A stretch of 64,000 bases of DNA from a virus, in IMG/VR virus record IMGVR_UViG_3300037418_002743, positions 1-64,000 of that record; one strand, 5' to 3'. Position numbers and translations under genes: made by a program. Below are positions 1 through 64,000 of the stretch, piece by piece; positions within the stretch are counted from its first letter, which is position 1; the number at the start of each line of letters is the position of its first letter. The notes under the pieces were generated by a model. That model searched no databases and was not told where the DNA came from. It saw only the letters and a list, made by a program, of their open reading frames with translations.

Positions 1-31
1 TTCGTGATGGGGGTGGGGGCCTGGGGGTGGG

Positions 32-63
32 GTGAGCCCGCGACCCGAAGGTCACGGGCTCAC
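32..63 (-). terminator. Hairpin after major capsid gene
   Basis: Inverted repeat gtgagcccg-cgacc/ggtca-cgggctcac just downstream of the MCP stop. Confidence 0.5.
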
Positions 64-78
64 CCGATCCGCCTCAGA

Positions 79-1476
79 TCAGGCAGAGAGAGCCGCGAGG
101 ACGTTCCGCAGGCGGCCGACGAACTTCGGCGCGCGGAGGGCCAGCGTGGTGTCCGTCGCGAGCGCGAAGGGCAGCTGGTCCGGCGACTGGGTCGTCGGGT
201 AGATCGTCAGCGGGGTGATGTCGCGGACGTAGGGCCGGAGCAGGATGTCCGGGTCCCGCGGGATCAGCCAGACGTCCTCGGTCTGCGCCGAGGCGGTGCC
301 GAGGCGCGGCTTCATCGAGGACGAGCCGCCGGTGTAGGCCGCGAGCGGGTTCGGGTTGGCGGTGCTGCCGGTCTGCTGCACCAGGGCCGCGCCGGTGTCC
401 ACGATCTGCGTCGCGTAGATCGGGGTGATGCCGTCACCGGTGGTGGTGACGACCGCGTCGACGACGCCCAGGAGGGTCTCCTGACCCGCGGAGGTGCCGC
501 GGTAGACGCGGTAGGACAGCGGCGCGCCGCCGTCGACACCCGAGGGCACCGAGAACGAGAGGGTGACCTGCGAGGTCGAGCCGGTGAGGGCACCGGAGTT
601 GACCTCGACCGACGCCTTGCCGATGCCGGCGCGGGCGATCACGGGCTCGATCACGTAGTAGTAGGTGCCCGCGGCCAGGGAGCCGCCAGTGCCGGAGGTG
701 GTCACGGTGACCGTCGGCATCTGCACCGACAGGCGCGAGGACAGGAACGAGGACTTGACCAGCGGGATGTCCCGGTAGGTCGAGACGTTCAGGCCGGCGG
801 CGATCTCGGTCTGGCCGAGGAAGCGCTGCAGGGGCGTCTCGAGCTGGACGATCTTGCCGATCGCCGTCGGGCTCATCACGAACATCCACTGGTCGTTCCA
901 CACCGGCTGCGCGGCGTTGGTCTCGACCATGTCGATGACCTGGTCGAGGTAGCCCAGGGAGAGGGCCGCCCCGCCGGCGTCGATCGCGTTCTGCGCGTTG
1001 TTCCCCGAGGTGGTGAACTGGTTCACCATCGTGTCGAGGCCGTCGAACTGCGGCCACGGGCCCGCCGCGGTCGCGGCGGCGTTGCCCCACAGCATCGCCA
1101 TCTCGATGTCCCAGAGAAGGCCCTGCATGGTCGACGCGATCTCCTGCGCGCGCAGGTCGCCGATCTGGTCCCGGGTGACCTCCTGGGCGTACCCGGTCAC
1201 ACCACCGACAGCCTGCAGCTGCTTGATGGTGAAGTTGAACTGCTCGTAGAGCGAGTTCCCCATCGGCCGCGCGCCGCCGTCGGTGACGAAGCCACCGGGG
1301 GCGCGGTTGGTGCGGCGGTTGAAGTAGTAGACCGTCGACGAGATCTTCTTCGTCGGGGTCACCCGCAGCAGCGGGGAGTAGCGCCGCTGGTACTCCAGCA
1401 GCAGGGGGTCGATGACCTTCTGGATCAGAGGCGCAACACCGGCAGCGGTGAGGGCCTCCTGCAGCTCGGCAGCCAT
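79..1476 (-). CDS. Major capsid protein (HK97-like) with inserted beta-sandwich domain
   Basis: Follows protease/scaffold; RBS GAAGGAG; motifs IDPLLLEYQRRYSPL, EMAMLWGN, FDGLDT, TYRDIPLV and C-terminal LALRAPKF typical of actinophage capsids. Confidence 0.85.
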   Translation of the reverse strand: MAAELQEALTAAGVAPLIQKVIDPLLLEYQRRYSPLLRVTPTKKISSTVYYFNRRTNRAPGGFVTDGGARPMGNSLYEQFNFTIKQLQAVGGVTGYAQEVTRDQIGDLRAQEIASTMQGLLWDIEMAMLWGNAAATAAGPWPQFDGLDTMVNQFTTSGNNAQNAIDAGGAALSLGYLDQVIDMVETNAAQPVWNDQWMFVMSPTAIGKIVQLETPLQRFLGQTEIAAGLNVSTYRDIPLVKSSFLSSRLSVQMPTVTVTTSGTGGSLAAGTYYYVIEPVIARAGIGKASVEVNSGALTGSTSQVTLSFSVPSGVDGGAPLSYRVYRGTSAGQETLLGVVDAVVTTTGDGITPIYATQIVDTGAALVQQTGSTANPNPLAAYTGGSSSMKPRLGTASAQTEDVWLIPRDPDILLRPYVRDITPLTIYPTTQSPDQLPFALATDTTLALRAPKFVGRLRNVLAALSA

Positions 1477-1503
1477 CTAGGGCTCTCCTTCACGAGGGCA
1501 TGA

Positions 1504-1534
1504 GAAAGCCCCGGAGGCGATGCCGTCCGGGGCT
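1504..1534 (-). terminator. Intrinsic terminator-like hairpin between scaffold and MCP
   Basis: Minus strand agccccgga..tccggggct followed by TTCT. Confidence 0.45.
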
Positions 1535-1613
1535 ACGGGTGATCGAGGTGTGACGGTGTTGCGGGGAGAACCGGCCTGACTGCCAGGTGATCAGCCGGTC
1601 ATTCGCGGGGGGC

Positions 1614-2237
1614 TCAGGCGCCGGGGTTGCCCAGGACCTGGTCCCAGATCTGCGCCGCGGCCTTGTTCAGGTCGACCGGGGACAGGGAGTGCAGCGGCTT
1701 CTCGGGGTTCTCCGCGCGCTGCGCGGCCTCGACGAGGCCCTTGCGGGAGGGCGGGCCGTAGGCCTCGAGCATCTCGTTCCGGACCTTCTCCAGGCCGGAC
1801 TCGACGGCGGACTGCAGGGCCGCGGCGATCGCCTCGGCGGTCGGGGTCGCGGCGGGAGCCGGCGCGGCCTCCGCGGCGGGCTCCGGCGCCTTCTCGACGG
1901 CCGGGGTCGCGGTGGCCGGGGCCGACTCGACCGGAGCGGCCTTCGCGCCGAGGGTGGCCATCAGCTGCGCGAACTGGTCGGCGGTGAAGGACACGACGCC
2001 GGCGGCCGGGGCCGGGGTCTCCTCGGTCTCCTCCGCCTTCGGGGCCTCCGGCTCGGCCGGGGTCTCGGCCGGAGCCGCGGGGGCCTCGGTCTCCTCCGCC
2101 TTGGGCGCCTCGGGGGCGTCCTCGGCCGGGGCCGCCTCGACGGCCGGGGCGGCGGTCTCGACGGCGGGCAGGCCGAGCAGCTTGCGCGCCGCGGCGGCCG
2201 CCTCCTCCGCCAGGGTGTCGACCGTCTGGTCGCTCAT
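1614..2237 (-). CDS. Probable nested in-frame scaffolding protein
   Basis: Strong internal RBS AAAGGAGAACCAG-ATG (MSDQTVDT...) in frame with the protease. Confidence 0.6.
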   Translation of the reverse strand: MSDQTVDTLAEEAAAAARKLLGLPAVETAAPAVEAAPAEDAPEAPKAEETEAPAAPAETPAEPEAPKAEETEETPAPAAGVVSFTADQFAQLMATLGAKAAPVESAPATATPAVEKAPEPAAEAAPAPAATPTAEAIAAALQSAVESGLEKVRNEMLEAYGPPSRKGLVEAAQRAENPEKPLHSLSPVDLNKAAAQIWDQVLGNPGA

Positions 2238-3227
2238 CTGGTTCTCCTTTGCGGTGTCAGCGGCGGGCGCCGCTTCCTCGGCGTCGTCCTCGGCGAGGGC
2301 GACGCCGCAGGCCGGGCAGAACTTCGCGGCGTCGGGGCAGAGGGCCCCGCATGCGCCACAGGTCACGGCCTCGACGTCTCCGCCCGGGAGGTCGAGGTCG
2401 TCGTCGTTGTCGGGGTCGAGGACCCGCAGGGCGGCGGTGTAGGCCGCGCCGAGCTGGGTCGCGGCCGCCGCGACGTCGTCGTTGCTGAGTCCCCAGGCGG
2501 AGAGATCCACGTCGACGGGGCCCTGCCAGCCGCCGATGGCGACCCGGGCCTCCTTGATCGCGGCGAGCACGGGGGCGAGCGGGTGCTCGCTCTCGGCGGC
2601 CTTCGCCTCCGCGGCGGGGCTGCCGGGCTTCGGGGGCACGGCCGCCGGGGACGGCGTGCTCGTGCTGTAGACGACCGGACGGTCGCTCATAAGGTTGACC
2701 TCCACGGACTCGGTGATCGGGGAGCGCGCCCCGGCGGACTCGGCGGCGGTCCGAGTCGCCGAGGTGAGGCGCGCTGCGCTCACGCCGGGGGTCTTGGTGA
2801 AGTCGATGCCGTCGATCTCGAGGTCATCGGCGGTCGTGCAGGACCGGCCGTCTACCTCGACCGTGCGGACGGGGCCGAGCCACCAGCCGCGGAGGGAGAC
2901 GGAGTCGAGGGTGCGGCGCCCGTCGGGGCCGGGGTCGGTCGCCGCGGCGATGTTCCGCCCGGCGGCGGTGTCGATCAGGTAGCCCGACCAGGTCGCCTCG
3001 TGCGTGCCGGCGTCCAGGGAGACGGCGGTGATCCGGCCGGCGATCTCGTTGGAGTCGTCACCGGCGTCGTGGTGGCTCAGCATCGTGATCGGGAGCCCGT
3101 CCGGGTCGGCGAGGCGGCTCTGCATCCGCTCGACGGCCCGCTCGATCAGCTCCGCGGTGTAGAGCCGGTTGTTCGCGGAGATACCGGGCACCAGGAAGGT
3201 TCCGTCCAGAGTGCCGATTACGGCCAT
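1614..3227 (-). CDS. Capsid maturation protease / scaffold fusion
   Basis: Likely start MAVIGTLDG at 3227; PGISANNRLY, His in MLSHH, SVSLRG and IDFTKTPGV protease-like motifs; CxxC..CxxC zinc ribbon; Ala/Glu/Pro-rich C-terminus; directly upstream of MCP. Confidence 0.8.
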   Translation of the reverse strand: MAVIGTLDGTFLVPGISANNRLYTAELIERAVERMQSRLADPDGLPITMLSHHDAGDDSNEIAGRITAVSLDAGTHEATWSGYLIDTAAGRNIAAATDPGPDGRRTLDSVSLRGWWLGPVRTVEVDGRSCTTADDLEIDGIDFTKTPGVSAARLTSATRTAAESAGARSPITESVEVNLMSDRPVVYSTSTPSPAAVPPKPGSPAAEAKAAESEHPLAPVLAAIKEARVAIGGWQGPVDVDLSAWGLSNDDVAAAATQLGAAYTAALRVLDPDNDDDLDLPGGDVEAVTCGACGALCPDAAKFCPACGVALAEDDAEEAAPAADTAKENQMSDQTVDTLAEEAAAAARKLLGLPAVETAAPAVEAAPAEDAPEAPKAEETEAPAAPAETPAEPEAPKAEETEETPAPAAGVVSFTADQFAQLMATLGAKAAPVESAPATATPAVEKAPEPAAEAAPAPAATPTAEAIAAALQSAVESGLEKVRNEMLEAYGPPSRKGLVEAAQRAENPEKPLHSLSPVDLNKAAAQIWDQVLGNPGA

Positions 3228-3330
3228 ATCGACCCCCTGTTTTCGCAGGTCAGTAACGGTCCCGATAGGACACGCGGTAAGAGGTGTGCTCGGACACCGC
3301 GCAGGGCGGTGGAGTGGAGAGGCGGGAACC

Positions 3331-3705
3331 GTGAAGCGCGGAGCGAAGATCGCGATCGGTGTCGGAGGCGGCCTGGTCGCCCTGTTCGTCGTCGCCGGGA
3401 TCGCAGGAGGCGGCGGGAGCACGCCGGCGGCGGAGGGGTCCGCCGGCAGCTCGACCGACGTCGCCGAGGCGACCTGGACCGACGGAGCCTGGCCGCTCAC
3501 CGTCCCGTCGGGGACGCTGGCCTGCACCGGAGGCGACGACGAGGTGACCTTCGCGGCCGCCGGCACCACCTACGGCGTGAACGGCACCGCGATCAGCCAC
3601 GGCCTCCCGCCGATCGACCCGATCTGGAAGACGGCCGCCGGGCCGGGGCCGCGCGCCGACCTCGGCCCGCTCATCCAGGACGGCATCAAGCTCTGCCGGG
3701 CGTGA
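3331..3705 (+). CDS. Exported DUF2511/YebY-like protein
   Basis: GTG start; N-terminal TM helix; WPLTVPSGTLAC...YGVNGTA...IDPIW...DLGPLIQDGIKLC pattern. Confidence 0.7.
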   Translation: MKRGAKIAIGVGGGLVALFVVAGIAGGGGSTPAAEGSAGSSTDVAEATWTDGAWPLTVPSGTLACTGGDDEVTFAAAGTTYGVNGTAISHGLPPIDPIWKTAAGPGPRADLGPLIQDGIKLCRA

Positions 3706-3706
3706 C

Positions 3707-4555
3707 CTACGGGGCGGAGGCTCCCGCCATCACGAAGCACCGGCAGCCGCCGTGCGGGGTCGCCGGCAGCTCGGAGCGGGTGTACGGGGACGCCGCCTCG
3801 TAGTCGAGGCAGGTCTTGCAGGTGCGTGAGTCGCCGATCGCGCACCACCAGAGGTCGGCGAAGCCCATCTCGAGGTAGAGCGCGGTCGTGGCGCCGAGGT
3901 AGGCGTCGGAGACCTGGACGTCGAGGTAGTAGAGCGCGCCGCCGCCGTCGTCGACGATCCGCGCGAGGTCCTCGGCGGTCAGCCCGATGTCCTCCAGCCC
4001 GGAGACGCCCGGGACGGCGGGGGCGAGGAGGTCCGGCTCGGTGTCGACGGCCGCGGCCTGCGCGGCGGCGGTCTTCTCCGCGCGGGCGACCGCGTCGACG
4101 ATGTCCCCGGCGAGGCCGGCGCGCTGCTGGGCGACCCAGGGCTCGGCGTCGAAGGGGTTCGGGAGCCAGGCGCCGGCCTCGGGCTCCGCCGGGATGTGCC
4201 CGGCGGAGAGCACGTGCGCGGCCGCGGCGGTCCCGGCGAGGATCGCCGCGGTGTGCGCGTCCCGGGCGACGTCGTGCCAGTTGGTGTCGAGGTCGAGGAC
4301 CCGGGCCTGCCGCTGCAGCTCCGCGGCGACCGCGGCCCGGCGGGCGTCGCGGCTCGCCTCGGGGTCGATCACCGCGTAGAGCGCGTGGGCGTCGATCCCG
4401 GAGGCGAGGAGCGCGAGGAGCGCGGCGAGCGCGGCGGCCGCGTCGTCGTGCGTGCGGTCGCGCTGCCGGTGCAGCTGCTTGAGCGCGGCCGCCGCCATCG
4501 CGGCGATCTCGGCGTCGGTGAGCTCGTCCTCATCGGGGGCGTCGTCGTCGGCCAT
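3707..4555 (-). CDS. MuF-like minor head / head morphogenesis protein
   Basis: C-terminal WCAIGDSRTCKTC...PATPHGGCRC motif; lies between portal and protease. Confidence 0.75.
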   Translation of the reverse strand: MADDDAPDEDELTDAEIAAMAAAALKQLHRQRDRTHDDAAAALAALLALLASGIDAHALYAVIDPEASRDARRAAVAAELQRQARVLDLDTNWHDVARDAHTAAILAGTAAAAHVLSAGHIPAEPEAGAWLPNPFDAEPWVAQQRAGLAGDIVDAVARAEKTAAAQAAAVDTEPDLLAPAVPGVSGLEDIGLTAEDLARIVDDGGGALYYLDVQVSDAYLGATTALYLEMGFADLWWCAIGDSRTCKTCLDYEAASPYTRSELPATPHGGCRCFVMAGASAP

Positions 4556-4571
4556 GCCGCCCCCTCCGCGA

Positions 4572-5000
4572 TCAGTCCTTCTTCGCCGCGGGCCGGCGTC
4601 GAGCCGGGGCCTTCCGGGCGGCGGGCTTCACGAGCTCGACGACCGGCGCCGGCGCGGGCTCCGGCTCCGGGGCCGGCGCGGCGACGCGCGGCTTGCGGAC
4701 CGGCTTCGGCTTCGGGGCGACCGCCTCGAGCGCGGCCTTGACGTGCACGTCGACCTGCTCGCGGATCGCGACGGAGAGGTGCTCGGCGTGCGTGATCTGC
4801 TGCGAGGCGTTCCAGGTCTCCAGCTTGCCGCGCAGCTCGGTGGTCACCCGGTTGACGACGGCGTCGAGGAGCTGGGCCTCGTGGTCGTCGATCCGGGGGG
4901 CGAGGTGGGCGCGCAGCCAGCGCGCGTGTCCGATCGCGATCACGACGAACAGGACGACGACCGTCGCGGCGACGATGATCAGGTGGACAGGGGTGATCAC
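4572..5000 (-). CDS. Hypothetical membrane-anchored protein
   Basis: N-terminal hydrophobic helix, RBS GGAG, Lys/Pro-rich tail. Confidence 0.6.
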   Translation of the reverse strand: MITPVHLIIVAATVVVLFVVIAIGHARWLRAHLAPRIDDHEAQLLDAVVNRVTTELRGKLETWNASQQITHAEHLSVAIREQVDVHVKAALEAVAPKPKPVRKPRVAAPAPEPEPAPAPVVELVKPAARKAPARRRPAAKKD

Positions 5001-5024
5001 CAGGGGCTCCAGGGAGGGAAGGGG

Positions 5025-5180
5025 TCAGTAGACGTGCTTCTGGATGAGCGCGACTGCGCGGGCGGCGTCCAGCGGCCCAGGCCCCGGTTCGGGAGCCTGG
5101 ACCGCTGGGGCCGGAGCGACGTCGCCGGGCTCGAACTCGACCTTGAAGAGGCGGTCGTAGTCGGACTCGGCGGCGGGCAT
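5025..5180 (-). CDS. Small hypothetical protein (51 aa, MPAAESDY...)
   Basis: ATG overlaps the upstream stop; fills an operon gap; below the ORF-track cutoff. Confidence 0.5.
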   Translation of the reverse strand: MPAAESDYDRLFKVEFEPGDVAPAPAVQAPEPGPGPLDAARAVALIQKHVY

Positions 5181-5992
5181 CAGCTACCCGCGGGCGCCGA
5201 GGGGTCGACGGTCGCGTCCGCGGCCGGAGCGTCGGCCGGGGCGGTGACGTCCGCGGAGGCGTCGACGGTGCCACCGTCGACCGGGGCGTCGGCGACCGGA
5301 GCGTCCGCGACGGGGGCGTCGGCCACAGGGACGTCGGCCACCGGGGCGTCGACCGGAGCGGCCGGAGCCGCGTCGACCGGGGCGTCGACCGGGGCGTCCG
5401 CGACCGGGGCCGCAGGAGCGTCCACGGGGTCCGGAGCCGGGTCAGCCGGAGCCTCCGGAGCGGCCGGGGCGTCGACGCCGGCAGCGGCGTCCACAGGGGC
5501 CGAGACGGGGGCGTCCGCGACGGGCGCGGCGGGGGCCTCGTCCACCGGGGCGGCCGGGGCGTCCGCGACCGGGGCGGCCGGCGCCTCGGCGGGGGCGTCG
5601 GCGGCGGAGGCCTTCACGTCGGCGAGGGCGCCCTGCAGCGCACCGGCGACCGCGGCCAGGCGGTCGTGCGAGGCGTCGAGGGCGGCCTTCTCCGCGCCGA
5701 ACGCGGCGACCGCGGCGTCGTCCGCGGCGACCTTCGCGGTCAGGGCGTCGAGGGCGGCCTTCTGGGTGTGGAGCTCGGCGACCACATCCGCGGCCACCTG
5801 CTCGACGGTGCTCAGGTCATCGGCGAGTGCCATGACGTACTCCATCCTGTTCTCGATCCGGCCCACGCGCTCCGCGAGGCCGAGGACGACCGCGGCGGAC
5901 ACGGGGGCCCACTCGACGGCCGGGGGGATCACGACTTCCTCGAACCGGACCCGGTGCAGGTCGTCGAACGAGGAGTCCTCGGGGTAGGTCAT
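5180..5992 (-). CDS. Acidic coiled-coil protein with PVADA/PVDA repeats
   Basis: ATGA overlap with portal stop; second in-frame ATG with RBS at 5833; low-complexity repeat tail. Confidence 0.65.
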   Translation of the reverse strand: MTYPEDSSFDDLHRVRFEEVVIPPAVEWAPVSAAVVLGLAERVGRIENRMEYVMALADDLSTVEQVAADVVAELHTQKAALDALTAKVAADDAAVAAFGAEKAALDASHDRLAAVAGALQGALADVKASAADAPAEAPAAPVADAPAAPVDEAPAAPVADAPVSAPVDAAAGVDAPAAPEAPADPAPDPVDAPAAPVADAPVDAPVDAAPAAPVDAPVADVPVADAPVADAPVADAPVDGGTVDASADVTAPADAPAADATVDPSAPAGS

Positions 5993-7641
5993 GCGGCCTC
6001 TCCGTCGTCGTCCTGCAGCAGGCGCCGGCGGTAGACCTCGAGCACCCGGGAGCGCCAGAGGGACTCCGCCTGCTGCTCGGTCTTGTCGTCCGGTCCGCCC
6101 TTGCCGGCCTTGCCCTTCGGCGGGGCCGGGGGCTCCTCGCCGGGCTTCTCGCCCGGCTTCTCCTCGCCGGGCTTCTGGTCCTCCGGCTGCTCACCGGGGG
6201 CCGGCGGCGGGGCCGCGGGCTTCGGCTTGAGCGCGTCGATCTTCGCTGTCGACAGGTCCGCGATCTGCGACCAGAGCACGATGTTCTGGCGGTCGACGAG
6301 GACGTGGACGTCGCCCTCCGGCCCGGCCGGCGGCTTGTCGATGTCGATCAGGTAGTCGTTGAGCGTCCAGGAGCCGTTGCGGAGCCGCATGTCCCGGATC
6401 TGCTCGACGACCTCGTCGTCGCGCCAGTCGACGACCTCGAACTTGATCTCCCAGTCCTCGATGCCGAAGGCCTCGCGGGTGAGGTGGAAGTTCAGCTTCT
6501 CCAGCACGATCGAGGCGATCGGGCCGCACGTGTTGACCCGGAACGTCTTGTCCTGGCTCGTGCCGGTGCCGCCGCCCAGGTTGCCGGACTCGATCACCCC
6601 GACCTTCGACGGCGGCACGCCGGCGACGGAGAGGATCGTGTCCCGGCACTTGTCCTGGATCGCCAGGTAGTCGGCGAGCTTCCCGAGCTGCAGCTCGGTC
6701 GGCTTGACTCCGCCGCGCGTCGTGATCGGGGTGCCGATGTTCGCGGTCCCGATGTTCTGCACCGCGTAGCGGCCGCGCCAGGCCCGGACCTCATCGGGCT
6801 GGACCTCGAGCGGGAAGTCCATGTGGAGGTGCGGCGGGTCGCCCTTCCGCATCGTCTCCTTGAGCGTGGCCGCGGTGAACAGCCAGATGGTCACCGGGAG
6901 CATCGCCTTCTGCGCGATGCCCATCCCGTAGAGCTGCCCCTTCGGGGCGTCCATCGAGATGTGGATGACCTCGTGCGGGTCGAACGTCGCCTCGCGGGCG
7001 TCGACGACCTGCGTGTAGCCGGTGATGACGCCGTGCTCGTCGGCGTTGACCACGATCGAGGCGGGGTCGAGCGGGTAGAGCGCGACCGGGCGGCCGAGGA
7101 GCCACACGACCTCGATGAAGGCGTCCCCGTAGACGCAGAGGTCCACCACCGCTCCGCGGAGGAGCTGGATGATGTCCATCGTCGGGTTGCAGTAGTCGAG
7201 CAGCGACTGCAGGGCCTGCACCGACGGAGGCGGGAGCGGGGAGCCGTCCGCGGCCTTCCCGGGCCGCTTCGCCGCGTTCTTCCCGGCCTTCTTCTTCGCC
7301 CCGCCGTCGCGCTGCTTCTTCGGGTCGCGCTGGTCCTGGGGGTCGTCGGCCGGGTCGATCGAGTCGGCGACCGGCTCGACGCCGAGCCCGCCCGCGGTCA
7401 CGGTGCGGGCGATGACGTCGATCGGGGCGGCGAGCCAGGGGCATCCGACGTAGGCCTGGTAGAGCGCGGACATGTAGTCCTGGCGCCCGTCCGGGTAGTC
7501 CCCGCCGGGGTTGTTCTTGTTCGCCCCGCCCCAGGGCACGTCGGTGTCGAAGCCGGAGCGCGCGGGGAGCGTCGGCCGGGCGGCCGCGGAGTCGACCCGG
7601 GCCTCGTGGAGGTGCGTGATCTGGCCGGTCTCGATGAGCAT
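5989..7641 (-). CDS. Portal protein
   Basis: YGDAFIEV, LYPLDP, EVIHI, LYGMG and GVPPSKVG motifs; position after TerL. Confidence 0.92.
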   Translation of the reverse strand: MLIETGQITHLHEARVDSAAARPTLPARSGFDTDVPWGGANKNNPGGDYPDGRQDYMSALYQAYVGCPWLAAPIDVIARTVTAGGLGVEPVADSIDPADDPQDQRDPKKQRDGGAKKKAGKNAAKRPGKAADGSPLPPPSVQALQSLLDYCNPTMDIIQLLRGAVVDLCVYGDAFIEVVWLLGRPVALYPLDPASIVVNADEHGVITGYTQVVDAREATFDPHEVIHISMDAPKGQLYGMGIAQKAMLPVTIWLFTAATLKETMRKGDPPHLHMDFPLEVQPDEVRAWRGRYAVQNIGTANIGTPITTRGGVKPTELQLGKLADYLAIQDKCRDTILSVAGVPPSKVGVIESGNLGGGTGTSQDKTFRVNTCGPIASIVLEKLNFHLTREAFGIEDWEIKFEVVDWRDDEVVEQIRDMRLRNGSWTLNDYLIDIDKPPAGPEGDVHVLVDRQNIVLWSQIADLSTAKIDALKPKPAAPPPAPGEQPEDQKPGEEKPGEKPGEEPPAPPKGKAGKGGPDDKTEQQAESLWRSRVLEVYRRRLLQDDDGEAA

Positions 7642-7997
7642 CAGTCACCCCGCGGCTGGTCGGCGGTGACCCGCTGCAGGTAGAGCACCTTCGCGCGGTC
7701 GACGTAGATCTCGCCGGGCGCGGCCGCGGTCCAGGTCGAGGAGTCGGCGCGGCGGCGGACGTCGGCGAACACCAGCGTCTTCGGGTCCGCGTCGATGAAC
7801 AGCCCGTCGAAGACGCCGCCCTCGGTGAGGAAGACCAGGAGCCGGGAGCAGGCGATGTCGCGGAGCACACGATCCCGCTCCGTCACCGCGGCGGCGGCCT
7901 TCTCGAGGTCGGCGATGCGGCGGCGGGCGGCGGCGGCGTCACGGCGGGCGGCGTCACGCTCCGCCTCGATCTGCCGGCGCCGGTGGGAGAACAGCAT
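7641..7997 (-). CDS. Putative Sm/LSm-like RNA-binding protein
   Basis: LLVFLTEGGVFDGLFIDADPKTLVFADV...GEIYVDRAKVLYLQ resembles Sm1/Sm2 motifs; between TerL and portal. Confidence 0.5.
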   Translation of the reverse strand: MLFSHRRRQIEAERDAARRDAAAARRRIADLEKAAAAVTERDRVLRDIACSRLLVFLTEGGVFDGLFIDADPKTLVFADVRRRADSSTWTAAAPGEIYVDRAKVLYLQRVTADQPRGD

Positions 7998-8029
7998 CAG
8001 GGCCCCCTTCGGTCCGGGGTGGATGGGGG

Positions 8030-9667
8030 TCAGATCTGCGACCAGAGCGACTCGGTCGGCTTCTGCACGGAGGCGACGCCCGGGGTCTCGCCGGGGATCG
8101 GGGTGTGCGCGGGGATCGCGAGGTCCGCGGGGTCGAAGCCGTAGGCGCCGCGCTGCACCAGCTCGTCGGAGCCGGCGACCTCGTCGAAGATGATCGACGG
8201 GGCCACCCCGACGGCCATGATCAGATAGCGGAGCGCGTCATAGTGGTGGTCGGCGGCGTTGGTGTCGACGTCCTCCGGCCGCTTCGGGTCCCGGGGGAGG
8301 GTCTCCATCGAGACCAGCAGCTCCGGGCAGGCGCCGTCGAGCAGGTGGAGCATCGGGCAGACGTCCCAGCCCAGCTCGCGGTGATAGGCGCACGCCGGCC
8401 CGTTCGCGAGGTAGGTGTGGAGGCGGCCCTTCCCGCCGAGGCGGTCGTTGTCCGCCTTGCGGAGCGCGACACCCTCCAGCGCGTACTGCGACGCCGGCGG
8501 GAGCGCGGAGCCGGTCTTGCCCCACATCGCCGGGTCCGCGGCGCGGAGCGTCGGCGGGCGGTCGCCCTCGGCGGCGAGGATCCGGCGGGCCTGCTCCTTC
8601 TCCGGGGTCTGCACCATCGTCAGCTCGGAGTAGACCCACATGCGGCCGTCGTTGTCCCGGGCCGCCTGCACATACGCGGCCGGGGCCGACCAGCCGTAGT
8701 CGAGGCCGGCGTACCGCTGCCAGGACTCCGGGATCTCGAAGCGCGGCACGACGAGCCGGTCGCGGCGCCAGTCCGGGAAGGCCTGGTCCGGCATGACCGA
8801 CCAGTCGCCCTCGGCGATCCGGCGGCGGAGCTCGGGGTCCTCGATGCCCTGCAGGGTCTCCGCGTAGTCCCCGACGAACGGGTTGTCGGAGATCTTCGCG
8901 GGGATGAAGATCCGGCGCCGGCCCGCCTTGTCGACGATCTCGCGCTCGCCGTAGTCGGTCGCGTCGACCCAGCCTTCCTTGACGACGCGGTGCCCGACGA
9001 AGCCCGGGTTGGACGCGGACCGGATCCCGAGGCACGGCACCCCGGGGACGCCGGAGCGCACGCGGGTGTAGAGGAAGTTGACGACGTCCGGGTCGATCGT
9101 CGTGCGCTCGTCGAGGATCAGCAGGTTGATCTCCGCGGAGGAGAGCGCCGACGCCTCCTGCAGGTTCTTCGCGTGGGCGAAGGTGAGCACGGAGCCGCCC
9201 GGGAACCGCAGCTCGTACGAGGAGCCGTTCCACGTCGCCCCGAGGGAGCGGCCGTGCCCGAACCGGGCCAGGAGGCGGAGCACCGACTGGTTCAGCTCCG
9301 GGAAGGACCGGCGGAACCAGAACACCTGGATCCCCGGGTACCGCACGCACGCGCGCAGCGCCAGCATCAGAAGGCTGTGCGACTTCCCGCCGCCGCCCGC
9401 GCCGCCGTAGAGAACATCCAGGTCCTCGTCCGGGAGGTCCACGAACCGCTCCTGGGGGCAGCGGCCGCACCGCGGCGGGACCGGCCGTCCCTCCGCCCGC
9501 GCGAGCGCCTGCTCCTTGCAGTTCGGGGTGAACTTGAGGATCTCGAAGACGTCGATCCGGGACATCCGCCGGGCGACCTGCTTGTCCCGGACCGCGCGGA
9601 GCTCGCGGAGCCGCTCCAGCATCTCGATCGGGGCCTCGACGAGCAGGTCTCCGCGCTTCGGCGGCAT
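8030..9667 (-). CDS. Terminase large subunit
   Basis: Walker A YGGAGGGGKS, Walker B LILDE, SASNPG, nuclease GLDYGW and DHHYDALRY. Confidence 0.95.
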   Translation of the reverse strand: MPPKRGDLLVEAPIEMLERLRELRAVRDKQVARRMSRIDVFEILKFTPNCKEQALARAEGRPVPPRCGRCPQERFVDLPDEDLDVLYGGAGGGGKSHSLLMLALRACVRYPGIQVFWFRRSFPELNQSVLRLLARFGHGRSLGATWNGSSYELRFPGGSVLTFAHAKNLQEASALSSAEINLLILDERTTIDPDVVNFLYTRVRSGVPGVPCLGIRSASNPGFVGHRVVKEGWVDATDYGEREIVDKAGRRRIFIPAKISDNPFVGDYAETLQGIEDPELRRRIAEGDWSVMPDQAFPDWRRDRLVVPRFEIPESWQRYAGLDYGWSAPAAYVQAARDNDGRMWVYSELTMVQTPEKEQARRILAAEGDRPPTLRAADPAMWGKTGSALPPASQYALEGVALRKADNDRLGGKGRLHTYLANGPACAYHRELGWDVCPMLHLLDGACPELLVSMETLPRDPKRPEDVDTNAADHHYDALRYLIMAVGVAPSIIFDEVAGSDELVQRGAYGFDPADLAIPAHTPIPGETPGVASVQKPTESLWSQI

Positions 9668-9914
9668 CCCGTCACCCCCCGGAGGCGAGATGCGGCGACG
9701 CGCGCGCGAGCGTCAGGCGCGCTGGTGAGGGTCCTGTAGAACTCGCCCCGCGTAGTAACCACCTACGCAACGCGACCTCGGTTCTTCGAGCCGGTGCGCC
9801 GGAGGCGTGCCGGGCCGCGCCGGAGGCGCGTCGGGTCTCTCTAGATCTGTGCTCTAGAGGGTCTATCTCCGATCTCTATCTCGTACCTGTCTCTGGGTAT
9901 CTGTAAGAAGCCCG

Positions 9915-10080
9915 GAAAACCGCGGACCGGTCCACCGGAGGGCGGATACCCGGAGGGCGGCTGACCGGAGTGCGGCTGACCGGAGGCCGGACAACCGATG
10001 TACGGAAAACCGATCCCCGAAAACCCGCCTTCGGTAGGCCGGAAGAAACCGACGACTGGAATCCCGCCGTCGGTTCGACC
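9915..10080. repeat. 15-bp-period imperfect direct repeats (iteron-like)
   Basis: ccggagggcggata / ccggagggcggctga / ccggagtgcggctga / ccggaggccggaca / ccgatgtacggaaaa..., next to a lower-GC patch at 9840-9910. Confidence 0.65.
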
Positions 10081-10088
10081 TGGGAAAA

Positions 10089-10478
10089 CTACTCGGAATC
10101 GGGCACGGCGCGGAGGCGGGAGCGGACCTCCTCGGCGAGGGCCTCGGCCACGGTCTCGGGGTCCTGGCCGACGATCCACACCCAGCCCCAGAGGCCGGTC
10201 TCGCCGTCCTGGACCCGCGCCCGGCCGAGATAGCCGACCGTCTCCAGCTCCTTGAGCGCGGCCCGGATCGCCTCCCGGCCCTCCTTGCCCTGCTTCGCCA
10301 GCTGCTCCGCGGACGTCCGCCAGCCGCTCGGCCGGGAGAGGATCGCCGCGAGCACGCCGCGGGCGCGGTAGCTGAGCCGCTCGTCCTGCAGGACTGCGCG
10401 GGAGAGGCTCTCGTAGCCCTTGTTCTTCTCGACGATCTTCGTCTTGGCGCCCCCGGCGGGCGCCTTCGCAGCGCTCAC
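10089..10478 (-). CDS. HTH protein resembling the N-terminus of phage replication initiators
   Basis: DERLSYRARGVLAAILSRPSGW...EGREAIRAALKELETVGYL. Confidence 0.7.
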   Translation of the reverse strand: MSAAKAPAGGAKTKIVEKNKGYESLSRAVLQDERLSYRARGVLAAILSRPSGWRTSAEQLAKQGKEGREAIRAALKELETVGYLGRARVQDGETGLWGWVWIVGQDPETVAEALAEEVRSRLRAVPDSE

Positions 10479-10818
10479 TTCGCGGCCTGCTCGCCGGGGA
10501 TCGTGACGTCCCGAGCGGTGCCGCCGCGAATGCCGATGTTGGCCGGCATGACGATATGTCCGTCACGCCACTGCGGCACCTGCCGCGTGTTGGCGGCCGT
10601 GCCGCCTTCGTTCTGGTTACACTGCTCCCGCAGCATCACTCAACTCCCTGGCGCAGAGGGAGTGTGGTGTTGGACCTCGAGGTGGGGGGCGCGACCAACG
10701 CCCTCCACCTCTATTTTTTCGCCGAGGCGAGCCCAAACCACACGCATGTAGTTCTCCGTAGCGCGATGACCATACCGCGCCGCGCGGAGAGTCTGCGAGA
10801 GTGACGCGCCGGTGGCCC

Positions 10819-11067
10819 TCAGTCGCCCGGGACGTGTCCCAGGTGGACGGCCAGGGCCAGCGCGCCCCCCGTGAGCCCGCCGGCCGCCACAGCGGCGCGT
10901 ACGGTCCGGGACGGGTGCACCGGGTGGATGCCCAGCCAGTAGCGGAGCACGCACGACAGCGTCGGGGTGCGGCCGCGGGACCGGAGCGCCAGGTGCTCGA
11001 GGACCCCGAACGTCGCGAGGGTCCCGGCGGCCCATGCCGCCCAGCGCCAGTGCGCCCGCGGGATCAT
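10819..11067 (-). CDS. Small membrane protein
   Basis: MIPRAHWRW...; two hydrophobic segments; ATGA overlap. Confidence 0.55.
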   Translation of the reverse strand: MIPRAHWRWAAWAAGTLATFGVLEHLALRSRGRTPTLSCVLRYWLGIHPVHPSRTVRAAVAAGGLTGGALALAVHLGHVPGD

Positions 11068-11324
11068 CGGAGGCTCCGGGCGACGTCGACGGCAGTCGGG
11101 GCGCCGTGCGGGTGGTGCCGCCGGCAGACCACGATCCCGGTGTCCCCGACGCGATGCCGGCCGATCCGCCAGCAGCCGTGCACGTGGCAGTTGTGCCGGC
11201 GCGCCCACTGGTAGAGCCCAGCGAGGAGCGCGAGCTCGCCGAGGTCCGCGCCGAACCCGGACCAGGCCAGGTAGATCGGGCCGGTCGGGTCGTCCAGGCC
11301 GAGGACGTGCCCGAGCCAGCTCAT
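11064..11324 (-). CDS. Small hypothetical protein with Cys/His motif
   Basis: Coupled ORF; HNCHVHGCWRIG...CRRHH. Confidence 0.6.
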   Translation of the reverse strand: MSWLGHVLGLDDPTGPIYLAWSGFGADLGELALLAGLYQWARRHNCHVHGCWRIGRHRVGDTGIVVCRRHHPHGAPTAVDVARSLR

Positions 11325-11575
11325 GGCTTGTGCGAGACCAGCCAGGAGATCAGCGTGGACGCGCCGGCCCCGAAGAGGGTCCCGAATGCGGCGGCGATCC
11401 CGCCGGCCCGCTGCACCTTCTGCTCGAGCTGGCGGAGGCGGGTCTCGTGGTCCTGCTTGAGCGGGGCGACGTCGGAGTCGAACCGCCGCAGGATCTCGTC
11501 ACGGAGACCCGTGATCGCGGTCTCGACTCGAACGAGGCGTTCGAGCATGGCGGCCTCCCCAGACATGACGCTCAT
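11321..11575 (-). CDS. Coiled-coil plus C-terminal TM protein (holin/lysis-accessory-like)
   Basis: ERLVRVET...DHETRLRQLEQ followed by a TM helix. Confidence 0.55.
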   Translation of the reverse strand: MSVMSGEAAMLERLVRVETAITGLRDEILRRFDSDVAPLKQDHETRLRQLEQKVQRAGGIAAAFGTLFGAGASTLISWLVSHKP

Positions 11576-11812
11576 CCGTGACGCCCTCCTTCTGAAGGTG
11601 CCTTGCGTGGTGATGGGTGCTTCCCGGGCGGTCGTGCGTGGGGGGAGTGCCGGGGAAGATCAGGGCGGATGGATGGCATCAGCCGTAGGCGGCGGTGTCC
11701 TCCGGGGAGTCCCAGTCGACGGCCCAGAACGACGAGACGTGCTCGCTGATCGCCGCCCAGTCGCGGGCCTCGTCAGCCCACTCCGCGAACGCGGCCTCGA
11801 GCTCGTCGTCGG

Positions 11813-12043
11813 TCATGCGGTGCCGAGCCAGCGGCCGCCGGCGTCGGCCCACAGCTCGTGCGAGGTGGCCTCGTAGCAGGTCGGCACGTAGGGCCGGCGG
11901 AGGTGCTCGGCGATCGTCTGCCAGGTGTGGCAGTACGTCTGGCCGTTGATCGAGGAGCCGAGGAACGGGTGCGTCACGCCGCACCGCTCGCAGCCCTGCG
12001 TGGTGTGCCCGCACCGGGCGCACCTCTCGATCGCGCGGCTCAT
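11813..12043 (-). CDS. Small Cys-rich hypothetical protein
   Basis: MSRAIERCARCG...CERCG; RBS GAGGAGG. Confidence 0.55.
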   Translation of the reverse strand: MSRAIERCARCGHTTQGCERCGVTHPFLGSSINGQTYCHTWQTIAEHLRRPYVPTCYEATSHELWADAGGRWLGTA

Positions 12044-12300
12044 CAGGACCTCCTCGGGGCCTGCCCCGGCATGTCGGTGAGGCACCAGGCGCACAGGTCG
12101 TGGGCGGGGAGGCCGCAGTGGTCGACGATCGGGAGGTGCCCGAGGTAGCGGCACCAGAGCTTCCCGAGGCCCTTGTCGACGAGCAGGAAGTGCCACCGCT
12201 CGATCCGGCGGCGGCCGCGGCGGGAGATCGGCATCCAGCTCCAGTAGAGCGGGGCGAGGATGTCGTCGGTGAGGAACTGGTGGATGCGGTAGCGGATCAC
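12043..12300 (-). CDS. Hypothetical protein
   Basis: GTG start with GGAG RBS; coupled to the next gene. Confidence 0.5.
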   Translation of the reverse strand: MIRYRIHQFLTDDILAPLYWSWMPISRRGRRRIERWHFLLVDKGLGKLWCRYLGHLPIVDHCGLPAHDLCAWCLTDMPGQAPRRS

Positions 12301-12317
12301 GGCGTCTCCAGGGGGAG

Positions 12318-12402
12318 TGGTAGCCGGGGCGGGACTCGAACCCGCATCGGGAGCGAGTGGCCTAGGACTGCTCCCGGCCCTGTCCGGTTGGACGACCCGG
12401 CT
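12318..12402 (-). ncRNA. tRNA-like RNA with extended anticodon helix
   Basis: Acceptor AGCCGGG/CCCGGCT plus ACCA; D arm GTCC-AACCGGACA-GGGC; T arm GCGGG-TTCGAGT-CCCGC; no canonical 5-bp/7-nt anticodon arm. Confidence 0.75.
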
Positions 12403-12684
12403 TCGTCCGGGCCGGACCCGACGTCCAGGAGCGTCCGTCGGGCCCGAGCCCGGAGCCTCACCGACTGCGGCAACAGTCGAGGCCGACCCTACGAGCGGGC
12501 ACCGACGGATCGGTGCGGGGTCAGTCTGCGATGCGGCGGGCCCTGCGGACCCAGTGATCGCGGAGGCGGCGTCGGAGGATCGGCGCGCAGTCGATCGTGC
12601 GGACGTGCCCGTCGCGGACGATGAACCCGGCGACCCAGCGCGGCTCGACGACCGCGTAGAGCCCATCCGGGAGATCGACCGGGA

Positions 12685-12942
12685 TCACCGGCCGTCGCGC
12701 GCGTGCAGGTACTTCCGCAGGTAGAGAGCCATGTCCAAGCACTCCTCGTAGGCGTAGGTGATCGGGTCGATCGCCGTCGCGGAGGTGAGCGGGGAGCCGT
12801 AGGTCTCGATCCCGACGGCCTCACGGTCGCGGAGGTCCGACTCGACGAGGTCGTAGATGTTGACCGGGCCGGCAGGCTCTCCGGGGACGGGGGCCGGGAC
12901 CAAGCCGATCCCGACCTTGCGCAGGAGGTCCCGGAGCGGCAT
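12685..12942 (-). CDS. Small alpha-helical protein, possibly NTP pyrophosphohydrolase-like
   Basis: R..VGIETYG..L...AYEECLDMALYL motif. Confidence 0.5.
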   Translation of the reverse strand: MPLRDLLRKVGIGLVPAPVPGEPAGPVNIYDLVESDLRDREAVGIETYGSPLTSATAIDPITYAYEECLDMALYLRKYLHARDGR

Positions 12943-13791
12943 CAGCGCTCGGCGCGGCAGGGGAAGATCCGGCCGGCGTGCCGGATGAGGAACCCGGTCT
13001 CGTTGGCCGATTCGAGGGTGCCCGGCTGCAGGCACACCGCGCAGGTCACCGTCATATCGGGCGGCCCCGCGGGGTCGGTAGCGGGACCGGGAACAGCGTC
13101 AGGCATGGCGGGAACCTCACTGGTGGATGGTTCGGGGTCCATCGCATCGCGCCATCGAGCGCGGCGAGGGCCTCGATCGTGTCGAGCTCGTCCAGCTCGT
13201 CGGAGTGGATGCGGTGCCAGCACGGCGGAGCCGGAGGTGCGAGCACCACGTCCGCGAGGGACGTGTCTTCCCGGTCTGGACGGTGCACCGGGAGCCCGGA
13301 TCGCCACCAATCGGCGCGCCGGGCGGGTCGTCGGGCCACGATCGGAAGCCGAGCCACCACGAGGCGGATCGTAGATCGGGCGGGTGACAGTTTCAGCTGG
13401 TTGCGCGTGACACGCGGCGCCTCTTCGCCCGCTCACGGGCCGCGCGCACGTCGTCGGGGGTCATCGTCGGGGCCGGACCGAAGCTAACCGGTCGGGCCGG
13501 AGGCTCGGGTTCGGCGTCGGTGACGATGTAGCCGCCGGGGATCGCCTCGACCCGGACGGGCCGTGGGGCCGTCACGCCAGGTCCGCGGGGAGAAGCCCGG
13601 AGCCGGGGCACTTCTGACGGGGCCGGTCCTTCCGGACATGCCTGTCAAGCCGCCCGGACGGGAGGAGCTTCACTTCACCCTGCGCGCAGAGCGGGCACGC
13701 CGTAGCCTCCGGCTGCGGGCCAGGAGCGGTTACGTGTGGCGGGCTCGTCGGCCGGTGGGGAGGCATGTCGGGGCCCTCCTTCACCGGCCGG

Positions 13792-14352
13792 TCACGCGGC
13801 GAACAGGCGCACGGAGCGCGGGGGAGTCGGCCCGGTCTGGCCCTGGTAGTGCGACCCCAGGGCGGGATCGGAGCCGTACGGCACCAGGCATGGCGACGAC
13901 GTCGCCTCGAAGGTGAGCTGCCCGATCGGCATCCCCGGCCGCAGCATCGGGGTGAGCACCCCGACGTTCGACACCTCGAGCGTCACCTGGCCGGAGAACC
14001 CCGGGTCAATCAGACCCGCGGTGGCGTGCACCGTGATCCCGAGCCGACCGATGGTGCTCTTGCCCTCCAGGCGTGCGGCGATGCCGGCGCCGAGGGTCAC
14101 GGTCTCCGCGGTGGTCGCGAGCACGAAGTCACCGGACCGGAGCCGGAACCCGTCGCGGATGTCCTCGACCTCGGTCAGGTCGTCGGGGATCGCGTCGAGC
14201 TCGACCTCGCGGTAGAGCGACCGGTCGAACACGCGGACGGTGTCGCCGAGGGTGACGTCGATCGAGACCGGCTGGAGCCGGCGCGGATCGTACGGCTCGA
14301 CCGTGATCTCGCCGGAGGCGAGCGCGTCGGCGATGTCCTGGTCGGAGAGCAC
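13792..14352 (-). CDS. dcd: dCTP deaminase
   Basis: MLSDQDI, QPVSIDVTLG, LEGKSTIGRLG, TAGLIDPGFSGQVTLE, YQGQ. Confidence 0.95.
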   Translation of the reverse strand: MLSDQDIADALASGEITVEPYDPRRLQPVSIDVTLGDTVRVFDRSLYREVELDAIPDDLTEVEDIRDGFRLRSGDFVLATTAETVTLGAGIAARLEGKSTIGRLGITVHATAGLIDPGFSGQVTLEVSNVGVLTPMLRPGMPIGQLTFEATSSPCLVPYGSDPALGSHYQGQTGPTPPRSVRLFAA

Positions 14353-14373
14353 GGGATCACCTCCCGTGCACGG

Positions 14374-14679
14374 TCACCGCAGCTTGTCGAGCCGCACCTT
14401 CACCACCGCGCCCGGGCGGACCGGCGGGAGTTCCTCGGACAGGTAGTCGACGGCGGTCGCGTGCTCGCCGATGAGCCCGTACCGCACAAGGCGGTGACCA
14501 GGCGGGACGACCAGGGCGGCGCCGTCGCCGGCGCGGACGGGGCGCCAGTCGGTGATCTGGTCACCGCCGGAGTCGAAGAGCGCGGCCCGCGGGCGGATCG
14601 CGTTGATGATCGACGCCCGCGGGGAGTCCTCCTCGATCAGCATGCGGCCCAGGGTGTCAGCGGTGCCCGACGGATCCAC
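14374..14679 (-). CDS. Hypothetical protein
   Basis: ORF filling the gap between recombinase and dcd. Confidence 0.45.
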   Translation of the reverse strand: MDPSGTADTLGRMLIEEDSPRASIINAIRPRAALFDSGGDQITDWRPVRAGDGAALVVPPGHRLVRYGLIGEHATAVDYLSEELPPVRPGAVVKVRLDKLR

Positions 14680-14686
14680 GGGGCCC

Positions 14687-15679
14687 TCACGCCTCGCCGC
14701 GGACGTAGCGGGCGACGGCGTGCGCCGCGGAGTCCGCGAGCGCCTCCCGGGCGTGCTCGTAGCGCATCGTCGTCTCGAGCTTGGTGTGCCCGAGCAGCTT
14801 CTGGACGTCCCGGATGTCCTGCCCAGACTCGCGCGCGAGGGTCGCGGCGGTGTGCCGGAGGCAGTGCGGGGTGATGTTCTTGGTGATCCCCGCGGCCTTG
14901 ACCAGCACGTCGAGCCGGTAGGCGACGGCGTCGCGGCTGAGCGCGCGGCCGGTGCGGGGGTCGGTGAAGAGCGGGCCGGCGCGGCGGCCGGCGAGGTAGC
15001 GGACGATCGCGGTCACCGCGTCGGCGGGGACGGCGATGATCGCGTTCCGGCCGCCCTTGCGGCGGACGATCAGCGAGCCCTCGTCGGGGTCGAAGTCGGA
15101 TGCGCGGGCACCGGTGAGCTCGGAGACGCGGACGCCGGTGTAGACCATGAGGCGGGCGAGCGCGGCCTCCCAGGGGCTGCGCTCCGCGACCGCGAGGAGC
15201 CGATCGACCTCGTCGCGGTCGAGGTGCGCCGACTTGGCCCATTGGTCGGCTCGGGGCCGGTTCCGCATGTTCGCGACGGGGTTGCGCGGTACGTCGTCCT
15301 CGTACTCGCTCATCCCGTACTTGTAGAAGGACGACACTGCGGCCAGCTTGCGCGCCATGCTCGCTTCGGTCAGGTTGCCGGCTTCACCGGACATGAGCCA
15401 TTCGAGGTATCCGTCGATATGGCGCTTCCTGGCCGACAGGACCGGAATGCCCCAGTCGTCGCAGTAGTCGAAGAAGGTCCGGATGTCACGCGCATATGCC
15501 TTGCGGGTGTTCTGCGACTTGTACCCGAGTAGCCAGGCACCGGCGATCTCGTCGCGGAGCGGTGTTCGCGCTCCGGTGAGGGTGACCTCAGCACCGCCGA
15601 GGGTGCCCTCACCGACGATTTCACCCTCGATGTACGAGACGACCGCTCCGTGCCCGGTGTCCGCTTCTGGCGTCCGCAT
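14687..15679 (-). CDS. Tyrosine recombinase/integrase (XerC/D-like)
   Basis: Core-binding domain (NTRKAYARDI, TEASMARKLAAVSSFY); catalytic TGVRVSE, KGG, HCLRH, LGH, TMRY. Confidence 0.93.
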   Translation of the reverse strand: MRTPEADTGHGAVVSYIEGEIVGEGTLGGAEVTLTGARTPLRDEIAGAWLLGYKSQNTRKAYARDIRTFFDYCDDWGIPVLSARKRHIDGYLEWLMSGEAGNLTEASMARKLAAVSSFYKYGMSEYEDDVPRNPVANMRNRPRADQWAKSAHLDRDEVDRLLAVAERSPWEAALARLMVYTGVRVSELTGARASDFDPDEGSLIVRRKGGRNAIIAVPADAVTAIVRYLAGRRAGPLFTDPRTGRALSRDAVAYRLDVLVKAAGITKNITPHCLRHTAATLARESGQDIRDVQKLLGHTKLETTMRYEHAREALADSAAHAVARYVRGEA

Positions 15680-16111
15680 AAGAGAGATTATCTGAAGTTA
15701 GGGCCGCCTGACCCCGGATTGAGGCCCTCCGCGTGTCGCGAAGTAAGGCGCGCTTCACGCGAAGTGAGGCCAGGCTCCCCACCGAGGACTTGAACCTCGA
15801 TCTCCCGGTCCAGAGCCGGGCGTCGCTGCCTGATTGGACTAGCGGGGACCGTCAACCGCACCGCCGGGAGCGGTAGGGTCGCGGGGTGACGATTGGCGAT
15901 CTCGTGCCGCTGACGCCCGAGGCGGTCGCCGCGCTCCGCACGGGGTACGGACGGCCGCTCTGTCCGCAGCACCGGAGGCCGGTGGACATGTGGCACGGCG
16001 AGCAGCACTGCCACCCGGACGCGGGGGATCAGGCGGACCCTAAGACGGCAGGTCCCGGGTAAGCGTGGCCTTACTGGCGAATGACGCCGAGATGCCGGAA
16101 GCTCAGCTCGA

Positions 16112-16127
16112 TCGAACAAGTGTGCGA
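16112..16127. promoter_or_regulatory. Near-consensus SOS box
   Basis: TCGAAC-AAGT-GTGCGA, one mismatch to the actinobacterial TCGAAC-N4-GTTCGA. Confidence 0.4.
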
Positions 16128-16294
16128 GCGGAGGAAGCCAGGAGGTCCGGCGACCTGCCCACAAATTGGGACGGATGCGGCTACAGTTAGCGGCGGCGAT
16201 CACCGGATCACCAGGTAGTACACATAGGGCGATCGCGAGAGCGATACCCTTGACCTACCGCGGTTCGGTCGGCTACGGCCTACCGGGCGCGGAC

Positions 16295-16331
16295 ACGAAG
16301 AAGGGCCCCGTGTCAGCGGGGCCCCTTCGTG
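16295..16331. terminator. Hairpin (possibly bidirectional terminator)
   Basis: acgaagaagggccccg-tgtcag-cggggccccttcgt. Confidence 0.55.
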
Positions 16332-16405
16332 AGGGCTGTGTCAGCAGCTCTCGGGCAGATGTCCCATCTATCGCTCCTCGGCAGGGCGGGTTAGGTAGAA
16401 CACCC

Positions 16406-16627
16406 ATGCACGACAGTACGCCATCGGATGGCGGAAATGGAGACCGGGAACCCTCTTCGGGTGGCTTCTGGGGATTCCTTCTTCGGATCCTCGAGCTCCT
16501 GCGTGACCCGGGCTCGCGCCCGTATGTGCTGGTCACGCTGGTTCTGGTGCTGGCGATCGCCGTGGTCTGGCAGATGCCGGACGTCGTGGAGTACCTGATC
16601 CTCGGGGTGACGCCGCCGGGGGTCTGA
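16406..16627 (+). CDS. Small membrane protein (opposite-strand moron)
   Basis: MHDSTPS...; TM helix YVLVTLVLVLAIAVVW; hairpin at 16634-16662 downstream. Confidence 0.6.
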   Translation: MHDSTPSDGGNGDREPSSGGFWGFLLRILELLRDPGSRPYVLVTLVLVLAIAVVWQMPDVVEYLILGVTPPGV

Positions 16628-16667
16628 GTCGCGCTGCCCGCCGGGGAGCACCCCGGCGGGCAGTTCC

Positions 16668-16898
16668 TCAGTCCCGGAGCCAGTCGGCGGCCATCTCGTA
16701 GGTGATCGTGAAGCTGTCGCCGGCCTTGAGCGTGAGCCCGTGCGGGAACTGCAGGACGTCGCCGGGGCCCATCTCGAAGGGCTCGACGTTGCGGACGTCG
16801 ATCTTGCCGCCGGAGGCGGGGGCGGCCGCGATGAAGCGGACCGGCTGCACCCCGTCGGCGGTGAGGAGCTGGGCGACGAGACCAGGGAGGGAGGACAT
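16668..16898 (-). CDS. Hypothetical protein
   Basis: 76-aa ORF with phage-like codon usage. Confidence 0.5.
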   Translation of the reverse strand: MSSLPGLVAQLLTADGVQPVRFIAAAPASGGKIDVRNVEPFEMGPGDVLQFPHGLTLKAGDSFTITYEMAADWLRD

Positions 16899-17064
16899 GC
16901 CGGGACCCTAGCGGGGGCGTTTCCGGGGGTGCTCGGGGTGCGCTCGGGGTGTGCTCGGCCTGTCATAAGAAACCCCTCGGGGGCCGCCGGCGCCGGTAAC
17001 GCTGGCGGCTCCCCGAGGATGCGTCCGTGCGCGTCTCCCGGGCGCCCGTCCGCGGTCTGGCCGG

Positions 17065-25391: not shown

Positions 25392-26276
25392 TCACCGCGG
25401 CATCTCCGGCGACTTGATCATCGTGGCGTACAGCTCGATCGAGGAGGTCCGCAGCCCGTCGAGGACCTCGGCGTGCCGGGCCTTCTCCGTCTCCATCACC
25501 GGGACCCCGTGCGCCTCCGCGCGGACGGCCGGGTTGCTCGTCAGTGCCAGGTCCAGGACCGTCTGGACAAGATTCCAGCCGGCGTCGTCACGGTTCCGGA
25601 AACCCGGATCCGAGTACGAGACCGCCGCGATGGCCGGGAACGCGGTGTCGTGCAGCGCCTTGAAGAGCGAGGCCGGGCCGCACGTCAGCCAGCGGCGCAT
25701 GGGGATCAGGTCCGAGGTCCTCGTGAGGCCCCACGCGACGACGGTCGCCCGGACGACGTGCTCCTCGGCGTTGGGCTGCCGCGGCGCGGTGATCCTGATC
25801 GAGGCGGACGTCTCGTCGTAGTGATAGCGGGTCGGCTGCGGGGCGATGCCGTACCGCTCGAGCTGGATGCAGGTGTCCGCGTAGACGATCGGGTCGTTCA
25901 GGTCCCGCAGCCGCCGCGCCAGGTGGTGTGCCCACCCCGCCATCGACGTGTCCAGGACCGTCGGCAGCCAGTGCCGGTACAGCCACCGGTGCGCCATCAC
26001 GGACCGGACGTACTCCTTCCCCTCCCCGGCGGTGCCGGGCAGGGACGGGATCAGCGCGAGCAGCTCCTGCCGGCGGGTGGTCGGGAGGGTGTCGTTCAGG
26101 GCGCGGCCGTAGCTGCCGAGGACCTGGTCAACGCACTTCGGGTGATCGGTGTGCTCCTCCCCGACGAGGTAGGCGACAGCCTCCATCAGGCACATCCCGT
26201 CCGCGCGGGTGTCGTGGTTGCCCTGCTTGAGCTCGATGTCGGCGTACCGCTCGGGGTCGATCGTGTAGTCGCTCAC
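25392..26276 (-). CDS. Hypothetical phage protein
   Basis: RBS GGAGAAG; G.H....GMCLMEAVAYLVGEEHTDHPKCV N-terminal domain. Confidence 0.7.
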   Translation of the reverse strand: MSDYTIDPERYADIELKQGNHDTRADGMCLMEAVAYLVGEEHTDHPKCVDQVLGSYGRALNDTLPTTRRQELLALIPSLPGTAGEGKEYVRSVMAHRWLYRHWLPTVLDTSMAGWAHHLARRLRDLNDPIVYADTCIQLERYGIAPQPTRYHYDETSASIRITAPRQPNAEEHVVRATVVAWGLTRTSDLIPMRRWLTCGPASLFKALHDTAFPAIAAVSYSDPGFRNRDDAGWNLVQTVLDLALTSNPAVRAEAHGVPVMETEKARHAEVLDGLRTSSIELYATMIKSPEMPR

Positions 26277-26308
26277 GTGTGTCTTCTCCAGGGGGTGGGA
26301 GGGATGGG

Positions 26309-26869
26309 TCAGGCGGACCAGGTCCAGTGCCGGAGCATCTGGGCCTGGGCGTCGGCGAGCTTCATCCGGCCGCCGCAGACGGCCCGATGCAGGGAGTTCT
26401 CCTCGACGTCCTTCGCGTGCGCTCCGGCGGTGCCGTCCCACGGCTCGGGCCAGAGGTTGTGCGGGTCGGTCGGGTTACCGCCGAGCTCGAGCGGGATGAG
26501 GTGATCGAGCTCGTACGCGGACATCGGGCCGGTGAGCCCGTACTGCGTGAGGTCCGTGCGCTTGAGCCCGTTGGTGTACGAGGTCGACGGGCGGACCGTC
26601 TTCGTCCAGCCGGAGCGGCAGATCGTGGACCCGATGTTCGCCTGCGTCACCGCGGCGTTCCGGACGCCCGGGGTGCAGCGGGTGTCGGCCTTACCGTCCC
26701 GCTCCTGGCACGACGACGCGGAGGCGGGCACGGCGGCCGCCGTGGTCGCCGCAGGGGCCGCGAGAGCGTGCGGGGCGGATGACGGGGCGGCGGCGGGGCC
26801 GCACCCCGCCAGCGCGGCGATGAGCGCCCCCGCGAGGGAGCCCATCGCCGCGCGGGCGAGGCCGCTCAC
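26309..26869 (-). CDS. Lipoprotein with HNH-like nuclease domain
   Basis: Lipobox LAGC; YELDHLIPLELGG..NLWPEP...KDVEEN. Confidence 0.75.
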   Translation of the reverse strand: MSGLARAAMGSLAGALIAALAGCGPAAAPSSAPHALAAPAATTAAAVPASASSCQERDGKADTRCTPGVRNAAVTQANIGSTICRSGWTKTVRPSTSYTNGLKRTDLTQYGLTGPMSAYELDHLIPLELGGNPTDPHNLWPEPWDGTAGAHAKDVEENSLHRAVCGGRMKLADAQAQMLRHWTWSA

Positions 26870-27444
26870 CGGCCCTGGCCCTTGCTGAACTGGAAGGTGG
26901 CGGGGCCGGTCGCGACGATCTGGCCCTTGCCGTCGTCCCAGGTCGCCGGGCCGAACTCGGTCTCGACCGGGCCCTCCCAGTAGGCGACGGTCGTGCCGCC
27001 GTTCCCGTCGACGCAGACGACGTAGGTGCCCTCCGACGTCGCCGGGGCGTAGACGCCGTTGGGGTCCATCTGCGGGACGGTGACCGTGCCGCCGGAGGAC
27101 CCGTACGGGGACACCATCTGCTCGGGGTTGGAGAGGCTCGCGGTGTTCGGGATCGGCACGCCAATCGAGGGGCACACCCGGATCGGCTTCGGGTTGCCCT
27201 GCTGGAAGAAGAAGCTCGTCGTCTGCACGCCCTTGGCCTGCGCCGTCTCGATCTCGATCAGGTTCTGGCGCATCTGGGAGTAGGTGACGTTCGGGATCGG
27301 CTGCCCGTTCACGACGTTCTGGGAGACGCTCTGCTGCTGGGCGTTCTCCTGCTTCTGCGCGGACGGGGTGCCGGTGCACCCGGCGAGGGCGAGGGCGGCG
27401 GCCGCGGTGATCGAGGCGGCCAGGGCGGTACGGCGGATGTTCAT
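26866..27444 (-). CDS. Lipoprotein
   Basis: MNIRRTALAASITAAAALALAGC lipobox. Confidence 0.75.
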   Translation of the reverse strand: MNIRRTALAASITAAAALALAGCTGTPSAQKQENAQQQSVSQNVVNGQPIPNVTYSQMRQNLIEIETAQAKGVQTTSFFFQQGNPKPIRVCPSIGVPIPNTASLSNPEQMVSPYGSSGGTVTVPQMDPNGVYAPATSEGTYVVCVDGNGGTTVAYWEGPVETEFGPATWDDGKGQIVATGPATFQFSKGQGR

Positions 27445-27452
27445 GAGGGACC

Positions 27453-27851
27453 TCAGCTCGCGTACTGGGAGGACTGGGAGACGGCGCCGGCGAAGCAGTT
27501 CGCGTCGGCGAACTGGTGCGTCGTGGCGTCGAGGCGGGTCGGGTCGCCGATGCCGGCGTACGTGGAGCACAGCTGCCCGAGGACGGCCCGGCGCTGGGCG
27601 CGGAGCGCGGCCGCGGTGCCCGGGTCGGCGGTGGAGATCTGCACGGTGATCTGGTTGATCGTCGTGACGTCCTGCGCGATCTGGGTCTGGTCGGCCTGGA
27701 CGCCGTAGGTGTCGTGGTTCAGCTCGACGCGGCGCTGCTGGGAGTCGGCGGTGAGCCACCAGCCGGCCTTGTAGCCGCCGAAGATGATCAGGGCGACGAA
27801 CGCGACGGCGACGAGCGCGGCCCCGGCGAGGCGTGAGAGGGCTCCGAACAC
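27453..27851 (-). CDS. Exported/membrane-anchored protein
   Basis: N-terminal TM helix; RBS GAAGGAG. Confidence 0.65.
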   Translation of the reverse strand: MFGALSRLAGAALVAVAFVALIIFGGYKAGWWLTADSQQRRVELNHDTYGVQADQTQIAQDVTTINQITVQISTADPGTAAALRAQRRAVLGQLCSTYAGIGDPTRLDATTHQFADANCFAGAVSQSSQYAS

Positions 27852-27890
27852 GGAGGGCTCCTTCGTGGGGTGGGAGGGAAGAGCGGCAGA

Positions 27891-28235
27891 TCAGGACACG
27901 CGGCGGCCGTCGACGTACTCGACGCCCTCCGCGGTGGACTCGTAGAGGTAGGCGTGCGCCCCGCCGAGGTCGACGCGGCACGGCACCGCCCGCTCCCCCG
28001 CCTTGATGAGCGGGTGCCGGGCCTCCTCGAAGTGCACCGAGATCCGGAGACCGACCTCGGGGTCGACGTAGGCGTAGACCTGCACTCCGGCGACGTCGAG
28101 CGCCGGCCGGGAGCCGCACGTGCAGGGGGTGTTGTGCACGGGCCCGTCGGGGCCGGCGGAGGTGCACGGCGCCTTCTGCGGGAGGAACTTCACGGAGCGG
28201 TTGATCGCGTCGGCCTGGGCCGGGGTGAGCGACAT
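27891..28235 (-). CDS. Hypothetical protein
   Basis: Start in CACTGCC-ATG context with upstream CCCTCCC. Confidence 0.6.
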   Translation of the reverse strand: MSLTPAQADAINRSVKFLPQKAPCTSAGPDGPVHNTPCTCGSRPALDVAGVQVYAYVDPEVGLRISVHFEEARHPLIKAGERAVPCRVDLGGAHAYLYESTAEGVEYVDGRRVS

Positions 28236-28269
28236 GGCAGTGCCTCTCGGGATAGGGAGGGGGTTGCGG

Positions 28270-28827
28270 TCAGGCGGTCTTCACGCCGACCGGGTCCGGG
28301 GTGGGGGACGCCTCCCGCGGGCCGCCGCCGCCTCCGCGGCAGTACGGGCACCACGGGACGACGCGGGCGTGGAACTGGACGGCCCACTCGTCGAAGACGA
28401 ACAGCGCCCAGAGCGGGACGGCGAGCCAGGCGAGGGCGTCGACGAGGTCGGCGGCGATGACGGTGACGAGCACGCCGATGCCGACCAGGCCGATGCGCCG
28501 GCGGGACCAGTGCACGAACCGGAGAGCCCGGTCCTTGCGCTTAACCTGCACGGGCGCGTCGTCGGGGACGCGGTCGAGGCACGTCGTGCAGAGCAGCTCG
28601 AAGTGCCTGATCGAGGCGGCCATCCCGCCGAACCAGGCGAAGTTGCAGGCGGCTCCGGTGAGGCCGGCGATCATCTGCGCGTGGTACGGGAGCCCGTGCG
28701 GCCCGACGGCGTAGAAGGCGACGGTCTCGAACACCGAGATGACCAGGCACGACACGGTCAGCGCGAGCCGGTGATGAGCGAGCCACATCACCGCGGGCCG
28801 CTCGTTGGCGGCGTCGGCGAGCGACAT
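28270..28827 (-). CDS. Multi-TM membrane protein with CxxC motifs
   Basis: Four hydrophobic helices; CTTC and CPYC. Confidence 0.6.
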   Translation of the reverse strand: MSLADAANERPAVMWLAHHRLALTVSCLVISVFETVAFYAVGPHGLPYHAQMIAGLTGAACNFAWFGGMAASIRHFELLCTTCLDRVPDDAPVQVKRKDRALRFVHWSRRRIGLVGIGVLVTVIAADLVDALAWLAVPLWALFVFDEWAVQFHARVVPWCPYCRGGGGGPREASPTPDPVGVKTA

Positions 28828-29140
28828 CAGGCTGCCTCCTCGTCCTGGTCGTCATCCTCGTCGTCCCAGCCGCACTCGCAGCCGCCGCAGTCCGGGCAGG
28901 GGGTCGGCTCGCACCGGTCATGGACGAGCGCCCAGTGGTCCCAGTGCACGGGGTCGAGGCGGAGGGAGAGGCGGAGCAGCTTCACCGAGGTCTGACAGGA
29001 CATCCAGTGACGCCCGGCGGGTTCGCTGACGAACGGGTCGATCGACACGATCCGGTAGGTGCGGCGCGGCGTCTGGATCCGGGACAGCTTCCCGGAGAGC
29101 CAGAAGACGGCCTTCGACGCGCGGGTCGAGCGGATGCGGA

Positions 29141-29536
29141 CTAGAGCCACTTCGCCACCCCGTGATGGTGCGAGCACGCGCCCTGGTGGTGCAGCGGGTG
29201 CGTGACGGTGCCGTCGTTGCAGACCGCGGTGTCTCCGGGCACGACGTCCGGGGCGTGGTTCGGGACGTCGACGGCGCCGCCGGAGTCGGTGGGCTCCGCG
29301 GGCAGCGGAGCCGGCGCGACGGTCGTCGTCGTGATGAGCGGCCGCCACGTCGCCGTGGTCGTCGGCGCGATCGTCGTCGTCGGGATGGAGGCGGCCGGAG
29401 CGATCGTGACCGTGGTCGGGGTCGTGTAGCTCGTCGCCGGTACGGAGGCCGCGCCTCCGCAGGCGCGGCCGAGCCCGGCGATAGCGAGCACCCCGAGGAT
29501 GCTCCCGCCGATGATCTTCTTCTTGCGGCTCATCAT
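29141..29536 (-). CDS. Exported DUF3761-like protein
   Basis: TM helix, Thr/Pro linker, TAVCNDGT...GACSHHHGVAKWL. Confidence 0.75.
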   Translation of the reverse strand: MMSRKKKIIGGSILGVLAIAGLGRACGGAASVPATSYTTPTTVTIAPAASIPTTTIAPTTTATWRPLITTTTVAPAPLPAEPTDSGGAVDVPNHAPDVVPGDTAVCNDGTVTHPLHHQGACSHHHGVAKWL

Positions 29537-30226
29537 CGGGCCCTCAGCAGTGCGGGTTGCGCCGGTAGTTCGCATCCGCGGCGACGTGCCAGAACTCCAT
29601 CCACTCCCAGCGGATGCGAGCCCAGAGACCGCGCGGAGGCGTCGGCGGGTGGGGCTTCTTCTTGCGGCTCACGGGGTGTCCTTTCACCAGAACCAGAGGG
29701 CGTCAGCGAGGGCGTCGAGGAACTCGGCGAGCAGCTCCCAGCACCAGAAGCGGTCGGAGGGGGCGGAGGGCCGGCGCCGGCGACGCTTGCGGCTCACCTG
29801 AGGTCGCGGCCGGCGAGCCGCGGGTGCAGCTCTCGGGCGGTGGCGACGACGGAGTCCCAGATCGGGGCGACCGCGACGGCTCCGATCCCGCGGACGGTCG
29901 CGATCCGGGAGAGGTAGTTGCCGTCCGCGTCGAAGGCGAGGACGTAGAGCCGGTTCGGGTCGGCGGCGCAGCGGAAGACGCCGAGGACGAGGTCCCCGCC
30001 GATGCGCTGCTCGATGAGCGGGTCTTCGCCGGGGCGGATCGGGGGCGCGAAGTCCCAGGCGTTCGGGGTAGGCGCGATGGCCAGGTCAGTGGGCACGAGG
30101 GCTCCTTCTCGATGCGGGAGGGACGGGACGAGGGGCGCTGGCAGGCACTCCCTCATCGCTGACACGATCGTACCCCCTGACCTGGTGCGGTCAAGGGGTA
30201 CGACGCTCCCGCGGTGTGCGGTGCGC

Positions 30227-30769
30227 TTACCGGTAGCTGCGGATCGGCCGGTGATCCGGCACCGCCGGGAGCTTCTGACCGGTGATCGCCGCCTGCCCGC
30301 GCCACGCCGGCCCCCACGAGCGGCCGCGCGGCTCCGCGACCGCCGGCGCCGGCTCCCGCGGCTCCGGGATGTCCGCCGGGACCTCCCAGCCGCCCGGGTC
30401 CTCGTCGACGGCCGGGCCGTAGAGCGCGCGCTCGCGGGCGTCCCGGCCCCGGAGCACCCGCTCCGCGTGCGAGGTGATGCGGACCGACCGGAGCAGCTGC
30501 ACGAGCAGCCACACCCCGATCGGGACGGCGATCGCGGAGGCGCCCAGCACCGCCGCCGTGGTGAGCCCCACGGCGTGCAGGACCGCGACGGTGCCCAGCC
30601 AGGGCACGACGACCCCGGCGGTGGCCCAGCGGGCGCGGGTGCGGATCAGAGCGGCCGGAGTGCCCAGGACGACGTCCCGGCCGACGCCGCGGGCGTGCCG
30701 GAGCAGCACCCAGCGGTTCGACTCGAACCGTTCGAGGTCGGTGCCCGTGCGGGCGAGCTCGGAGGACAT
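30227..30769 (-). CDS. Membrane protein
   Basis: RBS GAAGGAG; two TM helices. Confidence 0.55.
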   Translation of the reverse strand: MSSELARTGTDLERFESNRWVLLRHARGVGRDVVLGTPAALIRTRARWATAGVVVPWLGTVAVLHAVGLTTAAVLGASAIAVPIGVWLLVQLLRSVRITSHAERVLRGRDARERALYGPAVDEDPGGWEVPADIPEPREPAPAVAEPRGRSWGPAWRGQAAITGQKLPAVPDHRPIRSYR

Positions 30770-31472
30770 GGATGGTCTCCTTCGAGAGAGCGGGATGGGA
30801 GGGAAGGACTACGAGCGGAACAGGCTCAGGAGGAGCCGGACGCCGACGACGATCCAGAACGCGCAGTAGGCGTAGCCGACGACGAGGTACACCGCGAAGA
30901 GCGCCATCAGAACGGGTACGCGCAGGTAGGGCAGACCGCGGTGACCTCCCCCGCGCCCAGGTCGGCGACGAGGTGCACCGGGTACCAGGACTGCGCGAGC
31001 ATGCCGGCGTCCCGGTAGCCGATCGGCCTGTGGCAGTTGAAGCAGAACCGCGGCTCCGCGGCCTCCGCGATCCCCTGCACGAGGTCGAGGACGGGCGCGG
31101 GCCAGTCCGTGTAGAGCGGGTGGATCCGCCACCCGCCGTCGGGGAGCCCGTGCCCGAGCGGGTCGATGTAGCAGCGCGGGTGCTCGATCACCACCCAATG
31201 CGTGACCTCCCCGACGGGGAAGAGCGGGATCGGCTGGTCCCCCGCATCCCGCAGCTCGGCGTGCGGGTCCTCCAGCGGCTCAGCCACTCTGCCGTCCCAG
31301 GTAGAAGCGCTTCGCCGAGACGATCGCGTCGACCCGCGCCCGGCCGCCGGTGCGCACCGTGCTGCAGAGACGGCGGCGGATCCCCGGCGGCAGCTCCGCC
31401 CAGCAGTCCGGGCAGGAGAAGAGGCGGTCCGGGACGGTGCTCCCGCAGCCGCCCGGGCACCGGTGCTGACCC

Positions 31473-31859
31473 TCAGGCATCGGTCCGCCCCCCGAGGAAG
31501 GCGTCGACGTCCATGTCTCCGCGCTCGTGCCGCTGCTCCCCCGCCGACCGGCCGGGCTGGAGCGGCCCGTGCAGCTTCTTCCCCGCGACCATCGCCTCGA
31601 GGAAGTGCTGCACGGGCCAGTCCATGACCTGCTCGTCGGACCGCCACTCCGCCTCCGTCGGGCCGTCCGCCCCGAGGGTGAACACGGACCAGCAGAGCGG
31701 GCCCCGGCCGACCTTGAGCGCGCGGCGGGCCGCCGGGTCGTGCCGACGCTCCCAGGTGAACGGCGGCTCCAGCCGGATCGTCATGAACCGATCCGTCGCC
31801 GGGTCGCCCAGCTCGGCGCCCTTCGGGCCGGCGTAGAACTCGGGCTCGATCTCCGTCAC
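31473..31859 (-). CDS. Hypothetical protein
   Basis: GTG start with AAGGAGG RBS. Confidence 0.55.
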   Translation of the reverse strand: MTEIEPEFYAGPKGAELGDPATDRFMTIRLEPPFTWERRHDPAARRALKVGRGPLCWSVFTLGADGPTEAEWRSDEQVMDWPVQHFLEAMVAGKKLHGPLQPGRSAGEQRHERGDMDVDAFLGGRTDA

Positions 31860-32278
31860 CGACGGACCTCCTTGGCAGTGCGGGGCGCGGTGCTCACGCC
31901 GTAGTCGATGACCTGGATCCCGGCGCGGCGGGCGGCCCGGGCGCAGTGCCCGGTGCCGGACGCCCAGTCCGACGCGAAGGCCAGGCAGACGGTCGCGCCG
32001 AGATCGACCATGTGCTGATTGCGGGCCTTCGGGTCGGTGAACCAGCGGGCCGGATACACCTCCGCCTCGGCGACGGCGTTCGCGTTCGTCCTGATCGCGC
32101 GGCTGCGGAGGCTCCGCCAGTGCGCGTCGGCGATCCGGTCCGCGCCGGGGGCGTCCCCGTGGACGAGCACGGGGAGCCCCACGGAGGCGTACGTAGCGAG
32201 CGCGGTGTCGATCGCGTCCATGACGGTGCGGTAGTCCGTCCACCGGCGGGAGCCGGTGATGAGGATCCGGAGGGTCAC
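31856..32278 (-). CDS. SLOG-family (DUF2493/YspA-like) protein
   Basis: RILITGSRRW...LVHGDAPGAD...RNQHMV...SGTGHC. Confidence 0.8.
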   Translation of the reverse strand: MTLRILITGSRRWTDYRTVMDAIDTALATYASVGLPVLVHGDAPGADRIADAHWRSLRSRAIRTNANAVAEAEVYPARWFTDPKARNQHMVDLGATVCLAFASDWASGTGHCARAARRAGIQVIDYGVSTAPRTAKEVRR

Positions 32279-32506
32279 CGCCGACCCCCCTTCCAGCGGG
32301 GCGGGGCGGCGTCGAGGAGGCGCAGCCACCGGGTGATCTGCGGGACTCCGACCAGGCGGACCCCGAGGCGCCACCGCACCCGGCAGTCCCGCGGGCAGCG
32401 CATGATCGTGCGGGGGCCGGCGGCCCGGTCCCAGTCCCGGACGGCGAGGCCGTGACACCCCGGGCAGAGGTGCGGAGTGTCGGTGTTCCGCTGCACCCAG
32501 CGGGCG

Positions 32507-32851
32507 TCAGGCACCGTCCGCCTCCCCTGCCAGGGCAGCCGCCGCCAGCTCGGGGTACCTCTGCACGAGCTCGACGACCCTCTTCCGCTCCCACTCCTCA
32601 TGCCGGGCGGCGGCCGCTGCCTCCCGCCTCCGCCGATCCGCCACCTCCTCGTCGGTCGCGGGGCGCGTCCAGCCGACGAGCCCGGAGTGGATCGTCATGT
32701 CCCCGAGCCTGTTATCCGGCGCGAGGTCCCGGAGGTGCGCGAGCAGCTGGTCGAGGGTCGGGACGCCGTCCCAGGTCAGCCGCATCGAGATCAGGTCGTT
32801 GCCCTTCGACTGCCACGACCGCATGGGGTCGCGCCACTTCAGCTCAGCCAC
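32507..32851 (-). CDS. Hypothetical protein
   Basis: Coupled ORF in operon. Confidence 0.5.
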   Translation of the reverse strand: MAELKWRDPMRSWQSKGNDLISMRLTWDGVPTLDQLLAHLRDLAPDNRLGDMTIHSGLVGWTRPATDEEVADRRRREAAAAARHEEWERKRVVELVQRYPELAAAALAGEADGA

Positions 32852-33414
32852 TGCAGCGCACCCCTTCCGGCGGGGTGGGCATGACGACGCGGGCGTGCCC
32901 GTCGCGGTACCAGGTGCAGCCGTCGTGGCTGCAGAACACGGTGTGGTGGGTCGGGCAGCCCCGCAGGTAGTTGTGCACCGGGACGATCGACGGGCCGGCA
33001 GGGTCGGCGAGGGCGATCGACCCGGAATCGGAGCGCGGCCGCCCGTTCCAGGTCTCGATGACGTCCCGGCCGAGGTCCCGCACGACGTCGGCGATCCGCT
33101 GCAGCTCGCCCTCGGTGTAGCCGTTGGCCAGCTCCCAGCAGCGGTCGTCGAGGGCGGCCGGCCAGCGATAGACCTTGTGCACCACCTCGACGACGATCAC
33201 CGGCAGCCCGGCGGCGGCACCGCCGAGGCCGGACGGGACTAGGGATACCGAGCGGTTGACCGCGTCGCTGTAGACCGTGACCCCGAGGTGGTGCTGCACC
33301 CCGTCCGTGGGCTGCTCGGTCTCGTAGAGCCAGGTGAGCCCGGCAGCGAGAGCCGGGCGGAGCAGGTTGACGTCGATCGGCGGCGCGTCCGGCACCGGCA
33401 GGGACGTGGGGGCG

Positions 33415-33855
33415 TCAGTCCGCAAGGGGGTTCTCCTCGATGTCGTAGAGCCCGACCGCCTGCGCCTCGTCGACGAGCAGGCAAAGGTGGCAGGTGAGAC
33501 CGTCGATCCCGGGCCGCCGCTCCTTGCCGCACCTCTCGCAGGTGCCGCGGGCGGCGGCGACGGAGGCGCGGACAACCTGGCGAATCACCCGGCGCACGTT
33601 CCCGATCGACCCCGGAGCGACGTGCTGCTCGAGCAGCTCGGCGAGCTCGTCATCGGTCGGCCCGACCTCCCGCGGCACGGGCACGGCGGACGGGGCGTGG
33701 GCCCGCTCCCAGCAGTCGAGGAGCGCGTCGAGGGCGGCCGGGAGGATCAGGGCGGCCCCGGCCGGGATCGGGCGGCCTCCGCCGTTCTGGCGGCCGAGAG
33801 TCGCGGCCTCCCTGAGCACGGGGACGGGCACGCCGGCGGGTGGATCAGGCAGCAC
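33415..33855 (-). CDS. Hypothetical protein with CxxC pairs
   Basis: CERC and CHLC; coupled. Confidence 0.5.
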   Translation of the reverse strand: MLPDPPAGVPVPVLREAATLGRQNGGGRPIPAGAALILPAALDALLDCWERAHAPSAVPVPREVGPTDDELAELLEQHVAPGSIGNVRRVIRQVVRASVAAARGTCERCGKERRPGIDGLTCHLCLLVDEAQAVGLYDIEENPLAD

Positions 33856-34186
33856 GGCCGGTCACCGCCTGGTACGTGTCGGCGCAGCACAGCTCGGAAC
33901 AGCAGGCGTGCTTGACCCGGATGAACTGACCGGTGCGGGCCCACAACGCGAACTGGTCCGGATCGGGGTGCGGGAGCCGGTGCTCGCAGATCCGGTAGAA
34001 CGCCTTGACGGTCTGCAGCCAGATGAGCGGCCAGGCACGCATCCCGTGATCGGTCGGGTGGTGGATCACGCACGGCTCGTCCGCGCAGATGTCCGGGGCG
34101 TGGACGTCCTTGAGCAGGAGGTTCCCGCAGAACGCCTCCGACCCCAGCACGACGAAGACGTCGTGCCGGGGGCCGGAGACGCTCAC
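33845..34186 (-). CDS. Cys/His-rich hypothetical protein
   Basis: PCVIHHPTDHGM...RICEH..HPDPD. Confidence 0.6.
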   Translation of the reverse strand: MSVSGPRHDVFVVLGSEAFCGNLLLKDVHAPDICADEPCVIHHPTDHGMRAWPLIWLQTVKAFYRICEHRLPHPDPDQFALWARTGQFIRVKHACCSELCCADTYQAVTGRAA

Positions 34187-34416
34187 CGCGTGCCGCCGGT
34201 GAGCCGGATCGAGCGGGCCTCGCCGGGGGTGCGGGTGATGCGGCCCTTCCGCTGCAGCTCGTCGAGCTGGTAGGCGACCGTGGAGAGCGACGAGAGCCCG
34301 GTGTGGGCGGCGATCTCGCGGACCGACGGGGAGTAGCCGACCTCACCGATCCGGGCCCGGATGTAGTCGAGGATCCGGGTCTGCCGCTCCGTGAGCGCGG
34401 GCGCCGGCGCGGTCAC
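34183..34416 (-). CDS. Stand-alone LexA-type DNA-binding domain
   Basis: LTERQTRILDYI...GYSPSVREIA...GLSSLSTVAYQLDELQRKGRI...ARSI; no peptidase domain. Confidence 0.85.
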   Translation of the reverse strand: MTAPAPALTERQTRILDYIRARIGEVGYSPSVREIAAHTGLSSLSTVAYQLDELQRKGRITRTPGEARSIRLTGGTR

Positions 34417-35288
34417 TGCTCGTCCTTCGTGGGCTCCTCGGGGAGCCAGTACATCCCGAAGTCGGGGTGGTCCTTCTCGGTGCGCTTCCCGCCGCCCTGC
34501 AGTACGCCGGCCTTCACCAGCTCCGCGCAGGCGTTCGGGATGCGGGTCGACAGCCGCCCGTCCTCGGTCTCCTTCGGGTAGCCGAGGTTCTTCCGGACGT
34601 TCTCCGGGGACATCCGGATCCCGCGCGGCAGGCTCTCGAAGAACGCCTGGACGTCACGGCGGGTCTGCTCCGCGCGGCTGATCGGCTTCTCCGTGGAGGC
34701 GGCGGGGAGCCCTGCCTCCAGCTCGCTGATCCGCTTCTCCGCGGCGGTGAGGTCCTTGCGGAGGCTCCGGATCTCGCGGACGTCGGCGGCCTGCTTGGTC
34801 TCCAGCGCGGTGACCCTGCTGCGCAGCTCGGAGAGGGTCCCCTCGGCGGGGAGCCGCTTCTCGACCTCCGCGAGGAGGCCGAACAGGGTGTCGAGCTTCT
34901 CCTCGATCTCGTCGTTCGTGGGGACCGTCGGCAGCTTCAGTGGTGGGGGGAGCGAGACTGCTGCGCGCTGCTTCGGCATGACTGCGGGGGTCGACATGGC
35001 AGTGTCGTCCTTCTCGTGGGAGGGATGGGGCGGGGGAGCCGGCCGCTCGGCCTTCGGGGAGGCGGCGTCCGGGTAGAGATCCCAGCCGGAGCGGCGCAGC
35101 TGGGAGATGATGTTCGGTAGCTCGGTGCCGCCGCGGATGCGGCCCGGGACCCTGATCGGGGCGCGGTCCACAGCCTGATCCCGCGGGTAGACCAGGAAGG
35201 ACCCGGAGGACATGTCGCGGGTCTTCGCCCCGAGCCCGTCAAGCCGGGACTTGATCTCCGGGGCTGTCAGCGCCTTCCGGCTGGCCAT
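34413..35288 (-). CDS. Multidomain protein: HicA-like N-terminus, coiled coil, C-terminal wHTH
   Basis: N-terminal FLVYP..PIRVP...NIISQLRRSGW; internal RBS plus ATG at 34997. Confidence 0.55.
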   Translation of the reverse strand: MASRKALTAPEIKSRLDGLGAKTRDMSSGSFLVYPRDQAVDRAPIRVPGRIRGGTELPNIISQLRRSGWDLYPDAASPKAERPAPPPHPSHEKDDTAMSTPAVMPKQRAAVSLPPPLKLPTVPTNDEIEEKLDTLFGLLAEVEKRLPAEGTLSELRSRVTALETKQAADVREIRSLRKDLTAAEKRISELEAGLPAASTEKPISRAEQTRRDVQAFFESLPRGIRMSPENVRKNLGYPKETEDGRLSTRIPNACAELVKAGVLQGGGKRTEKDHPDFGMYWLPEEPTKDEQ

Positions 35289-35353
35289 CCGGGGTCCCTT
35301 CCTGATCGGGGTGATGGGGTGCTCGTTGCCCGGCGATAGATCCCACTGGGGCA

Positions 35354-35860
35354 TCAGCGGTCCGGGTCGTCGCAGCAGCCCGCGCCCTTCACGTGCCGCA
35401 GCACCGCGGCGCGGACGTAGAACAGGCCGTGGTCCCCGCCAGGGCGGGTCCGCTGGGTGTGCTCGGACGGCGGCTCGTAGCCCTCGGGGGTGGTGGCGGC
35501 CGGGCCCTTCCAGTAGCGCCGCACGGGCCGCCCGGGCACCTCGCTGACCGACCACTCCCGGTCGAGCACGATCCCGACGCTCCAGTACCCGCGGATCTGG
35601 TTGAAGTCGACGTCGCGGACGGTCGCGAGGGCGCCGGGGACGAGGCACTCCCGGTAGCGCCACCAGCCGGAATGCTGCTCGATCTGCATCCCCCGCTTGC
35701 GGATCCGCACCCGACAGCCGGGCCCGTAGTCGATCCCGGCCTTGCGGATCGCCCAGGCCCGGATCGCCTCCGCCTTCCGCTGCTCCGAGCGGAGGTTGCC
35801 GAAGTCGATGCGGTCGAGCGCGGCGAGCAGCTCCGCCGGGTCCTTGATCGTGTCGGTCAT
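35354..35860 (-). CDS. Hypothetical protein
   Basis: Coupled ORF. Confidence 0.55.
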   Translation of the reverse strand: MTDTIKDPAELLAALDRIDFGNLRSEQRKAEAIRAWAIRKAGIDYGPGCRVRIRKRGMQIEQHSGWWRYRECLVPGALATVRDVDFNQIRGYWSVGIVLDREWSVSEVPGRPVRRYWKGPAATTPEGYEPPSEHTQRTRPGGDHGLFYVRAAVLRHVKGAGCCDDPDR

Positions 35861-36225
35861 CCGCTGATCGCCTTCCATCCGACGGCCGGGGTGAGGGTGC
35901 CGCCGTGGTCGAGCGCGGCGAGGATGTTCGCGGAGCGGGAGAAGCGGCGGGAGTAGCCGGTCATCCCGAGCTGCCGCACCTCATCGGCCCGCCGCCGGAG
36001 CCGGGCGACGTACTCGACCCGGAAGGACGGGTCGACGAACGCGCGGATCTCGTCGGTCTCGAGGTAGGCGTGCATCGCGTCCCGCTCCGCGTCCCGGTCG
36101 ATCTCGTCGCAGCGGGCGAGGAGCGCGGCCAGGGCGGCGCGGTGCTGGTTGAGCCGGTGCGCGAGGCGGTCGCACTCCGCGGCGAGCCGGGCCCGCTCCC
36201 CTGCCTGCTCCGCGGTCTCAGGCAT
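35857..36225 (-). CDS. Hypothetical protein
   Basis: Coupled ORF. Confidence 0.5.
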   Translation of the reverse strand: MPETAEQAGERARLAAECDRLAHRLNQHRAALAALLARCDEIDRDAERDAMHAYLETDEIRAFVDPSFRVEYVARLRRRADEVRQLGMTGYSRRFSRSANILAALDHGGTLTPAVGWKAISG

Positions 36226-36565
36226 CGAGGCTCGCCGCGTACTTGTCGAGGACGTCCTTCGGGATCCGGCCGCGCTCGGCGACCTTGATCCCGTGCTTCG
36301 ACGCCCACTCCCGGATCGCGGAGTTCGCCTCCCGGGAGGCCTGCACCTGCCGGTAGGTGCGGGCCGGCGGGGCGGCGGTGCGGCGGCGGCCGGAGCGGGT
36401 CCGGGCGGCGAGGATGTAGGGCTGCAGGATGTCCCGCAGCTGCCGGGCCTTCGGGGCGGCGAGGTCGATCTCGTAGGTCTTGCCGTCGACGCCGAACTCG
36501 ACGGTCTCGTCGGCGGCCTTCCCGTCGAGGTCGTCGACGAGGGTGATGCTGGTGACCTTGGCCAT
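36218..36565 (-). CDS. lsr2: Lsr2 nucleoid-associated protein
   Basis: MAKVTSITLVDDLDG..ETVEFGVDGKTYEIDL...IREWA..HG..VAERGRIP. Confidence 0.95.
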   Translation of the reverse strand: MAKVTSITLVDDLDGKAADETVEFGVDGKTYEIDLAAPKARQLRDILQPYILAARTRSGRRRTAAPPARTYRQVQASREANSAIREWASKHGIKVAERGRIPKDVLDKYAASLDA

Positions 36566-36843
36566 CAGGGCGGTCCTTTCGCTCAGGGGATGGGGTGAAG
36601 GTCGGCGGGGTCCCAGTCGTGCCAGGACTCCCCGGACCGGGAGCGGTGCCCGAGTGAGGGCGGGTGCGATGCCCCGCGACGGCACCGCTCCCGCGGCGCC
36701 CAGGGGCACTCCTGCCGGCACCGCGGGATCGGGGTGATCAGGGCGCGGACGGCCCAGGCGGTGAGCATCACCGCGCCCAGGGCGTAGGCGGCGCGGTCAC
36801 GCGGACCGAGGCGGCTCGACGAGCTCTCCGGCGGGGTCACGGG

Positions 36844-37665
36844 TCACGCAGCCGACGTGGAAGACGGCGACGACGCGGGACTCGCCGATGACGATCCCTC
36901 CGGGGATGTCCCGCTCGAGCTGGAGGGCGAGGGTGAAGTGGTCTTCGTCGAGTCGGGCGGGGTGGCCGCAGTGTCGGCAGTCCGCGACCGGTGGTGGTGC
37001 GTCTGGGTCGTCGGGGTCGAGCCCGACGTGGGGGTGGTGGGGCACGGGTCCTCCTGGCGCCGGTGGCGGCCGCGGTAGCCCTCCTGGGGGGCCCGGTCGG
37101 GGTCCCCTTCGGCGCGGGCGTGCCGCGGGCGGTGCCCGGTCGGCGCGGGTGACGGGGCGGGCTCCGGGGCCGGCGTGGGCTCTGCCGCGGGGGCGGGCTC
37201 GGCCGGGCGGGAGGTGCGCGCCGGGGTGGGTGCCGGCCGGGCGGGCGGCGCCTCAGGGAGCGCGGCGTCGTCCGCCCGGCGGCGTGCGGGAGCGGCGGGT
37301 GCTGCCGCTGTCGTGGTCTCCGGCGTGACCTGGGCGGCGCGGGTGATGAGCAGGACCGTGCCGGGCGCGGGCCGGCGGGTGCCGCCGGAGGTGACGACGC
37401 GGACGACGGCCTCCTGCGCCCGGGCGGTCCCGGTCGACACGGGCGGCGCGTCGGGGAGGGTGATCCCGGGGTAGGCGCCCGACGTGGTGGGCTCCGCGGA
37501 GGTCTGCGCGGCGTCGCGGGGCTGCGTGGTGATGAGGGTCGTGACGGCGATCCCGGCGAGGGCGACGGCGGTGACGACCGGGCCGGCGGTCGGGTGGCTC
37601 TTGGTGTGCCAGGTGTGCCGGCCGCGGGCGGCGCGGGTGTGGCGGAGACGGTGCCGGCCGCTCAC
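36844..37665 (-). CDS. Exported Pro/Ala-rich protein
   Basis: GRHR motif plus TM helix; low complexity. Confidence 0.5.
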   Translation of the reverse strand: MSGRHRLRHTRAARGRHTWHTKSHPTAGPVVTAVALAGIAVTTLITTQPRDAAQTSAEPTTSGAYPGITLPDAPPVSTGTARAQEAVVRVVTSGGTRRPAPGTVLLITRAAQVTPETTTAAAPAAPARRRADDAALPEAPPARPAPTPARTSRPAEPAPAAEPTPAPEPAPSPAPTGHRPRHARAEGDPDRAPQEGYRGRHRRQEDPCPTTPTSGSTPTTQTHHHRSRTADTAATPPDSTKTTSPSPSSSSGTSPEGSSSASPASSPSSTSAA

Positions 37666-37958
37666 GGGATCTTCACCTCCCGCGCGGAGAGCACGGTGCC
37701 GGCGCGGAGCACGGCCTCGTCCAGGGCGACGCGGGCCTCGACGATCGCGACGAGGGCGTGCGCGGCCTCGGTGTCGTGGCGGCCCGCGAGGACGGCCCAG
37801 TCGCACGTGTCGGCGAGGGCGCGGGTGAGCGGGTCGATCGCGGCGGCGACCTGGCCCTGCACGCCGAGGGCGCGGCGGACGGGGTCGGGGTGGTCGAGGA
37901 GGTAGCGGGCTGCCGGGCGGTCTTCGGCCGGCGGCATGGGGAAGTCGATCAGGCTCAT
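37662..37958 (-). CDS. Hypothetical protein
   Basis: CACTGCC-ATG start. Confidence 0.55.
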   Translation of the reverse strand: MSLIDFPMPPAEDRPAARYLLDHPDPVRRALGVQGQVAAAIDPLTRALADTCDWAVLAGRHDTEAAHALVAIVEARVALDEAVLRAGTVLSAREVKIP

Positions 37959-37993
37959 GGCAGTGGCCTTCGAGGGAGGGATGGGATGGAGGG

Positions 37994-38425
37994 TCATGCG
38001 ATGCGGGTGGACTCCCGCTCCCAGGCGGCCGCGAAGGAGGCGGCCCGGGGGTCGTTGGGGCGTCGCTCGGCGTGGACCGCGATGACGCGGCGGACCCCGT
38101 CGGGGGTGTGCCCGAGGGTGCGGGCGAAGCGCGAGGGGGGGTAGCCGAGGGTGAGCCCGAAGTGCTCCCACTCCTGGAGGATGTGGACCGCGTCCATGCC
38201 GCCGCCGAGCTTCGCGGCGGGACCGTCCTCGGGGTGAGCCTTCTTCTGGCGCGTCTCCTGGGTGGCGCGCTGGCATTGCTTGCACTGGTTACTGCTGCCG
38301 GGGAAGTGCTTGTTCACGCAGCGTCGCGTTTGGGTGCGTGAGCGGTGCATCGGCTTGTGGCACTTCGGGCACGTCGTGAGCGTGGCCTCGATACACGGGG
38401 CAGGGGCCAATTTGGGCGCGGTCAT
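37994..38425 (-). CDS. Zinc-finger + HTH-like protein
   Basis: CPKC and CKQC; FARTLGHTPDGVRRVI; CACTGCC-ATG start; promoter at 38489-38516. Confidence 0.55.
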   Translation of the reverse strand: MTAPKLAPAPCIEATLTTCPKCHKPMHRSRTQTRRCVNKHFPGSSNQCKQCQRATQETRQKKAHPEDGPAAKLGGGMDAVHILQEWEHFGLTLGYPPSRFARTLGHTPDGVRRVIAVHAERRPNDPRAASFAAAWERESTRIA

Positions 38426-38488
38426 GGCAGTGACCAGGCCTTTCCGTAGGGAGGGAAGGGGCGGATGGGGTATCGGACTGACTACTCT

Positions 38489-38516
38489 ATGTTACCGCGA
38501 TGTGCGGCGACGTCAA
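38489..38516 (-). promoter_or_regulatory. Operator-containing promoter
   Basis: TTGACG-16 nt (CCGCACATCGCGG)-TAACAT. Confidence 0.7.
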
Positions 38517-38701
38517 CGTTCTGTTCGGTGCTATCGACACTATAGGTGGACGCTATGTAATCCAACCTTTACGGTGCGCGGTGTCATGAGAGCCGTATCT
38601 ATTGCGACGCAGCAACCATCACCACGTGTGAGTGACAAGTCGGAGAGGTGACTCCGGGTCACTCCCCCGGCTTTGCGTGCACCCCGTCCGGTCATACGGT
38701 T

Positions 38702-38729
38702 ACCCTACCGTGTCGTGCGGTAGCGTCAA
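38702..38729 (-). promoter_or_regulatory. Operator-containing promoter
   Basis: TTGACG-16 nt (CCGCACGACACGG)-TAGGGT. Confidence 0.65.
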
Positions 38730-38755
38730 GTGATGATAATTCCGACTGATGCGGA

Positions 38756-38771
38756 TCGAACACGTGTTCGA
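38756..38771. promoter_or_regulatory. Perfect actinobacterial SOS (LexA) box
   Basis: TCGAAC-ACGT-GTTCGA abutting -10 TACAGT (38772-38777). Confidence 0.85.
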
Positions 38772-38783
38772 TACAGTGCTCGG

Positions 38784-39065
38784 GTGCCGCACCCGTACGA
38801 CGAGCGCGCCGCCGCCCAGCGGATCGCGGAGCGCGACTACCTCAACGAGGCCGCTCACCGGCTCCGCCGGCGGGCGATCGCCGACGGGTACGCAGGCATC
38901 CGCGGCCAGGACACCGCCCTTGCCTTCGCCGCGGCGATGGAGTCCTGCGCCCGCGGCTCCGACCCGCGAGGGGACCTCATGAGCGCAGCCCGCCGGATCC
39001 TCGAGGGACCCGACGGGCCGGGAGACGCACGCAGCGGAGGCGCCGCGCTCACGAAGGGCTGGTGA
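38784..39065 (+). CDS. Probable SOS-regulated leaderless hypothetical protein
   Basis: GTG 6 nt after the -10 box; opposite orientation to neighbours. Confidence 0.65.
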   Translation: MPHPYDERAAAQRIAERDYLNEAAHRLRRRAIADGYAGIRGQDTALAFAAAMESCARGSDPRGDLMSAARRILEGPDGPGDARSGGAALTKGW

Positions 39066-39453
39066 GCCGGTCCGCCCGGAGCCCGGGCAACGCCGGACAC
39101 TCCGTTGAGGTGATCCGCAGCTCCGCCGCCTGCACCCACCACTCCCACGCCGCCCGGTCCGGGATGCAGTAGTCCGTCATGATGTCGCCCTCCCGGTCGA
39201 GGACGTCGAGCACGGCATAGTGGTCGCGGCACCTGGATGCGTACGGGCCCGTCGTGGCCGACGCGGTCGACCAGTTCGAGCACCGCACCCCGGCCGCGCG
39301 GGACGCATCAAGCAGTCTCCCCACTGCGTCCAGCCCGGTCGTCTCCAGAACGGCGCGGTAGGCGATTCCGTGGCGCCGCCCGTGCTCCTGGCAGCCGCGG
39401 AAAGCGCCGAAGGTGTAGGCCGCGCGGCCCTCCTCGTTCAGGTCGCGGCTCAT
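39049..39453 (-). CDS. Hypothetical protein
   Basis: ATGA coupling. Confidence 0.5.
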   Translation of the reverse strand: MSRDLNEEGRAAYTFGAFRGCQEHGRRHGIAYRAVLETTGLDAVGRLLDASRAAGVRCSNWSTASATTGPYASRCRDHYAVLDVLDREGDIMTDYCIPDRAAWEWWVQAAELRITSTECPALPGLRADRLTSPS

Positions 39454-39710
39454 GACGCCATCCTGCCGGGCTTCTTGCCGACCGGCGGCCAGACGAGGCC
39501 GGCGCGGCGGAGGTCCGCGATCAGGTTCGCGACGCCGCGGTGATCGGAGTTCGTGCACGGGCACACCGCGACGATCCGGCCGCGCGGGTCCCGGATCCGG
39601 GGGTGCCCGCCGCCCTTGCTCGCGTCGACGGAGAAGCCCTTGCTGACGGCCTCTTGCACTACCCGGCGGGCGTCCTTGTCGCGGATGAGGCGGAGTCCGT
39701 GTCTGCTCAT
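39450..39710 (-). CDS. HicA-like protein
   Basis: GFSVDASKGGGHPRI...TNSDHRGVANLIADLRRAG. Confidence 0.65.
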   Translation of the reverse strand: MSRHGLRLIRDKDARRVVQEAVSKGFSVDASKGGGHPRIRDPRGRIVAVCPCTNSDHRGVANLIADLRRAGLVWPPVGKKPGRMAS

Positions 39711-40069
39711 CGGGCACCGCCGGCGGGGAGCGCGGGCTCCGCGCCGATGACGGAGCCGTCGACGACGGCCGGGTAGCCGTCGAGGCGGAGCCCCTCGACG
39801 AGGCGGGCGACGTCGTCCTCGGACCAGCAGACATGCTCGCGGGCGAACGCGAGGACGTCGGCCATCGTGCGGACCTCGTCGAGGTCGGCGGGGCCGCCGT
39901 ACTCCTCGAACGGGGAGGTGCAGGAGCAGCCGGTCGTCCAGCCGATGAAGTACCGGCCGGCGGCGTCGTCGGCGAAGATCGTGATCTGGTCGTACTCGTA
40001 GCCGCCGATGCGGTCGTGGTTCTTGTGGATCCGCAGGCCGTACTTCTCGGGGTTGAAGTAGAGGTTCAC
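39707..40069 (-). CDS. Hypothetical phage protein
   Basis: YEYD...GCSCTSPFE motif; promoter 40179-40206 and CTGCCA-hairpin leader. Confidence 0.7.
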   Translation of the reverse strand: MNLYFNPEKYGLRIHKNHDRIGGYEYDQITIFADDAAGRYFIGWTTGCSCTSPFEEYGGPADLDEVRTMADVLAFAREHVCWSEDDVARLVEGLRLDGYPAVVDGSVIGAEPALPAGGAR

Positions 40070-40276
40070 GTCTCTCCTCGGGAGGGAAGGGCCGCTGGCA
40101 GGCGGCTCTCTGTCTCTTGTCTACCCGGCGGCACCGACGGTTCCTCCGCCGACGCGCCGGGCCTTTCGTGGTATCTCCACCGTACCGTATGACGCGGCAT
40201 CGTCAACACTTATTAACAACGGTGCCGCCCCCGGCGGGTGCGGGGGCGGCGGGGAGCGGACGGTCCGGGCGCGGCC

Positions 40277-40468
40277 TCAGTGCCGCGCGAGTCGGGAGGC
40301 GAAGAGGTGGTGGTGCTTGACGGCGTGCACCGCGTGGCGGATGTGCTCGACGGTCTCGAAGTGCTCGGGGATCTCGACCAGCTCGAAGTGCAGGATCTCG
40401 ACGTGCAGGAGGTGGCCGAGGAGGAGGGTGGCCAGGAGGAGCAGGGCGGAGGCGATGCCGTTCGTCAT
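40277..40468 (-). CDS. Leaderless His-rich small protein (cassette)
   Basis: ATGACGAAC 6 nt after -10 TAGCTT; -35 TTGTAA at 40497-40502. Confidence 0.7.
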   Translation of the reverse strand: MTNGIASALLLLATLLLGHLLHVEILHFELVEIPEHFETVEHIRHAVHAVKHHHLFASRLARH

Positions 40469-40538
40469 GCCTTAAAGCTACCGCGCGGTGCGGTAGTTAC
40501 AAGGGAAGGCGACGGCTGAGAACGAAGAAAAAGCCTGG

Positions 40539-40787
40539 TCACAGCCCCCTTGACGGGAGCGGCCCATGCTCGTCCGCGTGCCCCCGCGCCGCCTCCGCGT
40601 CAGCGAAGCCGAAGCAGAACGCCGCCTCGACGTCCGGGCCCCGACTCCCCCGCCGCCGGCGCGGTGACGGAGCCTCGACCATCAGCACCCACATCCAGCG
40701 GGAGCCGTCCGGCTTCACCCCGAGCCAGTCGCCGGACGGGAGGTCCCGCCGCCAGTACCCCGGCCGGACCTCCCGCCAGTCGGTCAC
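40539..40787 (-). CDS. Hypothetical protein
   Basis: GTGA coupling. Confidence 0.5.
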   Translation of the reverse strand: MTDWREVRPGYWRRDLPSGDWLGVKPDGSRWMWVLMVEAPSPRRRRGSRGPDVEAAFCFGFADAEAARGHADEHGPLPSRGL

Positions 40788-41218
40788 GCGGGGCGGCCGT
40801 TGGCGTGCGACTCCCGCTCGAGCCGCTCCGCCGGCACGAGCTCCGCCTCCGAGTACGGGCGGCGCACAGCGGCGCGGCGGGCCTGCGCGGAGTGGTACTC
40901 GCGGAGGATCCGGGCCCGGTGCTCCCGGACCTCCGTCGGGAGCCAGTGCAGCTCGCAGGCGACGTTGAGCGGGATCCCCCGCGACTTCGCCCAGTTGGAG
41001 CATTCCGAAGGCCTGTGCGGCTCGTTGACGGAGCGGAGAGGGAGTTCCGGGTAGTGGTCACACTCGGGGCAGCACGGGGTGTGGTGCATCCCCGTGAGCC
41101 CCGAGAGGCATGCTGAGGGGAGCGACGCACACCCGGAGCAGGCCCGCAGGGTCGCGGCGGTCTCGGCGATGAGGATCGGGACGGCCGGCGCGGCGGGCGT
41201 CTCCTGGAGGACGGTCAT
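40784..41218 (-). CDS. Cys-rich hypothetical protein
   Basis: CACTGCC-ATG start; multiple Cys. Confidence 0.6.
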   Translation of the reverse strand: MTVLQETPAAPAVPILIAETAATLRACSGCASLPSACLSGLTGMHHTPCCPECDHYPELPLRSVNEPHRPSECSNWAKSRGIPLNVACELHWLPTEVREHRARILREYHSAQARRAAVRRPYSEAELVPAERLERESHANGRPA

Positions 41219-41300
41219 GGCAGTGGCCTTCTTCGGGAGGGAGTGAGGGGACGAAGAGGGCCCGGCGGCGGTTGGCAGACCGCGCCGGGCCCTTCGTGTG

Positions 41301-41507
41301 TCAGAGGCGGCGGGCGTTCATCCAGTCCGCGCCCCAGCGGGCGGAGCCCTCGGCGCAGAGTCGCAGCCACTGCTCGTTGTTGGTCGTGGCGACGGCGAGG
41401 GCGGCCTCGGAGCCGTCGGCGAAGGCGAGGTCCCGGGTCTCGGCGAGCCCGTCGGCCAGGGCTCCGGCCTCGGCGGCGGTGAGGTTCGCGGTCATCGTGT
41501 TCGTCAT
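41301..41507 (-). CDS. Leaderless small protein (cassette, MTNTMT...)
   Basis: TTGCAG-16 nt-TATGGT-6 nt-ATGACGAAC. Confidence 0.7.
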   Translation of the reverse strand: MTNTMTANLTAAEAGALADGLAETRDLAFADGSEAALAVATTNNEQWLRLCAEGSARWGADWMNARRL

Positions 41508-41547
41508 GTGTTCACCATACCGCGCGGTGCGGGAGCTGCAAGACCTT

Positions 41548-41904
41548 CTATCCGAGGATGTTCCGGCCGTCCGCATCCGCCTCGGCGAGGTAGCGCTGCA
41601 CGTCCTGGATCGCGTGCGCGGCGATGTCGAGGTCGAGGAGCCGACGCACCGGCTCCTTCTCCGCGTCGAGCGCGGCATCCGACACGGCCCGCACCGAGAC
41701 GCGCTCCATGCGGAGCAGGCGGGCCAGGGCGGCGTGTCCGCGCGTCGTCAGCTCCGCCTCGATGTCGACACGACGCCGGCGGGCGGACATCCGGCCCTCG
41801 GTGCGCAGGGAGTGAAGCTCGACGTCGTCGGCGGCCGCCTCCGCGGCGATCGCGGCCCGGTACTCGGCGACGGCGGCGGTGAGGGTGCGCACGGGTGCGG
41901 TCAC
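41548..41904 (-). CDS. Hypothetical helical protein
   Basis: CTGCCA hairpin + CCCTCCC + GAAGGAG leader. Confidence 0.6.
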   Translation of the reverse strand: MTAPVRTLTAAVAEYRAAIAAEAAADDVELHSLRTEGRMSARRRRVDIEAELTTRGHAALARLLRMERVSVRAVSDAALDAEKEPVRRLLDLDIAAHAIQDVQRYLAEADADGRNILG

Positions 41905-41992
41905 GGTGTTCTCCTTCGGGAGGGAAGACGGACGGCCGTGCTGGCAGGCGCGGCCCTCCGGGGTGAGCGTGAGCGGAATCGTGGGGAGTCGG

Positions 41993-42766
41993 CTATGACG
42001 CGGAGCGCACGTGAAGCTTCCCGTCCTCCCCGTGGACGAAGTGCCCGGACTCGCAGAGCTGGGCGATCACCGCGTCAATGCCGTCGGTGCGCTCCAGCAG
42101 GGTGGCGATCGCCGTCTTGCTCGTCCCGCCGTGCCACTCCCCCCGCTCGATCCGCTCCCTGATCTTCGCCACGGTCGCGGCGATGGCCCGCCGACGCTGC
42201 CCGCCGACGATCGCCGCGGCCTCCTCGAGCGACCGCGCCGGAGCGGGCCCGGGCTTCGTCTTGCGGTTGATGCGGTAGGTCTCGACCTGGCTGCGGAGCC
42301 AGTAGCCGTCGAGCACCGGGCGCGGGAAGCCGGTGTTGTCCCGGCCCGCCTTCCGGTCGGACTCCAGCTGGTAGACGCGCTGGCGGGTCACGCCCAGCTT
42401 CTCGGCGAACTCCGCGACGCTCACGACGTCCGGCATCGCGACGGCGTGGAGCCGCTGGGCCACTACCTCATCGGAGGTGAGCTCGACCTGATCCCAGCCG
42501 GTCACGCGGTAGCCGTGCCCGGCGAGGACGCCGACCAGGCAGTTCGCGGCGCGGGTGAGCCGACTGGGCAGCGCGGTGGGCGTGACCTCGTCGTCATCGT
42601 CAATGAGGACCTGGCCCTGCACGAGGTACGCGCCGTCCTGATCGTAGGAGCACATTCCGCCGATGAGCTGGGAGTCGGCAGCCCAGGCGCGGGACAGCGT
42701 CATGGCGGCGTCGGGGTGCATGGGGCGATCAAGGCGGACGCCGAGAGTCAGCGCGTGCGATGTCAT
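41993..42766 (-). CDS. HTH DNA-binding protein (AlpA/excisionase-like HTH)
   Basis: VSVAEFAEKLGVTRQRVYQL...FPRPV...W. Confidence 0.65.
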   Translation of the reverse strand: MTSHALTLGVRLDRPMHPDAAMTLSRAWAADSQLIGGMCSYDQDGAYLVQGQVLIDDDDEVTPTALPSRLTRAANCLVGVLAGHGYRVTGWDQVELTSDEVVAQRLHAVAMPDVVSVAEFAEKLGVTRQRVYQLESDRKAGRDNTGFPRPVLDGYWLRSQVETYRINRKTKPGPAPARSLEEAAAIVGGQRRRAIAATVAKIRERIERGEWHGGTSKTAIATLLERTDGIDAVIAQLCESGHFVHGEDGKLHVRSAS

Positions 42767-42873
42767 GTCAGCATCATCCGGTGTCGCTTTCACATCGTCA
42801 AGCCGGGCTAGGTGCCCGGTTAGGCTGGCCGGGCGGCCGGGGGAGGGTCCCACTCCCCCGACCGCCCGTTCCC

Positions 42874-43131
42874 TCAGTTCATCCCCGGGTCGGGATCGCT
42901 CCCGAGCACCGGCCCCAGCCGGAACCACCTCGGCCCTTCCGCCTCCGCGAAGGAGGCGATGGCTGCCGCAAGCAGCAGCTCAAGCGCCTCGTCCTCGAGG
43001 ACGATCCGGGGGAGGTGCCATGCCGTGCCGGGTACCGCCTTGCTCTGGATCACCAGGTCCTCCTCGTTGAGGTGGAAGGTGTATCCGCGAGCGCGGAGCC
43101 CGAGGACGAACTGATCGGCCAGCTCAGTCAC
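42874..43131 (-). CDS. Hypothetical protein
   Basis: GTG start with AGAGAGGAG RBS. Confidence 0.45.
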   Translation of the reverse strand: MTELADQFVLGLRARGYTFHLNEEDLVIQSKAVPGTAWHLPRIVLEDEALELLLAAAIASFAEAEGPRWFRLGPVLGSDPDPGMN

Positions 43132-43352
43132 TGAGCCGCTCCTCTCTGTTGAGTTATCGCTTACAAGAACTAACGTAAGTCTCGCGGGAGGGTCGCGCAA
43201 GACTTATCTACCGCGCTCTGCGGTAGCGTCCGCACCGTTGGATTGACGGGTAATTAGGACCATGACCTGCGTCAACCAGAGAGAGTCACCGCGTGAGGCC
43301 GGGCGGGTGATCCCGCACCTCCGTCGAGGGGACCGCCCGTCGCCGTCACCGC

Positions 43353-43634
43353 TCACCGGGCACGTTTGATCCCTGCCCGGTCCGCTACCGCCTCCCAGGA
43401 GTCCGCGTGCCCCTCCGCCTGCAGCGCCTGAGCGCGCCGGTAGAGCGCGACCTCGCGGTCCGCGGTCCTGTACTGCCGGGAGGCCGGATCCGCCCCGTCG
43501 CGGCGCGCTGTGGCGTCCCGGAGCCACTCCGCGATCCGCTCCGCCGGGTAGACGTGCGCGATGTTGAGCGCCTGCGCCTCCGCGGTGCGGGCCGCCCGCT
43601 CCGCCATGCGCTCCAGCGCGGTCTTCGCGGGCAT
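43353..43634 (-). CDS. Hypothetical protein
   Basis: TGATG coupling. Confidence 0.5.
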   Translation of the reverse strand: MPAKTALERMAERAARTAEAQALNIAHVYPAERIAEWLRDATARRDGADPASRQYRTADREVALYRRAQALQAEGHADSWEAVADRAGIKRAR

Positions 43635-43831
43635 CACGCGCCCCAGATCGCGACGGCGGAGGCCTCGACGAGGACGGTGTGCCGCCCGTCGGTCACGTAC
43701 ACGCAGCCCTCGTGGGCGTGCGAGTGCACCTCGACGGGCGTGCCGACCATGATCACGCCGTACTTCTCGCCGGGCCGGGCGATCATGATGTCCCGGGTGG
43801 TCTCCCCCGCGAGCATCACCGGCGCGCTCAT
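43634..43831 (-). CDS. Hypothetical protein
   Basis: ATGA coupling. Confidence 0.5.
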   Translation of the reverse strand: MSAPVMLAGETTRDIMIARPGEKYGVIMVGTPVEVHSHAHEGCVYVTDGRHTVLVEASAVAIWGA

Positions 43832-44058
43832 CGCGCACCCGCCGCCGGGTAGAGCCGCGCCATCGTCGTGTGCAGCTCTCCGCCGTGGTCGCGGAGGCTC
43901 AGGCGCGCGAGCTCCTGGACGCGGCCGGTGTGCGGGGACCGGATCGAGAAGACCGCCTCGATGACGACGGGGGCGGGCGCGCCGGAGGGCATGGTCCAGC
44001 CGAGCGGGAGCAGCGCCTCCCAGCGGGGGGCGTGCGGGTCGAGGTCGGTGAGCTGCAT
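43828..44058 (-). CDS. Hypothetical protein
   Basis: CTGCCA hairpin leader and GAAGGAG RBS. Confidence 0.6.
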   Translation of the reverse strand: MQLTDLDPHAPRWEALLPLGWTMPSGAPAPVVIEAVFSIRSPHTGRVQELARLSLRDHGGELHTTMARLYPAAGAR

Positions 44059-44125
44059 GACGGTCTCCTTCGGGGAGGGCCGGGCGCTGGCAGGCGCCCG
44101 GCCGGCGGGAGGGATGAGGGGCGTG

Positions 44126-44476
44126 TCAGGCGGGGTCGACGCCGTAGACGACGGCGCCCGGGTACTCGTCCTCGAACGCCTCTCGGGCGGCGAGGGAGTC
44201 GACCGCGGTCACGGTGGCGATGTCGCGGATGGTGCGGCCGCGGGAGGTCTCGGTGCGGTACCAGACGCGGTAGGGCCGGGGGCCGTTCGCGGCGGCGGCT
44301 CGCTCGGCGGCGGTGAGTTCGTCGGCGATGTGGCCGATCGCGAGGGCGCCGACGGTGCCGGAGGCGACGAGGGCGGCGGCGGTGGCGCGGGCGGCGGCGG
44401 TGGCGCGGAGGTCCTCGCGGAGCTGGGCGGCGGTGCGGGAGGGAAGGGCGGAGGTGGCAGCCTCGGGGTTCGTCAT
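44126..44476 (-). CDS. Leaderless small protein (cassette, MTNPEA...)
   Basis: TTGTGC-16 nt-TATGGT-6 nt-ATGACGAAC. Confidence 0.7.
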   Translation of the reverse strand: MTNPEAATSALPSRTAAQLREDLRATAAARATAAALVASGTVGALAIGHIADELTAAERAAAANGPRPYRVWYRTETSRGRTIRDIATVTAVDSLAAREAFEDEYPGAVVYGVDPA

Positions 44477-44816
44477 GCGTTAACCATACCGCATGACGCG
44501 GTGAGCACAAGGGTGGCGACACCATTGCCGTTCCCCTCCGCACGTCCGGCCCCCATCTCGGTCCGCTCGGAGGGGTGCCATGCCTCCGCCCTTAGGCTTC
44601 CTAGTACGGCGATCAGGAGGGCTCGGGACGGCGTCAGGACGGCCGTCCGCTACTGGTGCACACGCGATGAAGGAGGACGTCTCTCATGACCCACAGACGG
44701 GCCCGGGCCCCGGCCCGGACAGTGAGATCGGGACCGCCCTGGTCCGGCGATCCCGATCTCGGCAAGACGCTCATCGGCACGATCAACCAGGCAGTTTCTC
44801 GAACGGAGGTCTCGCG

Positions 44817-45080
44817 ATGGCGAGAGTACGCAAGGAAGTCAAGCGGGTCGTGGCGCGGCTCCGGCCCACGACGGAGGCGGGCCCGATCGGGTGGCCGGAC
44901 GTGGCCCTGGGCGTGATCGCCCTGCTCGGGCCGCTGCTCGCGACCAGCACGACGGACCCGGCGGCGACGGAGCGGCTCGTGCGGATCCTCCGCTGGGTGT
45001 GCGCGCTCGTCTTCCTGGGCGCGGTCGCCGTGCTGGCGTACCGGCTCCCCTTCGGCGAGCTGGTCACGCTCCTGACCTGA
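44817..45080 (+). CDS. Small two-TM membrane protein (opposite strand)
   Basis: RBS GGAGGT; two TM helices; hairpin at 45098-45134. Confidence 0.6.
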   Translation: MARVRKEVKRVVARLRPTTEAGPIGWPDVALGVIALLGPLLATSTTDPAATERLVRILRWVCALVFLGAVAVLAYRLPFGELVTLLT

Positions 45081-45175
45081 CCCGCCCCGCTCCGGCGCGA
45101 AGGCCCGTCCCCTCTCCCGTGGGGCGGGCCTTCGTCGTGGGGCCGGCGGCTCCCCGAGGAACTTCGACCCGATCT

Positions 45176-45295
45176 TCAACGACGTCGGGCGGCGGCGCGG
45201 AGGTCCCGCAGCTCCGCAAGCTCGGCGTCGGTGAGCCCGCGCCGGCGCATCAGGGCCTCGAGGTCGTCGAGGCGGTCGAGGTCGTCGAGGTCCAT
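45176..45295 (-). CDS. 39-aa peptide (MDLDDLDRLDDLEAL...)
   Basis: CCCTCCC-GAAGGAG leader. Confidence 0.5.
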   Translation of the reverse strand: MDLDDLDRLDDLEALMRRRGLTDAELAELRDLRAAARRR

Positions 45296-45325
45296 GACGG
45301 TCTCCTTCGGGAGGGGCCGGAGCGG

Positions 45326-45547
45326 CTAGAAGCCGCGGTAGGCGTCCTTGACCGCCTCGAATCGATCCCGGAACTCGTTCATGACGCGGAGGTCGCGGCG
45401 GAGCAGGCGGCCGCGCTCCGGGGTCACGACGCCGTTGGGGATCTCGCGGAGCAGGGCGCAGAGGCGCTTGTGCTCGGCCCAGAGGTCGGTGATGGAGAGG
45501 GTGGAGGGGCGGCCGGTGGTCTTGCGGGGCTTCGTGGTGTTCGTCAT
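45326..45547 (-). CDS. Leaderless small protein (cassette, MTNTTK...)
   Basis: TTGTAA-16 nt-TATTGT-6 nt-ATGACGAAC. Confidence 0.7.
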   Translation of the reverse strand: MTNTTKPRKTTGRPSTLSITDLWAEHKRLCALLREIPNGVVTPERGRLLRRDLRVMNEFRDRFEAVKDAYRGF

Positions 45548-45679
45548 GCGTTAACAATACCGCGCTACACGGTAGTTACAAGGGCTGTAGAGCGAGACCG
45601 GTAAAGAAATAACGCGGCCCGGTCCCCCACCAGCCGAGGACCGGGCCGCTCTACCGGCGGGACGCCGCCGGGGCTCACA

Positions 45680-46072
45680 TCACGACAGCTGGAAGACCAG
45701 CTGCGCGGAGTCGATCTCGGAGGAGAAGGAGCGGAGCAGGTGCTTCGCCGCGACCCGGACCGCGGAGCCAGCGGCGTTGGCGAAGGCGGACGACGTCGTC
45801 GCCTCGGAGTCGAGGGCCTGACCGATCCGGCTCGCGAGCGAGTCGCGGCGGCGCTCGGCCGGCGCCTTGAGTGTCGCGGCGAGGATCGCGACCTTCGTCT
45901 CGGCGATCACCGCGTCGCGGAGGTAGTGCTCCGCGGCGTAGACGAGGGACGGGCAGTCGGCGATCATCGCCCGCTGCTTGGTGACGGTCTGCTCGGCGGA
46001 GGCGAGCTGGACCTTGAGCGCGTGCTCGAGCTCGACGTCGGTCAGGGCGGCGGAGGCGGGCTTGGTGCTCAT
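45680..46072 (-). CDS. Hypothetical helical protein
   Basis: Promoter 46134-46161, CTGCCA hairpin, CCCTCCC, AAGGAG. Confidence 0.65.
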   Translation of the reverse strand: MSTKPASAALTDVELEHALKVQLASAEQTVTKQRAMIADCPSLVYAAEHYLRDAVIAETKVAILAATLKAPAERRRDSLASRIGQALDSEATTSSAFANAAGSAVRVAAKHLLRSFSSEIDSAQLVFQLS

Positions 46073-46165
46073 CGAGGTCTCCTTGGTTCGGGAGGGAAGG
46101 GGCCGCTGGCAGGCGGTCCGTCTTACGTTGTTGAGCTTACCGCGGTGCGCGGTGAGTACAAGGGC

Positions 46166-46390
46166 TTATGCCCAGGTGGTTCGGGCCGGGATCTCGACGC
46201 CGTACCGGCGGCCGAGGGCGTGCACGGCGGCCTCGTCGGCGACCCGCTTCGTCCAGAGGTGCACGCCGCCGGTGGCGTTGTAGGCGTCGACGATGAAGCG
46301 CTCGTAGTAGGGGTTCCAAGTCACGTAGGCGAAGGGGAGGGCCGGGGTGCCGTCGTCCTCGATGTCCGGGGTGATGGTGTTCGTCGTCAT
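46166..46390 (-). CDS. Leaderless small protein (cassette, MTTNTI...)
   Basis: TTGATC-16 nt-TATGGT-6 nt-ATGACGACGAAC. Confidence 0.7.
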   Translation of the reverse strand: MTTNTITPDIEDDGTPALPFAYVTWNPYYERFIVDAYNATGGVHLWTKRVADEAAVHALGRRYGVEIPARTTWA

Positions 46391-46420
46391 GACTTCACCA
46401 TACCGCAGCATGCGGGAGGA

Positions 46421-46570
46421 TCAAGCCTTTCGGCGGGAGGTGACCCAGCGGTCGACCTCGACGCCGCGCTCGTACTCGCGGACCTCGAAGTAGACGCGCG
46501 GGTCACCGGCCGGGCCGGCGAGCGGCTCCGGGTCCCGGACGGTGCCGGTGAAGTCGGCGGGGATGTTCAT
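46421..46570 (-). CDS. 49-aa peptide (MNIPADF...)
   Basis: GGAG RBS; stop overlaps the next cassette's -35 box. Confidence 0.45.
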   Translation of the reverse strand: MNIPADFTGTVRDPEPLAGPAGDPRVYFEVREYERGVEVDRWVTSRRKA

Positions 46571-46582
46571 GACGGGCTCCGA

Positions 46583-46885
46583 TCAGGCGGCGTGGAAGGG
46601 GATCTCGGCGCGGGTGCGGCCCCACGCCCCGCCTTGCGCGGCGGTGTGGCGGCGGAGCGCGTCGAGGTTGGCGAAGGCGGCGATGGGGCGGGAGCCGATG
46701 AGCACTTGGACGGTCGCGCCGCCGGGAGTGCCGTGGAGCGGGATCTCGGTGCGGGTGTAGCCGAGGAGCGCGGAGCCGCCGCGGGCGGTCATCCAGCGGC
46801 GCATCGCGGTGATGTCGGCGAAGGCGCGGATGGGGCGGCCGGCGTCGAGGAGGAGGGTCGCGGTGGGGGCTTCAGTGTTCGTCAT
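46583..46885 (-). CDS. Leaderless small protein with internal duplication (cassette, MTNTEA...)
   Basis: TTGAAC-16 nt-TATGGT-6 nt-ATGACGAAC. Confidence 0.7.
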   Translation of the reverse strand: MTNTEAPTATLLLDAGRPIRAFADITAMRRWMTARGGSALLGYTRTEIPLHGTPGGATVQVLIGSRPIAAFANLDALRRHTAAQGGAWGRTRAEIPFHAA

Positions 46886-46959
46886 GTGATTACCATACCG
46901 CGTACCGCGGGAGGTTCAAGCCCTTCGGCCGGGCGGGTTCGCCCGGCCGGGCCGGAGCC

Positions 46960-47262
46960 CTAGTGCCCGAGGCACTTCGCGCAGTCGATCTCGTACCGAG
47001 AGGACACGGCGGAGGCGGCGGAGCGGGCGTTGCGGTAGCGCTCGGCGCCGCAGTAGACGCCCACCGTCTTGCCGACCGACTCCCCGTAGGCGTTGAGGTA
47101 GCGGGTGACCGTGGCGCGGTGCACGGTCTTGGCCTTGCCGACGACCGCGCGGCCGTCGGTGTTCTCCTCGACGGTGACGACCTGCTTGTGCGCCGGCTTG
47201 CCGGCGTCGGCGGCGATCTCGGCGGCGGTGGCGGGGCGGGTGGTGACCGTGGCGTTCGTCAT
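46960..47262 (-). CDS. Leaderless small protein (cassette, MTNATV...)
   Basis: TTGAAA-16 nt-TATCTT-6 nt-ATGACGAAC; H..C..CAKC possible zinc site. Confidence 0.7.
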   Translation of the reverse strand: MTNATVTTRPATAAEIAADAGKPAHKQVVTVEENTDGRAVVGKAKTVHRATVTRYLNAYGESVGKTVGVYCGAERYRNARSAASAVSSRYEIDCAKCLGH

Positions 47263-47292
47263 GTCTTAAAGATACCGCGTCACGCGGGAGTT

Positions 47293-47478
47293 TCAAGCCG
47301 CTGAGGCAAGCCAGGTCCAGAACGCTCGCACCGGCCGGGCGATCGCGTCGCAGACGGCGGCGAGGAAGTGCACGACGTCCGCGCTGAACGCCACGTACGG
47401 GGCGGTGGCCACCGCCGCGACGAGCGCGAGGGCGGCGAGGACCAGGAGGGCGACGGCGGCGCGCTCGGTGGCGTCCAT
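47293..47478 (-). CDS. Small membrane protein
   Basis: GAAGGAG RBS; hydrophobic. Confidence 0.55.
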   Translation of the reverse strand: MDATERAAVALLVLAALALVAAVATAPYVAFSADVVHFLAAVCDAIARPVRAFWTWLASAA

Positions 47479-47504
47479 GACAGGTCTCCTTCGGATGGGG
47501 TCGT

Positions 47505-47735
47505 TCACCGGATGCCGGCGACGTACAGCAGGCCCTCGATGAGCCGGAGCACGAAGACGCCGGCGTCGATGATCGTGTGGCCGATCAGGGTCCACACGGT
47601 CTCGATCATCCCGACGTAGGCGGCCGGGCCGACGATCAGGACGAGGAGCAGGACCGGGAGCAGGCCGAGGCCGGCGGGGGCGACGGCGTCGATGATCGTG
47701 CGGGCGGCGGAGGCGGTGCGTGCGGTGTTCGTCAT
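47505..47735 (-). CDS. Leaderless membrane protein (cassette, MTNTAR...)
   Basis: TTGAAC-17 nt with operator-CAAGCT, then ATGACGAAC. Confidence 0.6.
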   Translation of the reverse strand: MTNTARTASAARTIIDAVAPAGLGLLPVLLLVLIVGPAAYVGMIETVWTLIGHTIIDAGVFVLRLIEGLLYVAGIR

Positions 47736-47819
47736 GCCGTTGAGCTTGCCGCGCGGTGCGGTGTGGTTCAAGAGGTAGTTTCCTCTTGAGTCCGCCGCAT
47801 AGAGCGGTATGGTTGTTGC

Positions 47820-48062
47820 ATGACGACGACGGAGCTTGCCGCGGACCACCTCTCCGACGAGGACTTCGCCCTCGCCGAGCGGATCCTCGACCGCCTCTGC
47901 GCCAAGGGCGACCGGAGGGCGTACAGCCCCTCCGAGATCGGCCGGATCGCGAAGGCCGAGACCTCCGCAGTGCGCCGGGTCCTCCCCGTGCTCGTCGAGG
48001 ACGGGAACCTCGCCGTGGCCGGGAACGGCGCCTGGCGCCGCTACACCTTCGTGATGGGCTGA
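47820..48062 (+). CDS. Leaderless winged-HTH-like protein (divergent cassette, MTTTEL...)
   Basis: TTGAGT(47786)-16 nt (CCGCATAGAGCGG)-TATGGT-6 nt-ATG; SPSEIGRIAKAETSAVRRVL..LV..G. Confidence 0.7.
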   Translation: MTTTELAADHLSDEDFALAERILDRLCAKGDRRAYSPSEIGRIAKAETSAVRRVLPVLVEDGNLAVAGNGAWRRYTFVMG

Positions 48063-48063
48063 C

Positions 48064-48741
48064 CTACCCGCGCTGACGGCGGATCTCGGCGTCCCGCGCG
48101 GCGACCCGGGCCCGCCAGGCGGCCCCGCCGTCCGGCGGCTGCAGGTCCGCGATGAGCTGCTCGATCGGCAGCACCGCCGGCCCCTTCCGCCGCTTCCCGC
48201 GCGGCGCAGTGATCGCCGCCCCGCGCTCCGCGGCCGCCGCCTCCACCGCGGACCGCTTGCCGGCCCGCCGCGGACGGACCTCCACCCGCGGGAGCGGAGG
48301 CGGCGCAGTGCGCTCCTTCGGCTTCCGCGGCTTCGGCTTCGCCCGCGGCGGCGGCGCGCCCTCGATCGGCGGGAGCGGCGTCACGAGCAGCCAGCACCGG
48401 CCCGGCTCACCCTTCACCGGGTCGTGCAGCACCGGCATGTGCTTGCTCATCCGGTACCGGTCATCGTCCGCGACGACGCCGGCGTCGACGAGGCCGTCGC
48501 AGATCGCCTTGTACGTCGCGACCGGGTTCTCCTCGTCGTACACACCGCGGCGCGGGACCTGCCAGTGCAGCTCGACCGCGACCCGCTCATGCGCCCCGAC
48601 GGTGTAGTCCTCCGCGAGCTCCTTCGCCAGGGCCCGGATCTGCTTCGTCAGCTTCGCCGCCGCGTGCCGGTCGTGCCGGTCGTTGAGCGACAGCGGCGGA
48701 CGCTCCCACGGCAGCGGGAGCGTCCACGACTCCGCCGTCAC
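48064..48741 (-). CDS. RusA-like Holliday junction resolvase
   Basis: PPLSLN...DEENPVATYKAICDGLVDAGVVADDD. Confidence 0.75.
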   Translation of the reverse strand: MTAESWTLPLPWERPPLSLNDRHDRHAAAKLTKQIRALAKELAEDYTVGAHERVAVELHWQVPRRGVYDEENPVATYKAICDGLVDAGVVADDDRYRMSKHMPVLHDPVKGEPGRCWLLVTPLPPIEGAPPPRAKPKPRKPKERTAPPPLPRVEVRPRRAGKRSAVEAAAAERGAAITAPRGKRRKGPAVLPIEQLIADLQPPDGGAAWRARVAARDAEIRRQRG

Positions 48742-49133
48742 GCCGCCCCGTTCTCCCGCCCGGCGGCACGCTTCCGGGCCTGCGTCGACCGGCCGCCGTG
48801 CTTCCCCGACTCCCGGGCGTTCGCCTTCCGGGCGCCCTCGGTGCGCTCCTCGTGCAGCAGCGCCCGGGCGTCGACGATCACCTCGCCGAGCAGGCGGTGC
48901 CGGGTCTCCCGGTCCATCAGCGGTGACCGGCGGAGGGCGTCGCCGAACCGGCGGGCGCGGGCGTCCGCGTCGTCCCGGCGGGCCGTCATGAGCACCTGGG
49001 CGAGGCGGAGCGCGCACTCGGTGTGGTGCTGCCAGCAGTCGAGGGAGTGCTCCGCCCGCCAGGCCTTCTTCGACCCGAGCGGGCGGGCGACGACGAGGCC
49101 GAGCTCGGTGGTGGTCGGGGCGGGGTCGGTCAC
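48738..49133 (-). CDS. Hypothetical protein
   Basis: GTGA coupling; GGAGGA RBS. Confidence 0.5.
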   Translation of the reverse strand: MTDPAPTTTELGLVVARPLGSKKAWRAEHSLDCWQHHTECALRLAQVLMTARRDDADARARRFGDALRRSPLMDRETRHRLLGEVIVDARALLHEERTEGARKANARESGKHGGRSTQARKRAAGRENGAA

Positions 49134-49470
49134 CCGTGTCCTCCGGTGATGATCAGGCTCAGGAGCGCGTACTCGAGCCAGAGAGCGATGGGGCCGACGA
49201 CGGCGAGGATCGTGCCGGCGATGAGCGCGGTCTCGATGCGGTGCCGCCAGGGGCTGGGGCACGGGAGGCGGATCCCGGTCGCTTTGCCGCCCAGATTCGC
49301 CGCTGCGCCGCGATCGGGGGTCGGTCGATACTGGGCGGCCGGGAGGATCATCGGAATCGTCAGATCGTCACTGAGCCCGTCGTTCCATGATCCGTTTCCG
49401 CGGTATGGGGTTTCCGTCGATCCCACCGCACGGTGCGGGGTCCTCATCGGACGGCCGGTGACCTGCGGAT

Positions 49471-49926
49471 TCACCTCCGAACCCCGGGCCCACGCATCCA
49501 GCCGGGGGCCTCGTCGACGGACGTGCGCGGCTGCGGGGGCTCCGGCGGGCGCACCTCGTGAGCGGCCTCCAGGCGCGCCAGCTCGGCCCGCTCCGCCTCG
49601 GTGATGTCTCCGGCCCGGACATTCCCGCGCAGCTCCCGGATCCGGATCAGCGCCTCGGTGCGGCGCAGCTCGGTCTCCGCTCCGGCGGACACGGTCGCCG
49701 GGATGAGCCCGCGGTCGCGGTCGGTGAGCCCGGGCAGCTCGACACCGGCGTCCTTGAGCCGGTGATCGTGCGCGGGGAACCACTCCAGGGGGCGGCCGTG
49801 CGCGTCGACGCAGACGGCCCCGATCGCGGCGCCGCAGTCGCGGCAGACGACGCGCATCGAGTCGCGGCGGGCCTGGGCGAGCAGCTCGGACCGGCGGCGG
49901 GGCGTCTCGGTGGTCACGACGCCCAC
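49471..49926 (-). CDS. Hypothetical zinc-finger protein
   Basis: CRDCGA..G..C...H motif. Confidence 0.55.
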   Translation of the reverse strand: MGVVTTETPRRRSELLAQARRDSMRVVCRDCGAAIGAVCVDAHGRPLEWFPAHDHRLKDAGVELPGLTDRDRGLIPATVSAGAETELRRTEALIRIRELRGNVRAGDITEAERAELARLEAAHEVRPPEPPQPRTSVDEAPGWMRGPGVRR

Positions 49927-50228
49927 CGGGCGCGGTCGGAGTTCGGGGTGACGCCGAGGTCGCGGAGCGGGACCTCGCGGCGCTGGAGCGAGCCGGTGAT
50001 CGCGCAGACGACGTGGAAGTACTCGCCGTCAAGCGAGCGGACGACGCCCTGCCCGACGGTGATCCTCGGGACGCGGCAGTGCGGGTTCTCGCATCCGCCG
50101 GCGTAGACGGCGGTGAAGGGCTGGTCCTCGAGGAGGGTCGCGACGACGTAGTCCGGAGGGGGCGGCGGGGCCTGCACCGGGACGGGCCTCTCCGGGACGA
50201 ACGGGCGGCGGGCGTTGCGACCGGGCAT
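49914..50228 (-). CDS. Hypothetical protein
   Basis: CTGCCA hairpin leader and GAAGGAG RBS. Confidence 0.55.
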   Translation of the reverse strand: MPGRNARRPFVPERPVPVQAPPPPPDYVVATLLEDQPFTAVYAGGCENPHCRVPRITVGQGVVRSLDGEYFHVVCAITGSLQRREVPLRDLGVTPNSDRARWAS

Positions 50229-50284
50229 GGCGGTCTCCTTCGGTCGGGAGGGAACGGGTGGCGCCCTGGCAGGGGCGGGGAGGG

Positions 50285-51208
50285 TCAGACGGCGCGGAGG
50301 CGGCGGAGTCCGTGATCGCAGCGGACGGCCGGGTCGACGGGTGGTCCGCCGGCGTACTCCAGGACCCACGTGCCGTCGCAGCGGCCGCGCTCGGTGCACG
50401 CGGCGACGGCGGCGTCGTACTCGGCGAGCTCGGCGGCGCGGGAGGCGGCGGCTTCGTGCTCGGAGGTCTCGGCGCCCTCGCGGAGCGCGGCGCACTCTCC
50501 GCACGGCGGGACGTAGGCGCCGGGAGGCAGGGAGGCGTGCTCGGGACAGCGGCCGGGGTTGCGGCGAGGCGAGACGGACGCGGGCCAGATCGACGCCTGG
50601 GCGGGGTCCGTCGCGCGCGACGCGCCCGCGTTACCCAGGTGACGTTCCCTCCCTACTGAACCCTTCTTCTCTCCTCTCCTCTCCTCTGCGATCGGTTTGC
50701 GATCGGTTTGCGATCCCGAGTGCGATCCCATCTGCGATCGCACGTGCGACGGCTCCTGCGATCCCCTCCCGGGGTCGTCCTCGACGCAGAACTTGCAGTC
50801 AGGGGACGTCTTACCTGCGCGAACGTGCCAGCGCATGTGGTTGCCGTAGCCGCCGGCGGCCCTCTTCGTCGACGTAAATTCCGCCGCCTCTTCCGCGGAA
50901 CGCTGCCAGTCCAGGTAGTCGTGCATGACGACGCCATCACGACGAGATTCCGTCGAGATTCCATCGTCAGCACGCGGGAAGACCTCGTCGGCGAGCCCGG
51001 CCTCGATCAGCTCCCGGCGCACCTTCGGCGTCGTCCGCTTGATCCACGCCTGCTCCGTCACGTACCCGTCGGTGAGGTGCCGGGAGCAGTAGCACCACAG
51101 CTCGATCAGCGTGCGGAAGGCGCGATCGGAGAGCCCCTCGATCTTCGGGTGGTCCGGCATCCCGTCGTGGAGGAACATCCACGAGGCGGTGTCGCGGCGC
51201 GTCCCCAT
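50285..51208 (-). CDS. RepA-like replication initiator
   Basis: HDGMPDHPKIEGLSDRAFR..IELWCYCSRHLTDG...HDYLDWQRS; internal iterons; EERRGE linker. Confidence 0.8.
   Translation of the reverse strand: MGTRRDTASWMFLHDGMPDHPKIEGLSDRAFRTLIELWCYCSRHLTDGYVTEQAWIKRTTPKVRRELIEAGLADEVFPRADDGISTESRRDGVVMHDYLDWQRSAEEAAEFTSTKRAAGGYGNHMRWHVRAGKTSPDCKFCVEDDPGRGSQEPSHVRSQMGSHSGSQTDRKPIAEERRGEKKGSVGRERHLGNAGASRATDPAQASIWPASVSPRRNPGRCPEHASLPPGAYVPPCGECAALREGAETSEHEAAASRAAELAEYDAAVAACTERGRCDGTWVLEYAGGPPVDPAVRCDHGLRRLRAV
50687..50765. repeat. Iteron-like TGCGATC repeats (probable origin)
   Basis: Seven TGCGA(TC) units at 11-12 bp spacing inside the initiator gene. Confidence 0.75.
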
Positions 51209-51615
51209 CAGGCGACCGCCCGCCACTCGACGTGGGTCGTGAGGTTCGGCGGCAGGCGGAGGTCCTGGCGGATCCTGGCCGCGGTGTAGAGCGTCATCCG
51301 GAGCCGGTCCGCGACGTCCGCGTCCGTCCAGCCGCGCCGGTGCAGCACGCGGACGATCACCTGCCGCTGGTGCGTCGGGAGAGCCTCCGCCGGCTCCTTC
51401 CCGTGGATCACGTTCTGCATCTCGATCGGCCACCGGTGGATCGGCTCCGCCGCGTAGTCGATCCGCGGCGCTCGCTTCACGTGCTGGTGAGGCATCGCCG
51501 CTTGCTCGCGGCGGATCGCCCGGAGCTCGAGCTCGGCGAGGTGCCGGTCGTGGAGGGCCTCGACCTCGATGAGGCGCGCCGACTCGCGGCGGTACGTCTC
51601 CTGTGAAAGGGACAT
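51208..51615 (-). CDS. HTH protein
   Basis: GWTDADVADRLRMTLYTAARIR; CTGCCA hairpin leader. Confidence 0.65.
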   Translation of the reverse strand: MSLSQETYRRESARLIEVEALHDRHLAELELRAIRREQAAMPHQHVKRAPRIDYAAEPIHRWPIEMQNVIHGKEPAEALPTHQRQVIVRVLHRRGWTDADVADRLRMTLYTAARIRQDLRLPPNLTTHVEWRAVA

Positions 51616-51694
51616 GACACGTCCAGGGGTAGGGAGGGACGGGGCGTGCCGCCCGGCTGGCAGGCCGGGCGGCACGATCGTGCTGAGGGGGGTT

Positions 51695-52600
51695 CTACCG
51701 CAGCGCGTCGGGCGCCGCACCCGCCAGGGTGAGCACCTCCGGCCGGAAGAGACCCAGGAGGCGGGCGATCTCGCGCTGCCAGGCGGCCTGCTTCACGAGC
51801 GGGACCTGCTGCAGGCGGATCCCGACCCCGACGCGGCCCTCGGTGTCGACGTCCCACTGCGTGACGGCCTCGACCTCGAACGGCTCCTCGTCCGGCTCCG
51901 CGCCCTGGTAGACGTGGAGCGCGACCTTGAAGCGCGGCGGGAGCTTCGCCGCCCGCGGCACCTTCTGCCCGCGGACCTCCTCGGTGTAGGTGATGTTCAC
52001 CTGCCCGGAGTCGAGGTCGACGTCCTCCTGCGTGGTCTTCACCCGCGACGCGACGAGCTGCATGGCGGCGTCGATCATCCGGGACACGTCCGTGCCGCGG
52101 ATGCTGTGCGCGTGATCGGCGAGGAACTGCCCGAAGGCCTTCTTCGTCATCAGGCGGCCGCCCTGGGAGGCGTCGACCTTCTGCCAGGCGAGCCACTCCT
52201 CGTCGTACTGCGGGAGGAACACCGCGCGGTGGTCCCGCCAGCCGGGCAGCTCCTCCCCGATGCCGGAGTCGACGAGGGTCCGGGTGTGGTCGTTGAAGAC
52301 CGCGGTGATCCGGGTGCGGCCCTGGTCGGCCCACACGGTGGTGCCGAGGTCGGCGAGCCGGTTGACGTACGCGGCGAAGGAGCGGGCGGTGTGCAGCTCC
52401 GCCTCCCCGCGCGCCTCCCGCGGCGACGGGAGCAGCGCCCCGAAGTCGTGGTGCCCGATCCGCTCGTCCTGACGGAGCCGGCGGACGACCAGGCCCTCGG
52501 GGTGGTCGTTGATGTCGATCGGGGAGGCGGCCGCCTCGGCGGCGCGGCGGGCGACGTCCGCGGTGACGGCGGCGTCAGGGGCGTTGTCGAACTCGGACAT
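51695..52600 (-). CDS. DUF2303 (YfdQ-like) protein
   Basis: SFAAYV...ITAVFNDH...PGWRDHRA...EWLAW...LPPRF. Confidence 0.75.
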   Translation of the reverse strand: MSEFDNAPDAAVTADVARRAAEAAASPIDINDHPEGLVVRRLRQDERIGHHDFGALLPSPREARGEAELHTARSFAAYVNRLADLGTTVWADQGRTRITAVFNDHTRTLVDSGIGEELPGWRDHRAVFLPQYDEEWLAWQKVDASQGGRLMTKKAFGQFLADHAHSIRGTDVSRMIDAAMQLVASRVKTTQEDVDLDSGQVNITYTEEVRGQKVPRAAKLPPRFKVALHVYQGAEPDEEPFEVEAVTQWDVDTEGRVGVGIRLQQVPLVKQAAWQREIARLLGLFRPEVLTLAGAAPDALR

Positions 52601-53013
52601 CACAGCTGACCTCCACCGAACGGAAGGGCGGTCTGGTTCTTCGGGATCGGCGGGTAGTCGAGGAGCTCGCCGCCCTCGCCGAGCCAGTACTTCGCCCGGG
52701 TCTCCCGGTTGACCTTCGGGTGCTTCACGTCGACGTCGTCGTCGACGACCAGGCGGCCGCCGAAGGAGTCGCCGGGCGCCCAGGAGAACTTGAGCTTGAG
52801 GGTGATCGCCCCGGCGTTGGTCGTCTCCTGCACCTCCCCGATGACGGTCGCGAGGGCCTCGGTCAGCTCGTCGCACAGCTCGCCGTAGCGGGCGAGGAAG
52901 GCGAGGAAGTCCTCCTTGGCCTTCTCCGTGGCGGCGGGCTGCTCGTCGGCCCGCTGCTCCGGCACGGCGGCGGAGGCGGCGGTGCCGTCCTCCGGCTGGG
53001 GGTTGTCGCTCAT
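52600..53013 (-). CDS. Conserved phage protein upstream of DUF2303
   Basis: GAITLKLK...DDVDVKHP...Q..L pattern. Confidence 0.6.
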   Translation of the reverse strand: MSDNPQPEDGTAASAAVPEQRADEQPAATEKAKEDFLAFLARYGELCDELTEALATVIGEVQETTNAGAITLKLKFSWAPGDSFGGRLVVDDDVDVKHPKVNRETRAKYWLGEGGELLDYPPIPKNQTALPFGGGQL

Positions 53014-53359
53014 GCGGTGTTGATCTCCATCTTCTTCATCGGGAGGGATGGGGTCTGGGGGGTGTCCTCCGGGACATCCGCGCCGGTGCCGCAGGGGCAC
53101 GACGCGGGGCAGTCGTCCCGGGAGGACGCCAGGAGGGCGGAGGCGGCGCGGTCGAAGACCGCGCGCACCTCCCGCCCGATGAGGCTCACTGGGGCTGCAC
53201 CTCGCTGAGGCAGTCGCACGCGGCGTCGTGCTCCGTCGCGCACCCGGTGCGGTGCTCCCCGAAGCCCTGCTCGCGGCAGTGCGGGTCGGCGCAGGCGAGC
53301 GCGGCGGACGGATCGCAGAACGCGCACTCGCGCGGGTACCACTCCGGGAGGCCCACCGG

Positions 53360-54037
53360 TCAGCCCGCCCGCAGGGGGCAATCGCACTCGCCGTCGGTGC
53401 GGGCGTCGGGGTTGCAGCGCCCGGTGCACGGCACGTCGACGAGGCGGGCGAGGAGGCGGAGGCACTCGGCGCCGGCGCGGACGTCGCCCCCGGCGGTGTG
53501 GTCGCCGATCTCGACGTCGAGGCGCTCGCAGATCTCCCGGAACGACAGCGGCGGGTGGTCGATCGGGAGGCGGAAGGCGCCGCGGGCGATCGAGCCGAGG
53601 TTCTCCATCCGGTAGTGCCACGGCCGCACCTCGAGGCAGAGGTCCGGGTCCAGGTGCCGGGCGAAGGCCTTCGCGATGAAGGCGGCGTCGAAGGCGGGGT
53701 TCACGGCGACCAGGGCGCGGCGCGGGACCGGCGGGGCGTCCTCGTCCGGGACGTGATGGATCGGGCCGCCGAACTGCTCCCAGAGCCGCTGCAGCTCCGG
53801 GCCGTTGTCCATCACGTAGGGCTGCCAGAGGCCGCGCTCGACGTAGCGGTTGACCTGCAGGGCCTCGGGCTCCGCGGCCGCGAGGATCTCCCGCGGGTTG
53901 TGCTTCGGGACGAAGCAGCCCGTCTCCCCGGTGGTGATGTTCTCCCAGCCGATCTCGACGGCGTCGTGCCGCTCCGGGTCGAGCCCGTTGGTCTCGGTGT
54001 CGACGAAGATCAGCTCCGTCGGCTCGTAGTCGCTCAT
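53360..54037 (-). CDS. DnaQ-like (DEDDh) 3'-5' exonuclease
   Basis: FVDTETNGL, NPAFD, HTAGGDV. Confidence 0.85.
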   Translation of the reverse strand: MSDYEPTELIFVDTETNGLDPERHDAVEIGWENITTGETGCFVPKHNPREILAAAEPEALQVNRYVERGLWQPYVMDNGPELQRLWEQFGGPIHHVPDEDAPPVPRRALVAVNPAFDAAFIAKAFARHLDPDLCLEVRPWHYRMENLGSIARGAFRLPIDHPPLSFREICERLDVEIGDHTAGGDVRAGAECLRLLARLVDVPCTGRCNPDARTDGECDCPLRAG

Positions 54038-55509
54038 CCTTCGAAGCTCTCCTCATCACGCGGGTCCGGCTCCTCGCAGAGCCCGCACTCGCCGTTCATC
54101 AGGACCGGAACGGTGGTGATCCGTCCGTCGTCGCTCTTGGTCGGGTGCCCGGCCTCGTGCCAGGCGGCGGTGCCGGGAGTCGGCAGGTCGCCGGCCGGCG
54201 CCTCCGCGGCCGGGGTGTCGGTCGCGCCGAGCACCTCGGCGACGAACTCCTGCAGGCGGCCGCCGTCCTTCGCCGCGGTGAGCTGGCGGATCACCTCGAG
54301 CCCCTCCGCGCGGGACAGCTCCGACGTCGACCCGACGGGGACCGAGCGCCCGGCGAGGCGGGACGCGATGAGCTTCCGGCCGGCGTCGTCGCCGACCCCG
54401 CCGGCGCCGATGAGCCGCCCGATCTGCGTCGTCATCGCCCGCGAGATCGCCTCGTCCGCCGCCGGGGCGGCCGCGGTCGAGGCGGGCGGCTCCGGCGGAG
54501 GCGGCACGTCGTCCTCCCGCGGGGCCGGCACGGTCGCGGCCGCGTCGACGTCGCGGAGGGCGTTGGTGTCGTCGTCGGTCTCGACGTCGATCACCGCGCC
54601 CTGGATCGCGCCGCGGCCCGGCTCCGGCTCCGGGTGCCGCGCGGTCAGCATCTCGTCGTAGTCGTCCTGCCCAGCGGGCTTGTAGGACAGGCGGACCGCG
54701 CCGTCGACCTCGGTCGCCGCGGTGAGCAGCCGGTCCGTCGACTTCGGAGCCCACCGCTTCGCGCGGAGGAAGCACGTCTTGATCGCCATCTGATCGAAGC
54801 CCGTGCCGCCGTCGGGGCCGTCCATGTCGAACCAGGGGCCGGCACCCTGGGCGTTGCCGTCGTTGTCCCGGACGACCTCGCCCTTGAAGCGCTTGGTCCC
54901 CATCGCGTGGTGATCGCGCCAGGCGATCGCCTCCTCGCGGGTCATCACCCAGAACAGCGGGTCCGCGTCGTGGAAGAACAGGACCGCGTAGTAGGCGACG
55001 ACCGGGCCGCGCTCCTTCCCGATCCCGGCCGGACGGTGCACGAGCTTCTCGTCGAGTCCGAACTCGACGTGGAACTCGTCGTTGGCGTGCACGGCCCGGC
55101 CGACGATCTTCTTGACCGCGCCGGAGCGGTGGACCAGCTCGACGTAGCCCTGGTAGCCGATGACGATCTGCGCCTCGAGGCGGTTCCCCTTCTTCCAGTT
55201 CTTGAAGGGGATCAACCAGCCCTGGCCCATGACGCCCGGGCGGAGCCCGAGCTGGGCGAAGGTCATCAGCCCGCCGAGGACGGTCTCCGGCACGCACTCC
55301 GCGAGGTCCGGGTTCTGCCGGAGCAGCGTCATGGCGTCGCGGATGAGCTGCTGCGCCTCGAAGCCGCGCGGCATCGCCATCGCGAACTGCTCATGCATGT
55401 CCTCGATCTGCTTGCGGAGCGTCGGCCGCTCCCGCTGCTCGACCTCACCTCCGCCGCGGCGCGCGACCTGCGCGCGGGCGTTGACACGCTCCGCGAGTCC
55501 GTTGCCCAT
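54034..55509 (-). CDS. recT: RecT-family single-strand annealing protein
   Basis: AQLGLRPG..GQGWLIPF...IGYQGYVELVHRSG...DQMAIKT. Confidence 0.9.
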   Translation of the reverse strand: MGNGLAERVNARAQVARRGGGEVEQRERPTLRKQIEDMHEQFAMAMPRGFEAQQLIRDAMTLLRQNPDLAECVPETVLGGLMTFAQLGLRPGVMGQGWLIPFKNWKKGNRLEAQIVIGYQGYVELVHRSGAVKKIVGRAVHANDEFHVEFGLDEKLVHRPAGIGKERGPVVAYYAVLFFHDADPLFWVMTREEAIAWRDHHAMGTKRFKGEVVRDNDGNAQGAGPWFDMDGPDGGTGFDQMAIKTCFLRAKRWAPKSTDRLLTAATEVDGAVRLSYKPAGQDDYDEMLTARHPEPEPGRGAIQGAVIDVETDDDTNALRDVDAAATVPAPREDDVPPPPEPPASTAAAPAADEAISRAMTTQIGRLIGAGGVGDDAGRKLIASRLAGRSVPVGSTSELSRAEGLEVIRQLTAAKDGGRLQEFVAEVLGATDTPAAEAPAGDLPTPGTAAWHEAGHPTKSDDGRITTVPVLMNGECGLCEEPDPRDEESFEG

Positions 55510-56603
55510 CACTTGCTCCCAGGGGTGTCGTCGATCATCGAGTCGAGGGTCTTGCGGGGGCGGAGCACCCGGCCGCGGTGCGCGGCGTACTGCTCCGGGT
55601 GCTTGGACTTGACCGCGTCGAGGTCGAGGACCTCCGTCGTCTTGCTGCACGCGGCCGCGAGGTCCGGGTACGCGGCGGTGAAGGCGGACTTCGACATCTG
55701 CCCGGTCTGGCCGAAGGTGGCGAGGATGTTCGCCTTCCCGGCCTTGGTGTCGTCGATCGGCGCGGTGAGGTCCCGGACGACGAGCTCGGCGTCGCCGATG
55801 AGGTGCCGGAGCTTGGAGTCCCAGCCGGTGACCTCGGCCTCGGCCATGCGGAGCCGCTCCTTCGCCTCCCGGAGGTGGCGGAAGGCGTCGAGGATGTCCG
55901 CGGTGATCTCGATCGCCTTGCCGGCGTGCGCGGTCGCGTACATCTCGCGGATGACCTCGTTGGTGGCCTCCGTGTCGTCGAGCGGCGGCATCTCGTCCGC
56001 GACGACGTAGGACTCCCACCAGTCCCGCTCGAACGCGACGAGGTCGGCGATCAGCGCCTCGTCCCGCTCGATGCGGCGCCAGACGAGGGTCTGCCCGCCG
56101 ATGAGCCCGGCGATCCAGGCGTGCGGGAGCCCGGTCACCGCCATCCCGTGCTGCACCTGCAGCTCGGCGTGGTCCGGCGCCTGCTCGTTCCCCCACTCGT
56201 CCCGCCGCCACAGCGAGCAGGTCTTCCCCTCGTACAGCCCTCCGTCGTTGGTGACCCCGTCGGGGCTGTAGAGCATGAAGGGGTTCACGAGGGACCGCTG
56301 CATCCCCGCCGCCGCGACGGTGATCCCGGTGCGCCGGGACCACTCGTCCCGGACGACCGGCTCGAGGAGGGTGCCCCAGAGCGCGGGCTCGTTCGGCGGC
56401 TCGTCGGAGTCCTCGTCGACCCGGTCCGTCTTGTCCAGCCACACCCGGACCGGGGAGGAGAACTTGTTGAGCCCGAGGACGGTCGAGGCGTCGGATCCGC
56501 CGATGCCCTCCCGCCGGGCCTCCAGCCACTCGTCCCGGTCCGGGTCCGGCGGGAGCACCTGCTCGGAGCCCGGGAGGGTCATCACGGCGGCCGGCGCGCT
56601 CAT
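55509..56603 (-). CDS. YqaJ/RecE-like exonuclease
   Basis: WLEARREGIGGSD, WGTLLE, SPDG, YEGKT, QVQHGM. Confidence 0.9.
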   Translation of the reverse strand: MSAPAAVMTLPGSEQVLPPDPDRDEWLEARREGIGGSDASTVLGLNKFSSPVRVWLDKTDRVDEDSDEPPNEPALWGTLLEPVVRDEWSRRTGITVAAAGMQRSLVNPFMLYSPDGVTNDGGLYEGKTCSLWRRDEWGNEQAPDHAELQVQHGMAVTGLPHAWIAGLIGGQTLVWRRIERDEALIADLVAFERDWWESYVVADEMPPLDDTEATNEVIREMYATAHAGKAIEITADILDAFRHLREAKERLRMAEAEVTGWDSKLRHLIGDAELVVRDLTAPIDDTKAGKANILATFGQTGQMSKSAFTAAYPDLAAACSKTTEVLDLDAVKSKHPEQYAAHRGRVLRPRKTLDSMIDDTPGSK

Positions 56604-56751
56604 GCTCGGGCCCCGCACATCGGCTCGGCGTCCTCGTCGAGGTGCTCCGTGCAGTGGTGGCACGGGGCGGAGACGAAGCACGTGCAGCCGCCGCAGTCGG
56701 CGAACTCGTCGCGGTCGTCCAGGTCGGTCCAGTCGTCCTCGGGCACGTCGA

Positions 56752-57108
56752 TCACCGGGCACCGCCGACGGGGATCTCGACGCGGATCTCGGTCGACCGC
56801 TCGGCCTCGGCGTCGCGCACGGCGTAGGCGAGGCAGCCGGGGCACACCCGCTCCCGGATCGTCCAGCGGGTCGCGGCGAAGCGGCGGGCGACGACGGCGG
56901 CTCCGTCGTGCGCGGGCCCGTCGGCCGGCGGGCAGTACTCGCACCCGTCCAGCTCCTCGGCCGGGGTGACGACGAAGGCGACCCCGAGGTCCTCGAGGGC
57001 CTCGACCAGGTCAGGAAGGGCCGCGGAAATGGCGGCGGGAAGCTCGGAAATGGTCTCCGCCGTCGGGGCGGAGGCGACAGGCGGGCACGCAGCGGCTAGG
57101 ATGCTCAT
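56752..57108 (-). CDS. Hypothetical protein with CxxC pairs
   Basis: First gene after the promoter at 57211-57238. Confidence 0.55.
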   Translation of the reverse strand: MSILAAACPPVASAPTAETISELPAAISAALPDLVEALEDLGVAFVVTPAEELDGCEYCPPADGPAHDGAAVVARRFAATRWTIRERVCPGCLAYAVRDAEAERSTEIRVEIPVGGAR

Positions 57109-57210
57109 CGTCTTCTTCTCTTAGGGAGGGAAGGGACATTTGACGAAGCCCTGACGTGGACCAACGGGTTGGCAGACCCGCCGCGCGGGGCTTCGTCGCT
57201 TTCTACGATC

Positions 57211-57238
57211 ACTCTACCGCTGTTCGCGGTAGCGTCAA
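57211..57238 (-). promoter_or_regulatory. Operator-containing promoter of the recombination operon
   Basis: TTGACG-CTACCGCGAACAGCGG-TAGAGT. Confidence 0.75.
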
Positions 57239-57291
57239 CACCTTTCTTTCTCGCCGCTAGCCGGCGGCAGGGTGTTTCTCCTGGTCAGACC

Positions 57292-57789
57292 CTACCCCGG
57301 GGGTACGACAGTTCCGGAGCCGGCCGAGCCCGCCCGGTAGTAGTCGACGCACGCCGGCCAGTCCCGCCGGACGTCCGTGCCGGCCCCGTGCGTCGCCCGC
57401 GGGTACCGCGTCTCCGCGACCAGCCCGTCCGGGCCGATCCGCGTTCCCGCACGCTTCTCCCAGTGCGTCGGAGCGTGGCGCGTGACATATGCGCCGGCGA
57501 GACACTTCGGGAAACTGCGATTCCCTCCGGGCATCCGCTCCCGGTGGTCGCACGAGCCGCACCGGGGCGTCCCGTCCGACGGCGGACCGAACTCCCGGGC
57601 CGCCTCCGGGTGCAGCGGGAGCGGCGTCCCCAGCGCGACGGAGAGCGGGTGCTGCCCGCGCACGATCGCCGCGGCGTGCCGGGCCCGACGCCACTCCCCC
57701 TCGGTCATCCCCTCGGGGCGCCCAGCGGCGTCCGGGACCCCGACCCGCTCCGGCTCGTCGAACAGCCCCAGCGGCTCCGCGATGCTCAT
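57292..57789 (-). CDS. Hypothetical Cys-containing protein
   Basis: CGSCDH...PKC...TDVRRDWPAC. Confidence 0.6.
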   Translation of the reverse strand: MSIAEPLGLFDEPERVGVPDAAGRPEGMTEGEWRRARHAAAIVRGQHPLSVALGTPLPLHPEAAREFGPPSDGTPRCGSCDHRERMPGGNRSFPKCLAGAYVTRHAPTHWEKRAGTRIGPDGLVAETRYPRATHGAGTDVRRDWPACVDYYRAGSAGSGTVVPPG

Positions 57790-57949
57790 GCGGCGGCCCG
57801 CCTCAGGTGCCGGGGGCGGCTCCGGTGCGGCATGCGGAGCACCAGCGCCCGGCCGCGGGCCGCCCGGTGCGCCCCGACCTGCATCCGCAGGCCGATCACG
57901 ACCCCGACGGCGATCCCGACGACGAGGGCCAGGACGACGAGCTCCCCGG

Positions 57950-58189
57950 TCATGCGGCCACCGCCACGATCCCGACCACGGCCGCGGTGAGCGCACCGAT
58001 CACGCCGAGCGCGATCACGCCCCAGGAGGCGGTGCGGATGATCGGGCGGATCCACTCCCGGTGCCCCATCCCGCCGGCGGCCCCGAGGATCACGGCGAAG
58101 ACGACGGCGGCGCCGAGGATCGTCGCGGCCGCACCGATGCCCCGGTTGAACTGGGCGGAGGTGACCTCCGCGAGGACGGTGACGGTCAC
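57950..58189 (-). CDS. Small two-TM protein
   Basis: Hydrophobic; coupled. Confidence 0.5.
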   Translation of the reverse strand: MTVTVLAEVTSAQFNRGIGAAATILGAAVVFAVILGAAGGMGHREWIRPIIRTASWGVIALGVIGALTAAVVGIVAVAA

Positions 58190-58653
58190 GCCTCAGCCCT
58201 CCGGGGGCGCGGGGAGGGCACGCGCACGGTCTCCGCGTCGGCGCTCGGCGCGGGCTCCGGCTCCGGCTCCGGCTCCGCGACGGGCGCGGGCTGCGTCGGA
58301 GCGGGCTCCCCGTTGTGGATCACCCACTGGACGCCGTCGATCGTCCCCTGCAGCAGGATGTGCGGGGAGTCCTCGTAGACCGTGACCAGCGGGCGCGGGG
58401 AGAACAGGACCGACCAGCCGAGGACCGTCGCGGTGTCCATGACGGCCGTACATCCATGTTCGGTCACATCCACGCTGATCGGGTCACCAAGGTTCTGAAG
58501 AGCCGCCGCCTCCGCTACCCTTGCCGCGGCAACGAGGCGATCACCGAAAGAGGCGGTTTGATCCCTATCCTTACTGCTAGTGTCCGCCTCGGTACGGTCG
58601 GGAGTCTTACGCGACTCACTAGTAGTTCCGCTGGACATTCCGCCGACGTTCAT
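58186..58653 (-). CDS. Hypothetical protein
   Basis: GAGAGGA RBS; CTGCCA hairpin leader. Confidence 0.55.
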   Translation of the reverse strand: MNVGGMSSGTTSESRKTPDRTEADTSSKDRDQTASFGDRLVAAARVAEAAALQNLGDPISVDVTEHGCTAVMDTATVLGWSVLFSPRPLVTVYEDSPHILLQGTIDGVQWVIHNGEPAPTQPAPVAEPEPEPEPAPSADAETVRVPSPRPRRAEA

Positions 58654-58744
58654 AGAGCGTTCCTCTCAACGGGAGGGATGGTGGATGGGACATCCGGCCC
58701 CTGGATGGTTCGGCCGGTGGCGCTGGCAGGCGCCGGGGGTTAGA

Positions 58745-59011
58745 TCAGGAAGCCCGCAGGTAGGGCGTCAACAGCAGCTCGTCACGGGGGGCGAGCATGA
58801 AATGGGTTCCGTGGGGCACGCCGAGGGCATCCTCGATCCGGCGAGCACGTTCGGGAGTCACGCGCTGACACACTCCATGACAGAGGTCCCAGAAGAAGGA
58901 AGTGGAGCAACCAGCAAGAGCCGCGATAGAGCCGTAGCTGCGACCCGATCGAGCAGCTTCGAGCCTCTCTGGATCGCGCGGCACTAAGAAGATCCCCAGC
59001 GCGCTAGGCAT
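58745..59011 (-). CDS. Cro-like XRE HTH protein
   Basis: SYGSIAALAGCSTSFF..L...ARRIEDALGVP; divergent from repressor. Confidence 0.7.
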   Translation of the reverse strand: MPSALGIFLVPRDPERLEAARSGRSYGSIAALAGCSTSFFWDLCHGVCQRVTPERARRIEDALGVPHGTHFMLAPRDELLLTPYLRAS

Positions 59012-59155
59012 GATCGTTGATTCCCGTCTCTCGTGTTCGGCAGGACCGAACGTTACCCGGAGGTGTTCATGACGTCAAACACACGTGTCGATGGGGCCGG
59101 ACGCTCTGAGGCGGACGCCCGTGTCACTTCGGACAATGGGGACAATGGGGGAAAG

Positions 59156-59578
59156 ATGGTTGCGGCGGAGCCGGACCAGACCAATTCCGCGAAGCGCCCG
59201 GCGCCGGGCGGACTACAGGATCTAATCGCCCGGCGCAAGAAGGAATTGGGCCTTTCCTACTCGCAGCTGGTGGAAAGAACCGAAGCCGCCGGCTACCCCA
59301 TTCGCCGCACGATGTGGCATCACTGGGCGTCGGATCGCTGGTCGGACATCCCGGCGACGGAGGTGATCCACGGGATCGCCGCTGGCCTGGGCGTCGACCC
59401 CGACGAGGTCCTCGACGCCGCCGCGAAGAGCGTCGGGATCACTCCGCGCGAGCTACACCTCGGCCGCGGCACGCGGGCGATCCTCGCGCTCATGGAGTCC
59501 CGGACGCCGGAGGAGATCGAGGCCCTGGAGGCGGTCGTGCGCTCCGTCACCAAGGCGATGGACGCGACGCGGGATTGA
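59156..59578 (+). CDS. Immunity repressor-like XRE HTH protein
   Basis: LIARRKKELGLSYSQLVERT...IAAGLGVDPDEVLDAA; start uncertain. Confidence 0.7.
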   Translation: MVAAEPDQTNSAKRPAPGGLQDLIARRKKELGLSYSQLVERTEAAGYPIRRTMWHHWASDRWSDIPATEVIHGIAAGLGVDPDEVLDAAAKSVGITPRELHLGRGTRAILALMESRTPEEIEALEAVVRSVTKAMDATRD

Positions 59579-59756
59579 TCATCGGTGACCTGGGAAATCG
59601 GCTCTACCTTTGCCTTAGGGTTACTAATGTGTCTCCCGTTGACACATTGACTCCCAGCGTCACGGGGTAATCTCCGGTTAACAGATTCCGTCCCTCAAGC
59701 AACTGGGGACGGAATTAGTTCGCTTACGGCAACTAATTCGAGAGGCGAGGCACTAA

Positions 59757-60077
59757 ATGAGCCGGAGAGTCCGCGTGCGCGTCATGCGCGCCTGCCTCGG
59801 AGCCGCTGTTGCGGCTGCGATCGCCGACCCGGCGGGTGTCACGCTCCTCGCAGACCCGTCCGTCGACGACGAGCAGATCCAGCGGTTCATGCAGTACCTC
59901 GAGGTGAAGGCGTCCCTCATCCCCGCCCCGGCCGCCCCCAGCCTCGACGAGCTCCCCGCCACGATCTCGGTCCCCGCCCAGCGCGGCGACGACGACCGCG
60001 CCCACATCCTCGTGCTCCCCTCCGCCCCCCAGGACCTGGCAGCCGACGCGGACCAGCCCCGCTCCCCGGTCTTCTAG
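59757..60077 (+). CDS. Hypothetical protein downstream of repressor
   Basis: GAGG RBS; same orientation as repressor. Confidence 0.5.
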   Translation: MSRRVRVRVMRACLGAAVAAAIADPAGVTLLADPSVDDEQIQRFMQYLEVKASLIPAPAAPSLDELPATISVPAQRGDDDRAHILVLPSAPQDLAADADQPRSPVF

Positions 60078-60373
60078 CCCTCCCCGCGGCGGAGCGCGAT
60101 CTCGTCCGGGTGCGCCCGGGAAATCAGCTCCGCCAGCGTCGCGGCGTTGCTCGACACGTCGAGCAGGACGTCGTACAGCCCCGTGAGCGTCCCGCCGGTC
60201 TGGTCGTTGCGATTGCCGACCAGCTCACGGAGGTAGGCCATGCAGCCGGCCATCTGCTCCGCCTCGTCGGTCCAGCCCGCCGCGCTCATCCGACGCGCGG
60301 TCTCCATGACCGTGCGGTCGAGCGCCGAGGCGTCGTCGCCGGTCGCGAACAGGTCGTATCCGGGCGTGTCCAT
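60074..60373 (-). CDS. Hypothetical protein
   Basis: GAGAGGA RBS. Confidence 0.55.
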   Translation of the reverse strand: MDTPGYDLFATGDDASALDRTVMETARRMSAAGWTDEAEQMAGCMAYLRELVGNRNDQTGGTLTGLYDVLLDVSSNAATLAELISRAHPDEIALRRGEG

Positions 60374-60442
60374 GTCGGGATCCTCTCGTGCGTCGAGCGG
60401 AGAGGGCCCGGGGGCGGCTCCCCCGGGCCCTGTGGGCGGCGA

Positions 60443-61324
60443 TCAGGCCTCCGCGGTCTCCTCGTCCGCGGCGTCGTCGTCGGCGGCGGGAGCGACCGCC
60501 TGGGCGGCCTTGCGGGCAGCCTCGACCTCGAGCTTGGCCTCCTCGACCCGCTGGGCGGCGCGCTCCGCGGCCCGCTCCGCCCGGAAGAGCCGGTCCTCGG
60601 CGGCCCGGAGCGCCTTGGTCGCGGTGCGGGCCTCGGCGCGGGCGGCCTTCTCCTCGTCGGTGAGCCGCGGACGCTCCCGGCGCTCGGCGGCGTTGGCGTG
60701 CCGCTCCGCCTGGCGCTTGGTCCAGGCGACGTACCAGGCGATCCCGGTCTCGACCTCGACGATCACCTTGTAGCCCTCGTGGTCGTACAGGCCCGGGAAG
60801 GGCACGCCGGCCTTCTCGCTCGCGGCGATCGGGTTGTAGATCCCGCCCAGCTCACCCTCACCCGGGTACAGGCCGCGCTCGTTGATGACCTTGGTCAGTC
60901 CGACCGGGGTGACCCAGCCCGCCGGCATGAAGCCCTTCTTGGTGCTCTTGCGGGCGGCCGGGGCGTCGTTGGCGACCGGGGCGGCCGGGAGGTGCTCGGC
61001 GGTGCAGCCGTCCAGGTCCTCGCACTCGTCCTTGGTGTGCGGGCCCTGGGCCTCGACCGGCTCGGCGTCGGTGGCCGGCTCGGTGACGTCGTCGTTGACG
61101 TCGACGACCGGGGTCTCGTCGGCCGGGGCGGGCTGGTCCTCGACCTCGACCGGTCGGACGTCGACGGCCTTGAAGTCGGCGGTCTTCTCGCCGGCGGCGT
61201 TGCTGTAGCGGACGGTGATCTTGCCGGCGTCGGTGGTGCCGACGTAGACGCCCTCGCGGGTGCGGCCGCCGGGGATGCGGACGATGACGGCCTGGTCGGT
61301 GGCGAAGGTGGCGGTGGCGTTCAT
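60443..61324 (-). CDS. Hypothetical protein with C-terminal coiled coil
   Basis: GAGGAGGA RBS; own operator-promoter at 61382-61409. Confidence 0.7.
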   Translation of the reverse strand: MNATATFATDQAVIVRIPGGRTREGVYVGTTDAGKITVRYSNAAGEKTADFKAVDVRPVEVEDQPAPADETPVVDVNDDVTEPATDAEPVEAQGPHTKDECEDLDGCTAEHLPAAPVANDAPAARKSTKKGFMPAGWVTPVGLTKVINERGLYPGEGELGGIYNPIAASEKAGVPFPGLYDHEGYKVIVEVETGIAWYVAWTKRQAERHANAAERRERPRLTDEEKAARAEARTATKALRAAEDRLFRAERAAERAAQRVEEAKLEVEAARKAAQAVAPAADDDAADEETAEA

Positions 61325-61422
61325 CGGGGTTCCTCCTCGATCCGGGGGCTTCGCTCTGTGCGGTGCCCTTGCGATGACTCAAAGATACCGCGCTACACGG
61401 TAGGTACAAGGGCTGACGGGCA

Positions 61423-61478
61423 GAAAAACGAGCGGCCCGGGTGGTTCGCCCTGCTGGACGAGCCCACCCGGGCCGCTC
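61423..61478 (-). terminator. Intrinsic terminator
   Basis: gagcggcccgggtgg...ccacccgggccgctc followed by GTTTTT on the minus strand. Confidence 0.7.
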
Positions 61479-61507
61479 TCCCCTTCCTCCGCTCCCCAGC
61501 GGAAGCC

Positions 61508-61855
61508 CTATGACGTGCGCCGATACCTCTCCGCCCGCGTCCCGTCGATGTCCACCAGCACCTCGCCGGACCGGATCATCGGGTCGTGGAACTCCCCGGT
61601 CACGAGGCCCGCGAGCCCCGCGCCGCGGGCGATGTCCGACGCCACGACCAGGTGCGGCCGGACGATCACCTCCCCGATCGCGAGCTGGTGCGTCCGCCGG
61701 GAGCCGTACCGGAGCGGGTGCGGCCCGTCGCTCACCCGGGACGACCCGACGAACGACACCGTGCGCTCGTCCGGGCCCTCCTGGACGTAGAGCCAGCCCG
61801 GCACGTGCCGCGCGTACTGCCCGAAGATCAGGCGGGCGTAGGCGTCCCCTTCCAT
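61508..61855 (-). CDS. Hypothetical protein
   Basis: TGATG coupling. Confidence 0.5.
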   Translation of the reverse strand: MEGDAYARLIFGQYARHVPGWLYVQEGPDERTVSFVGSSRVSDGPHPLRYGSRRTHQLAIGEVIVRPHLVVASDIARGAGLAGLVTGEFHDPMIRSGEVLVDIDGTRAERYRRTS

Positions 61856-63450
61856 CACTCGCCTCCGTCCACGGTCGTCATCCAGTAGCCCTCGAAGCAC
61901 TCCCCGCACGTCGCGCGGTCGTCGTCCTCGTTCTGCCAGCTCTGGTTCGTCGTCGCCCCGCACTTCGGGCACGGGCCCGGGTCCCCGTCGCCGGAGCCCT
62001 TCGCGATCTCGCGGATCCGCTCCGCGGTCAGCTCCTCGCCGTTGACCTCCACGACCCAGTAGCTCGCAGCCTCCCCGTCCGGGGTGTCCGCGGGCACGAT
62101 CCGGAGCAGCGGGACGCCATCGACCGCGGCCCCGATCGCCTGCGCGGCCTCGTCATCGGACTCGAACCGGCGGCACTCCTCGCACCGCTGGATCTCGTTG
62201 CGGTTGTTGAAGCCCGGCCAGGCGCCCGGAACGACCTCCGCGTAGCACTCGCAGTCAGCCTCCGCCTCGGCCGCAGCCTCCGCGCCGGCGTCGATGATGA
62301 ACTGCCCCGCGGCGGAGTCGGAGAGCACACCGAGCACCCCGACCTGGACGTCCGGCACCGCGCCGGCGTACTGGTCCCGCCGCTCCTCGGTCCCGAAGCC
62401 GACCAGGTCGTCGACCCCGTCACGCCAGGCGAGCCAGACCGTCGGCGGCTCCCCCGGCTCCGGCCGGGCCGCGAGCGCCCGGATCCGGTCCTTGATCTCC
62501 GCGGTGAGCCGGTCCGTGCCCTCCGCGCCGAGGTAGAGCCTCGCCGGATCGCGCGGCACCCCGACGCGGCCGTCCGCGGCCCGGGCGAACAGGTCGATCC
62601 CGACCGCCTCCGCCAGCTCCCGGAGGTGCCGGCGGTGCGCCATGCTCTCGTCCCGCCAGCGGTCCCGGAAGTCGTCGGCCGGGTGCTCCAGGACGACGTT
62701 CCGGAGGAAGCTCGCAGCCTCCCCGTACACCTCGGACATGGTGTCGTTCTCGACGTCGTCGGAGTCCTCGACCTCGTCGACGTGCGTGTCGGCCGATGCC
62801 TGGGCCCAGATCGCCGCCTGCGCGGCCAGCGCGCCGCGCAGGGAGTCAGCGGGCGGGGCGTCGGTCAGGTCCGCCACCGCGGCCGCCAGGCGCGGCAGGA
62901 GGTCCCGCCGCACGGTCACCCGCACCTCCGCCGTAGCGGTCCGGGCGCCCTCGTAGGTCAGCTGCTCGTCGACCTCGACCCGCGCCAAGACCGGCCGGTT
63001 GGAGTCGCCCGCGTAGATGTTGCCCTTGTCGGTCGTCGTGACCTCCCCGAGCGGGGCGAGCAGCCGGGCGGCCGCGTCGACGTAGGTCTGCCGCTCGGCC
63101 GCCCGCGCGTCGGCGGCAGCCTTCTTCGCCCGGACCTCAGCGAGGGATCCGCGGTAGCGCGCGAGCAGCCGGTTCTTGATGTCCTTCGCCATGACCGCCG
63201 GGGGCTTCTCCGCGGAGAACCCGATCTCGGTCCAGAGCCGCGAGAACCCGCGCAGCTCCGCCGGGGTCACCCCGGTGGCGGTCACCCGGCCCCTGTCCCA
63301 CTGCAGCCGGATCCGCTCCCCGTCCGGGCCGACGAGCGCGGCCTCCCGCTCCCAGCCGGTCTCGCCTTCCTCAGCGGACCACTCCGCCGGGTCGAGCTGC
63401 TCCGCGATCGCCTTCGCGACCTCGTACGGGGTCGCCGTCTCCGTGCTCAC
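61855..63450 (-). CDS. Large multidomain hypothetical protein
   Basis: GTG start; acidic; CxxC motifs at the C-terminus. Confidence 0.6.
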   Translation of the reverse strand: MSTETATPYEVAKAIAEQLDPAEWSAEEGETGWEREAALVGPDGERIRLQWDRGRVTATGVTPAELRGFSRLWTEIGFSAEKPPAVMAKDIKNRLLARYRGSLAEVRAKKAAADARAAERQTYVDAAARLLAPLGEVTTTDKGNIYAGDSNRPVLARVEVDEQLTYEGARTATAEVRVTVRRDLLPRLAAAVADLTDAPPADSLRGALAAQAAIWAQASADTHVDEVEDSDDVENDTMSEVYGEAASFLRNVVLEHPADDFRDRWRDESMAHRRHLRELAEAVGIDLFARAADGRVGVPRDPARLYLGAEGTDRLTAEIKDRIRALAARPEPGEPPTVWLAWRDGVDDLVGFGTEERRDQYAGAVPDVQVGVLGVLSDSAAGQFIIDAGAEAAAEAEADCECYAEVVPGAWPGFNNRNEIQRCEECRRFESDDEAAQAIGAAVDGVPLLRIVPADTPDGEAASYWVVEVNGEELTAERIREIAKGSGDGDPGPCPKCGATTNQSWQNEDDDRATCGECFEGYWMTTVDGGE

Positions 63451-63812
63451 TGCTGGGTCGCCCCCTCGTCGATCGTCAGCCGGTCCCACGGGTCGGGCTC
63501 GACCACCCGCACCTCCGGCTCCGGCTCCTGGTCGCGGATCTCCTCGAGCACCGTGCGGACGTCGGTCAGCACGCCGTAGACGTCCATGACGGACGTCGTG
63601 ATCGCCTCGACGTCGCGCTCCTGCCACTCCCGGTTGATCCCGAGCCAGTCCACGTGCTCCTTCACGACCCGACGCACGAGCCGGCCCTCCGCGCGGCGGT
63701 AGAGCGCACGGCGGGCGAGGAGGTCACCGGCGACGACCGCGGCCGCCCAGCCGGCCGGCGGGACGGCCCGGACCGCCCGGGCGGCCACCTGGGCGATCAG
63801 CCGGGCGTTCAC
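63447..63812 (-). CDS. Hypothetical protein
   Basis: GTGA coupling at both ends. Confidence 0.5.
   Translation of the reverse strand: MNARLIAQVAARAVRAVPPAGWAAAVVAGDLLARRALYRRAEGRLVRRVVKEHVDWLGINREWQERDVEAITTSVMDVYGVLTDVRTVLEEIRDQEPEPEVRVVEPDPWDRLTIDEGATQQ

Positions 63813-64000: not shown

Follow-up and report, generated by a model that had tools for sequence, protein, structure and literature searches.

A repeated, putative promoter-operator unit with predicted leaderless starts in front of small ORFan operons of an uncultured temperate phage

Early promoters of phage phiC31 contain 17-bp conserved inverted repeats. Stoperator regulons are known from Cluster A mycobacteriophages and R4-like Streptomyces phages (PMC9283540, PMC6550527, PMC10276819), and leaderless mRNAs have been described in Actinobacteria, for example in the M. 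smegmatis transcriptome (PMC5741613). In the T4-type phages RB49 and phi1, promoter-early stem-loops (PeSLs) act as mobile regulatory cassettes, and a unit can recombine with its neighbor to give minicircles (Arbiol et al. 2010, PMC2839356; Comeau et al. 2014, PMC4122927).

Here we analyze a comparable arrangement in a 105,275-bp IMG/VR record of an uncultured, temperate soil phage from high-GC bacteria. The window, i.e., the whole stretch of DNA that was analyzed (64,000 nt), corresponds to positions 1-64,000 of this record. The initial annotation had put forward an array at 40-48 kb as its best candidate for an undescribed system; however, promoter-stem-loop units that shuffle small early ORFans had already been published for T4-type phages (PMC2839356).

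Anatomy, copy number and putative regulator of the unit

The unit is approximately 45-50 bp long and combines promoter, operator and translation start. [quoted passage not shown] Nine leaderless heads had been reported for the array, and all were recovered by pattern matching or inspection in the 40.3-48.1 kb region, compared to none in shuffled sequence. A 43-nt search pattern (CTTG..CCG..GCGGTA..T..ATGACGA, up to three mismatches allowed) had nine matches in the window and 0 in 100 shuffles. Eight of these were the heads at 40468, 41507, 44476, 45547, 46390, 46885 and 47262 on the minus strand and 47820 on the plus strand; the remaining match, at 15850, was a chance-like site.

The family is not confined to the array, as had first been thought. 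The position weight matrix (PWM) that the initial annotation suggested was built and run on the genome, and it revealed a genome-wide family of 20 strong units from 24276 to 76801 (scores 30-45; best shuffle, 12.8), as well as two sites, 43209 and 67255, that have the operator alone. Overall, 24-77 kb of the genome carries at least 20 promoter-operator units. TTG, CCG, CGGTA and the last T of the -10 box were invariant across the 20 aligned heads. Judged by the PWM, this is a sigma-70-like promoter motif in many copies, and about twenty copies are predicted to run the small, presumably early ORFan genes of this phage. The 45-50-bp heads make up roughly 3% of the region.

Heads occurred only at 24-77 kb, in front of ORFans and in a variable region where genes are not shared with the relatives G001 and G002. 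The last head in the direction of transcription (24249-24276, minus strand) marks the border between this region and a block common to G001. Several heads are leadered, including those at 46161 and 40206 within the stretch. The latter (40179-40206, minus strand) is of the TTGACG type and opens the operon next to the array. Other leadered family heads were found on the minus strand at 38702-38729 and 38489-38516, and one at 57211-57238 (minus strand) lies upstream of an operon for a RecE-like exonuclease.

The spacer is taken up by a 17-bp dyad (TACCGC-N5-GCGGTA), the final TA of which also belongs to the -10 box in every unit, so that a conserved dyad overlaps the promoter core. The three inner arm pairs were identical in 20/20 copies, and the central 5 nt varied. 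The most suitable reading of the unit is a promoter for the primary sigma factor of the host, combined with a 17-bp dyad operator. Host RNA polymerase with the primary sigma factor would read TTGnnn, 16 nt and TAnnnT, and a dimeric phage DNA-binding protein probably binds the dyad and thereby occludes the ~20 promoters simultaneously, whether in the lysogen or to shut them off early. Since one site is repeated ~20 times, one protein would silence the whole set. On balance, we favor the view that each head serves a temperate actinophage as a compact promoter that can be repressed.

[quoted passage not shown] As has been proposed for PeSL stem-loops, the palindrome might attenuate or terminate read-through from the upstream cassette rather than serve as a protein operator, making the unit a terminator-promoter insulator. 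Upstream stop codons just before the palindrome, two heads flagged by a simple terminator scan (47287-47275 and 47794-47808) and two hairpins that beat shuffles (head 40502, z = -2.1; head 46161, z = -3.5) would fit this function. However, the stem is a dyad of only 4-6 bp that looks more operator-like, and RNA hairpins of the heads are weak (-7 to -12 kcal/mol), most of them folding no better than shuffles. It is the sequence of the arms that is conserved, without a compensatory change in any of the 20 copies, long-stem terminators are used where needed (e.g., 45649-45614), and copies of the operator occur where no upstream gene ends, such as that at 43209. These observations make attenuation an improbable role.

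With regard to the protein that reads the dyad, the best candidate is P0001, an 80-aa winged-helix protein predicted from fold and position to bind the palindrome. Its gene (47820-48062, plus strand) is leaderless and is transcribed divergently, away from the array. P0001 matched phrog_7658 and had 17 detectable relatives, in which sub-threshold IclR/MarR HTH hits were observed. Its AlphaFold model (pLDDT 85) has an H-H-H-wing topology, and the nearest folds, with weak E-values, were TubR, AspA and MarR-type winged helices. The head of this gene (47786-47828, plus strand) consists of TTGAGT, an imperfect and weaker operator GCCGC-N5-GCGGTA, TATGGT, 6 nt and ATGACGACG. Back-to-back with it is the first array head (47727-47771, minus strand), which had been singled out as the variant copy; its 17-nt spacer and CAAGCT -10 box were confirmed, and its operator is also weakened (right half-site GCGGCA). 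The -35 boxes of the two heads form an 8-bp inverted repeat (47768-47775/47782-47789), and the 86-bp control region between the two ATGs is two-fold symmetric.

Because this regulator is only a candidate, the motif is absent from two related phages whose structural genes are similar, and its source was not detected elsewhere, the dyad might be thought to be read by a host transcription factor or a phage activator instead of a phage repressor. We regard this as quite unlikely: none of 185,579 species genomes and none of the metagenome contigs had the exact head pattern in several copies, only chance single hits being obtained, and a site that covers the -10 box and spacer is placed as expected for a repressor and not for an activator.

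Leaderless starts and the genes behind the heads

Ten heads have a -10 box 6-7 nt before the start codon and no Shine-Dalgarno (SD) sequence, the gap being 6 nt in nine of them and 7 nt in one. A gap of 6 nt leaves no room for an SD sequence, which bears out its reported absence, and the transcript is expected to begin at the A of ATG and would be translated without a leader. Motif and spacing thus support the proposed anatomy of promoter, operator and leaderless start. Seven heads read ATGACGAAC (MTN), as had been noted; head 46390 reads ATGACGACGAAC and head 47820 reads ATGACGACGACG. In the 105-kb genome, ATGACGAAC occurs 11 times (~0.2 expected), and 8 of the 11 occurrences follow a head. 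This A-rich, low-GC opening, ATGACGAAC(AC), belongs to the unit and not to individual proteins, and it probably leaves the 5' end unstructured for ribosome loading. Homologs of P0008, P0010-12, P0014, P0017, P0018, P0019 and P0004 on other contigs also start with MTN or MTT. Gene callers chose a wrong start for at least one ORF, that of the 74-aa cassette, which is recorded as 81 aa, and two more ORFs are on record without their leaderless starts.

ORFs behind the shared head are mutually unrelated, as the initial annotation had stated (BLASTP, no pair below E = 0.03), and those abutting the -10 box are coding-like, with GC3 of 0.94-0.99. The cassette proteins had no Pfam family match and almost no PHROG match. 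For the immediate-early host-takeover or anti-defence roles that had been suggested, no family, defence-library or atlas match was obtained. The description of self-contained mini-genes holds for some heads, but many heads drive operons of 2-4 genes, in which later genes carry SD sites, so not all are single mini-genes. Upstream genes were found to end in or beside the next -35 box at the three stops previously listed (47293, 46421 and 46166) and also at 41548.

The order of features in the array, which is read on the minus strand, illustrates this mixture. Behind the first head is a two-ORF operon (47293-47735) of a leaderless 76-aa membrane-like protein (47735-47505) and an SD-led 61-aa membrane-like protein (47478-47293), the TGA stop of which is within the next -35 box. 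The following unit (46960-47296) has a head at 47296-47254 and a leaderless 100-aa ORF (MTN...). A head at 46919-46877 is followed by another leaderless 100-aa ORF, which has an internal two-fold repeat, and by an SD-led 49-aa ORF whose TGA stop is in the next -35 box (whole unit, 46421-46919). The head at 46424-46382 and its leaderless 74-aa ORF form a strain-specific cassette (46166-46424). The leadered head at 46161-46134 has a leader with a CUGCCA-loop hairpin, a CCCUCCC box and an SD site; it precedes a 130-aa ORF (46072-45680), after which there is a strong intrinsic terminator at 45649-45614 (whole unit, 45614-46161). In the unit at 45176-45581, the head (45581-45539) is followed by two ORFs, of which the first (73 aa) is leaderless and the second (39 aa, 45295-45176) is SD-led.

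At this point the array is interrupted by a plus-strand inserted gene for a membrane-like product (44580-45080, within 44391-45192). It resumes with a head at 44510-44468, a leaderless 116-aa ORF and three SD-led ORFs (44058-43828, 43831-43634 and 43634-43353) preceded by a CUGCCA hairpin leader (whole unit, 43353-44510). The perfect operator copy TACCGC-N5-GCGGTA at 43209-43225, to which no strand was assigned, has no matching -35 box and is located in a 143-bp intergenic segment. A second interruption is a lower-GC two-gene module (41993-43131, minus strand) encoding an 85-aa protein and a 257-aa protein, for which weak HTH hits were obtained; the module has a promoter of its own (42801-42773) that lacks the palindrome. 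The minus-strand region 40539-41904 comprises an SD-led 118-aa ORF, a head (41541-41499), a leaderless 68-aa ORF and, behind it, SD-led ORFs of 144 aa (Cys-rich) and 82 aa. The head at 40502-40460 is followed by a leaderless 63-aa ORF with a hydrophobic N-terminus and a His-rich tail (whole unit, 40277-40502).

Strain variation at the heads

Variants ~98.5% identical to this phage were detected in other metagenomes, and breakpoints were taken from alignment coordinates of one 38.5-kb variant contig and part of a second run. In a variant, 204 other nt take the place of window positions 46146-46383, a 238-nt segment that forms the body of the 74-aa cassette; one breakpoint coincides with the end of ATGACGA and the other falls within the next head. 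The 74-aa protein was seen on the present contig only, and its neighbors were also seen on a 104,644-bp variant. In addition, the variant lacks 44391-45192, and variants have 20 nt in place of the 143-bp segment around 43209. Within one gene family, the MTN head was present at three N-terminal junctions, one of which aligned to an internal LTD; in the variant, a single 136-aa MTN protein has an N-terminus with homology to the 39-aa ORF at 45295-45176. Candidates for motif-bounded indels and replacements, as judged from alignment coordinates, are the swap at 46146-46383 and head gain, loss and re-attachment in one family.

Modular exchange at the head had been suggested in the initial annotation. 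One exact replacement and the three junctions in one family agree with it, but only one of the five structural differences between window and variant is a clean head-to-head replacement, the other four being located elsewhere and not simple swaps. It is possible, although we do not favor it, that heads are kept only as promoters and operators, and that strain differences are ordinary indels in which heads have no role in recombination: most of the five differences are of this less regular kind, heads share only short exact runs, and intergenic junctions tolerate indels anyway. However, ordinary indels would not readily account for a replacement with one end exactly at ATGACGA and the other within the next head, or for an MTN start at three positions of one family, including the internal LTD. 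Distant heads also share identical, non-essential central spacers, implying copying: head 47296 has the central spacer of head 69234, and head 45581 and the head at 61382-61409 (minus strand), which are 16 kb apart, have operators that agree fully, the central 5 nt included. Head similarity decreased with genome distance (rho -0.28, permutation p 0.012), although clustering of leaderless heads may explain this trend.

The aligned sequences support head-linked modular exchange. Heads would be portable sites at which small ORFan operons are gained, lost, replaced or given a new head, most likely by recombination at short homologies. As head copies are only ~60-75% alike, with exact runs of 9-23 nt, classical homologous recombination between heads is not assured. 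RecET had been proposed as the agent; of this pair, a RecE-like exonuclease was identified, whereas a RecT-type annealase was not recognized. A speculative possibility is that the head works as a portable module for leaderless expression, of which the start codon and the two or three codons after it (MTN) form part. A similarly speculative extension is that this MTN module can be grafted in frame before or into coding sequences at short ATGACGAAC matches, as at the internal LTD of the 136-aa family. If so, grafting would split, truncate or re-head genes and give birth to small proteins under one repressor, and could be a general way for genes to arise and regulons to expand in high-GC phages.

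Comparison with integrons, leaderless mRNAs, stoperators and PeSLs

The array resembles an integron in being a same-strand series of small, unrelated, exchangeable genes, and it had been called integron-like. Cassettes flanked by a repeated 17-bp dyad, with content that varies between strains, could suggest that a dedicated site-specific recombinase inserts and excises them at the palindrome. However, no IntI, attI or attC-like site and no array-linked recombinase were found, and no serine recombinase was recognized in the genome. The sole tyrosine integrase (14687-15679), which is of the phage type, adjoins tRNA-Gln, 25 kb from the array, and is common to relatives that lack the motif; together with ParA, it indicates from gene content that the phage is temperate. 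Moreover, integron cassettes are promoterless and end in attC, whereas each cassette here has its own promoter, and the only repeat, the palindrome, lies inside that promoter and not at cassette ends. We consider an integron-like mechanism extremely improbable; cassettes are probably exchanged by general or short-homology recombination.

Leaderless actinobacterial mRNAs likewise have TAnnnT 6-7 nt before ATG or GTG and no SD sequence (PMC5741613). The difference is that the first 9-11 transcribed nt (ATGACGAACAC) are conserved here across unrelated genes as a repeated module. Stoperator regulons share with this phage a short site that is present ~20 times across non-structural genes of a temperate actinophage. 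However, stoperators are asymmetric 13-14-bp sites that are bound by a monomer and mostly block elongation, whereas the site described here is a symmetric dyad built into each promoter, and its repressor is a candidate only.

The closest likeness is to PeSLs. [quoted passage not shown] Both sets of units are clustered in a variable region before small ORFans. At PeSLs, insertions, deletions and replacements occur between close relatives, which may also be the case at the heads. In contrast to PeSLs, in which an SD site and start codon form the 3' end, the unit has only 6 nt from the -10 box to ATG and no SD site, and it extends over the start codon and two further codons. It also has one conserved 17-bp operator-like dyad instead of a variable G/C stem, and it occurs in a temperate phage unrelated to T4, with a high-GC actinobacterial host.

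In this array, a ~45-50-bp unit would place about 20 fast-changing ORFan operons under one switch. In Streptomyces-type hosts, the unit could serve as a ready-to-use, repressible part for leaderless expression, and its 17-bp dyad is a specific bait for finding the regulator. The principle of mobile promoter cassettes was established in T4-type phages, and the leaderless actinophage version extends it.

Distribution and classes of the head unit

The initial annotation described nine short ORFs, each following the same promoter-operator unit (the head, 45-50 bp), and all nine heads were found where it had placed them. The leaderless unit reads TTGnnn, 3 nt, CCGC-N5-GCGG, TAnnnT, 6 nt and ATGACGA; a 43-nt degenerate pattern gave 9 matches, versus 0 in 100 shuffles. 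In addition, ATGACGAAC occurred 11 times genome-wide against approximately 0.2 expected, and a head preceded 8 of these 11 copies. A PWM built from the units recovered 20 strong copies between 24276 and 76801, with scores of 30-45 (best shuffle, 12.8), as well as operator-only copies at 43209 and 67255. The array proposed at 40277-48062 is real, but it is only the densest part of a genome-wide head family.

Heads fell into two classes. Ten were leaderless, and their -35 box was mostly TTGTAn or TTGAAn. The rest combined a consensus TTGACN -35 box with a leader that contained a CUGCCA-loop hairpin, a CCCUCCC box and a Shine-Dalgarno (SD) site. Each cassette starts with a head, but not all are single mini-genes: most heads serve 2-4 genes, the later of which are SD-led.

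A second repeated signal, in which a hairpin of variable stem and CUGCCA loop precedes first a CCCUCCC box and then a ribosome-binding site, was observed on the minus strand at 24221, 40101, 41278, 41947, 44093, 50272, 51663, 57175 and 58729, and outside the window at 64616. It was present behind every leadered head and also within operons, and matched no Rfam family. The CCCUCCC box resembles an anti-SD sequence and could pair with the SD.

The head-borne ORFs had GC3 values of 0.94-0.99, and no similarity was found among them. Cassette proteins had no match in Pfam, PADLOC or the ESM Atlas, and almost none in PHROGs. Of the 74-aa cassette ORF, only an 81-aa form (46166-46411) has been recorded; therefore, a gene caller placed its start upstream of the leaderless ATG. 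No exact sequence was on record for the 76-aa and 116-aa leaderless forms or for a longer 114-aa ORF (47505-47849), and these starts may be mis-called too. The array also includes a lower-GC module of two minus-strand genes (43131-41993, within a stretch spanning 41993-43340) that code for an 85-aa protein and a 257-aa protein, the latter with weak HTH hits. The module, which may be expressed while heads are repressed, is served by a separate promoter (TTGACG at 42801) without the palindrome.

The full virus record is 105,275 bp long (CheckV completeness 92%), with the window as its first 64 kb; its G+C content is 72% and the minus strand carries nearly all genes. Structural and packaging genes (major head protein, portal and large terminase) occupy 79-9667, and further structural genes 84-105 kb. 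Among the products of the non-structural block (24-77 kb) are a RecE-like exonuclease (55509-56762), a RusA-like resolvase (48064-49017), a DnaQ-like exonuclease, DUF2303 and DUF932 proteins, an FtsK/TraB-like protein and ParA. A tyrosine integrase (14687-15679) adjoins tRNA-Gln(CTG) (15773-15848) and the phage is therefore temperate; the stretch 14687-15848 is probably the attP region. Although temperate, the phage also has ParA and an FtsK/TraB-like gene beyond the window. The tRNA was the sole match in the Rfam search. ARAGORN also called a tRNA at 12318-12402 (-) with a CTA anticodon, labelled Pyl (amber-reading), which was unconfirmed by Rfam at gathering score.

No similar phage was found in the GenBank phage collection, the best identity of the large terminase subunit to any GenBank phage being at most 35%, and no relatives of the RecE-like protein were found in viral_contigs. 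The exact head pattern was absent from viral_contigs, and genome_contigs and metagenome_contigs yielded single chance hits only, without a -35 box. Two IMG/VR relatives found via the capsid protein, G001 and G002, shared 65-80% nucleotide identity in structural genes; neither the palindrome nor any comparable repeated dyad was found in them.

The putative operator dyad and a candidate regulator

Primary-sigma promoters of high-GC Gram-positive bacteria match the -35 and -10 hexamers of the head and its 16-nt spacing. Because 6 nt separate the -10 box from the ATG, the transcript of a leaderless head should start on the A of the ATG. Within the spacer is a 17-bp dyad, TACCGC-N5-GCGGTA, and the final TA of this dyad opens the -10 box. 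Among the 20 copies, the three inner pairs of the arms were invariant and the central five bases were free to vary. Conservation of the arm sequence, half-sites one turn apart and overlap with the -10 box suggest that the dyad is a site for a putative dimeric repressor. A stem-loop in the transcript, as proposed for the promoter-early stem-loops (PeSLs) of T4-type phages, appears less likely: no compensatory changes were present in arm pairs among the 20 copies, and folded as RNA the dyad was a weak hairpin (-7 to -12 kcal/mol), mostly not above shuffled sequence.

The best candidate for a protein that reads the dyad is P0001, an 80-aa protein encoded at 47820-48062 (+) behind its own head, back-to-back with the first array head. 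Together, the -35 boxes of the two heads make up an 8-bp inverted repeat; the interval of 86 bp separating the two ATGs has two-fold symmetry, with both operators imperfect (GCCGC...GCGGTA and CACCGC...GCGGCA). The predicted structure of P0001 is a confident winged helix (pLDDT 85), its closest solved folds being TubR, AspA and MarR-type DNA binders, with weak E-values; its relatives had sub-threshold IclR and MarR HTH hits. The divergent symmetric head region, the winged-helix model and the HTH hits of relatives together suggest this assignment. No parallel operator family was found at the three loci of distant P0001 relatives (L030-L032).

Two other proteins remain alternatives as dyad readers: the 257-aa weak-HTH protein (42766-41993), whose promoter is without the palindrome, and an HTH_31-DUF5753 protein at 75.5-76.4 kb. 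The latter is the last gene of a three-gene module in L009, a locus beyond the window (L009:10560-12393; genome 74.56-76.39 kb, +), which resembles accessory modules often found in Streptomyces genomes. Repeated TATGCAC motifs were observed upstream of this module. Elsewhere in L009, a divergent control region that separates minus-strand from plus-strand genes (L009:3248-3334; genome 67248-67334) contains two perfect operators spaced 56 bp apart, and may be a second switch region.

Strain variation and proposed exchange at the heads

This DNA, or roughly half of the words sampled from it, was also present in three other soil/rhizosphere metagenome runs. Strains were compared by aligning one 38.5-kb contig of one run to window positions 36000-52000 (approximately 98.5% identity), and five structural differences were identified: (a) in place of 43210-43352 (143 nt), where the operator at 43209-43225 sits, the variant has 20 nt; (b) for 44391-45192 (802 nt) it has just 28 nt; (c) for 45279-45317 (39 nt) it has 125 nt; (d) for 46146-46383 (238 nt), the body of the leaderless 74-aa cassette, it has 204 nt; and (e) at 48820-49046 the two sequences are equally long (227 nt) but could not be aligned.

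The breakpoints of difference (d) were exactly the last base of ATGACGA and a position inside the operator of the next head. The 74-aa protein had no detectable homologue and was present on this contig alone, whereas all its neighbours were also on a 104,644-bp variant contig.

Protein comparison accounts for differences (b) and (c). The variant counterpart is a single 136-aa protein beginning MTN. The N-terminal part of this protein is represented in the window by an SD-led 39-aa ORF, after which come a terminator, a plus-strand gene and a new head; from this head the rest of the protein starts afresh, as a 116-aa MTN form. The plus-strand gene (44580-45080) has a membrane-like product and terminator-like hairpins on both sides; since it is missing from the variant, it behaves like a moron-type insertion by which a gene was split. 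In a third relative the protein is 105 aa long, 74% identical, with its MTN start at another point again. The MTN of both short forms aligns with an internal LTD of the 136-aa form. Given three MTN positions in one family, the head and first codons appear to have been attached at three different junctions.

Central spacers, whose identity the dyad itself does not require, were identical in distant heads (45581 and 61409; 47296 and 69234). Head similarity dropped with genome distance (rho -0.28, permutation p 0.012), and heads were confined to the part of the genome whose genes are not shared with G001 and G002. In line with these patterns, one clean replacement and one re-headed gene family support the earlier suggestion that heads would serve as junctions of modular exchange.

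Comparison with known systems

The head array is a real, well-defined regulatory and evolutionary module: the initial observation is confirmed, and its interpretation as a whole is partly supported. The array is not integron-like: it shows no equivalent of IntI, attI or attC, and every cassette carries a promoter of its own.

No description of this leaderless head array was found in literature searches. However, it had been put forward as an undescribed system, and the same principle is already published for PeSLs (PMC2839356; PMC4122927). These occur at about 50 copies per genome in T4-type phages RB49 and phi1 and combine a sigma-70-like early promoter with a stem-loop (PMC2839356; PMC4122927), located mostly between -35 and -10 or over the -10 box (PMC2839356). 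The PeSL unit is preceded by an upstream stop codon and ended by a downstream start codon; PeSLs cluster ahead of ORFans in hyperplastic regions, and close relatives differ by insertions, deletions and replacements that PeSLs mediate (PMC2839356). In contrast to PeSLs, the present array is leaderless, with the first three codons belonging to the module, has one sequence-conserved dyad, is combined with a second, leadered head class and resides in a temperate high-GC phage. It is also similar to the many-operator immunity regulons of actinophages, of which the stoperators in Cluster A and R4-like phages are an example (PMC9283540; PMC10276819); unlike the symmetric dyad described here, stoperators are asymmetric and act mostly on elongation.
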